DNA of 64,000 bases from Aridibacter sp. (GTDB lineage: Bacteria; Acidobacteriota; Blastocatellia; Pyrinomonadales; Pyrinomonadaceae), in contig JBFGKW010000002.1 in the NCBI GenBank assembly GCA_041576495.1, positions 5,541 through 69,540 on the forward strand. The letters are read 5' to 3'. The stretch's first letter is position 1. Each line of letters begins with the position of its first letter. The notes under the pieces are model-generated. The model ran no database searches, had not been told where the DNA came from, and worked only from the letters and a program-made list of their open reading frames with translations. Of the stretch, positions 1 through 64,000 are shown piece after piece. The translations under genes were made by a program, and so were the position numbers.

Positions 1-194
1 TCGAGAACTTCAATTGCTTTTCTCGCATTATCAAGGTCTCCCCGGTCTCTATAGAGTAAGGCCGCTTGCGTAAGTGCGCCTCCCGGATCAACGACGACCG
101 TCGCAAGGCGCGCGTGCTCCGTATGCCCCGAAGTGCAGGAAATGGAAAGGAAAATCAAGAATGTGACAAGAAACTGAAGTGTGCGTATGTACAT
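1..194 (-). CDS. Partial CDS (first 64 codons; continues past the window start): putative lipoprotein or secreted protein
   Basis: Not in the supplied track because it runs off the edge. The reverse complement of 1..194 starts with ATG (194..192) and reads MYIRTLQFLVTFLIFLSISCTSGHTEHARLATVVVDPGGALTQAALLYRDRGDLDNARKAIEVL without a stop. It has a hydrophobic signal-like N-terminus ending in a lipobox-like LSISC. Confidence 0.4.
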   Translation of the reverse strand, partial: MYIRTLQFLVTFLIFLSISCTSGHTEHARLATVVVDPGGALTQAALLYRDRGDLDNARKAIEVL

Positions 195-326
195 TGTAAT
201 TACAAATTTGGGAAAATCTATCATTTTCTGTGAAATCTCCGTTCTTTTCCGCTTTCAAGGTTACCAAATGTTTGAATCTCTGCTATATTTCTAATTCAAA
301 CTAAGTGCTGAATCATTTTATCCATA

Positions 327-1001
327 ATGGCAAAGAAATCACAAGCGGCATCGTTTTATGATCTCGAGGGGACACTGGTCGGAACCAATCTTGTGCACAC
401 GCTCGGTTTTTATGCTCGGCGGCAACAGGGACTTTTCTCTACGATTCGAAAAAGCGTCACCACGGTTGCAAAACTTCCGATGTTTGGCGTCGCAGACCTC
501 TATAGCCGCAATGTTTTTAACGAGTTTTTTTTTCAGAGTTACAAAGGGGAATCCGAAGATCGGCTGCGGTATTTTGCAGATGAGCTTTTTGAAGATGTCC
601 TAAAGCCGGCGATTTATGAAGGCACGCCGGATCTGATCGAAAAATCCAAAAAGCTGGGTCATAAACAAATCGTCGTGACCGGGGCCTTGGATTTTAGTGT
701 GGCGCCGCTGGCCAATCATTTGGGAATCGATGTGTTTGCAGCCAATCGTCTGGAATTCGTAAACGGGTACGCCACCGGTAGACTGCTTCCGCCGGTTATG
801 GCGTCGGCCACCAAAGCGACCTGGATTCGTGAATATGCCGAAGAAAACGATATCAACTTGAGCAATTCATATGCTTATTCGGACAGCATTTCGGACCTTC
901 CGATGCTTTCAATTGTCGGACATCCAGTGGCGATTAGCCCCGACTTCCGGCTGAGACAGACGGCGCTTCAGCATGATTGGGCGATTTTAGATTTAACTTA
1001 A
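327..1001 (+). CDS. HAD-superfamily hydrolase, subfamily IB (SerB/PSPase-like)
   Basis: 224-aa ORF. HAD motif I reads FYDLEGTLV (nt 354..380), with Glu at the Asp+2 position. Also present are VVTGA (motif II), a Lys in SATKATW (motif III) and YSDSISDLPML (motif IV). It is the first gene of a five-gene same-strand block. Confidence 0.8.
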   Translation: MAKKSQAASFYDLEGTLVGTNLVHTLGFYARRQQGLFSTIRKSVTTVAKLPMFGVADLYSRNVFNEFFFQSYKGESEDRLRYFADELFEDVLKPAIYEGTPDLIEKSKKLGHKQIVVTGALDFSVAPLANHLGIDVFAANRLEFVNGYATGRLLPPVMASATKATWIREYAEENDINLSNSYAYSDSISDLPMLSIVGHPVAISPDFRLRQTALQHDWAILDLT

Positions 1002-1005
1002 ATTT

Positions 1006-1965
1006 ATGAGAAAACTAAATGTATTGATTGTGGCAGCATTACCGATGATTTTGTTGTCCTTGATCCCTCGATCAGAAGCTCTTAAGGCATTCAATGGCAA
1101 CGAAGGCATCCCGTTTTCAAGTGTTATCGATTCTCAGCGGCTGATCGAAGATGTCAGATACTTGTCATCCGACGAATTGAAGGGTCGCGAAGCGGGGACG
1201 AACGAAAGCATCGTCGCCAGAGATTATGTTACAAAGAGATTCAAGCAGTCTGGAATTGAATTTCTTGAAAAGGACTATATACAAGAATTCTCGTTTAAGG
1301 ACGGACGAAATAATACCATCCAGGCTGCCAACGTAGTCGGTTTGATCAAAGGGAATTCTGAGCCCGGCAAATTCATAGTCATTTCCGCCCATTACGACCA
1401 TTTGGGAACAAGAAACGGCCAAATATACAACGGTGCAGACGACAATGCCTCGGGAACGGCTGCTCTTTTTGCAGTAGCCAAATACTTTAATGACAATTCG
1501 CCAAATTATTCATTAATCTTCGCGGCATTTGATGCAGAAGAGAAAGGCTCGCCGGGTGCGGTCCACTTTCTTCGCAACATGCCGCAAAATGGAGAGAATA
1601 TTGTCCTCAACATTAATCTGGATATGATTTCCCGTAGCGATAAAAACGAACTTTACGCTGCCGGCACCTATCATTACCCGGCCTGGAAAAAATATTTAGT
1701 TAGGCTTAAAGGCGCCGCTCCGGTGACATTGTTGTTCGGACACGACCGCCCTGAGCTGAAAACCGACGACTGGACAACCCAATCCGACCACCGGATATTT
1801 CATCAAAACAATATTCCATTTATATATTTTGGCGTCGAAGATCACGACGACTACCACAAGCCGACTGATGATTTCGATAGGATCCAACCGCAATTTTATA
1901 TAAACGCCGTTGAAACGATCCTGATGGCGGTTAAATCGATTGATGCGAACTACAAAAAGCACTAA
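1006..1965 (+). CDS. M28-family metallo-aminopeptidase, secreted
   Basis: 319-aa ORF with a hydrophobic signal-like N-terminus. M28 metal-ligand pattern: [31 protein letters not shown], and a C-terminal DYHKPTDD. It starts 4 bp after the HAD-IB stop. Confidence 0.85.
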
Positions 1966-1988
1966 TCCGCAGATTAAGAGAAAATAGC

Positions 1989-3590
1989 ATGGCATTGCAA
2001 CTGCGAAGAAAAACACACGAATCAGTCGTTTATATCGACCGCGACTCGGCGCCGAGAATTATGCCGTTCGGGGAAGATTTTATTCTCGAGGATATCCCGG
2101 TCGGCACCCGCGTTATCTATCCAAACCCACCGATCAAGGGACTCCCAAACCGGGAAGCCGCGATTCGATACGCCGTAAACAAACCGATCGGGACGAAACC
2201 GCTTTATGCGCAGCTGGAGCCGGGATTGAAAGTGACAATCGCGATGGATGATATCTCACTTCCGCTTCCCCCGATGGCAACCCCGGATGTTCGCCAGACA
2301 ATGCTTGAAGTGGTATTGGATATGTGCCACGCGAACGGCGTCGACGACATTCATCTGATCATTGCCAATTCGCTTCATCGCAAGATGACCGAATGGGAAA
2401 TGAAGCGGATGGTGGGTTCGCGGATTCACAACGCATTCTACCCCGACCGCTACTACAATCATGATGCCGAAGACGATGACGGCTTGGTAACAATTGGACA
2501 TACCGGCCATAACGAGCCGTTGCGCATCAACCGGCGCTGCGTGGAAAGTGATTTACTTATTTATCTGAATATTAATCTTGTTCCGATGGACGGCGGACAT
2601 AAATCGGTCGCCGTCGGCCTTTGCGATTACGAGTCGCTGCGGGCCCACCATGAGCCGCAGACCATTATCGATTCCGATTCCTATATGTACCCGCCGGATT
2701 CCGACCTTAACCACAAGGTTCATCGACTGGGGAAACTGGTTGATGAGCATATGAATGTTTTTCACATTGAGACCGCCTTAAACAACCGCATGTTTGGCGA
2801 AGGGTACGATATCCTCACCCGTAATGAGGATGAGTTTGATTTCACCGACCGCCTGAAATGGGAAACTATGAAAAAGATGTTTTCCAAGCTGCCGCGCGGG
2901 GCCAGGCGGAAACTGCTTCATAAAATACCGGCCCAGTACGAGGTAATCGGATGTTTCGCAGGCGAAACCGAAAAGGTTCACGAGAAGATTCTGGAAAAGA
3001 ACTACGAGCAGTATATTGTCCCCATTAAGGGCCAGTGCGACATAATGATTACGGGAATTCCGGATATTTCTCCCTATAACGTTTATTCGGCATTAAATCC
3101 GCTGCTGGTTCAGGTGATGGCGCTCGGATATCACTTCAACATGTACAAAAACAAGCCGCTCTTAAGAAAAGACGGAGTCATGATCGTGACACATCCTTGC
3201 TTTGACGAGTTTGATCACGATTTCCATCCGAGTTATATAGAATTTTTCCACCGGCTGCTGCCTGAATCCCGCGATGCATTTTTTCTGCGCGAAAAATACG
3301 AACGTGAGTTTGCAGAAAACCCCGCTTACATTGAGATGTACCGTCGGGGAAACGCCTATCACGGAGCGCACCCGTTTTTTATGTGGTATTGGGGAGAAAA
3401 CGGCAGGCAGCACGTTGGCAAGGTAATAGTCGCGGGCGCGGAAAATGCACATGTGCCCGAGTTATTAGGCTGGGAACGAGCGGACAATCTGACCGAAGCG
3501 ATAGCGATGGCGCGAAGTTATAAGGGAAGAAATGCCGAAATCACGATGCTTCATCAACCGGTGATCGGTTTGGCCGAGGTAACCGATTGA
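1989..3590 (+). CDS. LarA-like / DUF2088 (lactate-racemase N-terminal domain family) protein
   Basis: 533-aa ORF whose N-terminal half resembles the DUF2088/Lar_N family. It contains DGGHK (nt 2589..2603; Lys205), reminiscent of the SGGxK lysine motif of LarA, with an HH pair 15-16 residues downstream. This is recognition from memory; no alignment was run. Confidence 0.65.
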
Positions 3591-3623
3591 GGAATTTGCG
3601 AAAATATACGGGCATCACCACAG

Positions 3624-6600
3624 ATGAAATTATCACCAACAGCGATTTATAAAAATAAGATTATCTTCTTTATCGGCGGAACCGGGTTTGTCGGAAAGGT
3701 GACGCTGTCGATGCTACTGAATAATTTTCCGGACATCGGTAAGGTCTATGTCATCGTCCGTGCAAGAAACGAAGAAGAATCGCTTAACCGATTCTGGAAT
3801 AGTGTAGTAACTTCACCTACTTTCGATCCGTTGCGGGAAAAATACGGGGACGGTTTTGAGGATTTTATTCGAACCAAGGTTGAGTCGGTGAACGGCGATG
3901 TCTCAAGTGACTTTCTTGGAATGACGGAAGAGAGGGCCCGGGAAATTATGTCGGATTGCGATGTGATCATTAACTCTGCGGGCAATGTCACCTTTAATCC
4001 GCCGCTTGAAAGCGCATTGCGGACCAACGTCGTCGGGACGAATAACGTGTTAGGTCTGTCGAGAATGATGAACCGACCCTGCCTGGTGCATGTTTCTACT
4101 TGTTTTGTGGCAGGAAAGCGGAGCGGATCAATTTGGGAAAATGAACCCGTAGTCGGATATTTTCCGAGAAAAAATGAGCTGGTCGGAACAACGTTTGACG
4201 TAAACAGGGAAATCGAAGACTGCGCACGAATCTCTGAACAGGCACGCCAGGAGGCGGATGATGCGGTTAATATCGCCAAATTCCGGGAACTCGCGCGGAC
4301 CCGGCTGCGCGAAGAGGGAAGGGATCTGGATGACGAACGGGCGGTTAGTTCGGCCGTTTTTCGCGAACGCAAGATGTGGATCCGTGAACGGACTACCGAG
4401 CTTGGCGAAGAGCGCGCCGATTATTGGGGGTGGACGAATATTTATACATATTCGAAGTCTCTCGCCGAACAAATCGTGGCACAGCAGGATGACATCGTGA
4501 AGGTTCTGGTCCGTCCTTCGATAGTCGAATCTTCCGTCAAATATCCGTTTCCGGGTTGGAACGAAGGATTCACTACCACCGCGCCGCTGATCTTGATTGC
4601 CCTTCGCGGGCAGCCCTTGATTCCCGTTAACGAAAAGCTGGTGCTGGACATCATTCCGGTCGATATGGTTGCCGGGGCAATGCTCGGAGCAGCAATGGAA
4701 GCGATGGAAAACGATCAGCCGCCGCTTGTTTTCCAGGCCGCTACGGGCGATTCGAATCCGAATGATATGAAGCGAATCACCGGACTTGTCGGGCTCTACA
4801 AACGCCAGCATTTCAGGGAAAAAGAGACCGGAAATGCGATCGTCAACCGCGTTCACAAGATGATTGAAACATCTCCCGCAACCCAAAAAGCATACGAACG
4901 GACATCGGCACCGATGCTAAACAATTTGGCTAAACGGACCAATCGTTTGCTTGATAAGGCAACTCCGGAATGGGGCGGGGGAAGAATCGGAAATATTGTC
5001 GCTGATTTAAAGAAATCGGTCGATGAGTTTGAGCGGACGACGAATGAAACGATGGAGGCATTTGCTCTGTTCAAGCCATTCATGGTTGATCACGAATACA
5101 ATTACCGTTCGGATCATGTCAGGGAGTTGATGTCAAAAATCAAAAAAAGCGAGCAGCCTCTTTTGCCCTGGTACCCGGAAACCCTGGACTGGTACGAGTA
5201 CTGGCTCAAAATTCATTTTCCCGGATTACGAAAATGGGTACTGCCGCAGCTTGAAGAAGACTTAAAGGCAGTCGAGCGTAGGGATTATACTTACAAAGAT
5301 CTGGTCGATCTTTTCGACACTGCCACCAAACGATTCCCGACCAGAGTTTCGATGAAAATCGAACGCAACGGCCGTCTCGAGCAATACACCTATCAGGATG
5401 TCCGCGAGTTAACCTTGCGGGCCGCCGGGTTTTTTGCGGCCAAAGGCATCGAACCGGAGGACCGGGTGATGTTGTTTTCGCACAATATGCCCGAATGGGG
5501 TTTGAGCTATTTTGGAATAATCAAGGCCGGCGCGACCGCCATTCCGATCGATCCGGCCAGCTCGGTGGATGAGATTATGCGGTTTGCCAGGGCGGGTGAA
5601 GCGTCTGCAATCGTAATCAGTCCCAAGCTTCAGGAAGAAAATCCTGATTTGGCGGACCGGCTGAAAACAGAGAAATTAGGTGTCAAAGTATACAATTTTA
5701 ATGAAGTATTCGAGATGACATCCGAAACCGAAGAAGCAAAACGCTTGGCACGATTGCCGGACCGAATCGTTGCCACATCTCCGGCTTCCTTAATATTCAC
5801 ATCCGGGACGACCGGGTCTCCAAAAGCCGTAATGCTGTCACACAAGAATTTCACGAGCATGGTTTCGATGCTTTCGTCAGTTTTGGAAATGACCATCGAA
5901 GATGGGGTTTTATCTGTACTGCCGCTTCATCATACGTTCGAATTTTCTGCCGGTTTTCTGACCCCGTTTACCAACGGAACTCAGATCCGGTACCTCGAAG
6001 AATTGACCAGTGACGAACTCGCCCGGGCAATTGAAAAGGGACACGTCACCGGCATGGTCGGTGTTCCGGCGCTGTGGGAGATGCTTCACCGAAGAATTAA
6101 AAGCCGGCTCAGGGACAGGGGCGATTGGTTTGCCGATTTGGCCGATAACGTGATTGATTTCAATGCCTGGCTGCGGGACAACACGCCTTTTAATCTCGGT
6201 CCGGTAATTTTTTTCCCTATTCATGAAGGAATGGGCGGACGAATGCGCTATATGATATCGGGCGGATCGGCGCTCAGCGAAAAGGTACAAAAAGACTTGC
6301 ACGGTCTCGGATTCAATGTCCTCGAAGGTTACGGTTTAACCGAATCATCGCCGGTCCTGACGGTTGCCAGGCCGCAAAACGAACTCATCAGGGGAAGCGT
6401 TGGGAAACCGCTGCCGGGCGTTGAAGTGATGATTGATTCGCCGGATGAAAAGGGAGTCGGGGAAGTTCTCGCGCGCGGGCAGAACATAATGCTCGGCTAT
6501 TACAATAATGATCAGGCGACCGATGAAGTGATCGATGAAAACAGGTGGCTCCGGACGGGCGATCTGGGAAAACTGGACGAGGAAGGAAATCTCTTTATTG

Positions 6601-8045
6601 TCGGACGTTCAAAAGACGTGATTATCGATTCAAACGGGAAAAATATTTATCCGGATGAAATAGAAGACCTTTACGGAAAGTCCGATTTCATAAACGAATT
6701 ATCAGTAGTCGGGTATCCGGACGAAACCGGCGGCGAGAGAATCGCATGTCTCGTCGTTCCTGATTACGAGAAAGATATATCCCTGACCCGTGCAGCTACC
6801 AACAAGGAAGTAGAAAAACATTTCCGGGAAGTCTCGGCAACGCTTCCCTATTTCAAACGCGTTCAGCTTTTGCATTTGACGCCTTTTGAACTGCCGCGAA
6901 CCGCTACCCGCAAGGTCAAGCGGCCGGAAGTGGTCGAAATGATCGGGACGCTTGAAAACCGCGCAAAGAGCAAAACAAACAAAGTTGTCGAATCAAAAGG
7001 CGACGACAATGTTTTGTGGATTAGAAAAATCGTCGCGAGCGTTTCCGGCCGGTCGCTTTCTGAAGTCGCGTCAGATTCCCGTCTTAGCGATCTGGGATTC
7101 GATTCGTTGATGTTTGTCGAACTTCAAGCTGCGGTTGAAGACGGCGGCGGACGTGTCCTCTCTCCCGATGAGCTTGATGAAGTTCAGACCGTGAGGGAAC
7201 TTTTGACCATGGTTCAGAGGGTCGATAAATCAAAACACATCGCCGATGAACCCGGAGCCGAAAAAGGGGACGATGAAGAATTATATATCCCATCTCTCGT
7301 CAAAACCGTTGGCAACCAAGTTGTTACTTTTGCCCAGAAAATTCTCTACCAAAATATTTTGGAAACCAATATCGAGGGCAGGTCAAACGTGCCGTCTCAC
7401 GTCAACTTTATCGTCTCATCAAATCACGCATCTCATCTCGATATGGGGCTGCTGAAGTTTGCGCTGGGTGATGGGGTTGCCGAACAGACTGTGGCCGTTG
7501 CGGCGGCGGATTATTGGTTTGACACGAAATATAAGCGGGCCTATATGAACAATTTCACATCGCTTGTGCCGATCGAGCGGTCGGGCAGCCTGCGCCAATC
7601 ACTCCGTCACGTGACGCAGATTTTAAAAGAGGGATATAACTGTTTGATTTTTCCAGAGGGAACGCGCAGCTTGACCGGCGAAATGGCGGAATTCAAGCCG
7701 GTTATCGGTTATCTCGCTTTGAACAACAAGGTTGGTATCCTGCCGCTCTATTTGTGGGGAACGTTTGAAGCATTTCCGAAAGGAACGACGGTGCCGAAGG
7801 TCGAAAAAGTGGGCTCTAAAATCGGGGCGCGGGTCGGACGATTTTTGGAGTATGAAGAACTTGCCGAAATGGTTAAAGGAATTCCCAATACCGAGGCCTA
7901 TCGTTTAGTAGCTGCCAGGGTTCAGCACGAAGTAGAAAATATGCGGGATGGCCGGCGGGATAAGTTCGACATCAAGGCGGTCCGCAAGAAATGGAAAGCC
8001 GAACGACGTAAAACGAAGAAAATTGAGCCGGTTATCGATGAATAA
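3624..8045 (+). CDS. Four-domain lipid megaenzyme: fatty-acyl reductase (NAD_binding_4 type) / AMP-dependent acyl ligase / acyl carrier domain / PlsC-type acyltransferase (ElbD-like)
   Basis: 1473-aa uninterrupted ORF. Rossmann motif GGTGFVG (nt 3675..3695) plus YTYSK (YxxxK). AMP-binding core LIFTSGTTGSPK (5790..5828), with GYGLTE and TGDLG. Phosphopantetheine site LGFDS with Ser1161 (7104..7106). PlsC H(X)4D motif NHASHLD (7422..7442) and FPEGTR. Confidence 0.85.
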   Translation: MKLSPTAIYKNKIIFFIGGTGFVGKVTLSMLLNNFPDIGKVYVIVRARNEEESLNRFWNSVVTSPTFDPLREKYGDGFEDFIRTKVESVNGDVSSDFLGMTEERAREIMSDCDVIINSAGNVTFNPPLESALRTNVVGTNNVLGLSRMMNRPCLVHVSTCFVAGKRSGSIWENEPVVGYFPRKNELVGTTFDVNREIEDCARISEQARQEADDAVNIAKFRELARTRLREEGRDLDDERAVSSAVFRERKMWIRERTTELGEERADYWGWTNIYTYSKSLAEQIVAQQDDIVKVLVRPSIVESSVKYPFPGWNEGFTTTAPLILIALRGQPLIPVNEKLVLDIIPVDMVAGAMLGAAMEAMENDQPPLVFQAATGDSNPNDMKRITGLVGLYKRQHFREKETGNAIVNRVHKMIETSPATQKAYERTSAPMLNNLAKRTNRLLDKATPEWGGGRIGNIVADLKKSVDEFERTTNETMEAFALFKPFMVDHEYNYRSDHVRELMSKIKKSEQPLLPWYPETLDWYEYWLKIHFPGLRKWVLPQLEEDLKAVERRDYTYKDLVDLFDTATKRFPTRVSMKIERNGRLEQYTYQDVRELTLRAAGFFAAKGIEPEDRVMLFSHNMPEWGLSYFGIIKAGATAIPIDPASSVDEIMRFARAGEASAIVISPKLQEENPDLADRLKTEKLGVKVYNFNEVFEMTSETEEAKRLARLPDRIVATSPASLIFTSGTTGSPKAVMLSHKNFTSMVSMLSSVLEMTIEDGVLSVLPLHHTFEFSAGFLTPFTNGTQIRYLEELTSDELARAIEKGHVTGMVGVPALWEMLHRRIKSRLRDRGDWFADLADNVIDFNAWLRDNTPFNLGPVIFFPIHEGMGGRMRYMISGGSALSEKVQKDLHGLGFNVLEGYGLTESSPVLTVARPQNELIRGSVGKPLPGVEVMIDSPDEKGVGEVLARGQNIMLGYYNNDQATDEVIDENRWLRTGDLGKLDEEGNLFIVGRSKDVIIDSNGKNIYPDEIEDLYGKSDFINELSVVGYPDETGGERIACLVVPDYEKDISLTRAATNKEVEKHFREVSATLPYFKRVQLLHLTPFELPRTATRKVKRPEVVEMIGTLENRAKSKTNKVVESKGDDNVLWIRKIVASVSGRSLSEVASDSRLSDLGFDSLMFVELQAAVEDGGGRVLSPDELDEVQTVRELLTMVQRVDKSKHIADEPGAEKGDDEELYIPSLVKTVGNQVVTFAQKILYQNILETNIEGRSNVPSHVNFIVSSNHASHLDMGLLKFALGDGVAEQTVAVAAADYWFDTKYKRAYMNNFTSLVPIERSGSLRQSLRHVTQILKEGYNCLIFPEGTRSLTGEMAEFKPVIGYLALNNKVGILPLYLWGTFEAFPKGTTVPKVEKVGSKIGARVGRFLEYEELAEMVKGIPNTEAYRLVAARVQHEVENMRDGRRDKFDIKAVRKKWKAERRKTKKIEPVIDE

Positions 8046-8118
8046 ATTCGGGACGTTATTCTTCATCTGTTGCGCGGTCGCCTTCCGGACCCCGGGTTGA
8101 ATCGAATTGTAATTTGAG

Positions 8119-9153
8119 ATGGCGCGAAAAACAAAAGCATTAGCAAAGACACCAAAAAAAATCCTGATCACAGGCGGTACCGGATTTCTGGGGACTCATA
8201 TCGTCAAACAATTGCTTGATTCGGGCGAAAAGAATCTCAGAGTGATGGCGTCATCCGTACCCGGTTGGATGAAGGACCGCGGCGTGGAGGCGTGCCTGGG
8301 TTCGGTAACCAGGGAAGGAGATGTCGCCGGTGCGGTCAAGGGAGTATCGGCTATCTACCATCTGGCGGGTAAAGTTTCACGGGATAATGAAGACGCGGCT
8401 TTGATGAACCGGGTTCACGTTCAGGGAACCCGAATTTTGTGCGAAGCCGCTAAGGAGGCGGGTGTCAAGACTTTTGTAGTCGCATCTTCAAGCGGAACCA
8501 TCGCGGTCAGTGAAGACAAACAAGTCCTGGATGAAACTTTCCCGCCGCCGATGGATTTGATTTCGCGCTTTGCATATTACTCGTCAAAGTTTTATCAGGA
8601 AAAAACGGCGTTGGAGAATTTTGACGGAAAGGGACTAAAACTGGTTATCTTAAATCCTTCGTTGCTTCTCGGAACCGGAGATGAGCGGCTCAGTTCGACC
8701 AAGCCGGTTTTGGATTTTCTCGCGCGCAAGATCCCGTTTACGCCTTCGGGCGGATTGAATTTTGTGGATGCCAGAGACGCAGCTACCGCGTTTATCAACG
8801 CATCCGAAAAGGGAAAACACAAGGAGAAATATCTGGTCGGTGCTGAAAATATGAAGTTTGAAGAATTTTTCGGCAGACTCGAAAGATTATCAGGCGTTTC
8901 CGCTCCCTTGCTTCGGCTGCCGAAATCGATCTCCGTTGCAGGTGCAAATTTGGTTGATTCGTTCTTTAAGCACCGGAAAAAGACGCCGCCATTTGAAGCA
9001 AAAGAGGTCGAACAGGCCGAATTATTTTGGTATTTCAACTCGACAAAAGCCAAAGAAGAACTGGATTTTACCCCGAGGGATCCGCAGGAGACCTTAAACG
9101 ATACGATCAATTATCTGAGGAAGAATATCCTGGGTGAGGAAGTATTTGGTTAA
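8119..9153 (+). CDS. NAD-dependent epimerase/dehydratase-family (extended SDR) protein
   Basis: 344-aa ORF with ITGGTGFLGTHIV (GxxGxxG) and YYSSK (YxxxK). It is the last gene of the 327..9153 same-strand block. Confidence 0.85.
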   Translation: MARKTKALAKTPKKILITGGTGFLGTHIVKQLLDSGEKNLRVMASSVPGWMKDRGVEACLGSVTREGDVAGAVKGVSAIYHLAGKVSRDNEDAALMNRVHVQGTRILCEAAKEAGVKTFVVASSSGTIAVSEDKQVLDETFPPPMDLISRFAYYSSKFYQEKTALENFDGKGLKLVILNPSLLLGTGDERLSSTKPVLDFLARKIPFTPSGGLNFVDARDAATAFINASEKGKHKEKYLVGAENMKFEEFFGRLERLSGVSAPLLRLPKSISVAGANLVDSFFKHRKKTPPFEAKEVEQAELFWYFNSTKAKEELDFTPRDPQETLNDTINYLRKNILGEEVFG

Positions 9154-9188
9154 GTATATTTGTATCAGCGAATTCGTCTTGGTTACAT

Positions 9189-10781
9189 TTATTTATAAGT
9201 ATCCATAAACGTCGGTTTTCTTCTCGCGTTGCTGATCTGTTCCCACGCATATGCGATCTTGATCAGAGTCGGTTCTGAAAACGCCCGGCCGAAAAACGAC
9301 ATCCCAATCGGCATCTCGCTGATAAATCCGGACGGAACGGTTATATTCGGATAACCGGAGACCGCCGCCATACTCGAACTTCCGACGTAGTTTGTCGGGC
9401 TGTCGCCCATTATTAAATCGATCAGCCACGATTGGGAATTAGACGGCGCCAAAAGCGCGTTCAGATTCTCCTTGTCCATAATCAGATCGATTCCCTTATC
9501 CTGAGTTAAAACCTTGCTCCGGAGAAGCGCAAGCCTGTATGAACGGTCGTTAAGGTCTTTTTTCTCCTGCGCCTTTTCAAAGATTTCCTGCCCGAAATAC
9601 GGCATTTCCTTATCCGAATTCTGCTTGTTGAACTCGATTAATTTTTGAAGGGTGTCATATTTACCGCCCCGGGATTCTAGATACTTGTTGAGGTCAGCCT
9701 TAAATTCGTATAAGAGAACTTCATATTCATCATCACCGTATTTCCGAAAATGAGGAAATTCTACGTCCACCAACTCTGCTCCGTTCTTTTTTAAAGTCTC
9801 TATGTTTTTGTTCATCAAGCCGTCGAGCTTGTAGTTTTTGCCAAAGTATTGGCGGACGATTCCGATTTTCATTCCCTTCAACCCGTTCTTATCCAAATAT
9901 TTCGTGTAATCTTTTTCTCCCTTTGAGACCCCCTGTGAAGTGATCGAATCCGTTTGATCTTCGCCGATCATCGCGTTGAGCAAAATTACCGCGTCAGTGA
10001 CAGTTCGCGCCATCGGGCCCGCAGTATCCTGACTATGGGCGATCGGGATGATGCCGCTTCGAGAGACGAGTCCGAGGGTCGGTTTGATTCCGACGATCCC
10101 GTTTATTGAAGACGGACACACCACTGAGCCGTCGGTCTCCGTTCCGATGGCCACGGCTGCTAGATTGGCGGCCACCGCAACCCCCGATCCGGAAGATGAA
10201 CCGCATGGACTTCTATCCAGAATATATGGATTTCTGGTCTGGCCGCCTCGCCCTGACCAGCCGCTCGATGAATTCTCCGAACGGAAATTTGCCCACTCGC
10301 TTAAATTGGTTTTGCCCAGCAGCACAGCCCCGGCGTTTCGAAGTTGACGGACCACAAAGGCATCCCTTTTGGGAGTTGGAGCGTCAACAAGGGCCAGACT
10401 CCCGGCGGTTGTTTTCATCTTATCGGCTGTATCGATATTGTCTTTTATAACTACCGGGATCCCGTGCATCTCCGATCTCACGTTTCCATCCGCCCGCTCT
10501 TTGTCCATCCGTGCTGCAATCGCCATCGCATCCGGGTTTAACTCGATTATAGACTTCAGTTTGCCGTCGTATTTCTTGATCCTTCCAAGATATATTTCGA
10601 CAAGCTGTTTTGATGTTACGTCACCGTTCTTCATCGCCTTTTGAAGATCCAGCACCGTCATTTCTTCGATGTCGAATTGTCTGACAGAAGGGCAGTCAGA
10701 AGCCGCAATTTTCTTACCCATCAAAAAAAATGTTCCTCCCGAGATACCGACCTGAAAAAAATCACGGCGATTGATTGACAT
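9189..10781 (-). CDS. Amidase-signature family amidase, Tat-exported
   Basis: 530-aa ORF with a twin-arginine-like N-terminus SINRRDFFQVG. Amidase-signature elements: VVIKDNID (Lys), GGQTRNP, and CGSSSGSGVAVAAN (Gly/Ser-rich signature). Confidence 0.9.
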   Translation of the reverse strand: MSINRRDFFQVGISGGTFFLMGKKIAASDCPSVRQFDIEEMTVLDLQKAMKNGDVTSKQLVEIYLGRIKKYDGKLKSIIELNPDAMAIAARMDKERADGNVRSEMHGIPVVIKDNIDTADKMKTTAGSLALVDAPTPKRDAFVVRQLRNAGAVLLGKTNLSEWANFRSENSSSGWSGRGGQTRNPYILDRSPCGSSSGSGVAVAANLAAVAIGTETDGSVVCPSSINGIVGIKPTLGLVSRSGIIPIAHSQDTAGPMARTVTDAVILLNAMIGEDQTDSITSQGVSKGEKDYTKYLDKNGLKGMKIGIVRQYFGKNYKLDGLMNKNIETLKKNGAELVDVEFPHFRKYGDDEYEVLLYEFKADLNKYLESRGGKYDTLQKLIEFNKQNSDKEMPYFGQEIFEKAQEKKDLNDRSYRLALLRSKVLTQDKGIDLIMDKENLNALLAPSNSQSWLIDLIMGDSPTNYVGSSSMAAVSGYPNITVPSGFISEMPIGMSFFGRAFSEPTLIKIAYAWEQISNARRKPTFMDTYK

Positions 10782-11029
10782 AGTTTCTCTCCAAATTAAT
10801 GAATTTTACTTTCTTGAACTTGGTTTAACTTATATTGCACAGGCGATTCTTGGCAAACCAAACCGGGGCCGGACGGGGCAGAAATCAAAAATGGTGAATT
10901 GCCGGATATGTACGCCAAGATCGATATACACGGCGTTCTAATGCGAAAAATAGTTGATTGTTTGGTTAGTTAGACTTACTTTACAAATCGATTCATAATA
11001 ATCAAAAATTGGTTTCTGAGGTGTTTCTT

Positions 11030-12808
11030 ATGTCGGCAAAAGTACTTTTATTCATTGTTATTCTGCTTTCGGCATTCGCCGCCGGTTGTCGCTCCGAAAC
11101 AAACACAAATGAAATAAAGGAGATCCCGAAGGTGGACAATGATGCCGCTGATAAAGAATTTGAGCAGTTGGCCGTTCGTTTCGTCGACCAATCACTTGAG
11201 CTAAACCCCGAAGAAGCGACCCGGCTTGGAGAACACAAATTCGACGGACGACTTAACGATTACAGCGTAAACGGGATCAAGCGGTCCCTTGATTTCAATA
11301 AGTCTTTCCTGGCAGAACTTGAGAAGATCCCGCTCGCTAAATTGAGCAGGGTAAACAGTATTGACTATCGAATCCTTAAACATAACCTCGAGTACGCAGT
11401 TTTTCAGATCGAGACCCTCAAAGAACACGAATGGAATCCGTTGACATATAACCCGGGCGGGGCAATTTACAACCTAATTGCCCGCGATTTCGCACCCTTA
11501 AATGAACGGCTGGTTAACGTGAAATCCCGGCTCGAAAAGATTCCCGATGTTCTCGAAGCTGCCAGGGCAAATTTGAATTCTCCGCCAAAAATCCATACGG
11601 AAACCGCGATATCCCAGAACCAGGGAGTCATCAAACTTATAAAAAAAGATCTTCAAGAATTTGTGGAACAAGCCGGGTTGACGAAGGAATTTGCACCAGT
11701 CCAGGAACGGGCAATCTCCGCGCTAGAAGAATACGGCAAATGGCTTGAGAATGATTTATTGCCGCGTTCAAACGGAGAATCTCGCCTGGGTGCCGAAAGA
11801 TACAGCCAAAAGCTTCGATTCTCAACTGATTCAGATTTAACCAAAGAAGAAATCTTAAAACGTGCGGAGGAAGATCTCGTTAAAACTCAGGATCGGATGT
11901 ACAAGATCGCGCTCCCACTCTATAACAAGTTTTTCCCGGGCGAATCGGATGTGAAAATACTGGGTGAGAAAAGTAAAATTTGCAAGGCGGTATTGGCCCG
12001 GCTGGCGGAAGACCGTCCGGACGACGAGACGATCGTCGGCCAGGCGAAAAAAGACGTTGAAGAAGCGACGGATTTTGTACGCGTGAAAGATCTTATGACT
12101 GTTCCCGACGAGCCGCTGGACGTGATCGAAATGCCTGAATTCCAGCGGGGCGTGGCAATCGCCTACTTTGATTCGGCCGGCCCGCTTGAGAAAAAAAACG
12201 AAACGTTTTATGCGATCGCACCTACCCCTTCCGATTGGGATGAAACCCGCCGCGAATCATTTTTTAGGGAATATAACGACTATATGGTTAAAAACCTCAC
12301 GGTTCACGAAGCGATGCCGGGCCATTACCTTCAGATCATGCATTCCAACCAATTTAAGGCTCCGACCATGATACGCGCGATATTTCGAAGCGGGACCTTT
12401 ACCGAGGGATGGGCGGTTTATTCCGAACAGCTAATGGCGGAAAATGGTTACGGCGGACCGGAAGTCGAAATGCAGCAGCTGAAAATGAGACTTCGCGTAA
12501 TCATTAACGCCATTATCGATCAGAAAATTCACTCTGCCGGAATGACTGAAAAGCAAGCGTTAGACCTGATGATGAATGAAGGCTACCAAGAAGAGGGCGA
12601 GGCCGCCGGCAAGTGGCGCCGGGCAAACCTGACGTCAGCGCAGCTTTCTACATATTTCGTTGGGAGCTCTGAAATGATTGATCTCGTCAATGCATATCGG
12701 GCAAAGAATGGCGAAAATACCAGTTCGGATCGGACTATGCATGACAAGCTCCTCTCATTTGGTTCGCCGCCCCCCAAATATATAAAGGAAATGCTCGAAC
12801 TCCAGTGA
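11030..12808 (+). CDS. DUF885-family lipoprotein (metallopeptidase-like HExxH-variant family)
   Basis: The ORF track starts at 11009, but the ATG at 11030 has a GAGGTG 6 nt upstream and gives MSAKVLLFIVILLSAFAAGC (signal plus lipobox). HEAMPGHYLQ and the overall layout are typical of DUF885. Confidence 0.8.
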   Translation: MSAKVLLFIVILLSAFAAGCRSETNTNEIKEIPKVDNDAADKEFEQLAVRFVDQSLELNPEEATRLGEHKFDGRLNDYSVNGIKRSLDFNKSFLAELEKIPLAKLSRVNSIDYRILKHNLEYAVFQIETLKEHEWNPLTYNPGGAIYNLIARDFAPLNERLVNVKSRLEKIPDVLEAARANLNSPPKIHTETAISQNQGVIKLIKKDLQEFVEQAGLTKEFAPVQERAISALEEYGKWLENDLLPRSNGESRLGAERYSQKLRFSTDSDLTKEEILKRAEEDLVKTQDRMYKIALPLYNKFFPGESDVKILGEKSKICKAVLARLAEDRPDDETIVGQAKKDVEEATDFVRVKDLMTVPDEPLDVIEMPEFQRGVAIAYFDSAGPLEKKNETFYAIAPTPSDWDETRRESFFREYNDYMVKNLTVHEAMPGHYLQIMHSNQFKAPTMIRAIFRSGTFTEGWAVYSEQLMAENGYGGPEVEMQQLKMRLRVIINAIIDQKIHSAGMTEKQALDLMMNEGYQEEGEAAGKWRRANLTSAQLSTYFVGSSEMIDLVNAYRAKNGENTSSDRTMHDKLLSFGSPPPKYIKEMLELQ

Positions 12809-12837
12809 TCGATGTTAGCCGGGTTGCGGAAGTAGTA

Positions 12838-12871
12838 AGAAAAAGAGGACCGCATCTAATGCCGTCCTCTT
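12838..12871 (-). terminator. Candidate rho-independent terminator for the 12897..13229 gene
   Basis: Perfect 8-bp stem AAGAGGAC (12843..12850) / GTCCTCTT (12864..12871) with a 13-nt loop. On the minus strand it is followed by a U-run (complement of the A-run at 12840..12844). It lies between convergent genes. Confidence 0.45.
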
Positions 12872-12896
12872 GGAACCGGAATGAGGCTTCGAACGT

Positions 12897-13229
12897 TTAC
12901 GGCCTGTTTTTGCGATTGTGCTTTGCCCTGTAAATTCTCCGGCTGTTTTTATTTTCGATTCTATGAATTTTCAGCCGCTCTTTTTTGGTAACCTCACCAT
13001 CTGACTTTGCCCGTTTCTTCGCCTTTTGAGTCTTCTTTTGACCCTTTTGAAGTTTTATAAACTCGCCGCGTGTGATGCTGCCGTTCTTAACTCCCTGACG
13101 GATCCGTTTTTGCTGATTCTTTTGCCGTTTGTTGATTCCCGGCGTCTCCGTCTGGGCACTTCCGGCTATCGTCAAACCGAATATAAAACAAATTGACACA
13201 ATAATTAAACCCAATGATTTCTTCATCAT
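12897..13229 (-). CDS. Small secreted Lys/Arg-rich protein, function unknown
   Basis: 110-aa ORF with signal peptide MMKKSLGLIIVSICFIFGLTIAGSAQ followed by a very basic mature part. It has an internal duplication: NGSITRGEFIKLQKGQ versus DGEVTKKERLKIHRIE. Confidence 0.6.
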   Translation of the reverse strand: MMKKSLGLIIVSICFIFGLTIAGSAQTETPGINKRQKNQQKRIRQGVKNGSITRGEFIKLQKGQKKTQKAKKRAKSDGEVTKKERLKIHRIENKNSRRIYRAKHNRKNRP

Positions 13230-13407
13230 TATTCCTCCAAGTAAATTAATTTTGCGCCAACGTTGACTCGTCTATAAGACGGCTGAAATCGCAAGATGGT
13301 CTATAAAAAAGTCAGATTAGACTTCTGGCGGCCGATCAACAACGAGAATCAGCCCGCCAATCACGAGGTTTGAGAGCAAAAATTAATTGCTCATCGGCCA
13401 TCTTCTC

Positions 13408-15828
13408 TCATCTCGGACGTGCGTCCTTGACATATTTATCCATCCATTGAATCTGCTCCCAAAGTACGTGTTCGATCGATTCGCGACCGGAATATCCGTG
13501 TGATTCGTGCGGCAGCATTACGAGCCGCGCTGTGCCGCCGTTGCCGCGGATCGCCGCAAACATACGTTCCGATTGCATCGGATAGGTGCCCGAATTATTA
13601 TCTGCTTCGCCGTGAATCAAAAGCATCGGCTCATTGATCTTATTTGCGCGCATAAACGGCGAAAGCGTGTAATAACTTTCGGGTGCTTCCCAAAACGATC
13701 TTCGTTCCGATTGAAATCCAAACGGAGTCAAGGTTCGGTTATATGCCCCGCTCCGGGCGATTCCGGCCCTGAAGAGGTCGGAGTTGGCAAGTAAATGGGC
13801 CGTCATAAACGCTCCGTATGAATGTCCCCCGACCGCCACCCGATCGGGGTCGACGACACCCATATCGGCTCCTTTATTGATCGCTGCTGCGGCTCCGGCA
13901 ACGAGCTGTTTTATGAATGTGTCGTTGACAGTCAGCGGATCGCCGACGATCGGAACCGTTACATCATTTAGAATCGCATATCCCCGCAGGAGGAGAAACA
14001 GATGAGAATAACCTCCAATGGATGTAAATCGGTTTGTCGATCCGGTAACCTGCCCGGCAACGTCCCCGTCCGTGTACTCGCGCGGATAAGCCCATAATAA
14101 CGCGGGAAGTCTCGTACCTTTTTTATAATTCGGCGGGAGGTAAAGCGTAAATGAAAGATCGACTCCATCATCCCGTTTATATTTGACCAGCTGCTTGGTA
14201 ATTCCGCGGAGTTGCGGAGTCGGGTCTTCGAAGTTGGTGATCGGAACCACAGATGTCGCATTAGCCCTTGCCTCCGGCGTGTTAGTTCGGTCACGGAGGT
14301 AAAGATTTGGCGGATCCGTTTCGGATTCACGCCGTGTAATAAAAGCATCGGCCTCATCGTCAACCAGCGCGACGAAAGTCTCGTATTCGTCAGGGCCCGA
14401 ACGGAAAAGTTCGTCCTTTACCAGCGTTTTGATATTCATCTTGTGAAGAAACGGACGGTCGCCCTGGGGAGTTGATCCGCGTCCGGAGAGATAAATCCAA
14501 TCACCGTTCTGAATGACAACCCTTTTTCCGTTTGGAAGAAGTTTGGTTTCCAGCGAGCCGATGTCATTATACCGATCCCGGATATTCAAATCCGAGATAA
14601 GCTTTAAGCTGGACGGATTTCTATAATCTGTCATAAAAATCCGACGGCGCTGTTTGTCACGATCATAATCGTAGAACCACATTGTGCCGGTCGCTTCGCC
14701 GAATATTCGGCCGACATATCGATGTTCGATTTTCAGAATATCTATTGGCTGAGTCGAAAAGGGAGCGGGCAGCATGACTAATTTGTCGCGGTGTGACGCC
14801 TTATTGCGGGGATCACCGCCGTCGAGCGCCTGCGCCCACATCAGTGTCGCGGGTTCGTTAGGTATCCAGCCAAAATTCCTCGGCGAATTGGCTACACCGC
14901 CATTCGGTAGATTGTCCTGAATCGGAATACTGGCAACTTTGTGAACCAGTTTCCCGTTTTTATCCCAAACCTCCACTTCGTTGGGAAATCTTGAATACGG
15001 GAACAGGTATGTATAAGGCCGTGTGATCTTTGACACGAGAATAAACCTGCCGTCGGGAGATACATCTGCTTCATCAAATATCGCCGGTTTGTTTATTAAA
15101 CTTATGCCGCCGTTGACCCGGATCACCGCAAGATGTGAGGCGGCGTAATAATCAAATAACTTTTCGTCGTTTGGCGAAGACAATAAATCCTGGTATGTAG
15201 GGATCGCAGCGGCACGGCCTGCAGTTTCCTGGATGCTGGGGGAGGTAGGCACATAAACCCGGGATGGCGCAGCTCCGCGGTTCTTAGAGACCGTATTTAC
15301 CAGCAGGCTCCGTTGATCAGGCATCCATTCGAACCCGCCAAACGCGGAATTAACCTGTACCCCCTTTATTTTTGTTGCCTTTCCGTTGGCCGTCTCGATA
15401 ACCCATAGCTCGACCCCGGTCGGGGTAAGATTTCCGGCAGCAATATATTTGCCGTCGGCACTCCAGTTCGGCGAGACCATCTTGGCGCTCCTGGGCAAGT
15501 TAATTGCCGTTTCCTTTCCGTCCGAAACATTCTTAAGTGTCAGGTTTGGATAATACCGTTCGCCGTGCCTGGAATTGGTAGCCGGGTTGATCCGGAGTCC
15601 GGCAAGTCTCAGCATCGGTTCCGAAAGATCCGCGATCGGCGGGTACCGGACAGGCTCAAGTAAGAGTATTTTATCCCGGGCCGGACTCAACGACGTAAAC
15701 GGCGTCGCCGGGGCATTTAAAATTTCCAGGATTTCCTTTGGAGGCTTTTGGTATCCCTGCGCCCCAACGAACGAAATACAAACCAAAAAAAGTATGACCA
15801 GAACAAATGCCTTCGAAATAACTTTCAT
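13408..15828 (-). CDS. S9-family serine peptidase (prolyl oligopeptidase / dipeptidyl-peptidase type), secreted
   Basis: 806-aa ORF with a signal peptide and a long propeller-like N-terminal region. The C-terminal alpha/beta hydrolase carries GGHSYGAFM (nucleophile Ser), HGEADNN (Asp) and HESHGY (His). Confidence 0.9.
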   Translation of the reverse strand: MKVISKAFVLVILFLVCISFVGAQGYQKPPKEILEILNAPATPFTSLSPARDKILLLEPVRYPPIADLSEPMLRLAGLRINPATNSRHGERYYPNLTLKNVSDGKETAINLPRSAKMVSPNWSADGKYIAAGNLTPTGVELWVIETANGKATKIKGVQVNSAFGGFEWMPDQRSLLVNTVSKNRGAAPSRVYVPTSPSIQETAGRAAAIPTYQDLLSSPNDEKLFDYYAASHLAVIRVNGGISLINKPAIFDEADVSPDGRFILVSKITRPYTYLFPYSRFPNEVEVWDKNGKLVHKVASIPIQDNLPNGGVANSPRNFGWIPNEPATLMWAQALDGGDPRNKASHRDKLVMLPAPFSTQPIDILKIEHRYVGRIFGEATGTMWFYDYDRDKQRRRIFMTDYRNPSSLKLISDLNIRDRYNDIGSLETKLLPNGKRVVIQNGDWIYLSGRGSTPQGDRPFLHKMNIKTLVKDELFRSGPDEYETFVALVDDEADAFITRRESETDPPNLYLRDRTNTPEARANATSVVPITNFEDPTPQLRGITKQLVKYKRDDGVDLSFTLYLPPNYKKGTRLPALLWAYPREYTDGDVAGQVTGSTNRFTSIGGYSHLFLLLRGYAILNDVTVPIVGDPLTVNDTFIKQLVAGAAAAINKGADMGVVDPDRVAVGGHSYGAFMTAHLLANSDLFRAGIARSGAYNRTLTPFGFQSERRSFWEAPESYYTLSPFMRANKINEPMLLIHGEADNNSGTYPMQSERMFAAIRGNGGTARLVMLPHESHGYSGRESIEHVLWEQIQWMDKYVKDARPR

Positions 15829-15864
15829 TTTTAATCTCCCGTTTCAATCATTGCGGCAATTCCT

Positions 15865-15897
15865 AGGTGACTTAATCAGCTTGTTCATAAGTCACCT
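15865..15897. promoter_or_regulatory. Perfect 10-bp inverted repeat in a divergent promoter region (candidate operator or stem-loop)
   Basis: AGGTGACTTA (15865..15874) and TAAGTCACCT (15888..15897) are separated by 13 nt. The repeat sits 37 bp from the S9 peptidase start codon and about 225 bp upstream of the permease gene. Confidence 0.3.
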
Positions 15898-16122
15898 GAT
15901 GCTTATTTCTTTCGAGAAGTAATCGATAAATGTTCGAATCTATAAGGCGATTCGCTCAATGAATTGGTTCTGGGGAACCCTTGCTGCATCGAATGGTCGC
16001 GTAAAAGCAGCAGTGATAACGCTTTACACTCATCCCAAAAAAACTATTTCTTTACGAACTTATGATAAAAGAGTATAAACGATAAGCGCCTGACAAAGAA
16101 GCCTTTTGAAAATCACAAACAA

Positions 16123-17427
16123 ATGACTAAAGAACAATTGGTTCGGGGGATTAGCCGCTGGGATCTTACGGCGATCGTCATCAATACGGTGATCGGTGCC
16201 GGTATTTTCGGACTCCCGTCAAAAGTCGCCAACCTGGTCGGCAGCTACAGCATTGTGGCGTTTTTTTTGTGCTCGATTATCATCGCATTTGTAGTGCTTT
16301 GTTTCGCCGAAGTGAGCAGCCGTTTCCGGGCTACCGGCGGTGCGTATATTTATACCAAAGAGGCATACGGATCATTTATCGGGTTTGAGGTCGGCTGGCT
16401 TTTCTGGATTACGAGGTTTACCGCATTTGCCGCTAACTGCAATTTACTGGTTTCTTATCTGGGGTTCTTTTACGAACCCGTTACAATCGGAATTTTTCGG
16501 ACATTTATCATTGCGCTTGTGGTGTTTGGCCTGACGTTTATAAACATCGTAGGTGTTCGTGAATCGGTTAAAACTACCAACATTCTGACGATCGGCAAAT
16601 TGATCCCGTTGTTTTTGTTTATTGTTGTCGGCGTATTCTTTATCCAGCCGGAAAACTTCGTTTTTACGGCAACGCCCGAAATGGATGTTTTTGCAAATGC
16701 GATCCTGGTTTTAATTTATGCTTTCGTTGGGTTTGAATCGGCCGTTATCCCTGCGGGCGAAATGAAGGATCCTAAAAAGAATGCGCCATTCGCACTAATG
16801 ATGGCTATTGGAATTATCGTCGCTTTTTATATCCTGATTCAAGTAGTATCGATCGGAACCCTGCCCGAACTGGCAGATTCCGAACGGCCACTTGCCGATG
16901 CCGCGCTGAAATTCGTCGGAATCTGGGGAGCCGCATTCATCGTTATTGGAGCCCTCGTTTCGATTCTGGGGAATTTGAATGTAGGGTTGCTGGCGACCAC
17001 GCGGTTGATGTTTGCGATGGCCGAGCAAAGAGACATACCTCAGATTTTAGCCAAGCTTCATACGAAATTTAAGACCCCATATATTTCGATCATCATAACT
17101 TCGATCGGGATTTTTATTTTCACTGTTTACAGCAATTTTCTCGAGGCGTTAACGATTAGCACGGTGACACGGATAATTGTCTATGGAATGACCTGCATCG
17201 CATTGCCGATATTTCGATATCGCAAGAATGCTCCAGAAGCCGGTTTTATCGCACCGCTCGGAATTCTTGCATCGATTATCTCGCTGATTTTGCTCGGCTG
17301 GTTAATGTTTAGCGTGAAAATGTCTGACCTTATTCAGGTGGCGGCAGCTCTTGTGGTGGGTGCGCTAATATATTTGCTGTCTAATCTCGGGCAGAAACCG
17401 ACTCCGCCTGCGGGTGATGGGCTTTAG
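16123..17427 (+). CDS. APC-superfamily amino-acid permease
   Basis: 434-aa ORF with about 12 hydrophobic segments. The N-terminal pattern ISRWDLTAIVINTVIGAGIFGLPS is typical of APC amino-acid transporters. Confidence 0.85.
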   Translation: MTKEQLVRGISRWDLTAIVINTVIGAGIFGLPSKVANLVGSYSIVAFFLCSIIIAFVVLCFAEVSSRFRATGGAYIYTKEAYGSFIGFEVGWLFWITRFTAFAANCNLLVSYLGFFYEPVTIGIFRTFIIALVVFGLTFINIVGVRESVKTTNILTIGKLIPLFLFIVVGVFFIQPENFVFTATPEMDVFANAILVLIYAFVGFESAVIPAGEMKDPKKNAPFALMMAIGIIVAFYILIQVVSIGTLPELADSERPLADAALKFVGIWGAAFIVIGALVSILGNLNVGLLATTRLMFAMAEQRDIPQILAKLHTKFKTPYISIIITSIGIFIFTVYSNFLEALTISTVTRIIVYGMTCIALPIFRYRKNAPEAGFIAPLGILASIISLILLGWLMFSVKMSDLIQVAAALVVGALIYLLSNLGQKPTPPAGDGL

Positions 17428-17480
17428 TCTGAAATCAATCCACTGTCAATGTATCCGGAAAGAAATCAACTCTCACGGCA

Positions 17481-18230
17481 TCAGTATTTCATTCTTTGGA
17501 TAAGCCCGTTGAGCCCCTCCAGCAAGAGGTTCGGTTCGACAATTTTAACAAATTCAGATTCGCCCTCAATCAGCTCTGCGAAACCGCCGGTTGATATGAC
17601 GGCAGCTTGTTTACCATAAACATTTGTTATTCGCTTGATGATGCCGTCGACCATTCCAATATAGCCGTAATAAATACCCGATTGAATGGAGCCTCTGGTG
17701 GAATTGCCAAGAATTTCATTCGGTTTTTCAATCTCTATCTTTGGCAATTTGGAGGTTTTTTCAAAAAGCGCTGAAGCAAGCGTGTTGATTCCGGGACTTA
17801 TTATTCCACCCAAATACTCAAGTTTTTCACTTACAAAATCAATTGTTGTAGCAGTACCGAAATCGCAGACGACACAAGGTGCGCCGTATTTGGCAACCGC
17901 CGCATAGGCATCGACCAGCCGGTCGGAGCCGCAATCTGAAGACGGGAAGTAATTTATTGAAAAGCCGAAATCGAACGTATGGTCGACAAAAACCGGTTCT
18001 TTTTTATAGTATTCGAGTCCGAATTTCCGATATTCGTCATCATTTTCCGCAACCACAGAAGAAATTACGATTCCGTCGAGCCGATCGGGAAAGGCGTGGT
18101 TCAGATTCTTAAAAATTTCCGGACTAGTTGTCCTGCGGTTCGTATCTACAGAAATTTTCTTCATCAGGCCCTGACCCTCAAAAAGGCCGAACTTCGTTTT
18201 CGAATTTCCGATGTCGATGGCGAGCTGCAT
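17481..18230 (-). CDS. coaX: Type III pantothenate kinase
   Basis: The track ORF extends to 18272. The internal ATG at 18230 gives the canonical MQLAIDIGNSKTKFG N-terminus (ASKHA phosphate-1 motif). DFGTATT and STGG are also present. Confidence 0.85.
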   Translation of the reverse strand: MQLAIDIGNSKTKFGLFEGQGLMKKISVDTNRRTTSPEIFKNLNHAFPDRLDGIVISSVVAENDDEYRKFGLEYYKKEPVFVDHTFDFGFSINYFPSSDCGSDRLVDAYAAVAKYGAPCVVCDFGTATTIDFVSEKLEYLGGIISPGINTLASALFEKTSKLPKIEIEKPNEILGNSTRGSIQSGIYYGYIGMVDGIIKRITNVYGKQAAVISTGGFAELIEGESEFVKIVEPNLLLEGLNGLIQRMKY

Positions 18231-18305
18231 ATCGAAAGAAAAAGCGGAAAAAGGAAAATGTCTGAATATCATTTTCCATTTTCCGCTATTTGTTTTTGAC
18301 CAAAA

Positions 18306-18671
18306 TTACCCTTCAAGCGGCAGACCGTCATAAACGACCCGCCATCCATTTTTCCTACTTGTGCTTAAACTCTTATTGTACCAATCCAGCGCTTTATCAG
18401 GGTCATCGTAGAGCTGAACCGCGGGATTTGACTCGCGCGGGTCGACCCGGCAGATTGCTCCTCCTTCATCTGCGGTTTTTAAACAAAGAAGCGCGATGAA
18501 ATTGTTCTTTGACAGAATCGCCGTTCTCATATTTACCTCACTAAACTCAATCGGTTTAATCTCGATATCGAGCTCGCGGTTTTCTTCGTCAAACGGCTCA
18601 CTGTCAAAATCGGGAAGTTCGTCTTCCAGATCTTCGAGGTATTGGTCAAAATTTTCAATATCAGAACTCAT
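18306..18671 (-). CDS. Hypothetical protein with a strongly acidic N-terminal tail
   Basis: 121-aa ORF between birA and coaX on the same strand. The first ~45 residues are about 45% Asp/Glu (MSSDIENFDQYLEDLEDELPDFDSEPFDEENRELD), followed by a ~75-aa probable globular part. I recognise no family. Confidence 0.55.
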   Translation of the reverse strand: MSSDIENFDQYLEDLEDELPDFDSEPFDEENRELDIEIKPIEFSEVNMRTAILSKNNFIALLCLKTADEGGAICRVDPRESNPAVQLYDDPDKALDWYNKSLSTSRKNGWRVVYDGLPLEG

Positions 18672-18753
18672 AGATTAATTACCCGAAATAAGGATTCGAA
18701 AGAAACGTTTCTATCAATAATCGATGGGAATGTAAAACCCACGGACTATTTTC

Positions 18754-19575
18754 TCACACTTCAGGGATATAATCACTATTTTCCCGAATCGATTCGATTT
18801 CGCCCGCATTGATAATGATCGTTTCGTTTTCTTCAGTCACAACCCGAAGAGCTCCATTCGCTTCCAGCCCTGCGGTAGCCCCCAATATCATTTTTGTATC
18901 CGATATGATGACGCGTACCTTTTTACCATGGAAATAAGATGAGCGCTTCTGCCATTCCTCCCGAATTTTTTGAGGACCCGCTTGATCCAACAAGATTTCA
19001 TAAAAGTGAATTAGGAATTTGGTCAGCGCGTTAACGAGTTCTTCCTCCTCGGGCCTTCGTCCGGATTCCGAGAAGACCGAAGTCGCCGAGGTTTCAAGCT
19101 GCGGCGGAAAGTCTTTCGAATCGAGATTTAATCCGATACCTACAATTACCGCCGGCTGACTCTCCGATCCGGTCGATTCGGCGAGGATCCCACAGATTTT
19201 CTTGCCGCCGACCAAAATGTCATTCGGCCATTTAATATCCGGTTTGAGATCATAAAGACTAGCGAGCGTTTCATAAACGGCGACCGCAGCCATCAATGTG
19301 ATCATCGTGCGGAAGCCGGCCTCAAGCTTCGGACGGAGCAAAATACTAAGATATAGTCCCGAACCCTTACCGGAAATCCAAACCCTGCCCCGGCGTCCGC
19401 GACCTGCCGTTTGTTCACCGGCCAGGATACACAAACCTTCGTCGGCACCGCGTTTGGCATGGGCTATTGCGGTCGCGTTTGTCGATTCAATCGAATCAAA
19501 TTTGAGTATGGTTATGTTCAATAAAAGTCCTAGCAGCAACGATCCGGCAGCTATTTCGTCGGGCGCGGTTTCCAC
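18754..19575 (-). CDS. birA: Biotin--[acetyl-CoA-carboxylase] ligase (group I, no N-terminal HTH)
   Basis: 273-aa ORF with FDSIESTN, GRGRRGRVW (the GRGRxGRxW biotin-binding loop) and KWPNDI. The ATG at 19575 overlaps the egtD stop by 25 nt, so a downstream non-ATG start is possible. Confidence 0.85.
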   Translation of the reverse strand: METAPDEIAAGSLLLGLLLNITILKFDSIESTNATAIAHAKRGADEGLCILAGEQTAGRGRRGRVWISGKGSGLYLSILLRPKLEAGFRTMITLMAAVAVYETLASLYDLKPDIKWPNDILVGGKKICGILAESTGSESQPAVIVGIGLNLDSKDFPPQLETSATSVFSESGRRPEEEELVNALTKFLIHFYEILLDQAGPQKIREEWQKRSSYFHGKKVRVIISDTKMILGATAGLEANGALRVVTEENETIIINAGEIESIRENSDYIPEV

Positions 19576-20528
19576 AATGAATTGGTATAGAATCGATTTT
19601 CATCGAAGAAGTTCTCAATGATCGTAAAACCACTCATATCCGCCAATTTTTCGATCATCGGAAGGTCATATTTTTGAGAGACTTCCATATAAATCGGTTC
19701 CCATTTCTTTAACGAAAAACTCCGTTTAAGTGCCTTAATATAAACGACTTGGTCCTTCTGAGAGATTAAAAATGAGCGGGCTGCCCGTTCAACCGGATGA
19801 TAACTCGCATAATGCAAATACTCTTCGATTTGAAAATCTCCGCCCAGCTCCCGATTTATCCTTTTCAACAGATTGAGGTTAAAACGGGCAGTTATGTTGA
19901 GCGAATCGTCATAAGCATTCAATATTGTTTTGGGGTTCTTATGCAGGTCAAACCCGATGAAAATTAAGTCGTTGTCGTGCATCACGTTCCGCAGGTGTGT
20001 AAAAAACTCCGTCGCCCTTTCTTCGTTAAAGTTTCCGATATTCGAACCCAGAAAAAGCAAAATCTTCCGCCGTTCGATAGTCTTGTTAAATGATTCGAGA
20101 ATCTTGAAGTAATCGCCTTGCTCGGGCTGTATATCGAGCGCCGAAAATTCCCGATGGAATTTTTTGGTCAGAAAGTTGAGGGCCTCAGACGAAATATCAA
20201 TCGGAATATATCGAAACGATGCGTTCCGCTTTAAGAAGTAATCGACCAACAGCGAAGTTTTCGTACCGTCACCGGCGCCGAGTTCTATCAAGTCAAAATC
20301 GTCCTCGCCGACGTCAAACGCATCATAAATTTCTTTGGTCCGCGTATCGAATATTTCGACCTCAGTTCGGGTCAGGTAGTATTCAGGAAGTTTCATAATC
20401 TCCTGAAATAACCGGGAGCCTTCATCGTCGTAAAAATATTTTGATGAGAGTCTTTTTGGGTCGTCGCTTAAGCCCTCGAGTACATCCTCGGCAAACGAAT
20501 TTTGTTTTTGCTTTGTCGAAATATCCAT
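19551..20528 (-). CDS. egtD: L-histidine N(alpha)-methyltransferase (ergothioneine pathway)
   Basis: The track ORF extends to 20618. The ATG at 20528 has GGGGA 5 nt upstream and gives MDISTKQ.... Characteristic motifs are KYFYDDEGSRLFQEIMKLPEYY and the SAM-binding ELGAGDGTKT. Confidence 0.8.
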   Translation of the reverse strand: MDISTKQKQNSFAEDVLEGLSDDPKRLSSKYFYDDEGSRLFQEIMKLPEYYLTRTEVEIFDTRTKEIYDAFDVGEDDFDLIELGAGDGTKTSLLVDYFLKRNASFRYIPIDISSEALNFLTKKFHREFSALDIQPEQGDYFKILESFNKTIERRKILLFLGSNIGNFNEERATEFFTHLRNVMHDNDLIFIGFDLHKNPKTILNAYDDSLNITARFNLNLLKRINRELGGDFQIEEYLHYASYHPVERAARSFLISQKDQVVYIKALKRSFSLKKWEPIYMEVSQKYDLPMIEKLADMSGFTIIENFFDENRFYTNSLWKPRPTK

Positions 20529-20584
20529 TAAATCCCCGTTGTAGATCGTAATCGTTTGATGATGAGTCGTGTGAAGGTGTCTCG

Positions 20585-21769
20585 TTATTTTGCAAGCCGG
20601 ATTCCGTTGAATTGCCATCGAAGCTGTGGGTGAAAGAAATTTCGATAAGTCTTCCGGCTGTGATCAGGTGAGGTGGCGACCGACGCACCTCGCAGAACTT
20701 TTTGATTGACCATAAACTTGCCGTTGTATTCCCCGACCGCACCTGCCGCGATCTTAAATTCCGGGTAAGGCAAATAGGATGAGATTGTCCATTCCCAGCG
20801 AAATCCCCAATTCATCCCGTCACTCGCAGTTTCCCATTCGAATTCCGTCGGCAGCCGCATTTTTTTCCATTCGGCAAATGCCGACGCTTCAAAAAACGAA
20901 ATATGACACACGGCATTTTCGGGGTTAATCTCGCGCAAACCGGCCAATGTGAATTGGTGCCATTGTCCTTCGACGCTTTTCCAATAGAGCGGATGGCTGA
21001 CCTCGTTTTCGTTGACCCAATCCCATCCTTCGGAGTGCCAAAGACGGTGATCCCGATAACCGCCGTCCTCGATAAATTCCATATATTCTTTGTTTGTCAC
21101 AAGATCCTTCCGAATCTCGAAATCTTCTAAATAAACCTTGTGCCGGCTGAGTTCGTTATCAAAACAAAAGCCGCTGCCTTCGTACCCGATTTCCTTTATT
21201 CCACCCTCGAAACCGACGATTCCGTCTCCTTCGATTATCCCACGTTCGACCAAGGCGAATTCCGGATCGTAAACCGGAAATATCGGATTTACACTAAGAA
21301 TAAATTTTAGATCCGTCAGAAAAAGCTCCTGATGCTGCTGTTCATGATTTAAACCCAATGTAACCAGATGGTGAAACTCCCGGGGCATTTCGCGGTCAAA
21401 AAGGGCCAGCATTTCGCCATCAACGTGTTGACGGTACTCAAAAACCTCCCTGACCGTGGGGCGTGACAAATCACCCCGCCTGTGGCGCAGGGTGCGCTCG
21501 CCGAATGTGTTGTAATAACTGTTAAACAAGAACCCGAAATCCGGATTAAACACCCGGTATTCGGGAGAAAATCGCTTGAGGATCATTTCCTCGAAAAACC
21601 AGGTCGTATGGGCGATATTCCACTTCGGGGGTGAGACATCAACGCTCGGCTGTGGGACGTAGTCTTCGATCTCGAGCGGCTTGCAAAGTTCTTCAGTATA
21701 TTTTCGAATCTCGCGAAAACGAAGGGCGGCGTCATTCCCGGTCAATTCTTGCTTTTTTTTCGGTCGCAT
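20585..21769 (-). CDS. egtB: EgtB-type sulfoxide synthase (DinB-like N-domain plus FGE-sulfatase C-domain), short form
   Basis: 394-aa ORF. The N-terminal DinB_2-like region has HTTWFFE and NHEQQHQEL. The C-terminal FGE-sulfatase-like region has EFEWE and VLRGAS...YRNFF. It lies immediately upstream of egtD. Confidence 0.8.
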   Translation of the reverse strand: MRPKKKQELTGNDAALRFREIRKYTEELCKPLEIEDYVPQPSVDVSPPKWNIAHTTWFFEEMILKRFSPEYRVFNPDFGFLFNSYYNTFGERTLRHRRGDLSRPTVREVFEYRQHVDGEMLALFDREMPREFHHLVTLGLNHEQQHQELFLTDLKFILSVNPIFPVYDPEFALVERGIIEGDGIVGFEGGIKEIGYEGSGFCFDNELSRHKVYLEDFEIRKDLVTNKEYMEFIEDGGYRDHRLWHSEGWDWVNENEVSHPLYWKSVEGQWHQFTLAGLREINPENAVCHISFFEASAFAEWKKMRLPTEFEWETASDGMNWGFRWEWTISSYLPYPEFKIAAGAVGEYNGKFMVNQKVLRGASVATSPDHSRKTYRNFFHPQLRWQFNGIRLAK

Positions 21770-21813
21770 CAGCCTTATTAAAACAAAAAAGCGTTGAAAG
21801 ATAAAAACACCAA

Positions 21814-22755
21814 CTAATTAATGTCGTCCTGAGATCGATCCGGCGCTCCCTCAGGAGTTGCTGGTTTTGCACCGGCATATATCTTTCTTAGCGCCTCTTC
21901 ACAAATCTCCGTCAAATAATAATCCTGAGACCTCAGATTCGATTCGAGCGGTTTGATCGAACTCGAATCACCGATTTCTCCAAGCGCAAATGCCGCTTCC
22001 CGGCGGACATCGCGCGATTCCTTTCGGTTGGCAAGAACCCCGATCAATACTTCATTTGCACTTTTGAAATCGGGATAGGCGTCAAACAGGTTTCCATACT
22101 TGGGCCGCAAAATTATTTTGTATTTGTCCGGTAAAAAGCTTTCCGGAGTGGTAAGGGAGGGACTCCGAGACTGAATCGTTTGTGCAGTTTGGCCAATCGC
22201 GCGTGCCGCGGCACGGCGGATAAATGAATCCTTAGACTTTCTATTTCGCTGAATGGCAAAAACTAACGGGCCGATCGCTGAAACATCACCGATTCTTCCA
22301 AGCGCTGCAGCACTCGCCGCCCGAACCTCACGATTCTTATCGCTGCGGAGTAATTCTATTAACGCTGCAACGGCACCTGAGTTTCCCACGATGCCCAGCG
22401 CATGGGCGGTCTCACGGCGAATGTAATCGGATTTGTCATTTAGCAGCGGAAGCAGCGCCCGAACGGCTTCTTCTTCGGGAAGGTATACAACGGTGTGGGT
22501 TGCGGTGGCCCGGACAATTTCCGAGGGATCACGGAGTACGGACAATGCGACCCGGGAAGCGGATTCGCTTTCGAAGTTTCTCAGTTCCGCAAGGGCGTTT
22601 CGTTTAACCTCAATTTCGCCAAATTCAAGTCTCTCGCTGAAAAACTTTAGTTCTTGATCAGACTGCGTAAATGATTCGGCCGAAAAACAAAAAAACACCG
22701 TTAAGACGCCCAAGATAAGCAGGCTGGATTTTGGTTTCGGAATTGATTCTGCCAC
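21814..22755 (-). CDS. HEAT-repeat (PBS-lyase type) protein with signal peptide
   Basis: 313-aa ORF with repeated RxxAAxALGxIGDxxAxxxL units (for example AAALGRIGDVSAIGPL and AAFALGEIGDSSSIKPL). The N-terminus is hydrophobic. Confidence 0.75.
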   Translation of the reverse strand: MAESIPKPKSSLLILGVLTVFFCFSAESFTQSDQELKFFSERLEFGEIEVKRNALAELRNFESESASRVALSVLRDPSEIVRATATHTVVYLPEEEAVRALLPLLNDKSDYIRRETAHALGIVGNSGAVAALIELLRSDKNREVRAASAAALGRIGDVSAIGPLVFAIQRNRKSKDSFIRRAAARAIGQTAQTIQSRSPSLTTPESFLPDKYKIILRPKYGNLFDAYPDFKSANEVLIGVLANRKESRDVRREAAFALGEIGDSSSIKPLESNLRSQDYYLTEICEEALRKIYAGAKPATPEGAPDRSQDDIN

Positions 22756-22783
22756 GCTAATCCACTTTCACCGCATTGCCGGT

Positions 22784-23026
22784 CTAAGCCGTTGTCCGGA
22801 CGTTATTTCGCCCCAATCGCTCCCATTCAAAAACCTGACGCGCCCGCTTGTTCTCGTAAGCGGACGAAAGCGAGGTGATTAGTTCATCTACATTCGAAAG
22901 TTTTGGTTTTAGAGAAGGTTGCCGGGTTGGAGAGAGGTCGCCAATATCCTTTACAAGGGGAGATTTCTGTTTGTCGTCAGAATTTTCCGATAGTTTTAGT
23001 ATATTCCGATTATTTTGATTGACCAT
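22784..23026 (-). CDS. Hypothetical small protein
   Basis: 80-aa ORF with a strong GGAGG 8 nt upstream of the ATG. It is the first ORF of the long minus-strand gene block. No recognisable domain. Confidence 0.5.
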   Translation of the reverse strand: MVNQNNRNILKLSENSDDKQKSPLVKDIGDLSPTRQPSLKPKLSNVDELITSLSSAYENKRARQVFEWERLGRNNVRTTA

Positions 23027-23425
23027 CTTGAATACCTCCGTGGGCTGTCAGACGGTCAAACTCACGCTCCAGGGTTTTAGGTTTCGACCGCCTTTTTGAT
23101 AATTCTTCTCATTCGCAGATTTATATTCAGTACTAATCCGTCTCCTAAAATGAAGCTTAACCTTAACGATACCACAATCAGGGGCATATTCGGAAAGAAA
23201 TATTTTTGTATTTACCCGCCCCGTTTTATTTGTCATTTCAATTTATGTGTCTCGTAAACGACCATCGTCTCCGCAGGATAATGACGGTCCGGTTTTTGTT
23301 AACGGAGGCGGCCTGTCAAAATCAAGCCGTGAAGAACTCAGAGATTCCGGAAAGTAGATAGATTCGTATTAATTCGTTAAACTAAGCTCTTTATCTCTTG
23401 CTCAAATCATTATTAACATAACTTT

Positions 23426-26098
23426 ATGGACGAGAAATATTTCGCACAAAAGATCGAAAAGAAATGGCAGACCCTGTGGGCCGAGCGCGGTACATTCGAA
23501 GCCCGCGAGGACGAAACGAAAAAAAAGTTTTACTGCCTTGAGATGTTGCCGTATCCTTCCGGAAAACTCCATATGGGGCATGTTCGCAACTACTCGATCG
23601 GCGATGCCCTTAGCTGGTATAAACGGCTTCAGGGATTCAACGTTCTTCATCCGATTGGGTGGGATTCATTCGGACAGCCCGCCGAACAGGCGGCGATTCA
23701 GCAGGGGGTCAACCCGCGAGATTGGACGGAAAAGAATATCTCAGAAATGCGAAAGCAGCTCCAAGCGCTCGGTCTTGGTTACGACTGGTCGCGTGAAATT
23801 GCGGCGCACCGGGTTGAATACTATAAGTTCGACCAATGGTTTTTCCTTAAAATGTTCGAAATGGGGTTGGCCTATCGTAAGGATTCCGAGGTCAACTGGT
23901 GCCCGAAATGCGAAACAACCCTTTCTAATGAACAGGCTTCCGGCGGAATATGCTGGCGTTGCGGAACACCTGTTGAGAAGCAATCCCGTCCCCAGTGGTT
24001 TCTAAAAATCACTGCGTTTGCCGAAGAACTACTTGAAGATTTGTCGAAAATAAGCGACGGCTGGCCGGAACGGGTGCTGACGATGCAGCGGAACTGGATC
24101 GGACGAAGCAAAGGTACATATATCGATTTTAAGGTTCAGAGCGAGGACTCGAAGATACGTGTCTTTACGACCCGGATCGATACTATCTACGGCGCAAATT
24201 CACTCGTTTTGGCACCAGATCATCCGTTTACCGTATCAAATTATGACCGGTTTGCTGAGCCTGTAAGAACCAAAGTGGATGAGCTCCGGCTCGACCAGGC
24301 AAAACCAAAAGATTACGGAGAAGAGGCAGTTAAGGACGGAATCGACACCGGGGTAAAGGCCGTCAACCCGTTCAGCGGCGACGAGATTCCAATCTGGATT
24401 GGAAACTACGTCATGATGAATTATGGAACCGGCGCGGTTATGAGCGTTCCCGGCCATGACGAACGGGATTTTGAATTTGCGAAAAAATTCGGATTGCCCA
24501 TTATTCCGGTGATTAAGGCCGTAGGCGAAGATTCATCGGGAAGAGTTGCCGGTGAAGATATGCCGCAGCGTGCGTTTGCAGAATTCGGCGTCCTAATTAA
24601 TTCGAGCCGTTGGAGCGATAAATCATCTGAGCAGGCGATCAAAGAAATGTCAGCATTTGCGGAAAAAGAAGGTTTTGGCGAATCCGCTACCACCTACCGG
24701 CTGAGGGATTGGGGGATTTCCAGGCAGAGGTTTTGGGGGGCTCCGATTCCGATCGTTTACTGCGACAAATGCGGGGTCGTTCCGGTCGATTACAAGGACC
24801 TTCCCGTGGAATTGCCGGAGTCGGCACCGTTTACGGGAATCGGCGAATCGCCGCTTGCGCGGGTCGATGAATTCGTAAATGCGTCATGCCCGACGTGTGG
24901 AGGATCTGCCAAACGCGAAACCGATACGATGGATACGTTTGTAGATTCGGCGTGGTATTATTTTCGCTACACTGACCCACACAACGTCGAGAAGCCGTTT
25001 GACAGGGAAATTGCAAGTTACTGGCTGCCTGTCGATCAGTATATCGGCGGTATTGATCACGCCGTTATGCATCTCCTCTATACCCGTTTCTGGACGAAAA
25101 TGATGCAGAAGATCGATTTGGTTGAATTCACGGAACCGGCCAAAAACCTGTTGACCCAGGGAATGGTAGTTGCTGAATCCTTTTACAGTAAACCGAACGA
25201 ACGCTACGTTGCACCTGAAGATGTTGAAATTGACCGTGATGAGTCGGGAAGAATCCGAGCCGCAAAACTCAAGAAAGACGGTTCGCCGGTCCGTGTAGCT
25301 GTTGAAAAGATGGGTAAGTCGAAATTGAACGGGGTCGACCCCAACGACATGATTTCGATTTACGGATCCGATTCTGTCCGGCTGTTTTCAATGTTTGCGG
25401 CCCCGGTCGAAAACGAACTTGTCTGGCAGGAAACGGGAATCGAAGGCGCCGTACGGTTCTTGCAGCGAATCTGGCGGTACGTATTCAAGTGGCATGGCTG
25501 TTTCAGCCGGGAAAGCACTCCGGCCGGCGCTGACCAGAGAATCCAATTTGAGAATCTGGTTGGAAGTCATGATTATTCGGATTCAGCTAAAAAACTGCGT
25601 CAGAAAACGCATCAAACGATCAATCGGATTACGGAGAACTTTGAAACCGGACAGTTTAACACCCCGGTAGCAGCGCTGATGGAACTGTCCAATTCGCTTC
25701 ACGAGTTCAACGCCGAACCGGAGAATGCCAACGAACTTGATCTTTTTGTCGTTCGTGAGGCGCTCGAAAGTCTTATCCTGATGCTGACACCATATGCGCC
25801 GCACGCTGCCGAGGAATTATGGGAAGCCGTAACCGGAAGCGACACCGGTATCCTTGAGTCGAATGCGAGATTTCCGGTCGCCGATGAAGATGCCGCCGCG
25901 GCCGACGAAATTGAAATTGTAGTCCAGGTTAACGGCAAGGTTCGTGCGCGTATGAGTGCGGCACCGGATGCATCTACCGAAGTTCTCCAGGAAATGGCGC
26001 TCTCCGAAGAAAAAATTGGCGAATATACTGAAGGCAAAGAGATTTCTAAAATTATCGTCGTTCCCGGACGTCTCGTAAATATTGTCGTCTCGGGCTAA
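23426..26098 (+). CDS. leuS: Leucine--tRNA ligase
   Basis: 890-aa ORF with class I motifs HMGH (LPYPSGKLHMGHVRNY) and KMGKSK (KMSKS variant). A CP1 editing insertion and zinc-binding CPKC...CWRC are present. Confidence 0.97.
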   Translation: MDEKYFAQKIEKKWQTLWAERGTFEAREDETKKKFYCLEMLPYPSGKLHMGHVRNYSIGDALSWYKRLQGFNVLHPIGWDSFGQPAEQAAIQQGVNPRDWTEKNISEMRKQLQALGLGYDWSREIAAHRVEYYKFDQWFFLKMFEMGLAYRKDSEVNWCPKCETTLSNEQASGGICWRCGTPVEKQSRPQWFLKITAFAEELLEDLSKISDGWPERVLTMQRNWIGRSKGTYIDFKVQSEDSKIRVFTTRIDTIYGANSLVLAPDHPFTVSNYDRFAEPVRTKVDELRLDQAKPKDYGEEAVKDGIDTGVKAVNPFSGDEIPIWIGNYVMMNYGTGAVMSVPGHDERDFEFAKKFGLPIIPVIKAVGEDSSGRVAGEDMPQRAFAEFGVLINSSRWSDKSSEQAIKEMSAFAEKEGFGESATTYRLRDWGISRQRFWGAPIPIVYCDKCGVVPVDYKDLPVELPESAPFTGIGESPLARVDEFVNASCPTCGGSAKRETDTMDTFVDSAWYYFRYTDPHNVEKPFDREIASYWLPVDQYIGGIDHAVMHLLYTRFWTKMMQKIDLVEFTEPAKNLLTQGMVVAESFYSKPNERYVAPEDVEIDRDESGRIRAAKLKKDGSPVRVAVEKMGKSKLNGVDPNDMISIYGSDSVRLFSMFAAPVENELVWQETGIEGAVRFLQRIWRYVFKWHGCFSRESTPAGADQRIQFENLVGSHDYSDSAKKLRQKTHQTINRITENFETGQFNTPVAALMELSNSLHEFNAEPENANELDLFVVREALESLILMLTPYAPHAAEELWEAVTGSDTGILESNARFPVADEDAAAADEIEIVVQVNGKVRARMSAAPDASTEVLQEMALSEEKIGEYTEGKEISKIIVVPGRLVNIVVSG

Positions 26099-26392
26099 CT
26101 TGATCGATAATATTTGCTTAGCGAATATGTGTTTAGGCGGACCCGGCAAATTTTAGTCGCCGGATAACAATTTCCGCCATACCGGCTTTGCCTCTGCGGT
26201 TTAACTGGGAAAAACGATAATTAGTATTTTTATTATAAGCAGACGTTCGTTTTAGACCTTGATTGCAGTTAGTAAAGTAACTAGAATTATTAACATTAGT
26301 TTAAACATCACGCGGCTCTGTTTACCTCAAGGAACAGACATCCGTGTTTTTTTCGAAAACGATTCCGACGGTAATTCGAATAGAAACAGAAC

Positions 26393-28693
26393 ATGAAAGA
26401 GTGCCAACAATGCAAAACCTGTTATGCCGATGATGTCGATACGTGTCCCAAAGATGGGATGCCAACTTTGCATACGATCGCCGGCGAACCTGTGCTCGAA
26501 GGTAAATATCATCTCGATATAAGGGTCGGGCAGGGCGGAATGGGTGTCGTCTATAAGGCACGACATGCATATCTGAAGACTGTTCACGCAATAAAAATCA
26601 TATTACCGGATTTAGTCGGAAATGATCCGCAGCTTGTCCAGCGGTTTCGCCAGGAGGCGTTGGCCGCGGCCGCTATCAGACATCCGAATGTCGTAAATGT
26701 TACGGATTATGGAGTTGCACAGGGAACGATGCCGTTTCTTGTGATGGAGTTTGTCGAGGGAGAGGATCTTCACGATTATCTTGCAAAGGAAAAACGACTT
26801 TCGCCGGCAAAGGCATTTGAGTTGGTTAGGGCGATATGTAAAGGAATTGGAGCCGCCCATAGTCAGGGTATTGTTCACCGCGACATGAAGCCGCTTAACA
26901 TAATGATTTTGAAAGGCAAGGCGGATATGTCGGAGGCGGTCAAAATTCTCGACTTTGGTTTGGCAAAAATAAAATCCGGTGAATTGCTCGGTTCATTTAT
27001 TCAGGCCCAGACAACCGGATTGATGGGCTCGCCTTATTATATGGCACCCGAGCAATGGTCCGATGATGAACTCGACGCCCGGTCAGACATTTATTCGATT
27101 GGCGTGATGCTGTTTCAAATGCTGGCGGGTGATGTTCCTTTTAAGGGGTCATCGATTCCGGCGATTATGAAAAAACATTTGACCGACGCCCCGCCGACGT
27201 TTGCCGATTTGGGCGTCGAGATTGATCCGAATATCGAGCGCGTAGTCCGCCGCACGCTCGAAAAAGATCGCAGCAAGAGAACTCCAAACGTCGAAACCCT
27301 GATTGCCGAACTCGATGCGGCTGAAGGAACGAGCGTTAAACGTGTTTCGGCGGAAGCCGGCGAACAGCTTCCGAGTTCGGCGTTAAAAGTGTTAACTAAC
27401 CCCCCGAAATCGGTTGTCTATGTAAATGACGTGGCGGTAGGCGAGAGCGAAACCAACGGCTGGCTGTTGCTTGAAGGTGTCCAAAGCGGGAATCATAAAC
27501 TGAGAGTCAGTCATGAAGGATATCAGGATTGGGAAGGACCCGTGTTTTGTGACGGGACTCCGACACAGGTCGTCGCGGAACTGAAGTCGAAGACCGGAGA
27601 ATCGGTAATTCCGAAGCCCACTGATGCGACGATGGTCTTGGATAAGCCGATCAGCGAGGACACACCTCAACATATTTCCGTTACCCATGGCTCGCAACCG
27701 GGAATGCAAGAAACGATTCAGCAAGGGGTCCAAACCGGAAGCCAACAATTCGGGACTCAAACCGGTTCCCAGGAAATCAAATCTCAAACCGGGGTCTGGA
27801 GTTGGATCCTGTCCCCCGTAGTATTGACGGTTACTGGAATTTCGGCGTTATTCCTACTTACTGCAATTGTAGGCTTGAGTGCATATATGTTTGGACTGTT
27901 CGGTGGAAGTACGGAGGGTGGGGTTACAAACCAGGCTTCCGATACGAACTCAAATGAAGGTAATTCAAACGCGGGTCCAAAGACCGAGTTGAATTACAAA
28001 TTCGAAATCGTTGAAATCCCGGGTGGTGATTTTACGATGGGCCGTAATGACGGACAGCCGCAGGAAATGCCAGAACACAAGGTCACTGTTAAAAGTTTCG
28101 GGATGGACAAATTTGAGGTTACCAACGGTGAATATTACGATTTTGTAAAAGAGACAAAGTATCCTTCGGTCCCGTTTTATTGGGAAAGCGGCAAGCCTTT
28201 TGACAGTGATGTGAATTTGCCGGTCCGTGCCGTGACTTTTAACGATGCCGAAGCCTTTGCCGAATGGCGCTCAAAGCGGGACGGAGTTGTTTACCGGCTT
28301 CCGACCGAAGAGGAATGGGAATATGCGGCGCGAAACGGCGGCGAAAACAATTTATATCCGTGGGGAGACGAATTTAAGAAAGATTGTGTCGTTTTAGATC
28401 AAAAGACGACTGCGCCAAAAGAGGTTGGCGGACGAGAATGCGGAGCAAATAAATGGGGTGTGGAGGATTTGATTGGAAACGTTTTTGAATGGACCAAATC
28501 GAAACCGGGTCTTTATCCAGGGAATCCGGGAACGATCAAGCAGATGAGTGAGCCGCATTTTATGATCCGGGGCGGCTCGGCGAATTTTAAGTCAACCGGA
28601 CAGCTGGCCATAACTTCCACTTTCCGCGTCGAGTTTATGGCCACAAAACAAGATCGAACACTGGGCTTTCGTCTGGTTCGATCCGACAATTAA
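26393..28693 (+). CDS. Hanks-type Ser/Thr protein kinase with N-terminal zinc-ribbon-like motif, PEGA-like domain, membrane segment and C-terminal FGE/SUMF1-type domain
   Basis: 766-aa ORF. N-terminal CxxC-x10-CPKDG (26402..26458). Kinase motifs are GQGGMGVVY, AIK (K68), HRDMKPLN (D164 at 26882..26884), DFG and APE. A PEGA-like segment spans aa ~330-398 and a hydrophobic stretch aa ~468-503. The FGE-sulfatase-type domain spans aa ~536-766 (GGDFTMG, EEEWEYAAR, GNVFEWT, RGGS, GFRLV). Confidence 0.9.
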   Translation: MKECQQCKTCYADDVDTCPKDGMPTLHTIAGEPVLEGKYHLDIRVGQGGMGVVYKARHAYLKTVHAIKIILPDLVGNDPQLVQRFRQEALAAAAIRHPNVVNVTDYGVAQGTMPFLVMEFVEGEDLHDYLAKEKRLSPAKAFELVRAICKGIGAAHSQGIVHRDMKPLNIMILKGKADMSEAVKILDFGLAKIKSGELLGSFIQAQTTGLMGSPYYMAPEQWSDDELDARSDIYSIGVMLFQMLAGDVPFKGSSIPAIMKKHLTDAPPTFADLGVEIDPNIERVVRRTLEKDRSKRTPNVETLIAELDAAEGTSVKRVSAEAGEQLPSSALKVLTNPPKSVVYVNDVAVGESETNGWLLLEGVQSGNHKLRVSHEGYQDWEGPVFCDGTPTQVVAELKSKTGESVIPKPTDATMVLDKPISEDTPQHISVTHGSQPGMQETIQQGVQTGSQQFGTQTGSQEIKSQTGVWSWILSPVVLTVTGISALFLLTAIVGLSAYMFGLFGGSTEGGVTNQASDTNSNEGNSNAGPKTELNYKFEIVEIPGGDFTMGRNDGQPQEMPEHKVTVKSFGMDKFEVTNGEYYDFVKETKYPSVPFYWESGKPFDSDVNLPVRAVTFNDAEAFAEWRSKRDGVVYRLPTEEEWEYAARNGGENNLYPWGDEFKKDCVVLDQKTTAPKEVGGRECGANKWGVEDLIGNVFEWTKSKPGLYPGNPGTIKQMSEPHFMIRGGSANFKSTGQLAITSTFRVEFMATKQDRTLGFRLVRSDN

Positions 28694-28709
28694 TGAAGTT
28701 GGTGGTTTT

Positions 28710-30098
28710 ATGCGGAGATATATGAAGTATTGCAGATTGAGTCTCTTCCTCGTCTGGGTGATGATTTTTTCGGGAATCGTTGGGGCTCAGGATCTGGGAA
28801 GCAGCAGCGATTTGTTTAGGCCGGCAAATTCTTCCGTTAAAAAATCGAACCCCAAAAAAACTGCGCCGAGAAAAAGAAGGGCCGCGGCGCGAAGGAAATC
28901 GACGAGGTCTAAGAGATCTACCGGCGGGCGGTCGACAGCTTCCACAAAAATCACCCCTGAATCCGAATCATCGGAAAAGAAAATGCCGGAGACCAGAATT
29001 CTGATCACTAAAGCGACCGTTAATCGCGACAAACCAACGATGATCGGTACGAATAAGGTGATCGTTTACGGCGGGTCTTCCGAAGGAAATTATCTTGAGA
29101 AATTTGAAAACGCGCTGGAAGTAGGCAATACCGCGCGAAATCAAAGGAATTATTCAAAGGCTGAAAGCGCTTACAAGCTCGCGCGTCAGATCGATCCCGA
29201 TGATTCCCGGGCAATATACGGTCTGGGAAATATTTACAGTGATCAGCAGCGTTGGGAAGAAGCCGAACGCGCTTATCGCAAGGCAATAATACTTGAACCG
29301 GATAGTGCAGCACCATATACCGCCATCAGCTTTGTTTTAACCCAACCGGTGGTTGGCACGAATTTGGGGGAACGGTATTCGGAAGCGGAAAAAATGTCCC
29401 GCATTGCGGTTCGGATTGCACCGGATTATGCGCTGGCGTTTGACCAACTTGGCGTCGCAATGGAACTAAAGGGATTGATTTCTAAAGAGACCCAGGACAT
29501 TTATCGTAAAGCAATTGAAATCGACCCGACATTTGCACTGGCTTATGCTCATTTGGGGAGAATATTGTATCGCAACGGTTTAACCGAGGAATCCTCTGCG
29601 GCGTACCGGAAATCTGTGGAATTAGCCGGTGACGCGCCGACTATGATTCTAGTCGCGGACGTCCTTCAGTCACAGCAAAAGTATTATGAATCCGAGCAGC
29701 TATTGATCAACGCCGTCCGGCAGGATCCTCGCAATCCAACCGGACTGTATCTATTGGGGAAGGCGCTGACTATCCGGGAGAGTTTTGCCGAAGCGGAAGA
29801 AGCGTTAAAGAAAAGCGTCGACGTAAGCCCTAACAGTTTTGTTTCTTATGCGCTCCTCGGTTCGCTGTATTTGAGACAGGGACAATTGAAGAAGGCCGAG
29901 CGCGCGCTTGACGCAGCACAGAAGGTGTCTTCCGATAACGAGAAAAAACGACTTGCCCAGGAGTTTGAAGAGGTCGGCGATGGGTTTATGAAGGAGAATA
30001 GCAGGCGCGATGCGATCCGGCTCTACCTGAAGGCTCTTTCACTCGATGAGAAAAACAAGCCGCTTGCAACGAAATTATCCCAAACGCGAACGGGCTAA
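28710..30098 (+). CDS. Tetratricopeptide-repeat protein, secreted or anchored, with a basic low-complexity N-region
   Basis: 462-aa ORF starting 16 bp after the kinase stop. It has a signal-like N-terminus and a K/R/S-rich tract (PRKRRAAARRKSTRSKRSTGGRS). This is followed by about 8 TPR units (for example AESAYKLARQIDPDDSRAIYGLGNIY and AERAYRKAIILEPDSAAPY). Confidence 0.85.
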   Translation: MRRYMKYCRLSLFLVWVMIFSGIVGAQDLGSSSDLFRPANSSVKKSNPKKTAPRKRRAAARRKSTRSKRSTGGRSTASTKITPESESSEKKMPETRILITKATVNRDKPTMIGTNKVIVYGGSSEGNYLEKFENALEVGNTARNQRNYSKAESAYKLARQIDPDDSRAIYGLGNIYSDQQRWEEAERAYRKAIILEPDSAAPYTAISFVLTQPVVGTNLGERYSEAEKMSRIAVRIAPDYALAFDQLGVAMELKGLISKETQDIYRKAIEIDPTFALAYAHLGRILYRNGLTEESSAAYRKSVELAGDAPTMILVADVLQSQQKYYESEQLLINAVRQDPRNPTGLYLLGKALTIRESFAEAEEALKKSVDVSPNSFVSYALLGSLYLRQGQLKKAERALDAAQKVSSDNEKKRLAQEFEEVGDGFMKENSRRDAIRLYLKALSLDEKNKPLATKLSQTRTG

Positions 30099-30231
30099 AA
30101 GTAATTCCGGTGTCTAGATTTGCGTTTCTTGAAATTCTGCCCCGATTAAGCGTTTCTCCCATTAGACGCGTAAAGGAATTTGATAAAAAACTGACGCTTC
30201 AGATATAAGTCGAATAAGAGGTTAAAGCTAA

Positions 30232-32601
30232 ATGACAACCTTAGCGGTAGTGGGAACAATGTATTATTGTCCGAAATGCAAGAGCAATTTCGAAGACAGA
30301 ACTCAGCGGTTTTGTCCTAACGACGGCGGACGACTCTTACCGGTGCAACCGGAAAAACGAAGCGCGGCTCCGACAAATAAAAACGTATTCACAAATCTCT
30401 TGGGGCGAACGGAAAAGAAAGAACGCGCCGACGAGAATCTTGCTCAGCACCCAAGGTTTGTAAGCGCAGCCAAGAAGCGGTTGAGTTTTGAGCCTCCCAA
30501 AAAGAGTGCGATATTTAAGGCGGGACAAATCACGGACGGCGTAAGATCGAAGCCGTTGGCCAAGCCAAATAAGCCGGAATCAACCAAGAAGCCAACTACC
30601 CCTAGGCGGCGGACCAAATTAGTAAGCTCCAGCGAGATTTCCGTCAGCCAGGCGAGACTGGGAAACCGGGAAAAGCACCCGGCCGGGCGGCCTGCGCTGA
30701 CCTGGCAAAATCCCCGCGTCCTCCTTGGTCAGGTTATCAAGGGCCGATATCGAATCGCGGACAAACTGCATCAGGATCAAACCAGTATTGCATATTTGGC
30801 AGGAGATGAAATCGTCAAGGGTAAGCGCGTCGTTATCAGAGTGCTGATGAGCGAGGCAAAGAAAGATACGTTTGAGGGCAAGGTATTCGCCGAAGAGCGG
30901 GTTTCGTTATCACACATAAATCATCCAAATATTGTCAGGGTAGTTGATTCAGGCCAGCTGCCGGAAGGAAACACATTTGTTGTAACCGATTATGTTGAAG
31001 GAAAATCGGTGAGCGACGTCTTAAAAAGTTCGGGCAGATTTGAGGCAAAAAGAGCCGCCCGAATTATTCGCCACGCATCACTGGCGCTTAGCGAGATCCA
31101 CCAGAACGGAATACTCCACCGCAACCCAAAACCCGAACATATCCTGCTCTTCATTTCGGACGCGGGCAATGAGCAGGTCAAAGTTACGGATTTTTCAGTT
31201 TCAGATGGAAAACCGCGGATCGATAATTTGGCGTATAAGTCGCCCGAGCAGCTTGCGGGGCAAACGCCGACATTTGCCAGTGACGCCTATTCACTCGCGG
31301 TTATCGGTTTTCAGATGTTAACCGGTAGTCTGCCTTTCAACGATCTTTCGGAACGCGAATTACTGAAGGCGCAAAAAGCCGGATTAAAGGTCAAAGCGAG
31401 TGAACTGGTTCCGGAAATTCCAACGTTGGTAGATCAAATTTTCGCAAAAGCGCTTTCGTTTAACCCGGCGGATCGTTACTCAAAGGCAAGAGATTTCGGT
31501 GAAGCGCTATTTAACGCTTTAACGACGGCGCTGGTATATGACAAATCGTTCGAATCAGACAACGTAAACGAATCTACATATCAACTTCCGGTCAAAACCC
31601 CTCGGGAAACAAAGGAAATGCCGGTAGAACACACGAGTGACACCGCCGCGGCTCAAGAAAGGCCGCCAAAGAGAACTCCGGTAACCGCGGATATTCATAT
31701 TTCAACAAAGGCGGCCAACGTGTTTGACGGGATGCGGAAATCGAACAAAAAAGATTTGGCCGGCCAAAAAGTGCCGAGATTTGATGAGTCAAAGAATAAT
31801 CGTCCGTCTAATATTGGTGTTGAGAACACCGCGCCCTCGACCCTGGTCTCGGTACTCGGATTAGCAGCAATTGCCGCGCTGGCGATTTTGATATTTGTTT
31901 ATTTTTTTAATCGCCAGGATGCCTTGACGACCGCCCCGGATTTGGAACAACCGGAACCCAGAAGTGCTGCGATCCAGGAGAACGTGGAAGATACTATTGA
32001 TGATATTGAAAGCCCGCCGCCCGCCCGAAAAATCATTCCGCCGGCAAACTCGATTTACTTCGAAAATTCTAAAGACAATTTGAATAATGATCTGAAGAAA
32101 AATTTTCGCGGATTTTCCGTTTATTACCCTAAGACCTGGGAAAGATCTCGATCCGAAAACAATTTCCTCGATATATCAAGAAAGGATAAAGACGGCATTC
32201 CGAAGGAAATGATGGTAGTCACCCATTACGACAGTAATGGTACTTTTAAGACCGACGAATCGAATTTTCCGATCCTGATAGAGAAATCGAACCGTGATCT
32301 TAGCGCATTACTGCCGAATTATGAGGTGGTTTCGAGGGGCAAGACCGAGATAAACAATGGCTGGAAGGGCTATCAGGTAAAATTTCAAGGGAAATCGAAA
32401 CTCGCCGACGGCCGAACGCTTGAAGTGTGGGGACGGCGAATCTGGGTGCCGGCGGCAAGACCGGGCGTCAAACATGGCTTGGTAATAACGATGTTGGCGA
32501 CTTCGCTGGCAGATAAGATTAAAAATCTCGATGATGTTGGAAATAAAGGAGATTTGGGCGGAATCCTGAAGACTTTCGAGCCGGACCAGAATTATGATTA
32601 G
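30232..32601 (+). CDS. Membrane-anchored pseudokinase (degenerate Hanks kinase fold) with N-terminal zinc-ribbon-like motif and extracytoplasmic C-terminal domain
   Basis: 789-aa ORF with AAGAGG 10 nt upstream. N-terminal CxxC-x11-CPNDG (30268..30327). The kinase-like region (aa ~165-430) has no Gly-rich loop. It has VIRVL with Arg203 (30838..30840) instead of the beta3 Lys, HRNPKPEH (Asn298 at 31123..31125) instead of HRDxKxxN, and DFS (31189..31197) instead of DFG, but it keeps SPE and the C-lobe. A TM segment spans aa ~537-559, followed by a ~230-aa C-terminal domain. Confidence 0.8.
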   Translation: MTTLAVVGTMYYCPKCKSNFEDRTQRFCPNDGGRLLPVQPEKRSAAPTNKNVFTNLLGRTEKKERADENLAQHPRFVSAAKKRLSFEPPKKSAIFKAGQITDGVRSKPLAKPNKPESTKKPTTPRRRTKLVSSSEISVSQARLGNREKHPAGRPALTWQNPRVLLGQVIKGRYRIADKLHQDQTSIAYLAGDEIVKGKRVVIRVLMSEAKKDTFEGKVFAEERVSLSHINHPNIVRVVDSGQLPEGNTFVVTDYVEGKSVSDVLKSSGRFEAKRAARIIRHASLALSEIHQNGILHRNPKPEHILLFISDAGNEQVKVTDFSVSDGKPRIDNLAYKSPEQLAGQTPTFASDAYSLAVIGFQMLTGSLPFNDLSERELLKAQKAGLKVKASELVPEIPTLVDQIFAKALSFNPADRYSKARDFGEALFNALTTALVYDKSFESDNVNESTYQLPVKTPRETKEMPVEHTSDTAAAQERPPKRTPVTADIHISTKAANVFDGMRKSNKKDLAGQKVPRFDESKNNRPSNIGVENTAPSTLVSVLGLAAIAALAILIFVYFFNRQDALTTAPDLEQPEPRSAAIQENVEDTIDDIESPPPARKIIPPANSIYFENSKDNLNNDLKKNFRGFSVYYPKTWERSRSENNFLDISRKDKDGIPKEMMVVTHYDSNGTFKTDESNFPILIEKSNRDLSALLPNYEVVSRGKTEINNGWKGYQVKFQGKSKLADGRTLEVWGRRIWVPAARPGVKHGLVITMLATSLADKIKNLDDVGNKGDLGGILKTFEPDQNYD

Positions 32602-32625
32602 CTAAAATGTTTTCAATTGGTTTTG

Positions 32626-32667
32626 AAAGCGTAAGCGAATAGTATCGTTTACGCTTTTTCTTTTTTG
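32626..32667 (+). terminator. Rho-independent terminator after the pseudokinase gene
   Basis: 13-bp stem AAAGCGTAAGCGA (32626..32638) / TCGTTTACGCTTT (32645..32657, one G-U pair) with loop ATAGTA. It runs into a T-rich tract TTTTTCTTTTTTG up to 32667. Confidence 0.8.
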
Positions 32668-32766
32668 TTTGATAAACTAGCCCCGTTGAGTTCATCAAAA
32701 GAATCGGCCGGATATTGATTTCTGCATCAAAAGATAGTGCACTCGCGTTTGAGTCTGTAAACCCAA

Positions 32767-35700
32767 ATGAAAATTGTATTAGTTGAAAAGGGGTCTGAAG
32801 GTAAAGAGCCTACCGAAAGGTCTTTCGAGCAGAACGCCGTTCGAATCGGCCGAGAGGCATCAACTTGCGATTTAGTCTTCGATAATCGGGATTATCGGAT
32901 GGTTTCACGGAATCATGCGGAATTAAAAGTGCAGAATGGCCAATGGATCCTAACGGATTCGGGTTCGAGCTTCGGTACTTTTGTTAATGGAACCCGCATC
33001 GTGCAGCCGACCGCCATTTCAATCGGAAACTCGATCCAGTTCGGCGAAAACGGCCCGATTGTCCACGTGATCTGGATTGAGAGCGCCTCTCAACCCGGTC
33101 CCGAATCACAACCGGCGGCGCCGGTTCCCGATTCCTTAAAAACCGACCAGCCTGCACCCGGATTATCAAGTCCCGTCCAGCAATCCGCTCCGGAACCACG
33201 CCTTCCCTTGGCGCGGCTTGAATTAATCGGCGCGACGGGTGGAAAGCCGACCCAAATTGCAAAAGAAAGCTTTTGGCTCGGACGGGATCTCGAAGCAGAT
33301 TTGACCATCGAAGCAACCGCAGTGATGGTTTCCCGTCGCCATGCTGAAATTCGTTGTGAAAAAGGGGCTTATTCCTTGCATGACAACAACAGCTATAACG
33401 GCACCTTGGTCAACGAGCAGCAGATTTCAGCAGGCACGCCATTGTACGACAACGATCGAATTCAGCTTGGACGCGGAGGGCCCGTACTCAAGTTTTACCA
33501 GCCCGGCAGAACGCGGCCGAAAGGTCACGACGTTCCAGGACAGCGATCGGTACCGGTAGATCAGGATCCGCATTTGATCGACGCTTCTGAACATATCGGA
33601 TCCGGAACGATGGTTTTCAACATCGCAGAAGCCTCGCCGGCTAGATCCCGCGACAATGCCGTCGAACAACTTCTGATGCAGATCGGATTCGGCGATAAGG
33701 ACTCGATCTCGATTGGTCGAAACGAATCAAACGACATCAGTCTTGACGGGCTTCAAATCTCCAACCGTCACGCCCGCTTACGGAGATCGAATGCTGGATT
33801 TTTGATTGAAGATCTCAATTCGACGAACGGCGTGTACGTTAACGGCCAACGAATCACCCGCCAGAATGTTTCCCCGACCGATTCGATCCAAATCGGCGCG
33901 TTTGTAATTAGACTTGACGAAACCGGAAATATAGGGGTTTTTGACACACGCTCAAAAACCCGGATTGACGCGATCGGAATCACAAAAGATGTCAAGAATC
34001 GTGCCGGAGGAGGCAAGATCCGACTCCTTGATGATATTTCTATTTCGATTAAACCGAATGAGTTTATCGGCATGCTGGGACCGTCAGGAGCGGGGAAATC
34101 GACATATATGGATGCATTAAACGGAATGCGTCCGGCTACGGATGGCAGTGTTTTCGTCAACAATCTCGATCTGTACCGGTATATCGATTCACTCAAACAG
34201 TCGATTGGCTATGTTCCTCAAGACGATATAATTCATCGCGAACTGACTGTATACAAAACCCTTTATTACGTTGCTAAACTAAGGCTCTCGCGCGATGTAT
34301 CGAGATCCGAGATTGACCAGATTGTTGAAGAGGTGCTTGATGTTACCGGACTTGATGAACGCCGGGATGTGCCGATCAATGAGCTTTCCGGTGGGCAGAG
34401 AAAACGTGTTTCAATCGCCGTAGAACTAATCACTAAGCCATCGATTATTTTTCTAGACGAGCCGACATCGGGGCTGGATCCGGCAACGGAAGAGAAGATC
34501 ATGAGGCTTTTCCGCCAGATTGCCGAATCGGGCAGAACCGTCATTCTGACCACCCATGCGATGGAAAATGTAAAGCTCTTTGACAAGATTGTGGTGTTGA
34601 TGAGGGGCAAGCTCGTTTTCTACGGTAAACCGGAAGAAGCGCTGGAGCAATTGGGTGCTTCGAGTTACAAAGAATTGTTTGACAAGCTTGAAGAACCTGT
34701 TGAGGCCAAAATTCGGGAGTTTGGCGAAACCAACCGGTTTAAGCTGACAGAGGAAGTAGCAGAGGGCTGGAAGCAGCGTTTCCTAAAAACGCCGCAATAC
34801 AAAAAGAATATATTTGAGCCGCTAAAGGAAGTTCAAAAGGCGGATTCGGCAAAGGGGAGAAAAACGCACCGGCTTGGTCTTTTCGGTGCCGTCAGGCAAT
34901 GGTTCACACTTTCGCGGCGATACGCACGCGTGTTGTCAAAAGACCGGATGAACCTTTTGATTCTTTTCGCTCAGGCCCCGATTATCGCGGTCCTCGTCTA
35001 TTTTGTAATGGGTGCGAATCAGCCGCGGGACTTTGCTTATTTTGCGCTCTCCCTGTGTTCGATATGGTTTGGGACTTCGGTTGCGGCTCGTGAGATCGTT
35101 CGAGAGAGGCCGATATATGAACGGGAGCGAATGGTCAATCTCGGTATTGTGCCTTATTTGGGCTCGAAGTTATTTGTTCTGGGCGCGATTGTCACAATCC
35201 AATGCATTTTGCTCTTCGTTCCGCTTAAGTTCCTTGACCTTGTCGGTTTAATGCCGATGCCGGGGGTGTTTTTAGGAATACCGCAGTTTATTACGATGCT
35301 GACGACCGCGGCGGTCGGGGTTTCGCTCGGCCTTTTCATTTCTGCGCTGGTCAAAACGTCTGAGATGGCGACCAGTTTAATACCGCTAATACTGATTCCG
35401 CAAATTATATTTTCGGGACTAATTGGGGTCCCCGCCGGTGTTAATAAAGTCGTGGGGCTTACGATGCCGGCGACCTGGTCGTTTGATTCCATTAAACGCT
35501 TTTCCGGACTCGATACGCTTGAAAGGGAAGGCGCGTTAACAAACGGCGAGACAAAGGGCCTCGGGCTTTACAAACAGATCGAAATGGAAAATGAAGCGAT
35601 TATCGAGGATGCCAAGAATAATATAAAGGAATACGAAAAGGATCTCGAGACCAAGCTACAGGATGCCGAAAAGCGTGCAAATACCGGAGAAAGGGTTCAA

Positions 35701-35886
35701 TTTACCGGAATGCCGGATCGGCCCGAGGTCGGCACTGCCGCGAAGATTCCCGCCGATCTGAGTAAATATATAACCTTTCTTCATCCATGGATGCATGAAT
35801 TATTAAACCAACTTGTATTGATGCTGATGTTTTTGTTTTTATTCATTAGCACTCTTATTATATTGCGTTTGCAGGACATAGGATAA
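32767..35886 (+). CDS. Triple-FHA-domain ABC exporter (fused ATPase plus ABC-2/ABCG-like permease)
   Basis: 1039-aa ORF. Three FHA domains with G-R...S-x-x-H...N-G signatures: aa 25-93 (32839..33045), aa 169-236 (33271..33474) and aa 314-379 (33706..33903). Walker A GPSGAGKST (34078..34104), signature LSGGQRKRV, and Walker B IIFLDEPTSGLD. Six C-terminal TM segments, with a ~130-aa coiled-coil-rich loop before the last one. Confidence 0.9.
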   Translation: MKIVLVEKGSEGKEPTERSFEQNAVRIGREASTCDLVFDNRDYRMVSRNHAELKVQNGQWILTDSGSSFGTFVNGTRIVQPTAISIGNSIQFGENGPIVHVIWIESASQPGPESQPAAPVPDSLKTDQPAPGLSSPVQQSAPEPRLPLARLELIGATGGKPTQIAKESFWLGRDLEADLTIEATAVMVSRRHAEIRCEKGAYSLHDNNSYNGTLVNEQQISAGTPLYDNDRIQLGRGGPVLKFYQPGRTRPKGHDVPGQRSVPVDQDPHLIDASEHIGSGTMVFNIAEASPARSRDNAVEQLLMQIGFGDKDSISIGRNESNDISLDGLQISNRHARLRRSNAGFLIEDLNSTNGVYVNGQRITRQNVSPTDSIQIGAFVIRLDETGNIGVFDTRSKTRIDAIGITKDVKNRAGGGKIRLLDDISISIKPNEFIGMLGPSGAGKSTYMDALNGMRPATDGSVFVNNLDLYRYIDSLKQSIGYVPQDDIIHRELTVYKTLYYVAKLRLSRDVSRSEIDQIVEEVLDVTGLDERRDVPINELSGGQRKRVSIAVELITKPSIIFLDEPTSGLDPATEEKIMRLFRQIAESGRTVILTTHAMENVKLFDKIVVLMRGKLVFYGKPEEALEQLGASSYKELFDKLEEPVEAKIREFGETNRFKLTEEVAEGWKQRFLKTPQYKKNIFEPLKEVQKADSAKGRKTHRLGLFGAVRQWFTLSRRYARVLSKDRMNLLILFAQAPIIAVLVYFVMGANQPRDFAYFALSLCSIWFGTSVAAREIVRERPIYERERMVNLGIVPYLGSKLFVLGAIVTIQCILLFVPLKFLDLVGLMPMPGVFLGIPQFITMLTTAAVGVSLGLFISALVKTSEMATSLIPLILIPQIIFSGLIGVPAGVNKVVGLTMPATWSFDSIKRFSGLDTLEREGALTNGETKGLGLYKQIEMENEAIIEDAKNNIKEYEKDLETKLQDAEKRANTGERVQFTGMPDRPEVGTAAKIPADLSKYITFLHPWMHELLNQLVLMLMFLFLFISTLIILRLQDIG

Positions 35887-35894
35887 AAAATGTT

Positions 35895-36515
35895 ATGAAA
35901 TTCTCGATTAAACTTATCTTGGCGCTGGGAATACTCTTTGCTGCTCTTTCCGGGATCAGTTGCAGTTATTTGACGTCGACTACCGATTCGAATACCGCGA
36001 AATCAGGAGACACGCCCGGCGGCAAGAGCCCCGGACCCGAAGAACCCGATGGGGAGAGCGGCGATAGCGAGTATCCTGCTCCGCCTGAGAAAATCGCGGC
36101 GGCCGAATTCAAGCTGATCGACGGCAGCACATTCTCGTTAGAAGAAAGCAAGGGTAAGGTTATATTGATTAACCTCTGGGCCACCTGGTGCGGTCCCTGC
36201 CGTAAAGAGATGCCAGAATTGGTGGCGATGCAGAATGAGTACCGAGACAAGGGGTTTGAAATTATCGGGCTCGATACCGACCCGGAAACCACTGAAGAAA
36301 TTAAGGAATTTGCCGAAAAACTTAAGTTGAATTACAAACTGGGCTGGGCAGATCGGGAATTGGTCGAAGAGTTTTTTACCCTCGGTCAAATGAATGGCAT
36401 CCCCCAGAGCTTTTTAATCAATCGAAATGGAAAACTGACCGGGATATTTCAGGGCGGCAGCGACCGCGTGATCGAGAAAATGAAGGAAACGGTTGCAAAA
36501 GTCATAAACGAATAA
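35895..36515 (+). CDS. TlpA-family thiol:disulfide oxidoreductase lipoprotein (thioredoxin fold)
   Basis: 206-aa ORF starting 8 bp after the ABC gene stop. It has a signal plus lipobox LSGISC, a low-complexity linker, and then LINLWATWCGPCRKEMP (WCGPC active site). Confidence 0.85.
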   Translation: MKFSIKLILALGILFAALSGISCSYLTSTTDSNTAKSGDTPGGKSPGPEEPDGESGDSEYPAPPEKIAAAEFKLIDGSTFSLEESKGKVILINLWATWCGPCRKEMPELVAMQNEYRDKGFEIIGLDTDPETTEEIKEFAEKLKLNYKLGWADRELVEEFFTLGQMNGIPQSFLINRNGKLTGIFQGGSDRVIEKMKETVAKVINE

Positions 36516-36548
36516 AAAAAAACGTCAAAGCTCGAGCCGGCTTTGCGT
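36514..36548. terminator. Candidate terminator hairpin between convergent genes
   Basis: Stem ACG(T)CAAAGC (36522..36531) / GCTTTGCGT (36540..36548) with an 8-nt loop, preceded by A9 (36514..36522). On the minus strand this gives hairpin plus U-run for the NFACT gene. It is less canonical for the plus strand. Confidence 0.5.
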
Positions 36549-36557
36549 TTGACCTGA

Positions 36558-37994
36558 TTATTTTTTTGGGACTCCCGGTTTCACGATCACGGTTTTGAAA
36601 CTTGCCAGGCTGACCAAACCGGGTGCCGAACCCTTCGGCTTATTGACAAATTTCTTCTGAGTGTAATGAACGGCAGCTTTTGACTCATTTTTGGCTTTAC
36701 TGTAAAAAGCCGCCAATCCGGCTGCCTCCAGTAGTGTAGAGTGCGGGATTTCTTTTCGGTTCGGGTTTCTGATAATTACATGTGAGCCCGGATAATCGGC
36801 GGCATGGAGCCATGTGTCAAGAGACTTGGCGATCCGAAATGTTAGAAAATCATTGTCCTTTGAACGCTTGCCGACCAGGATTTCAAAACCGTCGGTTGAT
36901 AAATATCTTTTGGTTCCGGGAAATGGATCATCGGCTTTAGACTTATTCCTTGGCGGGATCCCTCGGTTATCGATCCCTTGGAATGACTCGAGCGCATCTT
37001 CGTTTCGATCGGCAATTGCCCGATTTAAAGCAGATTTACGAAATTCAAGTTCTGCCAGTTCAGCACCAAGCAATTCCAGCCTTGCGGATATTTCCGACTT
37101 TGCGTTTCGCGCCTTACCGTAACGCTTAAAATAATCTTCGGCTGCTTCAGTAACGGAAAGATGCTCCTCGGCTTCGATCTCAATCCGCGGCGTTTCGGGA
37201 TCAAAATAATCAATCGCGAAAATCTTGTTTTCGGACCGCTCTGCAGTGGAGACATTGGCCAGTAAAACCTCTCCAAAATGTTTCCATTGACCGGGATCGC
37301 CATGATTTTCCAAATCCTGGATGAGCCTCTTCCTGAGTCGGTTCTTTTTCTTGATTTCCTTATTGAGGAGGGCTTTTGCCGAGTTTGCCTTTGATCGAAA
37401 TCCTTCGTCGGCCTCCTTGTGCAAATAGAACCCGTCAAGTGCCGCTGACAGCGTTTGATGGGTGCCTTGCGGGAAAACTTGCAGATTGGATCCGGTGCGC
37501 CCTTCAAGTCGCGCGGGAGGAGCATACGAACCGCCCGTAATCTGGCCATGACCCTCAGTTTTTCGCAGCGATTCAATGATCTGATCGTTTTCGCCAAGTA
37601 AAAAGAGATTTGATGAACGGCCGGTTAACTGAATGAGAAGTGCAGAGCGCCGGTCTTCCCCAAGCTCATTCTGACCGTCAAATACCATTTTTAAGACGCG
37701 CTCATCGGCTATTTTTTCCACGTTTCGAACGACCGCGTTAGCAAAGTGCTTTTGAATTCGTAAATAAAAACTTTGTAAGCGGCCAGATTGCTCCTCAAGC
37801 GTCTTGAGCCGCCGCTCGATAAGGTAGGTCCTCGGTGAATTAGGTTCGACGGCGATAAATAAGTAGGTTCCGTCTGAGAGCCGGAAATCGATGGCGATCC
37901 GGTATTTTGCGAGCGGGAAAATCTTGCCGAACTTTTGGCCGGTAAGACGGTTCCGAAGTTCGGCTTGGATTCGTTGTAAGGTCGGCTCATTCAT
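36558..37994 (-). CDS. NFACT-family protein (RqcH / FbpA-like ribosome quality-control factor)
   Basis: The track ORF extends to 38048. The ATG at 37994 gives MNEPTLQRIQAELRNRLTGQKFGKI, typical of NFACT-N. A central coiled coil follows. The C-terminal NFACT-R/DUF814-like segment reads GFEILVGKRSKDNDFLTFRIAKSLDTWLHAADYPGSHVII. Confidence 0.75.
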   Translation of the reverse strand: MNEPTLQRIQAELRNRLTGQKFGKIFPLAKYRIAIDFRLSDGTYLFIAVEPNSPRTYLIERRLKTLEEQSGRLQSFYLRIQKHFANAVVRNVEKIADERVLKMVFDGQNELGEDRRSALLIQLTGRSSNLFLLGENDQIIESLRKTEGHGQITGGSYAPPARLEGRTGSNLQVFPQGTHQTLSAALDGFYLHKEADEGFRSKANSAKALLNKEIKKKNRLRKRLIQDLENHGDPGQWKHFGEVLLANVSTAERSENKIFAIDYFDPETPRIEIEAEEHLSVTEAAEDYFKRYGKARNAKSEISARLELLGAELAELEFRKSALNRAIADRNEDALESFQGIDNRGIPPRNKSKADDPFPGTKRYLSTDGFEILVGKRSKDNDFLTFRIAKSLDTWLHAADYPGSHVIIRNPNRKEIPHSTLLEAAGLAAFYSKAKNESKAAVHYTQKKFVNKPKGSAPGLVSLASFKTVIVKPGVPKK

Positions 37995-38056
37995 TTCGTA
38001 ATCTATTCCAAGAATACTAATAATGCATCGATGAGCTGACGCTGGCAATGAACAAA

Positions 38057-39373
38057 CTAAAGTTCCTTTACGATTATGGTCCCGGATGCCAAATCGTGCG
38101 CGGCGCGGCGATCCTCATCAAACAGCGAAGTGAGGAAACCGATTCCGCCAAGCGCAAGCGAGAGTATGAAAACCGAAGAACTAACAGCTGCCTGATGAAA
38201 AGTTGGGTACTCATCTCCCTCGATATCGATCATTTCAAGAGAAAATAAGTGCATCCCGAACGACTTTCCAAAAAAACCGATGCTAGTTGTCAGATAAATA
38301 AACATTACAAATGATAATGCCGCCAGAAATCCAAGGAATCCGGCCATCGTAAACCACGTCCCGCCAAGCAGCACAAACGGAGCGAGTAGAATCATCGTGA
38401 TAAACGAACCGATGATCAAATCAAACAGGGCCGAATTAAATCTCAGGGCTATCGGGGCGTAATCGTCAAACCCGTCAAGATCTTCAACATTTTCTGCCGA
38501 ATTTTCGGTTACTCCTTTATGCTGAGCAATCTTTTCGGTCAATTCGAATCTTGGCGGCGTGTGATCGATATTGGGCACACTAAGCGGGCGTTTATCGAAA
38601 CTCGTAGAAATTGCGGCTTCCAGAAACTCGGGCTCGAGTTCATTCGTGTCGTAAAGATCTTTGCCGCTGCGTTGAACCGGGGCCGGCTTTTTGAGCGCTG
38701 GTTTGATGGGCTTGTTTGTCGTCGGGGCAACAGGAACCCCCTGTACCTTTGAAGGCGAAGCAACGGTAAAGGGATATTTCTTTTTCGCCTTTATTTTCGG
38801 CTCGGTGTTCTGATTCGGCCGCGCGGGAGCTTTTTCGTCTGCAATCAAGTATTTGCTCCTCGAGAGTTCGATTCGGTTTAGGGCGCTTGCGATGAGGCGG
38901 TTTTCACCCAAATTCGATTGCGTTTCAGAATCGATATTTTGCGCCTCTGCAATCGTCACCGGACGGGCGCCCTTTGCGGAATGCGTGTTTCCACTTCGTG
39001 AATTGTTCCGCTGCTGGACGGCGTTTTGGAGTTGCAGACGCCATTCCGGCTTCTTCGATTCCTGGGGTTGAAATTCTATTAACGTCCGGTTTGTTTTGTT
39101 GATAATGATCTCAGACGTATGGGTTGGTTTTGTCGAAATATTTTTTGGCGAGGGTTTTAGTTGGATCTGGTTTATGGCTTTTGGCATTGATGAATATCCT
39201 CTTTCGGTAGATTTTGGCGGGGCAGTCTGAATACCGGGAATGTTTGTTGATACGTATCCGCGGGTAATGCGAGCTGCAAGTTCCTCTCGTACGGAATCGT
39301 TGACCATCGTTCCGCAGGTTGGGCATATTGACAAGCTTATGACACTTTCTCTATTACAATTCGGGCAACCCAT
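38057..39373 (-). CDS. RDD-family membrane protein with N-terminal zinc ribbon and long disordered linker
   Basis: 438-aa ORF with CPNC...CPTC at the N-terminus (39314..39367) and a ~280-aa low-complexity P/K/S/T/N-rich linker. The C-terminal ~150 aa has three hydrophobic segments and ends RRAAHDLASGTIIV, typical of RDD domains. Confidence 0.7.
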   Translation of the reverse strand: MGCPNCNRESVISLSICPTCGTMVNDSVREELAARITRGYVSTNIPGIQTAPPKSTERGYSSMPKAINQIQLKPSPKNISTKPTHTSEIIINKTNRTLIEFQPQESKKPEWRLQLQNAVQQRNNSRSGNTHSAKGARPVTIAEAQNIDSETQSNLGENRLIASALNRIELSRSKYLIADEKAPARPNQNTEPKIKAKKKYPFTVASPSKVQGVPVAPTTNKPIKPALKKPAPVQRSGKDLYDTNELEPEFLEAAISTSFDKRPLSVPNIDHTPPRFELTEKIAQHKGVTENSAENVEDLDGFDDYAPIALRFNSALFDLIIGSFITMILLAPFVLLGGTWFTMAGFLGFLAALSFVMFIYLTTSIGFFGKSFGMHLFSLEMIDIEGDEYPTFHQAAVSSSVFILSLALGGIGFLTSLFDEDRRAAHDLASGTIIVKEL

Positions 39374-39582
39374 TTGTTTTGTATTTGTTTACTCTAAGAT
39401 TTTGATTCGGCCGGATTCGGGAGAATCAGCGTGAAATGATAAAAACTGAGGAAATAGTATCAGAACTTACTTTAACTCGTCAATAGTAAATTTATGTGAA
39501 ACCAAGCTTTGCACCGATAATTATTGAAACGTTCTAAATTTCGATCGAATGGCCGTTGTGAGCTTTTGAATAGGTCAGCCAA

Positions 39583-39960
39583 CTAAAGCGGCCGCCGACC
39601 GGCGAAACCGGTTTCGATGTCGTGCCACCATTCGATTTCATCCTTCTCGCCAAGTTGCCAGCAAAGCAAAACGATTTTGCCCTTGCGTTCCGATGGAAAA
39701 TCGATCAACCCACGGGCAAAGTCTTTGATCTGAATTCCCGATTCATCGAGATTGGAAGTGAGTTTGCCGAGCTCAAATAAGTAACTTACATATTCCGAAC
39801 CCGATTCCATTCCTCCCCCTCCAAGCTCAGATCCCTTGGCGGCTTTGTTCGCCGGCTCGCGGAATTTTCCAACTTTCTCATAAATCTGTTGGATCTTAGC
39901 CAGAATCGGCCGGACTTTCGGAATCATTTCGTTCGCTTCCTTTATCGTGAAAAGTCTCAT
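39583..39960 (-). CDS. DUF2203-family protein
   Basis: 125-aa ORF. The N-terminal FTIKEANEMIPKVRPIL and the C-terminal GIQIKDFARGLIDFP...IVLLCWQLGEKDEIEWWHDIETGFAGRRPL match my memory of the DUF2203 pattern. Confidence 0.65.
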   Translation of the reverse strand: MRLFTIKEANEMIPKVRPILAKIQQIYEKVGKFREPANKAAKGSELGGGGMESGSEYVSYLFELGKLTSNLDESGIQIKDFARGLIDFPSERKGKIVLLCWQLGEKDEIEWWHDIETGFAGRRPL

Positions 39961-39996
39961 TAGTTGGTTGACACACCGGGTCCGATTCTAATCTAA

Positions 39997-40737
39997 TTAA
40001 GAATCATCCGTAACTCTTATGAAAGTCGACGATTCATCATTGCGAGCGGATTTCTCCGAAAATTTATTGTCACCCGGTGAGTTTGCCGCTTCATCCGCAT
40101 ACTCGTTTCCGGCAGAATATCCGCCGGCAATTTTATCTTGGAGCATCTCAGGTACCGGTAATTCTTCCGGAGGTATAAACGACGGGATTTCGAATTCTTC
40201 GCCTTCCGACGACTCTTTGCTTACCAATTCTGCGATTTCCCCTAAATCGATAAAGAAATCTGCAACGTTAATCAGGCGGGGCGAGGTGTTTGAGCGAAAT
40301 CCGGCGACTTCAACCCGACAGCCTTTGTATGCTACTGCATTAAGCGCGTATACAAAATCTTCATCACCCGATACCAAAACCGCAGTATCATACTTACCTG
40401 AAAGACTTAACATATCGACCGCAATTTCAACATCGAGGTTTGCCTTTCGCGTACCATCGTAAAAAGTTTTGAGCTCCTTCTGAACGACCCGAAATCCATT
40501 TCGCTTCATCCAAAGCAGAAAGCCTTGTTGACGCTCTGCGCCGGCATCGACCCCGGTATAGAAGAAGGCCCGGAGCAGCCTTCCGTCTCCGAGAAGCACC
40601 CGCAGGAGTTTGTTGTAATCGATATCGAGATTATGAAAACGGGCTGCGTGAAAAAGGTTGTTACCATCGATAAAAACTGCAACGCGGCCCCTATGACCAA
40701 ATTGCCAGGTCGAACTGGTATTTTTAGCAAATTGCAT
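39997..40737 (-). CDS. NYN-domain (LabA/DUF88-like, PIN-related) putative ribonuclease with acidic C-terminal tail
   Basis: 246-aa ORF with VAVFIDGNNLFH, NLDVEIAVD and VLVSGDEDF, which are the conserved acidic residues of NYN/LabA-like domains. The last ~70 aa are acidic and probably disordered. Confidence 0.8.
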   Translation of the reverse strand: MQFAKNTSSTWQFGHRGRVAVFIDGNNLFHAARFHNLDIDYNKLLRVLLGDGRLLRAFFYTGVDAGAERQQGFLLWMKRNGFRVVQKELKTFYDGTRKANLDVEIAVDMLSLSGKYDTAVLVSGDEDFVYALNAVAYKGCRVEVAGFRSNTSPRLINVADFFIDLGEIAELVSKESSEGEEFEIPSFIPPEELPVPEMLQDKIAGGYSAGNEYADEAANSPGDNKFSEKSARNDESSTFIRVTDDS

Positions 40738-40970
40738 CGTCAGATCCTTATATTAAGGCTTAAGGATTTGCTATTGACCATCAGAAAAAAAGAAGAGAAG
40801 CGGAGGATAATTAATTTGCGTTGGAAATTCTTCTGATCGAAAAGTAGTTCCCGATAAAAAATTTTCAAACGAGTTAGTCAATATACCATCTTAAAGCCAT
40901 CGAATATTGATAAACACCCAACCTGTATTAACGACGGGTTTTTTTCTACCTTACCAAAATAAACGTTTTT

Positions 40971-42020
40971 ATGGGTATAATCAAAAAGCCGGGTGAAATT
41001 ATGGATGAAAAACGTGATCATATAAAGCCAGATGAAATACAGACTGAAGCGGCTCCCGAATCGCGTATCGAGAGTTATGACCCTTCTGAGATGATCGTCT
41101 GCGCAATATGCGCCAGGGCGAATCCGCCTAACCGTCTTGACTGCATATATTGCGGGGTAAAACTGGAAATCACGGAAGAGCAAACCTTGAATCTCAGGCC
41201 GACCTTGCGAAAGGCTGATCAATTGAAGCCCGCATTAAATCTTGTCTATATTTCGAAACTTCGCGAACCCGATCAGGTTGGATTGAAAGAGGCCGGGAAA
41301 ATGCTTCGGATCGATCCGGATTTGCTGGGCAGCGCGGTCAAAATCGGCTGCCCCATTCCGCTGGCTCGCAGCGAACAGCATGACGAGATGGAAATTGTAG
41401 TGAGCAGACTTGGGGAGATTGGTTTTGAAACGGCAGTTTTCCCCGATCAGCTTTTCGAAATGCGGACCGCGACCCGGAGGTTGCGGCGGGTTGGTCTAAA
41501 CGGCGACAACCTTGAGATGCGGCTTTTTAACAATGCGGAAAATATCACAGTCCGGCCGGATCAACTGAAACTGATCGTGGCAGGTGCAATTTTTAAGCGC
41601 CGGGTCGAATCTACGGAAAAGCACTCTAGAAAGAACGAGAACAAAATACTCGAAACGGCCGAGACGACGGCGGATGAATTGCTAATTGATCTCTACGTCG
41701 GCGAAGATAAAATCGGATACCGGATATCCGCCAATGGATTCGACTTTTCGTGCCTTAACGAGGATAAGGGTATGGTCGCCAATACCAACGTTAAATTGCT
41801 CGTTGAATGGCTCAGGCGATTTTCGCCAAATGCTTCGTACGACTCAAACTACATGAGGCTTCGAGGATATTTGAGTAAGATCTGGGATGTTGAGGAACAC
41901 ACCGATTCGATGGGTCTCAAGCGACGCGGACTCGGCGCTGTTAAACGGGAAATCGTGACCACGTCCAATAACGATTCGCAATTTACCAAGTATTCACGGC
42001 TACAGCGGCGGTTGACATGA
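40971..42020 (+). CDS. Hypothetical protein with N-terminal zinc ribbon
   Basis: 349-aa ORF (alternative start at 41001). It has CAIC-x10-CIYC (41100..41153) and no other recognisable domain. Its stop overlaps the rlmB start in ATGA (42017..42020). Confidence 0.6.
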   Translation: MGIIKKPGEIMDEKRDHIKPDEIQTEAAPESRIESYDPSEMIVCAICARANPPNRLDCIYCGVKLEITEEQTLNLRPTLRKADQLKPALNLVYISKLREPDQVGLKEAGKMLRIDPDLLGSAVKIGCPIPLARSEQHDEMEIVVSRLGEIGFETAVFPDQLFEMRTATRRLRRVGLNGDNLEMRLFNNAENITVRPDQLKLIVAGAIFKRRVESTEKHSRKNENKILETAETTADELLIDLYVGEDKIGYRISANGFDFSCLNEDKGMVANTNVKLLVEWLRRFSPNASYDSNYMRLRGYLSKIWDVEEHTDSMGLKRRGLGAVKREIVTTSNNDSQFTKYSRLQRRLT

Positions 42021-42823
42021 AACCCAAACCAAAACACGGGAATCCGGATTCCGTACGGCTTCAGTCCAAATCCGGGAAAAACGACCGGACTTCGGTGTAC
42101 GGTATCGCGCCCGTTATGGAACTTCTGAGATCCGGTAGCCGTCGGATAGAAAAGGTACTGATATCAGAAGGCATCAGAATCAAAAAGTTTGGGGAGATCG
42201 TAGCACTCGCCCGCGAGCATCATGTCAGATCCGAGAAGGTCGCAAAGCGGGAATTTCTCAAGTTTGTAGATCATGCGGTAAATCATCAGGGTGTCGTCGC
42301 GGTTACTTCAGCTGCTGAATACTACGACGCAGACGCGTTGTTGTCGGAAGTGATCGATAATACTCAATCGCTGTCTTTGATTTTTGACGGAATCGAGGAC
42401 CCCGGTAATCTTGGAGCGTTAATTCGCACTGCGGAAGTTGTAGGGGTTGACGGCGTATTTATCCCGGAGAGGAGGGCCGCTGGTTTAACCGAAGCCGTTA
42501 CAAGATCATCGGCCGGGGCGACGGAATACGTAAAGGTCGCAAAGGTTATGAATGTCAACCGGTTAATCGACGACCTGAAAGACAATAATGTCTGGGTGAT
42601 AGGCGCCAGCGGCGACGCCGATATGGATTACTGGGATTGGGATTGGCGGCAGCCGTCCGTTTTGGTTTTGGGAAGCGAAGGGAGAGGATTGCATCGTTTG
42701 ACGTCAGAAAAGTGTGACGTTTTGGTTAAAGTCCCGATGTATGGAAAGATAGATTCTTTGAACGTCTCGGTCGCCGGGGGCGTAATACTTTACGAAGCAA
42801 GGCGACAAAGAAGCAAGACTTAA
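42017..42823 (+). CDS. rlmB: SpoU/TrmH-family 23S rRNA (guanosine-2'-O)-methyltransferase, RlmB-like
   Basis: 268-aa ORF. The N-terminal substrate-binding region reads VYGIAPVMELLRSG. SPOUT motifs are DGIEDPGNLGALIRTA, VLVLGSEGRGL and IDSLNVSVAGGVILYE. Confidence 0.8.
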   Translation: MKPKPKHGNPDSVRLQSKSGKNDRTSVYGIAPVMELLRSGSRRIEKVLISEGIRIKKFGEIVALAREHHVRSEKVAKREFLKFVDHAVNHQGVVAVTSAAEYYDADALLSEVIDNTQSLSLIFDGIEDPGNLGALIRTAEVVGVDGVFIPERRAAGLTEAVTRSSAGATEYVKVAKVMNVNRLIDDLKDNNVWVIGASGDADMDYWDWDWRQPSVLVLGSEGRGLHRLTSEKCDVLVKVPMYGKIDSLNVSVAGGVILYEARRQRSKT

Positions 42824-42825
42824 TT

Positions 42826-43431
42826 ATGTATTGCCCAAAGTGTGGAATTGAAAACCCGGATACCGGAAAGTTTTGCCGCAAGTGCGGAACCGATTTGAGC
42901 GGTGTTTCAGAAATGTTGGAAAGCCCGACCGGAGGTTTGTCACGTTATAATATAACCGGTACGGGCAGCCCGTTCGGAGCGCACGACGGTAAACGACAAA
43001 AACATAGCAAGAATCCGGATGACATTTGGGCGGGCGGCATTCGCAATACGATTTATGGACTCGGATTTTTGGTAATTGCGCTAGTCTTGTTTCTTACGAA
43101 TGTCGCCGGGGGAAGCAGTTGGTGGTGGGCAATGCTATTTCCCGGTTTTTCAATGATCGCAAGCGGAATAGCCAACCTGGCTAAGGCAAATCGATTGGAA
43201 AACCGCTTAGCCGCGGGTGGTACTCGCGGGGATCAAGCTCAAATGTCCGGGAGAAATCAAAATGCGTCACTTCCGCCTAAGCAAACGGCTTTCGTCTCTC
43301 CGGAAATTCCTGACTATAAAACCGGTGATTTAGTCCCTTCGAGCGTGGTGGAGAACACAACGCGGCATCTGGAGTTGGATGCTGAAGGCGAGACGGTGAC
43401 GCTACCTGAAGATAAGACCAAATCAGGATAA
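42826..43431 (+). CDS. Zinc-ribbon membrane protein, function unknown
   Basis: 201-aa ORF starting 2 nt after the rlmB stop. It has MYCPKCGIENPDTGKFCRKCG (42832..42885) and two hydrophobic segments (GLGFLVIALVLFL and WWAMLFPGFSMIASGI). Confidence 0.7.
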   Translation: MYCPKCGIENPDTGKFCRKCGTDLSGVSEMLESPTGGLSRYNITGTGSPFGAHDGKRQKHSKNPDDIWAGGIRNTIYGLGFLVIALVLFLTNVAGGSSWWWAMLFPGFSMIASGIANLAKANRLENRLAAGGTRGDQAQMSGRNQNASLPPKQTAFVSPEIPDYKTGDLVPSSVVENTTRHLELDAEGETVTLPEDKTKSG

Positions 43432-43483
43432 TATGGCCGGCAGTGGTCCGATTAAAAGATTGCCTTGCCGATGTTCACCTGAT

Positions 43484-44317
43484 TTATTTGTATTTCGACA
43501 GCAACCCTCCCGTCAAACGATCCATAATCTTGAAGTAGCGTTTCGGAAAAAGCCTCTGAACCGCGCTGATTTGACGGGCGTCGTTTCCAATTAGAATTCT
43601 CGGGTTTTTCGATTTGATTCCCCTGATTATAGTGCGAGCGGCTTGATCGGCGGTCGTCGGGGCAAGTTTAGCAAGCATCACCGGTGCGAATTCCTTGTCT
43701 TCCAGCGATGCGTTTTCGCCTTTTCTCGAATTCTTCGCGATGTTTGTCATTATTCCGCCCGGATGAACGCAGGAAACGAATATGCCAGAGCCCTCGAGTT
43801 CATGGCGCAACGATTCGGTAAACCCGCGAACCGCGAATTTACTGGCGCAATAGGCCGATTGCCCGGGAGGTGAAATGAATCCAAACACACTGGAAATATT
43901 GACTAAATGGCCGAAGCCCTGCTTTCGAAAAACCGGAAGTAAAAGTTTTGTCCCGTAAACCGTTCCCCAGAAATTGATGTCCATCAGCCATTTGATATCT
44001 TCAAACGAAATTTCTTCGGTTCGTCCAACGAGTCCGACTCCGGCGTTGTTTATCAAATGAGTGACCGAACCAAACCGCTCGATAGCCCCGTCCGCAAATT
44101 GTTGAACATCTTCGAGTTTGGCGACATCGATCTGGACTGAAAACACCTCTGCCCCTTTATCGGTCAATAGTTTTTCGGTCTCATGCAGGCCTGCCTCATC
44201 GAGATCTGCGATCGCGATTCCCGACACCGATTCCGCCGCCAAGTTTAATGCGAGCGCGCGCCCGATACCGGACCCTGCCCCGGTAATCGCGACAACGCTT
44301 TTTCTTGTTAGGCTCAT
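43484..44317 (-). CDS. Classical short-chain dehydrogenase/reductase
   Basis: 277-aa ORF with TGAGSGIGRA (TGxxxGxG), NNAG and the catalytic S...YCASK. Confidence 0.9.
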   Translation of the reverse strand: MSLTRKSVVAITGAGSGIGRALALNLAAESVSGIAIADLDEAGLHETEKLLTDKGAEVFSVQIDVAKLEDVQQFADGAIERFGSVTHLINNAGVGLVGRTEEISFEDIKWLMDINFWGTVYGTKLLLPVFRKQGFGHLVNISSVFGFISPPGQSAYCASKFAVRGFTESLRHELEGSGIFVSCVHPGGIMTNIAKNSRKGENASLEDKEFAPVMLAKLAPTTADQAARTIIRGIKSKNPRILIGNDARQISAVQRLFPKRYFKIMDRLTGGLLSKYK

Positions 44318-44338
44318 TTTCCAATTAAAAGAAGTTAT

Positions 44339-46489
44339 TCACTTTTTGACGTGTGTACGCGCATTCCCCGTATTTCCGGTTGAATCAAATACGCGCAACG
44401 CGATCGTAAAATCACCCGCGCCTTTAAGTGTGACGGTGATTGTGTATTGCTCTTTGGCGGAGTCTGAAATCCCGTCATCCGCGCGGACCGCTTTCCAATC
44501 GCCTCCATTAATACTGTATTCAGCCCGGGTAATTAAACTGGACGTCTCGATTACTTCAAACGAAACCGTGACCGAATCGCCGTTAACCCGCGGTGCGCCG
44601 GTTGCGGAGGCAGCAGGCGGCGTATTATCGATATCAAATGGTTCGGATATCCTTTCACCCGAAAGCGCTGCATCACCTGGGTTTGAAACCCCGTCGTCGG
44701 CGACTATTTTGACAACATATCTACCGTCCGCCAGAGTTCGGCTGTCAATTGTGAAAAACGAATCCGTGAGATTTTCGCGCAACAGCCTGAACACGGATTG
44801 GCTGACCTCGCGATAATAGATCGCATACCTTAGTTCGTCGCCATTACGATCTTCTGATTTCCACTGGAGCGATTTCGCCCCCGACTGAAATACCTTCCTC
44901 GGAACCAAGGGCGGAATGACAATGCCAAAGTCCTTTGGATCCAACCCGAGGGCTATAATATTCGGATCGACGGGCACGGGAGGCGTTGGGGCCAAACCAA
45001 TATTTGAGGGCAGGATTTCAATCGACAATACTTCGGGCGGGATATTTCTAGACAGGAACGAAACGTTTACTTCGCTTAATTCCGCTTCGGTAGCCGATGT
45101 TGCGAGAATTGCCCGCCATTGCAAGTATTGCGCTTTTGGACTTTTAACCCGAGCTCCCTTTTGATCGCCATAGCTGTCACTCCAATCGGTCCAGGTTTCA
45201 TTAGGTACTGCAGTGTTGCCGCTCCGCGTTTGAATCTGTACATTCCCCTTCGAACGCCACCAAATCATCCCCCACGACGCAACCGATTTGGCGTCCAAGA
45301 CAGGAGATTCAAATGTGCCTCCTGACTCGGGCTGCCCGCCAAACCGGAACAATTTTCCCTGGTTGCTCGATGTCGCAAAAAGACTGCCGCCGAATGTAGA
45401 AATCGTCGAAACTTGCTCTTCACCCGTCTGAAGCACCAACTTAACTTCTCCGGAATTTCGGACGCTGTATATTCTCCCCTTGTCCGACGTTCCGATTAGG
45501 ACCCCGTTTCCGGTTAAGTGGGCATAGACGGAAAAGGCCGTAATCTCTTCAGATTTCCAAATAATGTCATTCCCGCCGTCGGGTAAGATTCGGTAAACTG
45601 CCGATTTTGCTGAAGACAGATCGTACCGGCTCTTCTGAGGCGGGGCCGCTGCCGGAAGTCCTCTTTTCACGGCCGAAACTGTTTTCTGGTCAGGTTTATT
45701 CTCTTCCGCCTTCTTTTCTTTTGTAGACGCGGATTCCCCGAGCGCCAAAACATAAACAGATCCGTCTATGCCGACCGCGATTTCATGGATTTCACGCAGC
45801 GGCGAATCAAGCAACGCAAACGGCCTTCCGTCGGACGAAAACCGAAGCACATACCCTTCCGAATCGGTACCGGCAAATAAATTACCGTTTTTGTCTGACG
45901 CCATCGAAATTATGTGGGTCTCGCTGGTGTCATAAAAAAGGGCGGCGCCCGGCTTTTCAAGCGGCGTTTTCACTTTATAGATTTTACCGTTTTCACCCGT
46001 ACCCACAGCCAGGCTGCCATCGGGAAGCAACGCCAGCGACCAAATGTATTTCTCTTTTGGTTCGAAATATACGGATGGTTTTTCCCCCGGCGGGATTCGG
46101 TAAACTTTACCGTCGGGCGACGTACCTGCAAAAACCGTCCCGTCCTTTCCAACCGTGATCGCCGAGACATTGATTTCGTCCGAATCAAAGAAGAGTGATC
46201 CGGAGCCTGTTGGACTCACCTTATAAACCCTTCCGTCGCCGCCGGTACCAAGATAAATATTGCCCATATTATCGGTCGCGCTGGCCCAGACGTAAGGCTG
46301 GTCGGTTTTAAATAGCTCGGTCAGTTTTACGGCAAGCGTTATCGAGCCGTTGTCATCGATTCCGACACCATTGGCGTTCCCCCGAAGAACGTCCTCGCGC
46401 GAATTAATTGACCAGATCGAAGGTTCTGATGATTGCGCCGGAATTACACAAAGCAACCCGAATACGAGTAAAAAAAGTATTTTTTTCAT
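44339..46489 (-). CDS. Secreted beta-propeller repeat protein with C-terminal Ig/FN3-like region
   Basis: The track ORF extends to 46600. The ATG at 46489 gives signal peptide MKKILFLLVFGLLCVIPAQS. It has about 7 repeats of the form GTGxxG+VY+V (GTGGDGRVYKV, GTSPDGKVYRI, GTGENGKIYKV, GTDSEGYVLRF, GTSDKGRIYSV, SSNQGKLFRF), followed by beta-rich C-terminal modules. Confidence 0.65.
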   Translation of the reverse strand: MKKILFLLVFGLLCVIPAQSSEPSIWSINSREDVLRGNANGVGIDDNGSITLAVKLTELFKTDQPYVWASATDNMGNIYLGTGGDGRVYKVSPTGSGSLFFDSDEINVSAITVGKDGTVFAGTSPDGKVYRIPPGEKPSVYFEPKEKYIWSLALLPDGSLAVGTGENGKIYKVKTPLEKPGAALFYDTSETHIISMASDKNGNLFAGTDSEGYVLRFSSDGRPFALLDSPLREIHEIAVGIDGSVYVLALGESASTKEKKAEENKPDQKTVSAVKRGLPAAAPPQKSRYDLSSAKSAVYRILPDGGNDIIWKSEEITAFSVYAHLTGNGVLIGTSDKGRIYSVRNSGEVKLVLQTGEEQVSTISTFGGSLFATSSNQGKLFRFGGQPESGGTFESPVLDAKSVASWGMIWWRSKGNVQIQTRSGNTAVPNETWTDWSDSYGDQKGARVKSPKAQYLQWRAILATSATEAELSEVNVSFLSRNIPPEVLSIEILPSNIGLAPTPPVPVDPNIIALGLDPKDFGIVIPPLVPRKVFQSGAKSLQWKSEDRNGDELRYAIYYREVSQSVFRLLRENLTDSFFTIDSRTLADGRYVVKIVADDGVSNPGDAALSGERISEPFDIDNTPPAASATGAPRVNGDSVTVSFEVIETSSLITRAEYSINGGDWKAVRADDGISDSAKEQYTITVTLKGAGDFTIALRVFDSTGNTGNARTHVKK

Positions 46490-46680
46490 TTGAAATATTG
46501 TGATAAATGCCAAACTGGCCAGGCCAGTCCGTTTGACTGTTGACGGCCATAATCGCAGTCCAAAGTTCTTCGAACGAGTAATAGAAATCGGCCCGGTCAA
46601 AGTCGATTATTTCATGAAATCAGAAATTGTAGAAGTGGTCAGATACTGTAGGCTGATGACACCTGATTCAATCGTCGTTA

Positions 46681-48018
46681 CTAATCATTCGCGTCAATCC
46701 CGGGCAAATCGGTTGTCTCGGGCTTTGCCTCGAGGAATCTCATCGCTTCGCGCAATTGATCGGCATCTCCGGTTATCAAGCGAGCGCTCCGTTCCCGGGA
46801 AATGTAGGCCCAAAACCATTCACTCATCACCCACAGCCTATTTCGGAAACCGATCAGCAGGAATACGTGGACGAACAGCCATGCCAACCACGCGAAGAAG
46901 CCAGTCATTTTAAAACGCCCCGCTTCAACTATAGCTTTATTCCGACCGATCGTCGCCATTGAACCCTTGTCCCAATATTCAAATACTTTTCGCGGCTTAT
47001 TCTTGAGGTCGCAAAGTATGTTTTCGCAAGCGCATTGCGCCATTTGGATTGCGCCTGCTGCAACACCCGGGACGAGTTCTCCATTAGCCTGCTTAAGGTG
47101 CGCCATATCGCCGATCACAAATATATTCTTCTCACCTTCAATGCTTAAATCTTTTTTGACGAAAATTCGGCCGGCTTTATCAACTTCGACACCGAGAGTT
47201 TTTCCAATCGGGGAAGCGGAGACCCCGGTTGCCCAAACCGCAACGCTGGTGTCAATCCATCGATCACCGACCTTCACCTCACCGGGTCTGATATCGGTCA
47301 CAAAACTGTTTAATCTGACTTCAACGCCCAACTGTTCGAGATCCTGTTTCGCTTTTTCCGAAAGATCCCGCGAAAAACTCGCCAGAATTCTATCTTCTCC
47401 TTCAAAAAGCAATACCCTGGCACTTTTGGTATCGATTACCTTAAAGTCATTCGCAAGGGCAATCCGCGCTATTCCCGCGATCGCCCCGGCTAGTTCGACC
47501 CCGGTAGCGCCCCCTCCAACGACGACGAAACTCAAGGGTTCGTGGGAACCGGTGAGAATGGCATCTTTTTCCGCGAGTTCAAATGCGAGCAGCACCCGTC
47601 GACGAATTTCGAGTGCATCTTCGACCGTTTTTAATCCGGGTGCAGATTCTTCCCACTCATCATTTCCGAAATACGAGTGTCTGGCGCCGGCAGCGACTAT
47701 CAAGTAATCAAAGGTAATCTCAGACAGGTCGTCAAGCCGTACGAGTTTCGTCTTCTTATCGATGCTCACCGCTTCGCCCAGCACAACTTCTATATTCTTC
47801 GCCCGGTTCAGAATTCTCCGAATCGGCGTCGCAATCTCCCCGGGCGAGAGTACGGCCGTTGCAACCTGATACAGCAGGGGCTGGAATGTATGGTGATTCT
47901 TCCGGTCAATGAGCGTTACATCAACCGGTTTATTCTTTAGTTCTTTGGCCGCCCGCAGCCCGCCAAATCCTCCGCCGATAATTACGACCCGTGGTTTTCC
48001 GTTTTCTGGCTTGATCAT
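46681..48018 (-). CDS. ndh: Type II NADH dehydrogenase (NDH-2) family flavoprotein
   Basis: 445-aa ORF with two dinucleotide-binding motifs, VVIIGGGFGGL and VVVGGGATGVELAG. It has a C-terminal hydrophobic membrane-anchoring segment. Confidence 0.85.
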   Translation of the reverse strand: MIKPENGKPRVVIIGGGFGGLRAAKELKNKPVDVTLIDRKNHHTFQPLLYQVATAVLSPGEIATPIRRILNRAKNIEVVLGEAVSIDKKTKLVRLDDLSEITFDYLIVAAGARHSYFGNDEWEESAPGLKTVEDALEIRRRVLLAFELAEKDAILTGSHEPLSFVVVGGGATGVELAGAIAGIARIALANDFKVIDTKSARVLLFEGEDRILASFSRDLSEKAKQDLEQLGVEVRLNSFVTDIRPGEVKVGDRWIDTSVAVWATGVSASPIGKTLGVEVDKAGRIFVKKDLSIEGEKNIFVIGDMAHLKQANGELVPGVAAGAIQMAQCACENILCDLKNKPRKVFEYWDKGSMATIGRNKAIVEAGRFKMTGFFAWLAWLFVHVFLLIGFRNRLWVMSEWFWAYISRERSARLITGDADQLREAMRFLEAKPETTDLPGIDAND

Positions 48019-48121
48019 CGTTGCCTGTTCTGCTCAAAGCTCCAAACTAATGCAGTTCTCGGTAACAGCACTTTCCCGAAATAACATCAGAATACTCAAC
48101 ACCGCGCCGCTCGCAAAACTC

Positions 48122-49150
48122 TCAGTTTCCGACGTATTTTGCGTAAACGGTTCGGGCGACGGCCGTATCATCGGTTCCTTTCACGATCGCGCGTGCATCC
48201 CTGAAGACCGTCAGTTCGTAATTCTCCACCTTCAGACGTAACAAGTAATCATTGACCTTTATGTCACCGATCTTTCCGAGGGTTCGGGCAAGTCTCGCCA
48301 GGTCGATTTGACCCGAGTTTGAAGGTTGAATTTGGATGGCGTCCCGTCCGCAAAGGGAAGTCGTAAAATCGGCGTTTTCCGCATCAAGAAACTCAAACAC
48401 CGTTTTGCCGCATGAAACGCAATCGGGACCGGGACCGGCCAATTTAATTTTTCTCCAGTCGTTTTCCCAAATATCCACCTGGACCAGCGATTTATGCAGT
48501 TTTTCTGTTTTTTGTACCAGGATTTTCAGCGCTTCAGAAACCTGAATCGACGAAATTGCAGAAATAATGGGCTGGATCACGCCGGCGGTATCGCACGTCG
48601 GCGAACTTCCCGAAGCAGGGATTTCGTCAAAGATGCATCTCAGACAGGGCGTTTCATTGGGAATGATCGTCATCGTTGTGCCATAACTCGAAACGGCGGC
48701 ACCGTAAATCCAGGTCTTTTGATGCTTGATACACGAATCGTTGATCAAGTAGCGGATCTGAAAGTTGTCCGTTCCGTCGAGTACGAGATCTACGTCCGCC
48801 ATCAACTCTTCTACGTTTGAATGGTTGACATCGGCAATTACCGCTTCGATCTCAACTCCGGAATTGACCGATTTAAGGCGGTTCTTTGCGGCGATAGCCT
48901 TCGGGATTCGTTCTTCGGCATCCGATTCGGAGTATAGGGTCTGTCTTTGAAGATTTGAAAACTCTACAAAATCACGATCGACTATCCTGATGAATCCAAC
49001 GCCGGCGCGAGTCAGCATTTCCGCATGGGAAGCCCCCAGGGCTCCGCAACCGACCAAAAGGACACGGGATTGCCCGAGTTTGCCCTGTCCTTCTTTTCCG
49101 ATGCCGCCAAACAGAATCTGCCGGCTGTAACGATTGTTCATTGATAACAC
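48122..49150 (-). CDS. ThiF/MoeB/HesA-family adenylyltransferase (E1-like), Bacillus ThiF-like long form
   Basis: 342-aa ORF with RYSRQILFGGIG...VLLVGCGALGA (ATP-binding) and the zinc-site pairs CLRC and CVSC. The C-terminal ~90 aa (VFRDARAIVKGTDDTAVARTVYAKYVG) resembles the C-terminal domain I remember from Bacillus ThiF. Confidence 0.8.
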   Translation of the reverse strand: MLSMNNRYSRQILFGGIGKEGQGKLGQSRVLLVGCGALGASHAEMLTRAGVGFIRIVDRDFVEFSNLQRQTLYSESDAEERIPKAIAAKNRLKSVNSGVEIEAVIADVNHSNVEELMADVDLVLDGTDNFQIRYLINDSCIKHQKTWIYGAAVSSYGTTMTIIPNETPCLRCIFDEIPASGSSPTCDTAGVIQPIISAISSIQVSEALKILVQKTEKLHKSLVQVDIWENDWRKIKLAGPGPDCVSCGKTVFEFLDAENADFTTSLCGRDAIQIQPSNSGQIDLARLARTLGKIGDIKVNDYLLRLKVENYELTVFRDARAIVKGTDDTAVARTVYAKYVGN

Positions 49151-49183
49151 GTGCGAAATACCCTTAGATCCGGCCGGTCCGGA

Positions 49184-49900
49184 CTAGTCGATCAGGAATT
49201 CGATAAATTCCCTGATCGCAAACGCGGGCGAAGTCGCGGAAGATGAGACTCGCTCGTTCTTGTACCGATCGACCGCATATGTGAATTTTTCCTGACGGAA
49301 ACGGCTCTTTTCCGCTTCAAGTCTCGCCTTTTCTTTCTGCCTGGCATAATCGAGGCCGCCCTGACGAATAAACTCGATTATCCGCGGGAGTTCCTCGGCA
49401 TCGAACCAAATCCCATGGTTTTTGCATGTATCTACGATTACCCCCGACGAACGGGCGAAATTGTTTCGATTCATAAACTCGCTGCAGGTTGGACATGGTA
49501 CGTATTGGATCTTAGGCGGTTTTACGTAGCCGATAATATCATCTAACTTTCCCAGGACGGCTGCCTGCTTTTCGTTATCCGAACAAATGTTTTGGAATGT
49601 CTCAACATCGATCCAAACACCATCGCAACCCTCACATTCCGAAAATGAAATACTGTCAACCAAAACGAGCTGCATTTTCCTTTTGCAGCGGGGACAAACG
49701 CCGAGGTCTTTTTCACTCAAGATCTTTGCCTTAAGGGCTTTTTCACCGCATAGTCCGCAGAATTTGCTTCCCTTAAAAATCGTCCCGAAACACGCCGCGC
49801 AAGACATGGTTTTCAGCCGCGAACGACAGTGTTCGCAATGGTTTGAATTATCGGCGACTCCCGCGCCGCAATTAGGGCAATTCAACGCTGCAATCTTCAT
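49184..49900 (-). CDS. Multi-zinc-ribbon protein (two N-terminal CxxC...CxxC ribbons plus two zf-TFIIB-type modules) with C-terminal coiled coil
   Basis: 238-aa ORF with CPNC...CEHC, CAAC...CGLC, CPRC...CEGCDGVWID, and CPTC...CKNHGIWFDAEEL. The GVW[IF]D pattern is typical of the bacterial zf-TFIIB family. Confidence 0.7.
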   Translation of the reverse strand: MKIAALNCPNCGAGVADNSNHCEHCRSRLKTMSCAACFGTIFKGSKFCGLCGEKALKAKILSEKDLGVCPRCKRKMQLVLVDSISFSECEGCDGVWIDVETFQNICSDNEKQAAVLGKLDDIIGYVKPPKIQYVPCPTCSEFMNRNNFARSSGVIVDTCKNHGIWFDAEELPRIIEFIRQGGLDYARQKEKARLEAEKSRFRQEKFTYAVDRYKNERVSSSATSPAFAIREFIEFLID

Positions 49901-49952
49901 AAGGTCAGTGATTTAAAATGTTTATTGGAAGCATTAGCCGGTCATATGACAA

Positions 49953-51539
49953 TCAATCTCCCAATCCGTTTTTCAGCGTGCCGACCCCTTTGGCCGCCGC
50001 TCTCATAATCTCGGCCGGAGCCTCAATCCCGGTCCAGACCTCGAACTGCCTGACGCCTTGTAAAACAAACATTTCAAAGCCATTTATCGGTTTCGCGCCG
50101 GCGACTCTCGCTTCCCGCAAAAAAAGCGTCTCCAATGGATTATAAACCAAATCAAAAGCGACCCGCACATTTTTTAGGTTGGCCGAAGTAGCCGGAGTCT
50201 TTTCAACATGGCTTCCGGCCATCCCGAGAGGACTTGTGTTTACAACAATATCAAAATCATTAAATCGGGTTTCGGCGCCTCGATATTCGAAGATGTTGAC
50301 CCCAAAATCATCGGTCAACGCCCGGGCCTTTACCCGATTTCTCGCAAAAACCGCAGCATCCGCATCTTCCTGCGCGAGTGCGTATACCGCTGCCCTTGCG
50401 GCTCCCCCGGCGCCGATAACGGCAACCCGGGCGCCTTTTAAATCTGGGAATTCATTTTTTAGGGGTCCGATAAACCCATCGACATCCGTATTGTAGCCAT
50501 AAAGCTTACCGCCGATGATCTTGACCGTGTTTACAGAGCCGATTTTCTTCCCGCGGCCGTCAATAACGTCAAGATATTTAATGATCGATTCCTTGTAAGG
50601 GATCGTTACGCTAAACCCTTTGATATTCAGTTCGATTTCACGTGAAGAGGCTTTAACCATCACATTAAGAAACTCTTCTAAATCATTGACAGTAAAGGGT
50701 ATGTAAACCGCATTCGAGCCGATGTAATTAAACGCTGCATTGTGCAAATACGGTGAAAGAGACTGCGAAACCGGATTCCCGATTATACCGTAGACCTCGG
50801 TTTCAGGATTGAGCTTTTTGACCCGGTAAACTTCTTTTAAATCGGAAACCGTAATCTGCCCCGGCGCGGTTTCATCTCCGATCTGAAGTGAACCGTAAGT
50901 TAGGGGAGATCCATATCCGAGCCCTAGAATGCGCGTCCAGTTTCCGTGTTCACCCATCGCGATCGGGACGATCGGGACGATCGGCGGTCGGTCTGAATCC
51001 GTGAACAGTAGCTTGAATACGGCGACGGAATCTTTGAGATTCCGAGCTTTGACCGCTATTTTCACGATATCCGGATCGCTATGTGCGAGGTTTGAGTATA
51101 AAACCTCCAGATTATCAGGGACGGATATAAAATCGTGATGCGAGGCAATTACCGGATTAAAATCAGGCGCCGGTGCAGCGCGTATAATATCGGCTTCAAA
51201 ATCAGCACCCGCGGTTTGATGACAATGATCCCAAAACAGCCGGCGTGATTCTATTGAAAATTTTTGTTTCCCGCCCTGTTCGGCTGGACGCAAAGTGTAA
51301 ATAACGGGAATGGAAAGATCGAGTTTGGCGATCCGCCTGAGAAGATTTTCACTCTTTGACATCTCAATGCCACCGGCTTTTTTCGCCGGATCAAAATCCG
51401 CAGGATCGAAGTCTTTTTGATCCAAACAGTCAAATCGCAGTTCGAGCAGATCGGCAAGCTTGGCCGCCTGAGTGATTTTCTCGATGAATTCACCGGCAGT
51501 TTTGGCGCAGACCGTAACACAGATTTGACCATCGTTCAT
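49953..51539 (-). CDS. aroDE: Bifunctional type I 3-dehydroquinate dehydratase / shikimate 5-dehydrogenase
   Basis: The track ORF extends to 51752. The ATG at 51539 gives MNDGQICVTV and overlaps the upstream stop in ATGA. The DHQase I motifs are IASHHDF and DIVKIAVKA. The shikimate dehydrogenase part has SLSPYLHNAAF, NVTIPYK and GAGGAARA. Confidence 0.85.
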   Translation of the reverse strand: MNDGQICVTVCAKTAGEFIEKITQAAKLADLLELRFDCLDQKDFDPADFDPAKKAGGIEMSKSENLLRRIAKLDLSIPVIYTLRPAEQGGKQKFSIESRRLFWDHCHQTAGADFEADIIRAAPAPDFNPVIASHHDFISVPDNLEVLYSNLAHSDPDIVKIAVKARNLKDSVAVFKLLFTDSDRPPIVPIVPIAMGEHGNWTRILGLGYGSPLTYGSLQIGDETAPGQITVSDLKEVYRVKKLNPETEVYGIIGNPVSQSLSPYLHNAAFNYIGSNAVYIPFTVNDLEEFLNVMVKASSREIELNIKGFSVTIPYKESIIKYLDVIDGRGKKIGSVNTVKIIGGKLYGYNTDVDGFIGPLKNEFPDLKGARVAVIGAGGAARAAVYALAQEDADAAVFARNRVKARALTDDFGVNIFEYRGAETRFNDFDIVVNTSPLGMAGSHVEKTPATSANLKNVRVAFDLVYNPLETLFLREARVAGAKPINGFEMFVLQGVRQFEVWTGIEAPAEIMRAAAKGVGTLKNGLGD

Positions 51540-52279
51540 GAGGATATTGTTTGCTTTTTTAGAACAAAGCTTAACGAAGAGAAAATTAAAACGACTACGC
51601 CCAAAGCACACGTAATCACGATCGCCGTCTTTCCGCTTTGGTTTACTCCGATTGCCGTAAGCGCCCAGGCAATGGTCAGCGGATATAATGCAGTATCGAA
51701 CTTCTCGCGAACAATGACTCCCGCGGCCGTTATCAATACCAGCACCACACATGCGGCAGCAATCGCGGCCAATCCTCCAAGACCGATTTCAAGTGAAACT
51801 AGGAATATCGTGATGTTTAGAACTGCCGCTACCGAAACCCATCCAAAATATATGCCGAACACGATTTGAACGATCGATTTCAGCGTACCCGGATCTGACT
51901 CGTAATTCTTCCAAATAATCAGCGAGAGCGCACCGAGCAGGGTCAGCATCGCGATAACGCTAAGTCCCAAATACAAGTTGTGCCACGCAAATATCCAGCT
52001 CATATTCGCCGCGCAGCTTACAATAAAAAGCACGCGAATCTGGTTGAAGTTTTTCGAACCCGTGACGAACAATTGATAAACGGTGAAAACGATGATACCT
52101 GAGTAAATCAATCCCCAGATCGAAAAGGCATATCCCGACGGAGTAATAATAGTCGGGTACCGATCAGACACGTAGGCCGGGGTTATTCCGCCAATCGCCC
52201 CGGCCGCGGCCAGGTAGTTGATGTATATAACCGCGAAAGTTGATAACAATACGACCGATTTTATGATTTTTTCGTTCAT
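51536..52279 (-). CDS. Multi-pass membrane protein, TspO/MBR-related (tryptophan-rich sensory protein-like), tentative
   Basis: 247-aa ORF with about 7 hydrophobic segments. The N-terminal pattern YINYLAAAG...TPSGYAFSIWGLIY resembles long TspO/MBR-like proteins as I remember them. Not verified. Confidence 0.45.
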   Translation of the reverse strand: MNEKIIKSVVLLSTFAVIYINYLAAAGAIGGITPAYVSDRYPTIITPSGYAFSIWGLIYSGIIVFTVYQLFVTGSKNFNQIRVLFIVSCAANMSWIFAWHNLYLGLSVIAMLTLLGALSLIIWKNYESDPGTLKSIVQIVFGIYFGWVSVAAVLNITIFLVSLEIGLGGLAAIAAACVVLVLITAAGVIVREKFDTALYPLTIAWALTAIGVNQSGKTAIVITCALGVVVLIFSSLSFVLKKQTISS

Positions 52280-52812
52280 TTTATGGAACCGGAACGTCTC
52301 AGCCTAAATACTTCCTCATTAAATGAGGTGCCGTCCTTTGTTAACGCAAGATAGAGGTTCAATCCATTTGCGCCCTTTTTTTCAAAGGTCAGGCCGTGAA
52401 AATAATAGCGGTCACGGTCCCGCTTTATAAACCGGAAGTCGACGGTTTTATCCTTGTCTTCCCAGCCGACCAAATCCGGCGTAAAGTGTTTGAGTTTTAG
52501 AAAAAGCTGCCCGTTTTCAATCGAAAAGGTCATAAACTCATAAAACGACGGTTTGTTCTCCTTTACAAGAATGAACATTCCCATCATCACACCCCCGTCA
52601 GTCACGGTCCAGACTTCTTTGACACTTCCGCCGAGGGCATTCCCCTCCCATTCGCCATTCATCCATCCCATATCGGTAACATTTGCCGGTTCGCCTTTAA
52701 TATCTTTCGCGAGCCGCAAGGTATTCTTCGTGATCCGGTTCTGTCCGGCAGCTCCGGTTGAAACGAAGAGGAATATGATTAAAATCGGAATTAATTGCTT
52801 CATTTTGGTCAC
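52276..52812 (-). CDS. Secreted small protein, DUF6265-like (tentative)
   Basis: 178-aa ORF with a signal peptide. WMNGEWEG...EVWT...GMF...FYEFMTF...LKLKHF...WEDKD matches my memory of DUF6265. Its stop overlaps the next gene's start in ATGA (52276..52279). Confidence 0.45.
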   Translation of the reverse strand: MTKMKQLIPILIIFLFVSTGAAGQNRITKNTLRLAKDIKGEPANVTDMGWMNGEWEGNALGGSVKEVWTVTDGGVMMGMFILVKENKPSFYEFMTFSIENGQLFLKLKHFTPDLVGWEDKDKTVDFRFIKRDRDRYYFHGLTFEKKGANGLNLYLALTKDGTSFNEEVFRLRRSGSIK

Positions 52813-52948
52813 TCCGGTTTATATTCTTGCGCAGCTCCGGCCCTTTTTCCGATTTGCAGATCAAAATCGGCGCAACCACTTTACTTCTGAGGTTTGATTT
52901 TATTCGGCGAATTAATCTTCGCACCAAATTTGGTATACTTCAAACAAA

Positions 52949-54286
52949 ATGGCGAATTCATCTGACAAAATGCTCGTAATCGGAGCCGGACCTTGCGGGT
53001 TGGGTGTTGCCAAAGCGCTTGATGAGGCCGCCATTGAATACGAACAGGTCGAAGCGGATGACGAAGTTGGGGGAAATTGGTATCACGGCGTGTATGAATC
53101 CGCACACATCATCTCCAGCAAGAAAACCACCGAGTACGCAGATTTTGCGATGCCGGAGGATTATCCTGACTTCCCGAGTCAAAAGCAAATGGGCGACTAT
53201 TACAGGCTCTATGCGGATACGTTTAATCTGAGGCGTAGAATCAGATTTAACACGAAGGTCGTGATGTGCCGGCCGCTCCAAAACCATTCCTGGGAAGTTG
53301 AATTTGCGGATGGCGGGAAACGAACTTACAAAGGGGTCATGGTATGCAACGGACATCATTGGGATCGACGGTATCCGGCCTACGAGGGTCAGTTCAGCGG
53401 CCGATTGATTCACTCAAAAGACTACAAACATAGTAAAGAATTTAGCGGAAAAAGGGTTTTAGTGATTGGCGGCGGGAATTCAGCTTGCGATCTTGTTTCA
53501 GAGGCCGCGAGAGTGGCGAGTTCGGCGCATTTGAGTCTTCGGCGGGGGTATTGGTTTTTGCCGAAAACGTTATTCGGCCGGCCAAGCGCCGAGTCACCGG
53601 CGATTTATCTGCCCTTGTTTCTGCAGCGTTTGATCTTAAGGGCGATTCTTAGAATTGTAGTCGGAAAATATGAAAATTACGGGCTGCCAAAACCCGATCA
53701 TAAGCTATTTGAACATCACCCCACCGTGAGCAGTGAAGTTCTGCATTATTTGAAACACGGGCGCATCAAACCGCATCCGGACGTTGCAAAATTCGATGAC
53801 AAGACGGTTCATTTTGTTGACGGGTCAAGGATTGAAGTTGATTTAATCGTCTGTGCGACCGGCTTCTTTGTCAGCTTTCCATTTTTGCCCGACGGATTGG
53901 TCCCCGTAAAAAACGGAAATCTCGCGCTTCTTTATGGCGGCTCGGTACTGCCTGATTATAAAAACCTATATATTTTTGGTACTCAACAAGTACGTTACGG
54001 AGTCGGCCCGTTGATCACACCGGCCGCCAAATTGATAGCAAAAATGATCAAATTGCAGGATCGGATGGAACTGCCGATCGGTCGCGTCCTCAAGGAATCA
54101 GGCGCAAAACTCCCGAAAAGTCATTTAATTGATCCGATCGCAGCTCTTCGAAGTATGAGAATCGCGGATTTTATGCTTCCGCGCCTTGTAAAGAAAGAAG
54201 CGAAGCTCCGGAAAAGCCTGAAAGATGACTTTAATGTTAAACGAGAGTTTGCGATAGGTTCCGATCCGGATATGCCGGTTTATTGA
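52949..54286 (+). CDS. Flavin-containing monooxygenase (class B FMO-like)
   Basis: 445-aa ORF with FAD motif VIGAGPCGLG, FMO-identifying FSGRLIHSKDY (FxGxxxHxxxY) and NADPH motif VIGGGNSACD. Confidence 0.85.
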   Translation: MANSSDKMLVIGAGPCGLGVAKALDEAAIEYEQVEADDEVGGNWYHGVYESAHIISSKKTTEYADFAMPEDYPDFPSQKQMGDYYRLYADTFNLRRRIRFNTKVVMCRPLQNHSWEVEFADGGKRTYKGVMVCNGHHWDRRYPAYEGQFSGRLIHSKDYKHSKEFSGKRVLVIGGGNSACDLVSEAARVASSAHLSLRRGYWFLPKTLFGRPSAESPAIYLPLFLQRLILRAILRIVVGKYENYGLPKPDHKLFEHHPTVSSEVLHYLKHGRIKPHPDVAKFDDKTVHFVDGSRIEVDLIVCATGFFVSFPFLPDGLVPVKNGNLALLYGGSVLPDYKNLYIFGTQQVRYGVGPLITPAAKLIAKMIKLQDRMELPIGRVLKESGAKLPKSHLIDPIAALRSMRIADFMLPRLVKKEAKLRKSLKDDFNVKREFAIGSDPDMPVY

Positions 54287-54515
54287 AGATCTTGATTAAT
54301 TTGCACGTTTGATTCACGATTTCGTATAAACTTTACGGAAAACGTTATCGAGGGTTTAGGAATCAGAAGAGTTGATGCCGTAATGACGGCAGTTGCACTG
54401 AAAATTAATTGAATCGTATTTTGTGGCATCGTTATTGCGTTTAATTTAAGCGGCACGTGCTAATTACTTTCCCTGATGTGCCCAATATAAACCAAGGAAA
54501 GTGAGAACGTAACAA

Positions 54516-54716
54516 ATGAAAAATGTTTTAAGATATCTATTTTTTTTGGCAATCCTCGTTATTGGATTTTCGATAACCGGATCGGCACAGGATAAACCTC
54601 CTCCAAAACCCAAGCCTCCGGTAATCGAACCAAAGCCAAAACCACCGCCAAAACCGACGCCAAAACCCGACCGGATGTGGGTTACAGCAGAAAATCTTCG
54701 GGCGATTATTGAGTAA
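54516..54716 (+). CDS. Small secreted Lys-Pro-repeat protein (hypothetical)
   Basis: 66-aa ORF. Signal peptide MKNVLRYLFFLAILVIGFSITGSAQ is followed by DKPPPKPKPPVIEPKPKPPPKPTPKPD. A clean terminator follows. Coding status is uncertain because of low complexity. Confidence 0.4.
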   Translation: MKNVLRYLFFLAILVIGFSITGSAQDKPPPKPKPPVIEPKPKPPPKPTPKPDRMWVTAENLRAIIE

Positions 54717-54756
54717 CGTCTTGTTATTTTTATTACTCAATGTTGCTTCTTCAAAG

Positions 54757-54790
54757 AAAAAAAGGCGATTCCGTAAGGAATCGCCTTTTT
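54757..54790. terminator. Bidirectional rho-independent terminator
   Basis: A7 (54757..54763), a perfect 9-bp stem GGCGATTCC (54764..54772) / GGAATCGCC (54777..54785) with loop GTAA, then T5 (54786..54790). It lies between the convergent genes 54516..54716 (+) and the TonB-family gene (-). Confidence 0.8.
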
Positions 54791-54810
54791 GCTATTGATT
54801 TCTGATGAAT

Positions 54811-55650
54811 CTACGGACGGAAATTGTAAATGATCTTCCCGCGCACCTTGACCGGGATCCCGCTGAGTCTGGTCGCGGTGAATTTTGACGATCGGGCCGC
54901 ATCAACCGCCGGCCGTCGCAGAAGAATATGACCGTCAACCGCCTGCGCGGCGATGACATTGCCCGCCTCATCGATTAATACCTGAACCGTAACTCTGCCG
55001 GAAATCTTCATTGCCTTGGCAGCCGCGGGATAGCCGGGCATTACGAGTTCTTTTGCCAAACCATTTACTACGCCTCCCGATTTTACCGGCGGGACCGCAG
55101 GTTGCTTGATCGGGGGAGGCTCCGCTACTAAAACCGTTCCGGCATCCGATTTTAAAATCGGGCTTGCATTCTGCACGGGCCGGCCAATTCCGGTTTCGCC
55201 GCAATCAACATTACAACCCCGACCAAGACTTGCATCCGTTGGAGAGTTTTCTCCCTCCCGATCGGTTGATCCCAGTCGAAAAGGAACGTCCGGGCGGGAT
55301 TCGGCAAGCTCCGGTTTGGTGGATGTAAAATCGGGAACCTGTCGTGGTGACTCCTCGATTCTCAAAATGTTTTGCTTTCTGACAAAGTGTTGTGGGGCCT
55401 TGTATTGTTTTGGGCGGCTTTTGACGCTTTCCGGCAAGGATGGTCTTTCCTCCGGTAAGGCCGGCGGCGCTATCAGCAACGAAAGTCTAAGATCATCCTG
55501 ATAACTCATCATTAAGTGCTGACTGAAAAGACTGTCGACCATTGAAACGATTAGGATCAGGCTTACGAGTAGGGTGGTGGTGGCAAACAATCCTCGGACT
55601 CTTAGGCTCCGGCGGCCGTTGTGATTTGACAATAATACGTTTTCGAGCAT
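54811..55650 (-). CDS. TonB-family energy transducer
   Basis: The track ORF extends to 55731. The ATG at 55650 has GAGGAG 7 nt upstream. It has an N-terminal TM segment (LFATTTLLVSLILIV), a Pro-rich spacer and a C-terminal TonB domain (YPAAAKAMKISGRVTVQVLIDEAGNV...ATRLSGIPVKV). Confidence 0.8.
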   Translation of the reverse strand: MLENVLLSNHNGRRSLRVRGLFATTTLLVSLILIVSMVDSLFSQHLMMSYQDDLRLSLLIAPPALPEERPSLPESVKSRPKQYKAPQHFVRKQNILRIEESPRQVPDFTSTKPELAESRPDVPFRLGSTDREGENSPTDASLGRGCNVDCGETGIGRPVQNASPILKSDAGTVLVAEPPPIKQPAVPPVKSGGVVNGLAKELVMPGYPAAAKAMKISGRVTVQVLIDEAGNVIAAQAVDGHILLRRPAVDAARSSKFTATRLSGIPVKVRGKIIYNFRP

Positions 55651-55881
55651 ATTTTTCTCCTCAAGTACCGGTGCCAGACTAAAGGAATCCGTCCGGAAAA
55701 ACCGGAGGCGTTTCCATAAGATATTTGACACCCATTCGACAAAAATGTTCCCGTAATTCCCGCCTAATCAGCAAAATACGTAGATTTTAACGTTATGGTC
55801 GATAAACTTGCTATGAAAGTTTGACCATTGGCGGTGATATTGAGTAAATATACTAGCGAAAAATAATCTTACTTTTTCAAT

Positions 55882-57660
55882 ATGACGAACGAAACAAATC
55901 AATCCGCCGGTTCCTTTCGACTATTCATGAAAATCTATCGGGGATGGAGAAATTTTCGCGATTTGTTTGCTTCGTGCCTCGACATCGACTATGCCCGGAA
56001 AGTCGAGATTTACACCCAGCTTTCCACTTCCGCGACGCTGAAAGACGTCGTTTACTGGCTGCAGATACTTTTTTCTGCCGGGATCGCAACACTCGGACTA
56101 GTGTTAAATAGTTCAGCAGTAATCATCGGCGCGATGTTAATTTCGCCGTTGATGGCGCCTATTCTTTCTCAAGGGCTTTCCCTGGCAACTGGTGACCTTG
56201 CACTCGGAGTCCGCGCACTCGTAAATTTGTTTTTGAGCACTCTGCTTGGAGTAGCCTTTGCTGTCGTTCTGGTCGCGCTTCTTCCGTTTAAAGACGTTAC
56301 TCCCGAAATTCTGGCGCGTACCGAACCCAACACGCTCGATCTGGTCATCGCTCTTTTTTCGGGTGCGATTGGATCAATTGCGACATGCCGAAAGGAAAAG
56401 GGTGTCGTAACCTCTATCCCGGGTGTCGCAATCGCGGTCGCTTTGATGCCTCCTCTTTGTGTAATTGGATTTGGGCTTGGTTATGCAATTAGTCTCGGCG
56501 ACTGGAAGGGGATCGAAATAGCCGAAGGCGGCGGTTTGCTGTATTTGACGAATCTCGTGGCGATCACTTTCACGGCCATGCTTGTATTCGTCCTGTTGCG
56601 GATCGATACGATAAAGGTCAGGGAAGCGGTTCGCGATTGGCGCGAGAAAGATTCTGAAAGCTCCTGGTGGCTGAATCAGATCAACAAGATTCCGACACTC
56701 GAAAAGGCAAGGGCGGTTCGAAGTTTCTCACTCCGGTTACTAATGATACTGCTTCCGCTGTTAATCATCTTTTTTCCGCTGAGCAGTTCGTTTTCAAAAT
56801 TGAGAGCTGAGATTACAAAGAAGCAGGCAGAAAACAGGACGCTGCAGATCGTACGGGACGTTTGGAAGCGTTATGAAATCGATTCTGAGGGGAATACGCG
56901 AAGTTACCTTGACGATCTGCAAATTAACGAGACCGACGATAAGCTTCAGATTTATCTCAGGGTTTTTGATAACGTACCCTATACGCCCGCTGAACGAGCG
57001 CAATTTATAAATCTGGTCGGATCAAAATTGGGGCGAAAGCCGGAATCGATATCGCTCCAGCTCATAGAAATTCCGACATCGGCCAGAGAGGACGTCAGCC
57101 CTATAGCAAAGACAACTCCGACGCCGGCGACGGTTGAACAAAGGCAGGCATTTTATCTGCAACAAATAAATGACGCCCTTTCGGGTTTCCGTCTACCGCC
57201 GCCGGCGATATTAATCGGTTACGACGTTACAACCCGATCGAGCGGGGCTACTATTTTGGAAATGTCTTATTTGAGCGAACGGAGAATCGATGATGACGGT
57301 GAAGTCGCGCTGCGCGAAATCGTCCGCAGCCGCCTGAATCTTCCGGATCTTGGATTGCGCCTAACCCGTGTTTCCCAGGATGTGAAATCGATACCATTTG
57401 AAGGGCCAGAGGGCCGACTGGATACCGAGAAACTTCAAGACCTGTCGTTGGCGGCTGAAGAATTGAGGCGACATCCGCAGCTGCAACTGCGCGTGGTTTT
57501 AATCGGGGACGAAAACGATAACGGAGCTTCTGAGAAGAAAAAGAATGCCATCTTAGAGTTTTTTGCCAAATCGCGCGAAATATCGGAAGATAGAATAATT
57601 TTTAGTGAGGAAACAGAAAGCGGCGGGTCAGACAGATTTCAAATCACCGTCGGGAAATAA
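55882..57660 (+). CDS. DUF389-family membrane protein with a long C-terminal extension
   Basis: 592-aa ORF. The N-terminal ~270 aa has multiple TM segments and AVIIGAMLISPLMAPI, typical of DUF389 (TIGR00341-type). About 300 aa of additional soluble sequence have unknown function. Confidence 0.65.
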   Translation: MTNETNQSAGSFRLFMKIYRGWRNFRDLFASCLDIDYARKVEIYTQLSTSATLKDVVYWLQILFSAGIATLGLVLNSSAVIIGAMLISPLMAPILSQGLSLATGDLALGVRALVNLFLSTLLGVAFAVVLVALLPFKDVTPEILARTEPNTLDLVIALFSGAIGSIATCRKEKGVVTSIPGVAIAVALMPPLCVIGFGLGYAISLGDWKGIEIAEGGGLLYLTNLVAITFTAMLVFVLLRIDTIKVREAVRDWREKDSESSWWLNQINKIPTLEKARAVRSFSLRLLMILLPLLIIFFPLSSSFSKLRAEITKKQAENRTLQIVRDVWKRYEIDSEGNTRSYLDDLQINETDDKLQIYLRVFDNVPYTPAERAQFINLVGSKLGRKPESISLQLIEIPTSAREDVSPIAKTTPTPATVEQRQAFYLQQINDALSGFRLPPPAILIGYDVTTRSSGATILEMSYLSERRIDDDGEVALREIVRSRLNLPDLGLRLTRVSQDVKSIPFEGPEGRLDTEKLQDLSLAAEELRRHPQLQLRVVLIGDENDNGASEKKKNAILEFFAKSREISEDRIIFSEETESGGSDRFQITVGK

Positions 57661-57731
57661 CCGGGTTCTCAATCCGAGAATGGATTGTTCGGTTGGGCAT
57701 CGCGAATTTCAAAACGAAAAGGGAATAAAAT

Positions 57732-59156
57732 ATGACTGTAGAACAGGAAGGAAAGAATTTTTTAGCCAGTGTCGATCGTTATTTCGAAACCGCGGCGGCC
57801 GCGACTGACCATCCGGAAGGGCTTCTGCATCAAATCAAGATTTGCAACAGTGTTTATTCATTTCAGTTTCCCATCAGACGGGGAGATGGTTACAAGGTTA
57901 TTAAGGGATGGCGTGCGGAACACAGTCATCACAAACTTCCCGTAAAAGGGGGTATTCGATACTCTCGGCACGCGAGCGAAGATGAAGTCATCGCACTGGC
58001 TACCTTGATGACCTATAAATGTGCGATCGTCGACGTACCGTTCGGCGGAGCCAAGGGAGCAATTCAAATAAGTCCGAAAGAGTTTTCAAAAGAAGATTTG
58101 GAACGAATTACCCGGCGGTACACGACCGAATTAATCCGTAAGAACTTTATTGGGCCGGCGATCGACGTGCCTGCGCCGGACTACGGAACCGGATCCCGGG
58201 AAATGGCCTGGATTGCCGATACTTATGTGGCCTTTCATTCCGAACAGATCGATGCTCTCGGGTGCGTAACCGGGAAATCGGTGGCCCAGGGTGGAATTCG
58301 GGGACGAACCGAAGCTACCGGGCTGGGTACGTTTTACGGGTTGCGTGAAGCCTGCACCCATGCCGAAGATATGAAGAAACTCGGTTTGGAGCCGGGTATC
58401 GAAGGTAAAACGTTCGTTGTCCAGGGGCTTGGAAATGTTGGCTATTACGCTGCCAAGTTCTGCATAGAAGACGGCGGCGCGAAACTGATTGGCGTAGCCG
58501 AATATGAGGGTTCAATCCATAAACCTGACGGGATAGACCTTGAAAAATTGATGGCCCATCGGAAAGAAACGGGCTCGATCATGGATTTTGAAGGAGCTAC
58601 GAACCTGCCGAACCGCGAGGACGCGCTCGAACTGGAATGCGACATACTAATTCCGGCGGCACTTGAGAACCAGATAACCAAGGTCAACGCGTCTCGGATT
58701 AAGGCCAAAATAATTGGTGAAGCGGCGAATGGTCCCGTGACGGCAAACGCGCAGGATATTCTCGAAGAAATGGGAATAATGATTATTCCCGATGTCTATT
58801 TGAATGCCGGCGGGGTTACCGTTTCATATTTTGAATGGCTTAAGAATCTATCCCACGTGCGGTTTGGAAGGATGGGCAAGCGTTTTGAACAGGGCGCTTA
58901 TGACCGTATTCTGAGCATCATCGAGAATCAGACGGGCCGGAGTCTGACCAAGGAAGAACGCCAGGCGGTTGCCCGCGGCGCTGATGAAGCCGATTTGGTG
59001 TATTCGGGTCTGGAAGAAACGATGATTACTTCATACAACCAGACTCGCGAGATAATGTTAACCAACGACCGGTGCCATAACCTCAGGACGGCTGCATTTG
59101 CCAACGCAATTGATAAGATCGCCCTTTGCTATATGGAACTTGGTATTTTCCCATAA
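57732..59156 (+). CDS. Glu/Leu/Phe/Val dehydrogenase family (glutamate dehydrogenase-like)
   Basis: 474-aa ORF with [15 protein letters not shown] (catalytic Lys region) and the dinucleotide fold [10 protein letters not shown]. Confidence 0.9.
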
Positions 59157-59181
59157 AAATAATTCGTTTCCATGTGGTGTG

Positions 59182-59210
59182 ATGGTGGCTTTCGGGCCGC
59201 CATTTTATTT
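59182..59210 (+). terminator. Candidate rho-independent terminator after the dehydrogenase gene
   Basis: 8-bp stem ATGGTGGC (59182..59189) / GCCGCCAT (59196..59203, one G-U pair) with a 6-nt loop, followed by TTTTATTT. Confidence 0.55.
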
Positions 59211-59315
59211 GGAACAGATAGAAGATGAGGCTGACGAGCCTTTGCGTTAAGGATTTCGTGAGGGACCGGGCGAATGCCGGGGTACCATTATTAGCTGAAC
59301 ACGGCAAGCCAAAAA

Positions 59316-59930
59316 CTACTTGAGAATCGGATGTCCTCCACCCTTGCTGTGGTCAGCGGTTTGGTTAAAAAGGCGACGGTTATTGTGATACAAAACCAAA
59401 TGCTCGCCCTCGTATCCAACTACTTCCGAAACACGTTCAAAATTCTTCTGATGTTCGGCAATTACAAATGCGCAGGGGTTGAACGCGACAACCATCCCTG
59501 CAGCATAAACGTAACCACCTTTGTCATATACACTTCCGGCATATTGTTTTGCCTGAATCGCGATATCCGGTGAGTAGTCGCCGCCGCCGTTTCTCGTTCG
59601 GTCTGCGCGGGCAATGTAAATTGAATAATCTGAATGATGAAGACGTTTTGAGAACTGGTATTTTCGGGATTTGGCAATTGCAAACATGCGGTCGAGCCCT
59701 CGATCGATGGCCGAGATCATATTATCCGAGGGTTTGGTCACCGAAAATATCTTTGTTCCTTTCGGACTTATTTTTGCATATCTAAATTTGTCGCCCGTAA
59801 CACGTTCGGCTTCTTCAGTGACAAATCTTTGCGCCGTCGATGTCTGCGACTGGATAACCGTGTGAAAAAAGAAAAATACCAATGCCGAACCAAGCAGCAC
59901 CAAGCAAATAACCCGTGTAAATATATTCAT
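59316..59930 (-). CDS. Hypothetical membrane-anchored or secreted protein
   Basis: 204-aa ORF with a hydrophobic N-terminus (VICLVLLGSALVFFFF). I recognise no family. Confidence 0.5.
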   Translation of the reverse strand: MNIFTRVICLVLLGSALVFFFFHTVIQSQTSTAQRFVTEEAERVTGDKFRYAKISPKGTKIFSVTKPSDNMISAIDRGLDRMFAIAKSRKYQFSKRLHHSDYSIYIARADRTRNGGGDYSPDIAIQAKQYAGSVYDKGGYVYAAGMVVAFNPCAFVIAEHQKNFERVSEVVGYEGEHLVLYHNNRRLFNQTADHSKGGGHPILK

Positions 59931-60150
59931 ATGCTTTCTCCCCTTGCGAGGGCATCCAGGTTTTTAACCACGCAAGGTTTGTGCCAGAGCTGGAATCGGT
60001 CGTAATTCCGTAATCAAAGGCGGGGTTATAACAATTTCCTACACGATTTGGGGACAACTAACGACAATCTGAGGTCTAAATTGGAATTCAGCGAGAAAAT
60101 GCTGGCCCGGCAATTAATACCAGAAATGTCCGCAAGATTGTCATAAAGCA

Positions 60151-60636
60151 TCAACTTTCGAGCCTTTCTCTGGCGTTATTGATAAATGTTCGGAGCGCTT
60201 CGGAAATCCGCTTTGTCATTTCAGTGCTAATGATTTTTTCGCCGGCAAATCCCGCGAGCAAATGAAAATCGGATGCGGAATTACGTCTCAATTCAATATT
60301 CTGCGAAAACTGAACAAGAGTTTTGTTGGCTCCTTTTGGTAAAAATTCCGCTGCATAGCGCATCAGGTTATTTTTTTCCGGTTCGACCGAAGACCATTCC
60401 ATACGGTCATCGGAATTTTCAGACTGGGCGACCGCAAACCTCTCGGTGAACGAACCGACCAGCGGGACCTCGGCACAAATTTTCCAATGGACGATTCCGT
60501 TTGCGTCAGTGTGAATGCTCTCAATACTCGGCATCAGTTCGATAAAGTTCCTGATGTCATTAAAGAAATCTTTGACCTTGGCCAGACTTGCCTGGACCTC
60601 AAATGTTTCGCTGAAATCAGCCCGGATTTTGAACAT
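60151..60636 (-). CDS. SRPBCC-superfamily (START/Bet v1-like) protein, tentative
   Basis: 161-aa ORF starting 2 nt after the M14 peptidase stop. Its size and beta-rich pattern with a C-terminal helix resemble polyketide-cyclase/CoxG-like proteins. Not verified. Confidence 0.45.
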   Translation of the reverse strand: MFKIRADFSETFEVQASLAKVKDFFNDIRNFIELMPSIESIHTDANGIVHWKICAEVPLVGSFTERFAVAQSENSDDRMEWSSVEPEKNNLMRYAAEFLPKGANKTLVQFSQNIELRRNSASDFHLLAGFAGEKIISTEMTKRISEALRTFINNARERLES

Positions 60637-60638
60637 AT

Positions 60639-63428
60639 TTAAAATGTGCCGTTAAATACAATTGCGTTAAAAAACTGACGCGTGTTGGCCCGAAAAATCC
60701 CCCGAAAGAACACGTCATCGGCAAACATAATGGCATGTCCGCTGCCACGGGGTTCATCAATCAAATATGCGGTACCCTTGAGGAGCGGTTCGGTATTTCC
60801 TTCCCAAACAAACCCGGAAATTGTAAGAGGCTTTTTCGGATTCTCATCAAAAACCAATGCGTTAGTACCGTCTTTTGAATACTTGAAGAAGTATCCTGAT
60901 GACAAAAGGACCGGCATTACTTCAGAATCGATACCATAATTTAGATACGTGGTACGGTCGACAGTTGCCCGCATAATTGCTCCCGGAATGCCTTCCGGAA
61001 CTTTTCCGCGATTCGCCGACGGCGAAACAATTGGCGGCAATGTTGGAATATCCTGCGCTTTATCGGGTTTTTCCCCGGGACTCGTCGATTCAACGTCCGG
61101 ATCCGCCTTTTGGTCCGTTTTCGAACCCTCTTTTTCGGTATCCGCAGCGCTTCCGACAAGAACCGAAGTCGTTAGCCCAACATCCTTTAATGTCGCGAAA
61201 ACAGATGAACCTTTCATCGTGATTATCGTTCCGCCGCCCGAAATCCAAGTCTTCAAAGTCTCGATCCCTTCTTTTCCCAGGGCGGAGGAAATGCGGCTGG
61301 GCGAGCCATCCGGTAGAATCAAAACATTGTAGTCCTTGAGTTCTCCGAAACGGATACTTGCAAGGCTCAACGGTGTAAATTTGACCTTATATTTATCGAG
61401 CGTCCACCAGATTGAGCCATAACTTGTTTGTCCGACGGCTTCATCAGCGACCATGGCGATCTTGGGTTTCCTCAGCGGATACACGTTTTCTCCGCCGACT
61501 CCGGTATCTCCCTCTTCGGTATAACTCGTGTTGATTCCCGAAACCCGAACTCCGAGTTCTTCGGATAGCCTGGAAACCGCCTCATGCACATTGTCCGGGT
61601 TTCGCGTATTGCGAACGACAAATGTTCCAGGCGCCCAGTTTCTACCGGCAGCATTTAGAGTTCTTGTCGCGACGCCGACACGAAAACCCTCCTTCATCAG
61701 ACGAAGCACCATTACCCCTGTCGAATCGGTCTCATAAGGAATTACATAGGCGATTTGGCCACGGTTATTGACGCCGCCGGCTGCGAGGCTGCTTAGGTAT
61801 TGACCGGTAACCGGAGATCCGCTGAAACGGGGGGCATCTTCGGTCCAGTATGCCTCGAGCCCGAACGCCAGCGGAGGACTCCAGGCCGTAATATCATAAA
61901 AACCATAGCCTTCCTTATTTGCTGATTTTCCCCGCCGCTGATTTCGCGCGAACCGCGCCATATTATCGGCCACAAAATTTTCGTCCTGCGGGGTTTCCTG
62001 CTCAAGCAAGGCTTTAATCCATGTCTTCTGGGGCTGGCCTAAATCAATAACGAAAGATCCCTCCGGGAAAGTTTTCGTCTCAGCCGGCGAATTCTTTTCC
62101 ATATAGCTGTGAGCAGATCTTGACTGAAATGATGATGTTGCGACTGCGACTTCGATTCTTGACCGAAGCAGGATGTCGATCAATTCGGCAGCCTTGACGC
62201 GGTCCTTGCCGGGCAGGATGATGATCCGCTTCATTTTTTCCCGCTTGGCTTCGTCCATCCCGTTTTGCCGAAATGCATAAAAGTCGTTAAGCCGGGCCTG
62301 ACGATTATTTGCAGCAGTCTGGAGAGTCGCCATCGAGGCGACAAAATGTTTTGCGATAGCGGAGTTGAGCGTTGCAATCGTTCCGTCCCGCCGTTTCCAG
62401 CGCAACCCCTTGAATCCGCCTCCGTCCGTCTCATATGTCATTCCAACCGCACCATTTAGAGCGGGCATCGAATCCCAGTATCCCGGATAAAAGAGATCAA
62501 AAATGTCGCGGACATAATAGGTCCATTTATTACTATCAAACGCCCGTGCGTTTCCCCGACCAAAGATATCGAGCCATTTGTTTGTTGACGGCTGGGGTAG
62601 ATTCGGGTTTACGGGCAGCGCTGCCGGCGGGAAAAAAAACTGTTCGGGCTGCCCGTGATGATCAACAGCGACCTGCGGGTTCCATTCAAAGAATGCCTTC
62701 TGCATATTTTGGGTCTCTTTTTGCGAGACAGAAATGTTGTCGCGGTTAAGATCAAATCGATAATGATTGTAACGACCCCAAATCGACCAGGGTTCGCGAT
62801 GTTCAAATGACGCCGGATTTGGATCCCCGACGGCGACCGAGTTATACCACGTTACGAATCTTTCGTGGCCGTCCGGGTTTTCGCCGGTTATTATTAGTAC
62901 GACCGTCTTGTCAAGGATATCAAGGGTCTCAGGCTCATTTGACGCGGCGAGTTGATAAATAACCTGCATCATTGTCTCAAACGAAGCCGATTCATTTCCG
63001 TGGATGGTATATGCCATCCACGCTATAATCGGATTACGTTGCGCGATCTGATTGGCTTCGGCCGGGCTTGTCACTCTCGGATCTGCAAGCCTTGCGTTGT
63101 CTGCCCTAATCGCATCGAGCCGCGCCATGTTTTGCGGTGACGAGATGGCTACAAGATGCTGCATCCGGTTTTCATTAGTCAGCCCTATGTCGAAGATTTT
63201 AACGCGGTCGGACGCTGATTTTTCGATGGCGTTGATCACCATTTCCATCTGGGCGTAAGTCGTATGCTGTTCGCCAATGTCAAATCGAAGAATCGACTGG
63301 GGGCGGGGAACTTCCGGGCGGTATTCACCCCGCGCGTAAAAATTGAATTTTGGCTCGTCCTGCGGGGAAGCCGAAAATGTTAGACTGCCAACAAGGATTA
63401 TTGCAAATAAGATATGCTTGATTTTCAT
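60639..63428 (-). CDS. M14-family zinc carboxypeptidase with large C-terminal extension, secreted
   Basis: 929-aa ORF with a signal peptide. It has the M14 zinc motif HGNESAS (HxxE), NRD in FDLNRDN, and a later VDHHG. The C-terminal ~450 aa includes a VLILPDGS...GGGTIITMKGS segment. Confidence 0.85.
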   Translation of the reverse strand: MKIKHILFAIILVGSLTFSASPQDEPKFNFYARGEYRPEVPRPQSILRFDIGEQHTTYAQMEMVINAIEKSASDRVKIFDIGLTNENRMQHLVAISSPQNMARLDAIRADNARLADPRVTSPAEANQIAQRNPIIAWMAYTIHGNESASFETMMQVIYQLAASNEPETLDILDKTVVLIITGENPDGHERFVTWYNSVAVGDPNPASFEHREPWSIWGRYNHYRFDLNRDNISVSQKETQNMQKAFFEWNPQVAVDHHGQPEQFFFPPAALPVNPNLPQPSTNKWLDIFGRGNARAFDSNKWTYYVRDIFDLFYPGYWDSMPALNGAVGMTYETDGGGFKGLRWKRRDGTIATLNSAIAKHFVASMATLQTAANNRQARLNDFYAFRQNGMDEAKREKMKRIIILPGKDRVKAAELIDILLRSRIEVAVATSSFQSRSAHSYMEKNSPAETKTFPEGSFVIDLGQPQKTWIKALLEQETPQDENFVADNMARFARNQRRGKSANKEGYGFYDITAWSPPLAFGLEAYWTEDAPRFSGSPVTGQYLSSLAAGGVNNRGQIAYVIPYETDSTGVMVLRLMKEGFRVGVATRTLNAAGRNWAPGTFVVRNTRNPDNVHEAVSRLSEELGVRVSGINTSYTEEGDTGVGGENVYPLRKPKIAMVADEAVGQTSYGSIWWTLDKYKVKFTPLSLASIRFGELKDYNVLILPDGSPSRISSALGKEGIETLKTWISGGGTIITMKGSSVFATLKDVGLTTSVLVGSAADTEKEGSKTDQKADPDVESTSPGEKPDKAQDIPTLPPIVSPSANRGKVPEGIPGAIMRATVDRTTYLNYGIDSEVMPVLLSSGYFFKYSKDGTNALVFDENPKKPLTISGFVWEGNTEPLLKGTAYLIDEPRGSGHAIMFADDVFFRGIFRANTRQFFNAIVFNGTF

Positions 63429-63527
63429 GGTAGTAACTGTATTGATTAGACTTAAAGAAGCGCGTTTTAATAGATATTAAACCGTAAACAATAAAACGCA
63501 AATTCATAAGGAGGGATAATCTATTTA

Positions 63528-63719
63528 ATGTGCCCAAACTGCGGATGCACGAAAACGAAAAGTTGGGACGAACTGGATTCGGACGAACTCATCCTCGTTG
63601 ATAAACTCCCGCTTAACACTGAATATTCACCCGAAGAGCGCAAGACGCATCTTTTTTGCCGGCGATGCTGTTATGAATTCGTATTAAAAAACGAAAACGG
63701 GAAGGAAAAACTGGCATAA
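63528..63719 (+). CDS. Small zinc-ribbon protein (hypothetical)
   Basis: 63-aa ORF with AGGAGGG 13 nt upstream. CPNCGC at the N-terminus and CRRCC near the C-terminus form a CxxC...CxxC pair. Confidence 0.5.
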   Translation: MCPNCGCTKTKSWDELDSDELILVDKLPLNTEYSPEERKTHLFCRRCCYEFVLKNENGKEKLA

Positions 63720-63733
63720 AGAAAAAAATCAAG

Positions 63734-64000
63734 ATGAAGTTTACAAATGAGAATTTTACGTCTGCCTTGCCGCTTCCCCGAAACGATAAGCGGAAAGGCG
63801 GCGTTTGGGATATTGAAGCTTTTGCAAAACGCGGCGTTTCGCTTGTATTTTTCACCCCGAGGGTAAAGGATTATCAAACGTTTCATGATGAAGACGAATT
63901 TTATTTTATTATCAGCGGAAATGGTGAAATGTTGATCGGGGAAGACCGGTTTGATTTTCTGCCCGGCGACGCGTTCTTTGTTCCCGCAAAAACTTTTCAT
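63734..64000 (+). CDS. Cupin-domain protein, partial (continues past the window end)
   Basis: Not in the supplied track. ATG at 63734, open through 64000 (89 codons): MKFTNENFTSALPLPRNDKRKGGVWDIEAFAKRGVSLVFFTPRVKDYQTFHDEDEFYFIISGNGEMLIGEDRFDFLPGDAFFVPAKTFH. The cupin motifs are visible as H-D-E-D-E...G and GDAFFVPAKTFH. Confidence 0.7.
   Translation, partial: MKFTNENFTSALPLPRNDKRKGGVWDIEAFAKRGVSLVFFTPRVKDYQTFHDEDEFYFIISGNGEMLIGEDRFDFLPGDAFFVPAKTFH

Follow-up and report, generated by a model that had tools for sequence, protein, structure and literature searches.

Five consecutive genes near the start of a 64,000-nucleotide stretch of Aridibacter DNA (the window, by which we mean the whole stretch that was analyzed) had been read in a first-pass annotation as an elb-like ether-lipid operon, which raised the question of whether they are true counterparts of the myxobacterial elb genes, which of the five belong to the pathway, and which could form the ether bond. 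The host is a Pyrinomonadaceae bacterium of Acidobacteriota subdivision 4 (SD4), a soil acidobacterium. All five ORFs begin with ATG and lie on the plus strand, as do the features described within them, at positions 327-1001, 1006-1965, 1989-3590, 3624-8045, and 8119-9153; each of these coordinates and the intergenic gaps of 4, 23, 33, and 73 bp (5' to 3') were confirmed as first annotated. Strand switches bound the operon on both sides: upstream, a divergent gene on the minus strand has its 5' end within positions ∼1-190 and runs off the window start (its homologues sit 5' of the HAD gene in relatives' loci L001, L003, and L009), and downstream a convergent amidase gene occupies 9189-10781. 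From the position of the divergent gene start, the intergenic region at 191..326 is the probable operon promoter region; it contains a single promoter-like site with an extended -10 element at 261-289, which has to be weighed against a chance-level frequency of hits in the promoter and terminator scans. An Rfam scan of the window gave no match, and the ORFs scanned in the rest of the window for larB/C/E, AGPS, Tes/Mss, and other lipid genes were only housekeeping and unrelated genes.

The largest gene, elbD (3624..8045), encodes a four-domain megaenzyme of 1473 aa identified by Pfam, NCBIfam, motifs, and homology, and Pfam HMMs recovered the predicted domain order PF07993, PF00501, PF00550, PF01553. 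The protein opens with a FAR-type reductase domain (aa 18-540; 3675..5243) composed of NAD_binding_4 (PF07993, aa 18-353, E 8e-53) and Sterile (PF03015, aa 467-540, E 1e-7), with the motifs GGTGFVG at aa 18-24 and YTYSK at aa 274-278, whose best PDB match is the fatty acyl-CoA reductase 7eoz (E 3e-47). It is followed by an adenylation (fatty-acid ligase) domain (aa 565-1097; 5316..6914) made up of AMP-binding (PF00501, aa 565-960, E 4.6e-74) and AMP-binding_C (PF13193, aa 1012-1097, E 5e-9) and carrying the adenylation motif LIFTSGTTGSPK at aa 723-734 (nt 5790-5825), and then by an acyl-carrier domain (PP-binding, PF00550, E 2e-12; aa 1132-1196; 7017..7211), where the motif LGFDS at aa 1157-1161 ends in the phosphopantetheine Ser1161 (nt 7104-7106). 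The C-terminal acyltransferase domain (PF01553, E 5.8e-19; aa 1249-1377; 7368..7754) is of the PlsC/Aas type; it has the HX4D motif NHASHLD at nt 7422-7442 and FPEGTR at aa 1343-1348, its best PDB match is PlsC (5kym, E 1e-16), and its NCBIfam matches are the Aas-type acyl-[ACP]--phospholipid O-acyltransferase and AGP_acyltrn. As read from the translation, the catalytic motifs are intact in all four domains. Every ElbD motif cited in the first-pass annotation was thus present, with one 3-nt slip, the adenylation motif ending at 5825 instead of 5828. An AMP-ligase and a PlsC-type acyltransferase are likewise joined in one protein in Escherichia coli Aas (acyl-ACP synthetase / 2-acyl-GPE acyltransferase), and NCBIfam Aas models match both the ligase and the acyltransferase regions of ElbD. 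Relative to Aas, however, the domains of ElbD come in the reverse order, and the protein additionally contains an ACP of its own and a FAR-type reductase at the N terminus.

The similarity to ElbD goes well beyond the generic. Close homologues (74-88% identity) are found in at least 80 Blastocatellia genomes, and along its whole length the Aridibacter protein shares 38-48% identity with the ElbDs of Myxococcales loci, which served as our references in place of MXAN_1528 itself: identity is 48% over 1468 of 1473 aa, collinear, at 1395 bits, to the ElbD of Myxococcales locus L081 and 38% over 1453 aa to that of L083.

We compared the operon with the elbA-E cluster of Myxococcus xanthus (Lorenzen et al. 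2014; MIBiG BGC0000871), usually cited as elbB-elbE, where elbD is MXAN_1528 and is adjoined by elbC, MXAN_1529. The two share the same-strand order elbB (HAD), elbC (LarA-like), elbD, elbE (SDR). They differ in that elbA, a second SDR gene that is dispensable in M. xanthus, is missing from the Aridibacter locus, where the neighbor 5' of elbB is transcribed divergently, and in that an M28 peptidase gene, lacking in the M. xanthus cluster, stands between elbB and elbC. The first gene (327..1001) encodes a HAD-IB family phosphatase-like protein of 224 aa (PF12710, E 4e-31) that scores 129 bits against TIGR01490 HAD-SF-IB-hyp1 (cutoff 98), has SerB phosphoserine phosphatases as its nearest PDB entries, and is 62%, 45%, and 41% identical to the positional HAD counterparts in L081, L083, and L084, respectively; its motif I reads DLEGT in Aridibacter, as opposed to DxDGT. 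The last gene (8119..9153) encodes an extended SDR of 344 aa, 3-beta-HSD / HpnA-like (PF01370 Epimerase, E 7e-27; PF01073 3Beta_HSD, E 2e-18), which scores 213 bits against the HpnA model, under its cutoff of 367. Its PDB matches are 3wj7, a putative oxidoreductase, and a sterol-4-alpha-carboxylate 3-dehydrogenase, and it shares 38-49% identity with the positional SDRs in L081, L083, and L084 (49% in Myxococcales L081).

Linkage to elbD is nearly complete within Blastocatellia (LarA in 47 of 48 loci, HAD in 46 of 48, SDR in 52 of 56), and the order HAD - Lar_N - megaenzyme - SDR is repeated at five distinct loci of Myxococcota, Gemmatimonadota, and further lineages, which we reached by an exhaustive representative search with ElbC, followed by a Myxococcales search and inspection of gene contexts. 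The Pfam E-values and this cross-phylum synteny are far beyond chance. Given the orthology and synteny with the myxobacterial elbB-C-D-E genes, we identify the HAD protein as ElbB, the LarA-like protein as ElbC, and the SDR as ElbE. Two genes that had been listed as unexplained, encoding the HAD-IB and LarA-like proteins, are therefore canonical elbB and elbC; the third, the M28 gene, is not conserved in the cluster. The Aridibacter copy is also unusually compact, whereas most relatives keep the gene order with 1-6 kb of passenger genes in between. That intervening DNA holds an IS200 transposase, KilA-N, PD-(D/E)XK, an M16 peptidase, GH47, GH92, and DUF5071, and with such contents we rejected the idea that it supplies accessory lipid genes.

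The M28 gene itself (1006..1965) encodes a secreted aminopeptidase of 319 aa (Peptidase_M28, PF04389, E 1.6e-40) with an N-terminal signal peptide. Its placement, 4 bp past elbB and 23 bp ahead of elbC, and its recurrence at that same position in 16 of the 48 Blastocatellia loci would fit a functional fifth pathway member in this lineage, one that matures an Elb protein, for example, or processes a lipid head group. We consider such a role very improbable: ElbD is a soluble cytosolic protein, whereas the peptidase carries a signal peptide; the gene is missing from the other 32 Blastocatellia loci, including several in which just 9-23 bp separate elbB from elbC, and from all five distinct non-acidobacterial cassettes; its mean identity in Blastocatellia is 56%, compared with 77-87% for the elb genes; and clearly unrelated insertions (IS200, KilA-N, glycoside hydrolases) occupy the cluster junctions of other relatives. 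Because it is secreted, fast-evolving, and variably present, the M28 gene is most likely a lineage-specific passenger and not a conserved elb component.

What the operon would make is indicated chiefly by genetics in M. xanthus, where ether lipids are lost in elbD and elbE mutants while knocking out AGPS has little effect, and where elbD deletion strongly lowers alkyl and vinyl ether lipids and complementation restores them. Alkyl glycerol ethers are documented in SD4 Acidobacteria, as is the elb operon, and Ger is absent from these species. The link to SD4 that the first-pass annotation had mentioned is in the literature: both PMC10087280 and PMC13159169, citing Sinninghe Damste 2018, state that several SD4 genomes carry the complete elb operon, and these together with a 2026 sponge-symbiont preprint place the clusters in the same subdivision and describe the same operon, with a proposed role in making iso-C15 and iso-diabolic-acid alkyl glycerol ethers. 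Relative to those reported clusters, the present copy comes from an uncultured Pyrinomonadaceae genome.

We were concerned that the myxobacterial ether link might be indirect and that the cassette instead makes a product other than a glycerol ether, such as a fatty aldehyde or alcohol destined for wax or neutral lipids, or else an acylated or hydroxylated lipid of some unusual type. In vitro work on ElbD detected neither FAR nor acyltransferase activity, and the demonstrated steps end at ACP loading; some organisms that have ElbD homologues, Pontiella among them, show no detected ether lipids; and the part played by elb in the ether lipids of Acidobacteria is described in the literature as not conclusively demonstrated. 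The deletion and complementation phenotypes in M. xanthus nevertheless tie elbD to alkyl and vinyl ethers, SD4 species make alkyl glycerol ethers with elb and without the alternative Ger route, and a PlsC/Aas-type acyltransferase fused to a reductase points to a glycerolipid product, which together make a non-ether product unlikely. With the HMMs, the ElbD similarity, and the cross-phylum synteny all supporting the elb-like reading, we conclude with good confidence that this acidobacterial operon is orthologous to myxobacterial elbB-elbC-elbD-elbE and carries an M28 passenger, its products being most likely 1-O-alkyl-(2-acyl)-glycerol lipids. The ORFs scanned in the window included no carF desaturase, so the expected products are alkyl ethers and not plasmalogens. 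The Aridibacter host would, judging from its genes, be an ether-lipid producer.

The remaining member, elbC (1989..3590), encodes a long-form LarA homologue of 533 aa, a putative nickel-pincer-nucleotide (NPN) enzyme of LarAH group 14/15. It matches Lar_N (PF09861, E 8.6e-36) and NF052592 LarAH14/15/16 (798.5 bits, cutoff 740), and it is 56% identical over 393 ungapped aa to M. xanthus MXAN_1529, which Desguin 2020 lists as LarAH group 15, and 68% identical to the ElbC of Myxococcales L081. It is the best-conserved protein of the cassette, with a mean identity of 86.5% in Blastocatellia versus 77% for ElbD. Its best PDB matches are the single-His LarA enzymes 9q2u and 9q3j (E 1e-33), and it shares the long-form two-domain LarA fold with groups 14/15 and with the group 17 enzymes LarA_Sp and LarA_Bw (9q2u, 9q3k, 9q3j). 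Alignments to solved single-His LarA structures spanned both domains, and that to LarA_Sp (9q2u) placed the cofactor-site residues in the stretch 2376..2651, with codons for His130 at nt 2376-2378, Asn196 at 2574-2576, Lys205 at 2601-2603, and His221 at 2649-2651. In this alignment Asp88, His130, Lys205, and His221 of ElbC correspond to LarA_Sp Asp73 (ribose), His115 (catalytic), Lys195 (NPN thioamide tether), and His211 (Ni ligand), roles described in bioRxiv 10.1101/2025.08.19.671153. Beyond this Asp, the His108 equivalent, the tether Lys, and the Ni-ligand His, the two proteins have in common pocket residues Tyr363 and His461, while LarA_Sp His306 is Pro362 in ElbC. Unlike the group 17 enzymes, to which it is ∼30% identical, ElbC sits among lipid genes and not among triose-phosphate/sugar genes; this single-His sister group adjoins triose-phosphate enzymes (Desguin 2020). 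Each ElbC found encoded next to an ElbD retains, without exception, the Asp, Lys, and His that bind NPN as well as one catalytic His. At the position of LarA_Lp His174, ElbC has no His; Asn196 is conserved nearby, and only His130, the His108 equivalent, is kept. Group 15 likewise lacks a His174 equivalent in the Desguin 2020 table. Among long members of the ElbC family we saw no informative domain fusions; a single fusion of Lar_N to a chlorophyll a/b-binding domain is probably a eukaryotic gene-model artefact.

With one catalytic His, ElbC is not a canonical two-base racemase. ElbC could in principle be an ordinary soluble alpha-hydroxy-acid racemase/epimerase, for instance a gluconate/mannonate 2-epimerase like LarAH15, lying next to elbD as unrelated metabolism. 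Its NCBIfam family is named 'NPN-dependent hydroxyacid isomerase', and a Phytophthora protein called LarAH15 epimerizes D-mannonate and D-gluconate. That protein, however, has a GntE-type pocket whereas the 2020 groups 14/15 lack a His174 equivalent, so the LarAH15 of 2024 and the 2020 group numbering differ; this mismatch and the absence of a second catalytic His led us to reject the label 'gluconate 2-epimerase' for ElbC. A two-base racemase mechanism is unavailable to an enzyme with a single catalytic His, the Frankia LarAH14 was inactive on the seven classes of hydroxy acids tested, and the linkage of ElbC to ElbD is near-universal across phyla, with ElbC the most conserved protein in the cassette. 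We accordingly hold the racemase/epimerase explanation to be extremely improbable.

Taking ElbC as a pathway enzyme, biosynthesis may proceed as follows. The ElbD ligase would adenylate a long-chain fatty acid and load it onto the phosphopantetheine of Ser1161, in line with the ACP loading by M. xanthus ElbD shown in vitro, as PMC9131029 reports. The FAR-type domain would then reduce the ACP-bound acyl chain with NAD(P)H to a fatty aldehyde or alcohol; wild-type M. xanthus contains the aldehyde, and elbD mutants lack it. In a third step the chain would be ether-bonded to a glycerol-phosphate/DHAP-type acceptor without AGPS, with ElbC as the hypothetical enzyme. The PlsC/Aas-type domain of ElbD would subsequently esterify sn-2 from a second acyl-ACP, and the SerB-like HAD-IB phosphatase ElbB would take the phosphate off an intermediate. 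In the eukaryotic peroxisomal pathway (FAR1, GNPAT, AGPS, alkyl-DHAP reductase), a FAR-type reductase and an acyltransferase likewise give the alkyl donor and the glycerolipid backbone, and the SDR ElbE could fill the alkyl-DHAP reductase role. The bacterial system differs from it in having a PlsC/Aas-like and not a GNPAT/PlsB-like acyltransferase, an integrated ACP, and a LarA-type enzyme in place of a flavoenzyme; no ORF scanned in the window has an FAD-linked oxidase/AGPS domain.

For the ether-forming step itself, we tentatively propose that ElbC is the NPN enzyme, a role we regard as possible though doubtful. It might move a hydride from glycerol C2 to alkyl C1' with no net redox change, giving a 1-O-alkyl-DHAP whose 2-keto group ElbE would then reduce, or it might use covalent catalysis at NPN C4, trapping an acyl-DHAP carbanion as the flavin does in AGPS. 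In favor of such a role are the highest conservation in the cassette, with invariant NPN residues and catalytic His beside ElbD, the triose-phosphate neighbors of sister group 17, and, independently of our analysis, Table S1 of Desguin 2020, in which LarAH groups 14/15/16 are associated with COGs for AGPAT, SerB-HAD, thioester-reductase, epimerase, and acyl-CoA-synthetase. Against it, an M. xanthus elbB insertion, presumed polar on the downstream genes, is partly rescued by elbD alone; actinobacterial LarAH group 16 has lost the Lys and His residues yet keeps its AGPAT and HAD neighbors (Desguin 2020); the inactivity of Frankia LarAH14 on hydroxy acids counts here as well; and larB, larC, and larE are absent from the ORFs scanned in the 64-kb window. 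We found no literature linking elbC to DUF2088, lactate racemase, or NPN, or larBCE to myxobacteria. If ElbC does catalyze this step, it would be the first non-racemase chemistry in the LarA superfamily, and the alkyl-ether lipids of Acidobacteria and Myxobacteria, possibly including brGDGT precursors, would depend on nickel and LarBCE.

Since elb operons of SD4 Acidobacteria are already published, the present locus is another instance and adds little by itself. It does provide a clean, compact reference copy from the Pyrinomonadaceae, a family abundant in soils and relevant to the debate on the producers of branched alkyl glycerol ethers and brGDGT proxies. The fresh point is elbC: described as of 'unknown function' in the lipid papers, it appears from its residues and fold to be a nickel-pincer-cofactor LarA homologue, and this would connect two bodies of literature without mutual citations, as the LarA literature treats groups 14/15 as orphan single-histidine nickel-pincer enzymes with AGPAT, HAD, and reductase neighbors.

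The first-pass annotation had described an Elb-like ether-lipid operon at 327-9153 of the window, and its five ORFs, all on the + strand with ATG starts, lie exactly at the coordinates it gave, with the reported spacers of 4, 23, 33 and 73 bp. They encode a HAD protein (327-1001, +; Pfam HAD, E 4e-31), an M28 peptidase (1006-1965, +; Pfam Peptidase_M28, E 1.6e-40), a LarA-like protein (1989-3590, +; Pfam Lar_N, E 8.6e-36), a 1473-aa megaenzyme (3624-8045, +; four-domain order in Pfam) and an SDR (8119-9153, +; Pfam Epimerase/3Beta_HSD, E 7e-27). Strand switches set the ends of the operon on both sides: the 5' end of a divergent gene (about 1-190, -) forms the upstream boundary, and a convergent amidase (9189-10781, -; NF006006, 691 bits, cutoff 534) follows directly 3' of the SDR gene. 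This amidase occupies the same place in 15 relatives, probably reflecting a conserved neighbourhood and not a shared function. Promoter and terminator scans gave hits at chance level, except for one extended -10 candidate at 261-289, and an Rfam search of the window returned no match.

For the megaenzyme, Pfam recovered the order predicted earlier, i.e., reductase, AMP-ligase, ACP and acyltransferase, as NAD_binding_4 (aa 18-353), Sterile (aa 467-540), AMP-binding (aa 565-960), AMP-binding_C (aa 1012-1097), PP-binding (aa 1132-1196) and Acyltransferase (aa 1249-1377). The motifs quoted for this protein were all in place, but the end coordinate given for LIFTSGTTGSPK was 3 nt off, the true span being 5790-5825. 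The N-terminal domain is of the FAR type (best PDB match the fatty acyl-CoA reductase 7eoz, E 3e-47), and at the C terminus stands a lysophospholipid acyltransferase of the PlsC/Aas type (PDB 5kym, E 1e-16). Homologues at 75-88% identity number in the hundreds and come from Pyrinomonadaceae, Blastocatellia and Acidobacteriota MAGs, which places the origin of the window in an acidobacterium of subdivision 4.

The elb operon of Myxococcus xanthus has five genes: elbA, a dispensable SDR; elbB, HAD-like; elbC, of unknown function; elbD, a FAR-ACS-ACP-acyltransferase; and elbE, an SDR (PMC9131029). We reached the Myxococcota by searching exhaustively for homologues of the LarA-like protein, which yielded a 53%-identical Myxococcales representative, and then searching again from that representative, which returned homologues from Myxococcales, Polyangia, Bradymonadia and Longimicrobiaceae. 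Two Myxococcales genomes (loci L081/L082 and L083) carry the cassette HAD - Lar_N - FAR/AMP/PP/acyltransferase megaenzyme - SDR, as do a Deltaproteobacteria MAG (L085) and a metagenomic contig (L086). The cassette is also present in L084, a Longimicrobiaceae locus, though there the ligase and the ACP are separate genes. Between the window and L081, identities are 62% for the HAD protein, 68% for the LarA-like protein, 48% for the megaenzyme (1395 bits, collinear across 1468 aa) and 49% for the SDR. The gene elbD is MXAN_1528, and since MXAN_1529 is its neighbour and is not an SDR, MXAN_1529 is elbC; the LarA-like protein of the window aligns to it without a gap at 56% identity over the 393 residues available. 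From these identities and the match to MXAN_1529 we therefore assign the HAD protein as ElbB, the LarA-like protein as ElbC, the megaenzyme as ElbD and the SDR as ElbE. The expected better-than-generic likeness to ElbD and synteny with elb clusters were thus borne out and, together with the HMM-confirmed domains, left the first-pass claim standing on each point open to computation: the operon is as it was observed, and orthology and synteny support reading it as a probable Elb-type ether-lipid operon.

In L084 (Gemmatimonadota; 7298-17115), a 1351-aa megaenzyme has the AMP-ligase gene on its upstream side and a stand-alone ACP of 82 aa on its downstream side, and its own AMP-binding region, between reductase and acyltransferase, is weak or degenerate. 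L081 and L083 are both annotated as Myxococcales, yet the L081 cassette is 48-68% identical to the acidobacterial one and that of L083 only 38-51%, which suggests from sequence comparison that the cassette may have moved between phyla. Lipid genes adjoin the cassette in other phyla: a DAGK_cat/YegS-type lipid kinase in two loci and a stand-alone PF01553 acyltransferase in another two (L081 17288-18274; L084 5010-5996; L085 1586-2491; L086 6375-7217); neither was found near the operon in the window.

We sampled the 80 loci closest by ElbD, all from Blastocatellia, and counted upstream genes in the 48 with at least 6 kb 5' of ElbD and downstream genes in the 56 with at least 7 kb 3' of it. The LarA-like gene was present in 47/48 loci (one of these copies carries a frameshift), the HAD gene in 46/48, the SDR gene in 52/56 and the M28 gene in only 16/48, and order and strand were invariably HAD-(M28)-LarA-ElbD-SDR. 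Compared with its relatives, the operon in the window is unusually compact. In most of them the elb genes are spaced apart (median gaps of 1.15 kb for LarA-ElbD and 2.1 kb for ElbD-SDR) by unrelated passengers encoding an IS200 transposase, KilA-N, PD-(D/E)XK nuclease, M16 peptidase, GH47, GH92 or DUF5071. Examples are found at L009 8812-10001 and 14568-19792 and at L058 6697-7572 and 14423-18729; two loci share GH47 as a passenger separating elbD from elbE. In L057 (5990-7590), elbC is broken across three reading frames, which points to a frameshifted pseudogene or else to an assembly error, and L029 has ElbD without any other elb gene within 10 kb on each side. Motif I of ElbB (aa 12-16) reads DLEGT in 46/46 Blastocatellia homologues, so that Glu occupies the general acid/base position at Asp+2, whereas Myxococcota and Gemmatimonadota have DxDGT; DLEGT is a fixed change specific to the lineage.

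The M28 gene is co-oriented with its neighbours and tightly packed between elbB and elbC. However, its product has a clear signal peptide, while ElbD is a soluble cytosolic protein (PMC9131029), and its occurrence is patchy, being absent from the cassette in all non-Blastocatellia lineages sampled. In several relatives elbB and elbC are only 9-23 bp apart, and across the Blastocatellia loci mean M28 identity is 56% versus 71-87% for the elb genes. For these reasons we regard the M28 peptidase as probably outside the pathway; it behaves like the other passengers settled at cluster junctions, and these features argue against a pathway role.

ElbC is the best-conserved protein of the cassette (mean 86.5% identity within Blastocatellia; 68% across phyla versus 48% for ElbD). 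It scored 798.5 bits against NF052592 ('NPN-dependent hydroxyacid isomerase, LarAH14/15/16 family'), above the curated cutoff of 740, and its closest solved structures are LarA_Sp and LarA_Bw (9q2u, 9q3k, 9q3j; E 1e-33), with an alignment spanning both domains. In these enzymes the nickel-pincer nucleotide (NPN) is held covalently on a Lys, a His is the fourth nickel ligand, and there is a single catalytic His, with Asn in place of the second (bioRxiv 10.1101/2025.08.19.671153). Alignment to the LarA_Sp structure predicts Asp88 as the ribose Asp, His130 as the catalytic His, Lys205 as the NPN tether and His221 as the Ni ligand, and places Tyr363 and His461 at pocket residues Tyr307 and His401. 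Where the second catalytic His would stand, the alignment shows none in ElbC; Asn196 is conserved close by. The mapped residues are invariant in every ElbD-adjacent ElbC and in the closest representatives.

The supplementary data of Desguin et al. 2020 (PMC7583248) class MXAN_1529 and homologues from Stigmatella, Corallococcus, Haliangium, Sorangium and Anaeromyxobacter as LarA-homologue group 15, and the residue pattern tabulated for this group (D, H, -, -, K, H) agrees with ElbC. Table S1 of the same work associates LarAH groups 14/15/16 with COGs for AGPAT, SerB-type HAD, thioester reductase, epimerase and acyl-CoA synthetase. Lipids appear nowhere in the main text of that paper, and we found no paper in the literature searched tying elbC to DUF2088, lactate racemase or NPN. 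Classing ElbC as a putative single-histidine nickel-pincer enzyme, as its residues suggest, goes beyond both the first-pass annotation and the lipid literature.

A gluconate 2-epimerase function was considered for ElbC and rejected. In a 2024 JBC paper (PMC11770544), 'LarAH15' denotes a gluconate 2-epimerase from Phytophthora whose pocket is of the GntE type, and 'group 15' of PMC7583248 and of the NF052592 name is the myxobacterial ElbC clade, without His174; because the two numberings differ, automatic transfer of function from one to the other is wrong. Many distant long-form relatives of ElbC lack His130, Lys205 and His221. Among long-form members at 27-40% identity to ElbC, a sizeable part has neither the catalytic His nor the Lys that tethers NPN and the His that ligates nickel (P0127, P0129, P0132, P0136, P0139-P0141 and others), and the same holds for LarAH group 16 (Desguin 2020 supplement); these may be pseudo-enzymes or perform other chemistry. 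One representative, P0158 (947 aa), has an ElbC-like Lar_N fused to a chlorophyll a/b-binding domain and probably represents an algal, hence eukaryotic, homologue or else a fusion of gene models.

In the pathway we propose, the steps other than ether formation draw support from homology and from studies of M. xanthus. The ElbD ligase domain would load a fatty acid onto the ACP built into the same protein; for M. xanthus ElbD, both activities, ligase and ACP, have been seen in vitro (PMC9131029). The FAR-type domain is the likely source of fatty aldehyde, which disappears in M. xanthus elbD mutants (PMC9131029), and the PlsC/Aas-type domain probably acylates sn-2. By their PDB matches, ElbE resembles 3-beta-hydroxysteroid-type keto-reductases and ElbB resembles SerB-type phosphatases. 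Ether-bond formation in M. xanthus is independent of AGPS (PMC9131029), and no AGPS-like gene was found among the ORFs scanned in the 64-kb window. By elimination, and because ElbC is so conserved, we hypothesize that ElbC is the ether-forming enzyme of the Elb pathway. Two routes are chemically plausible: a redox-neutral hydride shuttle, in which a hydride from glycerol C2 would pass to NPN and on to C1' of a hemiacetal-derived intermediate, giving 1-O-alkyl-DHAP for reduction by ElbE, and for which one catalytic base would suffice; or covalent catalysis of the AGPS type at C4 of NPN, which is electrophilic. Group 17, the sister of the ElbC groups, adjoins triose-phosphate isomerase and GAPDH genes, which fits triose-phosphate-like substrates.

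Several observations speak against assigning this step to ElbC. An M. xanthus elbB insertion, presumed polar, is partly rescued by elbD alone (PMC9131029); actinobacterial group 16 lacks the cofactor residues and keeps AGPAT and HAD neighbours (Desguin 2020 supplement); LarAH14 showed no activity towards the hydroxy acids assayed; and LarB/C/E genes were absent among the ORFs scanned in the 64-kb window, with no literature found on LarB/C/E in ElbC-bearing genomes. Making ElbC explicit as a candidate single-histidine nickel-pincer enzyme renders the Elb ether-forming step directly testable.

The operon itself is ordinary, since elb has already been described for this bacterial group. The link to subdivision-4 (SD4) Acidobacteria is present in the literature: where PMC10087280, PMC13159169 and a 2026 preprint cite Sinninghe Damste et al. 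2018, they report that several SD4 genomes carry the complete elb operon, with a proposed role in SD4 iso-C15 and iso-diabolic-acid alkyl glycerol ethers. These sources describe this role as not conclusively demonstrated and SD4 species as being without the alternative Ger enzyme.

Elsewhere in the window, two adjacent genes at 19551-21769 (-) probably form a pair for ergothioneine biosynthesis: the product of one is an EgtD-like histidine methyltransferase (Methyltransf_33, E 3e-96), and that of the other is EgtB-like, with DinB_2 and FGE-sulfatase domains. Two unusual fusion proteins are encoded at 26393-28693 and 32767-35886 (both +), one joining a Ser/Thr kinase, PEGA and a C-terminal FGE-sulfatase domain, and the other, of 1039 aa, carrying three FHA domains fused to both an ABC ATPase and a membrane domain of the ABC-2 type.

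Follow-up and report, generated by a model that had tools for sequence, protein, structure and literature searches.

The locus lies in a 64-kb window (the whole stretch of DNA analyzed) from a soil/marine Acidobacterium of the family Pyrinomonadaceae. It comprises five plus-strand open reading frames, at 26393-28693, 28710-30098, 30232-32601, 32767-35886, and 35895-36515, with intergenic gaps of 16, 133, 165, and 8 nt. The reading frames, their spacings, and, by Pfam searches, the domain assignments of all five genes agree with the first-pass annotation of this DNA. The 64-kb window contains neither a phosphatase gene nor a second kinase gene; it also encodes EgtB/EgtD, which are thiol-related.

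Judged from our comparative set of 160 related loci, the region is made up of two tightly knit modules, one of kinase, TPR protein, and pseudokinase and one of exporter and TlpA. The first module is closed by an intrinsic terminator, and its features are as follows.

26393..28693, +: receptor Hanks-type Ser/Thr kinase, 766 aa, active by motifs (Pfam, motifs)
26402..26458, +: zinc-ribbon-like motif of the kinase, C4-x2-C7-x2-C10-x7-C18-P-x-D-G (orthologue alignment)
26507..27283, +: catalytic kinase domain, aa 39-297 (GQGGMG, AIK, HRDMKPLN, DFG, T207/T208, APE)
27608..27643, +: cytoplasmic juxtamembrane motif, IPKP-x3-T413-M-V-L (recurs in orthologues)
27797..27907, +: single hydrophobic TM stretch of the kinase, aa 469-505 (sequence reading)
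28004..28681, +: FGE-sulfatase-like extracytoplasmic domain, aa 538-763 (Pfam, E 1e-45)
28710..30098, +: secreted TPR protein, 462 aa (multiple Pfam TPR families)
30232..32601, +: membrane pseudokinase, 789 aa (Pfam Pkinase only, E 4e-27; AF2)
30268..30327, +: zinc-ribbon-like motif of the pseudokinase, C13-P-K-C16-x11-C28-P-N-D-G (pattern scan, AF2)
30385..30408, +: motif V-F-T54-N-L-L-G-R in the disordered N-terminal linker (orthologue alignment)
30679..31554, +: pseudokinase domain, aa 150-441 (no G-loop, R203 for the beta3 Lys, HRN298, H303, DFS)
31831..31911, +: TM helix of the pseudokinase, aa 534-560 (AF2 helix)
32029..32598, +: PsbP/Mog1/LpqN-like alpha/beta extracytoplasmic domain, aa 600-789 (AF2 pLDDT 94, pTM 0.90)
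about 32625..32668, +: intrinsic terminator, 14-bp stem (AAAGCGTAAGCGA...TCGTTTACGCTTT) followed by a T-run (-18.2 kcal/mol)

The terminator had been recognized in the first-pass annotation, and both it and the two transcription units deduced from it hold. A hairpin with a T-run stands at the same site in 50 of 60 orthologous loci; its outer stem is conserved, and its inner stem varies by compensatory changes. Because of this conservation, we assign the two modules to separate transcription units.

Kinase, TPR protein, and pseudokinase

The kinase consists, in order, of the N-terminal Cys motif, the kinase domain (Pkinase 39-297, E 2e-46), PEGA, a Q/T-rich linker, one TM helix, and the extracytoplasmic FGE-like domain (FGE-sulfatase 538-763, E 1e-45). 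Its G-loop, VAIK Lys, HRD, DFG, APE, and activation-loop TT are intact, these motifs are at least 95% conserved among 46 orthologues, and every catalytic motif is kept at loci without an adjacent exporter. A hydrophobic stretch is likewise retained at the TM position in the orthologue consensus. In the FGE-like domain, the C-terminal RGGS...GFRLV region has no Cys, and all matches to NCBIfam EgtB, GldK, and PvdO fall under the cut-off; since the active-site Cys pair is missing, we take this domain to be non-catalytic. On the cytoplasmic side of the membrane, IPKP followed by a Thr with hydrophobic +1/+3 residues is found in most of the 46 orthologues (in the form IPKP-x-T-[MVI]-x-[FLY]) and resembles the T281 motif of the exporter described below, making T413 a candidate autophosphorylation or FHA-docking site. 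By architecture, the protein is like other bacterial Hanks kinases with a C-terminal FGE-sulfatase domain, such as the “Proteo1” family (bioRxiv 10.1101/2025.01.12.632604), which also combine a kinase domain, a TM segment, and an extracytoplasmic FGE-like domain. Unlike those kinases, it belongs to an acidobacterial lineage and adds the invariant C-x2-C-x2-C-x7-C-P-x-D-G motif and PEGA (coiled coil in sister clades).

The TPR protein carries a signal peptide and a basic low-complexity segment, and its TPR repeats span roughly aa 135-450. Its gene is always followed by a pseudokinase-like gene (35/35 exporter-centered and 20/20 kinase-centered loci).

The kinase and the pseudokinase share an unusual N-terminal Cys motif, as had been noticed earlier. 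In the kinase orthologue alignment, C4, C7, C10, C18, P19, D21, and G22 are invariant; in the pseudokinase, Zn_ribbon_3 and Zn_ribbon_NUD match the motif sub-threshold, and AF2 predicts two beta-hairpins for residues 10-37. Across all six frames of the window, the pattern C..C.{8,14}C..[DE]G has just two matches, one at the N-terminus of each of the two proteins. In 80 related loci with 4401 ORFs, it is confined to the orthologues of these proteins, a restriction far beyond chance.

Behind its Cys motif, the pseudokinase has a disordered basic linker, a degenerate kinase fold, a second disordered linker, a TM helix, and a PsbP/Mog1-like extracytoplasmic domain. Within the first linker, V52, F53, and L57 are nearly invariant around T54, a possible phospho-site by its sequence. 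The kinase-like domain has no G-loop and reads VVIRV (K to R), HRN (D to N), KPEH (N to H), and DFS. Across 35 orthologues, the K-to-R change is kept in 30, the loss of the HRD Asp in 33, and the replacement of the second G-loop Gly by Asp in 32. This conservation of degenerate motifs suggests a maintained non-catalytic use in that pseudokinase subclade. Public records label pseudokinase homologues as active “serine/threonine protein kinase.”

AF2 predicts a confident kinase fold for this domain, with PknB and PknA as best Foldseek matches at 30-31% identity. The domain scores 92 bits against the neighboring kinase versus 111, 99, and 94 bits against StkP, PknA, and PknB, and only the Cys motif is specifically common to the two neighbors; the kinase domains thus give no support to the earlier description of a paralogous pseudokinase. 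Loss of the VAIK Lys and HRD Asp and partial loss of the DFG Asp, with a PknB-like fold retained, are shared with the MviN/ActPs, CP1, DLHK, and GLW pseudokinases of the kinase atlas, where ActPs2 members also have Arg in place of the VAIK Lys (bioRxiv 10.1101/2025.01.12.632604); the weakly active M. tuberculosis PknI is a relative named beside these families. The present protein differs from the atlas pseudokinases in its order of zinc-ribbon-like motif, disordered region, pseudokinase, TM helix, and PsbP/Mog1-like domain, and in that its kinase-like fold has been repeatedly lost among orthologues. Specifically, the fold is absent from 7 of about 42 Pyrinomonadales orthologues, where it is deleted or swapped for acidic low-complexity sequence, and throughout a sister clade with the order kinase–TPR–pseudokinase-like–TlpA (proteins of 407-434 aa). 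Every one of these proteins still has its Cys motif, TM helix, and PsbP-like domain, and the comparison indicates that the pseudokinase fold itself is dispensable.

The outer domain of the pseudokinase (aa 600-789) has no Pfam match and is newly recognized here as PsbP/Mog1-like. Foldseek against the PDB returns 3lyd, PsbP, LpqN, Apa, MTC28, Mog1p, and SciW at probability 1.0 and TM about 0.5. The earlier claim of two different extracytoplasmic domains is thereby confirmed, FGE-like in the kinase and PsbP/Mog1-like in the pseudokinase. The fold and the extracytoplasmic location are those of envelope proteins such as M. tuberculosis LpqN, Apa, and MTC28, DUF1795/SciW, and Jonesia 3lyd, but the identity to LpqN, Apa, MTC28, SciW, and 3lyd is only 10-18% and, unlike in these proteins, it is joined here to a TM helix and to a signaling region in the cytoplasm.

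The FHA-ABC exporter and TlpA

The second module contains the following features.

32767..35886, +: ABCG-like half-transporter, 1039 aa, with an N-terminal module of three FHA domains (Pfam, alignments)
32836..33051, +: FHA-1, about aa 24-95, with G28-R29, S47-R48-x-H50, and the NG loop (invariant in alignments)
33268..33486, +: FHA-2, about aa 168-240, with G172-R173, S189-R190-x-H192, and N211-G212 (alignments)
33595..33624, +: linker motif IGSG-T281-MVFNI (Thr invariant; hydrophobic +1, +2, +3, +5)
33706..33897, +: FHA-3, aa 314-377, with G317-R318, S332-x-x-H335, and S352-T353-N354-G355 (Pfam, alignment)
34027..34470, +: NBD with Walker A GPSGAGKS, signature LSGGQ, and Walker B IIFLDEPT (Pfam, motifs)
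34894..35871, +: ABC-2-type membrane domain (Pfam ABC2_membrane)
35895..36515, +: TlpA/ResA-like thioredoxin-fold lipoprotein, 206 aa, with lipobox Cys23 and W-C98-G-P-C101 (Pfam AhpC-TSA/Redoxin)

Pfam identifies three FHA stretches (E 5e-55), ABC_tran, and ABC2_membrane in the exporter, and the Gly-Arg, Ser-x-x-His, and Asn-Gly residues that bind pThr are kept in all three FHA domains (25-78 orthologues). Residues 420-892 align in a single stretch with ABCG25, ABCG1, and ABCG2, and a long loop/coiled-coil segment (about aa 905-1005) precedes the last TM helix. The analogy to Rv1747 of Mycobacterium tuberculosis, drawn in the first-pass annotation, is supported architecturally: FHA domains whose pThr-binding residues are canonical stand N-terminal to an ABCG-like NBD-TMD half-transporter, FHA-2 matches Rv1747 FHA-1 (6ccd, E 1.6e-7), and FHA-3 matches GarA, OdhI, and Rv1747 FHA-2 (6cah). 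The FHA domains resemble those of Rv1747 only weakly in sequence (E 1e-7 to 1e-4), and there are three of them where Rv1747 has two.

In Rv1747, T150 and T208 are PknF sites that both FHA domains bind, with positive regulation of the transporter (PMC3138270), and phosphorylation drives clustering and phase separation (bioRxiv 10.1101/2020.08.05.239012). The counterpart here may be T281, which is invariant in 78 of 78 orthologues (motif GSK-T-M-V-F) inside an otherwise variable linker. Like Rv1747 T208, it lies in a disordered linker just before the last FHA domain and has hydrophobic +3/+5 residues, making it a candidate phospho-acceptor and FHA ligand. Altogether, we consider it quite probable that the exporter is Rv1747-like and under pThr/FHA regulation. 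As with PknF, a membrane Hanks kinase is encoded upstream on the same strand; unlike PknF, this kinase combines a large FGE-like domain in the periplasm with an N-terminal Cys motif, and its gene is set apart from the exporter gene, which belongs to another transcription unit, by a conserved terminator and two further genes.

The TlpA gene is predicted to be co-transcribed with the exporter, a further difference from Rv1747. It directly follows the exporter in 75 of 75 orthologous loci, and lipobox Cys23 is conserved in 73 of 80 TlpA-like ORFs of related loci. The thioredoxin fold, W-C-G-P-C active site, and lipoprotein anchor are those of TlpA, ResA, and CcmG, whereas the predicted co-transcription is with an ABCG-like exporter and not with cytochrome-maturation genes. 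The NCBIfam equivalog scores are 89.7 for TlpA (cut-off 230) and 87.7 for ResA (cut-off 170).

Gene order across related loci

The first-pass annotation proposed a kinase, pseudokinase, and FHA-exporter circuit and named conservation of the five-gene arrangement as a check on it. The outcome was mixed. The kinase is upstream of the exporter, on the same strand, in 45 of 53 informative loci, including some that have lost LeuRS, and the complete order is present in 29 of the 53. However, module-module adjacency, at 81% of exporter-centered loci, equals the background set by junctions of unrelated neighbors (76% for LeuRS–kinase, 78% for TlpA–NFACT). In the kinase-centered sample, the exporter is downstream in only 9 of 22 loci (41%), and LeuRS is adjacent in about 70%. 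Therefore, synteny does not demonstrate a functional link between kinase and exporter. About 25 kb, from HEAT-LeuRS through NDH2, is syntenic even at 45% exporter identity, so that inherited gene order accounts for the arrangement.

Each module also occurs apart from the other. The kinase–TPR–pseudokinase-like–TlpA clade, found in the kinase-centered sample, has no exporter, and TlpA still stands at the cluster end. Unrelated genes lie upstream of the exporter in 13 of 69 exporter-centered loci, yet T281 and the FHA residues are kept. The TPR and pseudokinase genes are both missing from 10 of the 53 informative loci, where the kinase directly precedes the exporter; one of these deletions is recent, with pseudokinase fragments left over (locus L004).

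Among distant multi-FHA ABC representatives, a kinase neighbor is present in only 2 of 10, one of them in the orthologous arrangement. An independent case is locus L086, where an unrelated small Hanks kinase is followed after 48 bp by a triple-FHA exporter of 50% identity, both inside a VWA-FHA-PP2C-kinase cluster. The pairing of an FHA-ABC exporter with a Hanks kinase has arisen at least three times, with PknF, with the FGE-kinase here, and with the small kinase of L086.

A two-module model and its alternatives

Our best overall explanation, to which we give an even chance, is that Pyrinomonadaceae carry two adjacent modules and that the exporter is phospho-controlled by a Hanks kinase. Module 1 (26393-32601) is predicted to form one transcription unit ending at the conserved terminator, and its proteins may form a single envelope-sensing unit; that kinase, TPR protein, and pseudokinase are one functional unit is likely. 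The 16-nt kinase–TPR gap, the fixed TPR-to-pseudokinase order, and the restricted Cys motif were counted toward this cohesion. The FGE-like domain would be the periplasmic sensor of the receptor kinase, with the TPR protein and the PsbP-like domain working on the same side of the membrane. The two membrane proteins have a cytoplasmic N-terminal Cys3/4-Asp zinc-ribbon-like motif in common. The kinase-like fold of the pseudokinase would be an expendable accessory.

Module 2 (32767-36515) would comprise a homodimeric ABCG-like exporter with three pThr-competent FHA domains and, predicted to be co-transcribed, a TlpA acting as periplasmic thiol-disulfide oxidoreductase; the 8-nt gap and the constant gene order were counted for its cohesion. 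By analogy with PknF-Rv1747, a Hanks kinase would phosphorylate T281 and probably threonines of the Pro-rich FHA1-FHA2 linker. The FHA domains could then bind these pThr sites, in the same transporter molecule or in another one, or bind the autophosphorylated kinase, which would alter transporter assembly or clustering and raise export. The neighboring kinase is a plausible regulator and the leading candidate for the physiological kinase, with slightly less than an even chance of being so. Against this link we counted the terminator between the modules, while pknF-Rv1747 is a two-gene operon (PMC3908365). Also counted against it were the background-level adjacency, the loci where one module stands without the other, the scarcity of kinase neighbors among the distant multi-FHA representatives, and the lack of a phosphatase or further kinase gene in the window.

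It is also possible, if somewhat doubtful, that the modules are functionally independent, with adjacency as inherited order, the exporter regulated by one or more other Ser/Thr kinases, and module 1 signaling to other substrates. Such genomes are expected to encode many further Ser/Thr kinases. Junction retention at background level, the extended synteny, and the conserved terminator agree with independence, as do the intact phospho-motifs of exporters without an adjacent kinase, the intact catalytic motifs of kinases without an adjacent exporter, and the greater fidelity of LeuRS as kinase neighbor. Kinases other than PknF also induce Rv1747 clustering (bioRxiv 10.1101/2020.08.05.239012). The repeated origin of the pairing with different kinases argues against independence, together with the similar T-[MVI]-x-[FLY] motif on kinase and exporter and an adjacency that survives rearrangements removing LeuRS.

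The earlier reading of the pseudokinase as a paralogue and allosteric partner, here taken to mean that its kinase-like domain regulates the kinase by dimerization, now appears unlikely. Its confident predicted fold, conserved degenerate motifs (R203 in 30/35, HRN), common Cys motif, and position in the same predicted operon would suit such a role, but the fold is lost in several orthologues and a whole sister clade, TPR protein and pseudokinase are dispensed with at ten loci, and the domain is no nearer to the neighboring kinase than to StkP, PknA, or PknB. In addition, the protein is fast-evolving, with 53% identity to its nearest homologue versus 89% for the kinase domain.

More improbable still is that exporter and TlpA are the key pair, with a thiol, lipid, or glycoconjugate being exported to where the thioredoxin-like lipoprotein acts, in the periplasm, and with the FHA domains mainly as protein-protein adaptors and kinase control secondary. 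Theirs is the only junction retained at every locus (75/75, 8-nt gap here), TlpA persists without the exporter, and thiol-related genes are near (EgtB/EgtD in the window, BshC near a distant homologue). However, more distant multi-FHA exporters have no TlpA neighbor, other genes sit between exporter and TlpA at loci L124 and L132, and the outer loop of the exporter has no cysteines. Real phospho-regulation is favored by how strictly T281 and the pThr-binding residues are conserved.

The five genes and the pseudokinase family

The five plus-strand ORFs proposed in the first-pass annotation are present at the positions claimed for them, with gaps of 16, 133, 165 and 8 nt, and Pfam bears out the domain calls of all five. 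Altogether, the original observation is confirmed, and its interpretation as a kinase, pseudokinase and FHA-exporter circuit is supported in part.

Genes of the cluster, with their Pfam matches
26393-28693, + strand: gene 1, kinase; Pkinase, PEGA, FGE-sulfatase
28710-30098, + strand: gene 2, TPR protein; many TPR families
30232-32601, + strand: gene 3, pseudokinase; Pkinase only
32767-35886, + strand: gene 4, exporter; three FHA stretches, ABC_tran, ABC2_membrane
35895-36515, + strand: gene 5, TlpA-like protein; AhpC-TSA/Redoxin

NCBIfam provides an equivalog-level name for none of the five proteins, and no PP2C phosphatase or additional kinase was found in the 64-kb window, the sequence of which is detected in marine and soil DNA metagenomes. 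Its source falls within the Pyrinomonadaceae (Acidobacteriota, Blastocatellia).

By motif criteria, gene 26393-28693 encodes an active Hanks-type Ser/Thr kinase, in which GQGGMG, AIK68, E88, HRD164, N169, D187FG and APE each reach 95% conservation or more among 46 orthologues. Its FGE-like domain has no Cys in residues 725-766, in the window protein and the orthologue consensus alike. Since the active-site Cys pair that catalytic FGEs have in their C-terminal RGGS...C...C region is absent, this domain is non-catalytic and serves for binding, not as an enzyme. On the cytoplasmic side, next to the membrane, orthologues share an IPKP-x-T-[MVI]-x-[FLY] motif that resembles the one around T281, a candidate phospho-Thr site in the exporter. 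The kinases of a clade whose loci lack the exporter have a different coiled-coil mid-region, and their alignment is unreliable at this Thr motif.

Judged by motif loss and a modelled kinase fold, gene 30232-32601 encodes a pseudokinase. The window protein has no G-loop and reads VVIRV, HRN, KPEH and DFS (R203, N298, H303). Of 35 orthologues, 30 have Arg for the beta3 Lys, 33 are without the HRD Asp and 32 carry Asp in place of the second G-loop Gly; since these degenerate motifs are conserved, the pseudokinase state is old and not a sequencing artefact. In an AlphaFold2 model built from 41 sequences, the Cys motif forms a small beta-hairpin structure, and a basic linker without order leads from it to a kinase fold predicted with confidence (150-441); a TM helix (534-560) follows, and an alpha/beta domain ends the protein. 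The linker carries a conserved VFTNLLGR motif. Because kinases saturated the Foldseek matches of the full-length model, the C-terminal domain was modelled alone (pLDDT 94, pTM 0.90). Its matches were PsbP, Mog1p, M. tuberculosis LpqN, Apa, MTC28, SciW and 3lyd, all with probability 1.0 but with TM 0.4-0.58 and rmsd >5 A. The domain, which has no Pfam family, is therefore likely to belong to the PsbP/Mog1-like fold class. This agrees with the earlier suggestion that the two proteins carry differing extracytoplasmic sensor domains, FGE-like in the kinase and PsbP/Mog1-like in the pseudokinase.

The first-pass annotation had also called the two proteins paralogous and had pointed to a common N-terminal Cys motif. 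The motif is indeed distinctive: translated in six frames, the 64-kb window contains C..C.{8,14}C..[DE]G just twice, and among 4401 ORFs of 80 related loci it is confined to kinase and pseudokinase orthologues. The catalytic domains share 27% identity, and the pseudokinase domain scores 92 bits against its neighbour, compared with 111 for StkP, 99 for PknA and 94 for PknB. Since it is no closer to the adjoining kinase than to these, paralogy hangs on the Cys motif and is not supported by the catalytic domains.

Seven Pyrinomonadales orthologues of the pseudokinase have no Pfam domain at all. In proteins of this kind the kinase fold has been deleted (as in locus L010, 493 aa) or swapped for acidic low-complexity sequence (as in L019), and in all seven the N-terminal motif, TM helix and PsbP-like domain align well. 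Because the fold is lost while those elements persist, the core of the protein is the zinc-ribbon-like motif plus the periplasmic domain, with the dead kinase fold accessory. In a further locus, L004, the TPR gene and most of the pseudokinase gene were recently deleted and C-terminal pseudokinase fragments remain. These orthologues thus document a pseudokinase fold while it is being lost, and they define a membrane protein family that combines a zinc-ribbon-like motif and a PsbP-like domain with an optional pseudokinase, and whose members public records label as active kinases ("serine/threonine protein kinase").

Gene order and transcription units

The exporter-centred comparison drew on 80 loci from Pyrinomonadales, one genome per species, whose exporter orthologues are 56-73% identical to that of the window; upstream arrangements were counted in the 53 of them that extend 7 kb or more upstream, and related loci were viewed within +/-10 kb.

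Arrangement upstream of the exporter (53 loci)
Kinase-TPR-pseudokinase: 29/53
Kinase-TPR-pseudokinase, the last without a detectable kinase fold: 6/53
Kinase directly: 10/53
No kinase: 8/53

Retention of gene junctions
Exporter / TlpA: 75/75
NFACT / RDD (downstream flanking genes): 43/44
Kinase or pseudokinase / exporter: 56/69 (81%)
LeuRS (upstream flanking gene) / kinase: 35/46 (76%)
TlpA / NFACT: 49/63 (78%)

In the kinase-less loci, the exporter is preceded by unrelated genes (M19 peptidase, RHS fragments, argininosuccinate lyase, STAND/CHAT genes). L044, from a MAG of Aridibacter famidurans, shows the kinase next to exporter-TlpA. The kinase-exporter junction (81%) therefore fares the same as junctions that join plainly unrelated genes (76-78%). 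Gene order in this lineage is very stable: even around an exporter relative of 45% identity, the order HEAT-LeuRS-kinase-exporter-TlpA-NFACT-RDD-DUF2203-NYN-SpoU-DZR-NDH2 matches that of the window over about 25 kb. The synteny on which the proposed functional link was to be judged is thus real as gene order, and it carries no functional information once the control junctions are counted. The case is a caution that conserved gene order needs neighbouring control junctions. Individual loci carry insertions of 4.4 kb between pseudokinase and exporter (L053 5625-10000), about 4 kb between TlpA and NFACT (L008 13829-17805), and, between kinase and TPR gene, about 7 kb that contain a second kinase (L158 12245-19289).

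A metagenome scan with the kinase alignment yielded 67 true orthologues, around which the exporter lies downstream in only 9 of 22 loci with at least 5.4 kb of downstream sequence; LeuRS adjoins the kinase in about 70% of informative loci. Ten loci of a sister clade (L116, L121, L125, L134, L135, L137, L143, L144, L156 and L157) read LeuRS-kinase-TPR-pseudokinase-like-TlpA, with no exporter in the locus; their pseudokinase-like proteins (407-434 aa) are without the kinase fold and keep the Cys motif. In L139 and L147 TlpA follows the kinase directly; together with the sister clade, these loci show TlpA keeping its terminal place regardless of what else has gone. In two other loci kinase-TPR-pseudokinase is followed by unrelated genes. 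The gene for the TPR protein, which has a signal peptide, is always followed by a pseudokinase-like gene (35/35 exporter-centred and 20/20 kinase-centred loci). Altogether, the junction data resolve two cohesive modules, kinase-TPR-pseudokinase and exporter-TlpA, whose juxtaposition is facultative both ways. We regard it as probable that the first of these forms a single envelope-sensing unit.

The boundary between the modules coincides with the strong terminator reported after the pseudokinase gene, which we place at 32625-32658 plus a T-run (14-bp stem, -18.2 kcal/mol). A hairpin and T-run stand directly before the exporter in 50 of 60 loci, after pseudokinase or kinase alike, and this conservation bears out the prediction of two transcription units. 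Of the stem, the outer part (AAAGCG...CGCTTT) is conserved, and changes in the inner part are compensatory. In the segment 32600-32766 and its equivalents in L001-L080, the loci gathered with the exporter, the outer stem AAAGCG...CGCTTTTT is conserved though the proteins are only 56-73% identical. A TAnAAT-like box lies about 20-40 nt downstream of the hairpin, and loci with unrelated upstream genes keep this box and remnants of the 3' arm, an indication that a separate promoter, immediately past the terminator, serves the exporter-TlpA unit. The hairpin may also form part of that promoter or bind a protein. Searched for known leaders or riboswitches around it, the segment 26000-36800 matched no Rfam family at E<=1.

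The exporter and its candidate phospho-regulation

To our knowledge, Rv1747 of M. tuberculosis is the sole characterised FHA-gated ABC exporter. An exhaustive search of 1.84 billion representatives returned 9511 relatives of the window exporter at E<=1e-30. Among the best 150 of these, many are of 750-1150 aa and match FHA-3 through the membrane domain in 2-4 stretches, and sampled family members have one to four Pfam FHA matches; the triple-FHA exporter is thus not unique to this genome. By sequence, it belongs to a very large, widespread, mostly unannotated and uncharacterised family, of which Rv1747 is the one studied member.

The pThr-binding residues (Gly-Arg, Ser-x-x-His, Asn-Gly) are kept without exception by all three FHA domains in the orthologue alignments; specifically, G28/R29/S47/H50 of FHA-1, G172/R173/S189/H192/N211 of FHA-2 and G317/R318/S332/H335/N354 of FHA-3 are invariant. 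The FHA region matches GarA/OdhI, Rv0020c and both Rv1747 FHA domains (6ccd, 6cah). In Pfam order the protein is ABCG-like, with ABC_tran then ABC2_membrane on one polypeptide, and residues 420-892, spanning NBD and TMD, align in a single stretch with ABCG25, ABCG1 and ABCG2.

T281, in the FHA2-FHA3 linker, is kept in 78/78 orthologues within the motif [GS][SP]K-T-[MI]-[VAI]-[FALVI]-x-[LVAMI], in a linker that is otherwise variable. The FHA1-FHA2 linker is Pro-rich, spans 48-107 residues and has a median of three Thr, none positionally conserved. Homologues below 45% identity have T-hydrophobic motifs akin to T281 (ATVF, KTIM, MTAVM), in disordered linkers whose alignment is unreliable. In its hydrophobic +3/+5 residues and its place directly before the last FHA domain, T281 matches T208 of Rv1747. 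There, T208 and T150 are sites of the kinase PknF, are bound by both FHA domains and are positive regulators of the transporter (PMC3138270). The exporter thus resembles the Rv1747 type in the canonical pThr-binding residues of its FHA domains, its ABCG-like order and, at the level of sequence, a candidate phospho-acceptor Thr with a hydrophobic +3 residue in the inter-FHA linker. It differs in operon structure: pknF-Rv1747 is a two-gene operon (PMC3908365), whereas here two genes and a conserved intrinsic terminator separate kinase and exporter, dividing the kinase unit from the exporter unit. On its sequence features, we describe the arrangement as Rv1747/PknF-like, the exporter having three FHA domains and the receptor kinase being FGE-like, with the TPR protein and the PsbP-like pseudokinase as an accessory pair.

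Contexts of distant multi-FHA exporters (ten sampled, half on contigs <9 kb) include an adjoining kinase in two cases, one being the orthologous arrangement, a frequency not distinguishable from chance. In the other, L086, 48 bp separate an exporter of 50% identity from the unrelated small Hanks kinase upstream of it. A PP2C phosphatase occurs 3 kb from the exporter in one of the ten; in the remaining contexts, several on short contigs, no kinase was seen. These contexts are suggestive of a recurrent association of the exporters with Ser/Thr signalling, statistically indistinguishable from chance. In L086 (1-11177), the triple-FHA exporter ends a same-strand cluster of VWA/Prok-RING, FHA protein, BNR protein, PP2C, kinase-FHA fusion, VWA and small kinase; the cluster resembles the Deinococcus VWA-kinase-FHA-PP2C operons reported in bioRxiv 10.64898/2026.01.23.701218.

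By analogy, the exporter would be switched, like Rv1747, through pThr-FHA interactions. Phosphorylation of Rv1747 by PknF strengthens multivalent FHA-linker assembly and membrane clustering, and a phosphatase reverses this (bioRxiv 10.1101/2020.08.05.239012); three FHA domains would give higher valency. Condensate or clustering assays have been run on Rv1747(1-310). We consider it quite probable that the exporter is under phospho-regulation. The adjoining kinase is the most economical candidate for phosphorylating it: it lies on the same membrane side, FHA domains could dock on its activation-loop TT and on its juxtamembrane Thr motifs, and three lineages without relation to each other show FHA-exporter/kinase adjacency. 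The comparative data, however, do not demand that it be the exporter's kinase, and we put its being a physiological one at slightly under an even chance.

A bolder reading is that Cys-motif kinase, secreted TPR protein and Cys-motif/PsbP-like pseudokinase make up an undescribed tripartite envelope sensor that phosphorylates both itself and the FHA exporter. Its output would be phosphorylated short T-[MVI]-x-hydrophobic motifs, on the exporter at T281 and on the sensor itself at T413 of the kinase and T54 of the pseudokinase. Through multivalent recognition of these marks, the three FHA domains would tether the ABCG-like exporter to the sensor and cluster it there, with the zinc-ribbon-like motif as a common docking element. 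If true, this would be a higher-valency, scaffold-assisted form of the Rv1747 condensate switch, and we judge it improbable. For phospho-regulation of the family itself, the invariant candidate site T281 in Pyrinomonadales exporters offers a simple, direct test. This site, the PsbP-like pseudokinase family losing its kinase fold, and the finding that conservation of the gene order matches background synteny are the most useful products of the analysis.

TlpA and other genes in the window

The strongest clue to the exporter's substrate is its invariant predicted co-transcription with the TlpA-like reductase. This protein has WCGPC at about residues 98-102 and a conserved lipobox Cys23, and by sequence it shares with TlpA/ResA oxidoreductases the thioredoxin fold, the W-C-x-P-C site and the lipid anchor; it falls below the NCBIfam equivalog cut-offs (TlpA model 89.7 bits vs 230, ResA 87.7 vs 170). 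A reading as CcmAB/CcmG/CcmH-like cytochrome maturation, raised by a TPR_CcmH match together with TlpA, was rejected: the exporter has a membrane domain of ABCG-like type (PF01061) and not CcmB, and the TPR_CcmH match is a generic cross-match. Several thiol-related genes occur near the cluster, among them, besides TlpA, EgtD/EgtB in the window; around a distant homologue of the exporter there is BshC. At 19551-21769 (-), the histidine-specific methyltransferase EgtD (Methyltransf_33) and, adjoining it, EgtB (DinB_2 plus FGE-sulfatase) make up an ergothioneine biosynthesis pair, and EgtB explains weak minus-strand FGE matches upstream of HEAT/LeuRS in several related loci.

The pair retained in 43/44 loci lies at 36558-39373 (-) and joins an NFACT/RqcH-like gene, N-terminally short at 496 aa, to the gene for a membrane protein of the RDD family; in one clade (L058, L061, L075, L077, L079) the NFACT gene is much shorter, about 301 aa. 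Pfam at E<=1e-5 gave no match for the ORFs 40971-42020 (+), 44339-46600 (-) and 51536-52279 (-), of 349, 753 and 247 aa; the last overlaps a shikimate-pathway gene (49953-51752), so the start of one of the two is doubtful. Small proteins at 42826-43431 (+) and 49184-49900 (-) have canonical N-terminal zinc ribbons (Zn_Ribbon_1/DZR, and DZR plus Zn_ribbon_TFIIB, respectively). Such predicted ribbons are common in this genome, with the C-P-x-D-G variant confined to kinase and pseudokinase. Finally, 3624-8045 (+) encodes a 1473-aa protein with NAD_binding_4/Sterile (fatty-acyl reductase), AMP-binding, PP-binding carrier and acyltransferase domains, followed by a gene of the NAD-dependent epimerase/dehydratase family; the protein's architecture appears to resemble that of myxobacterial ether-lipid synthesis enzymes of the ElbD type.
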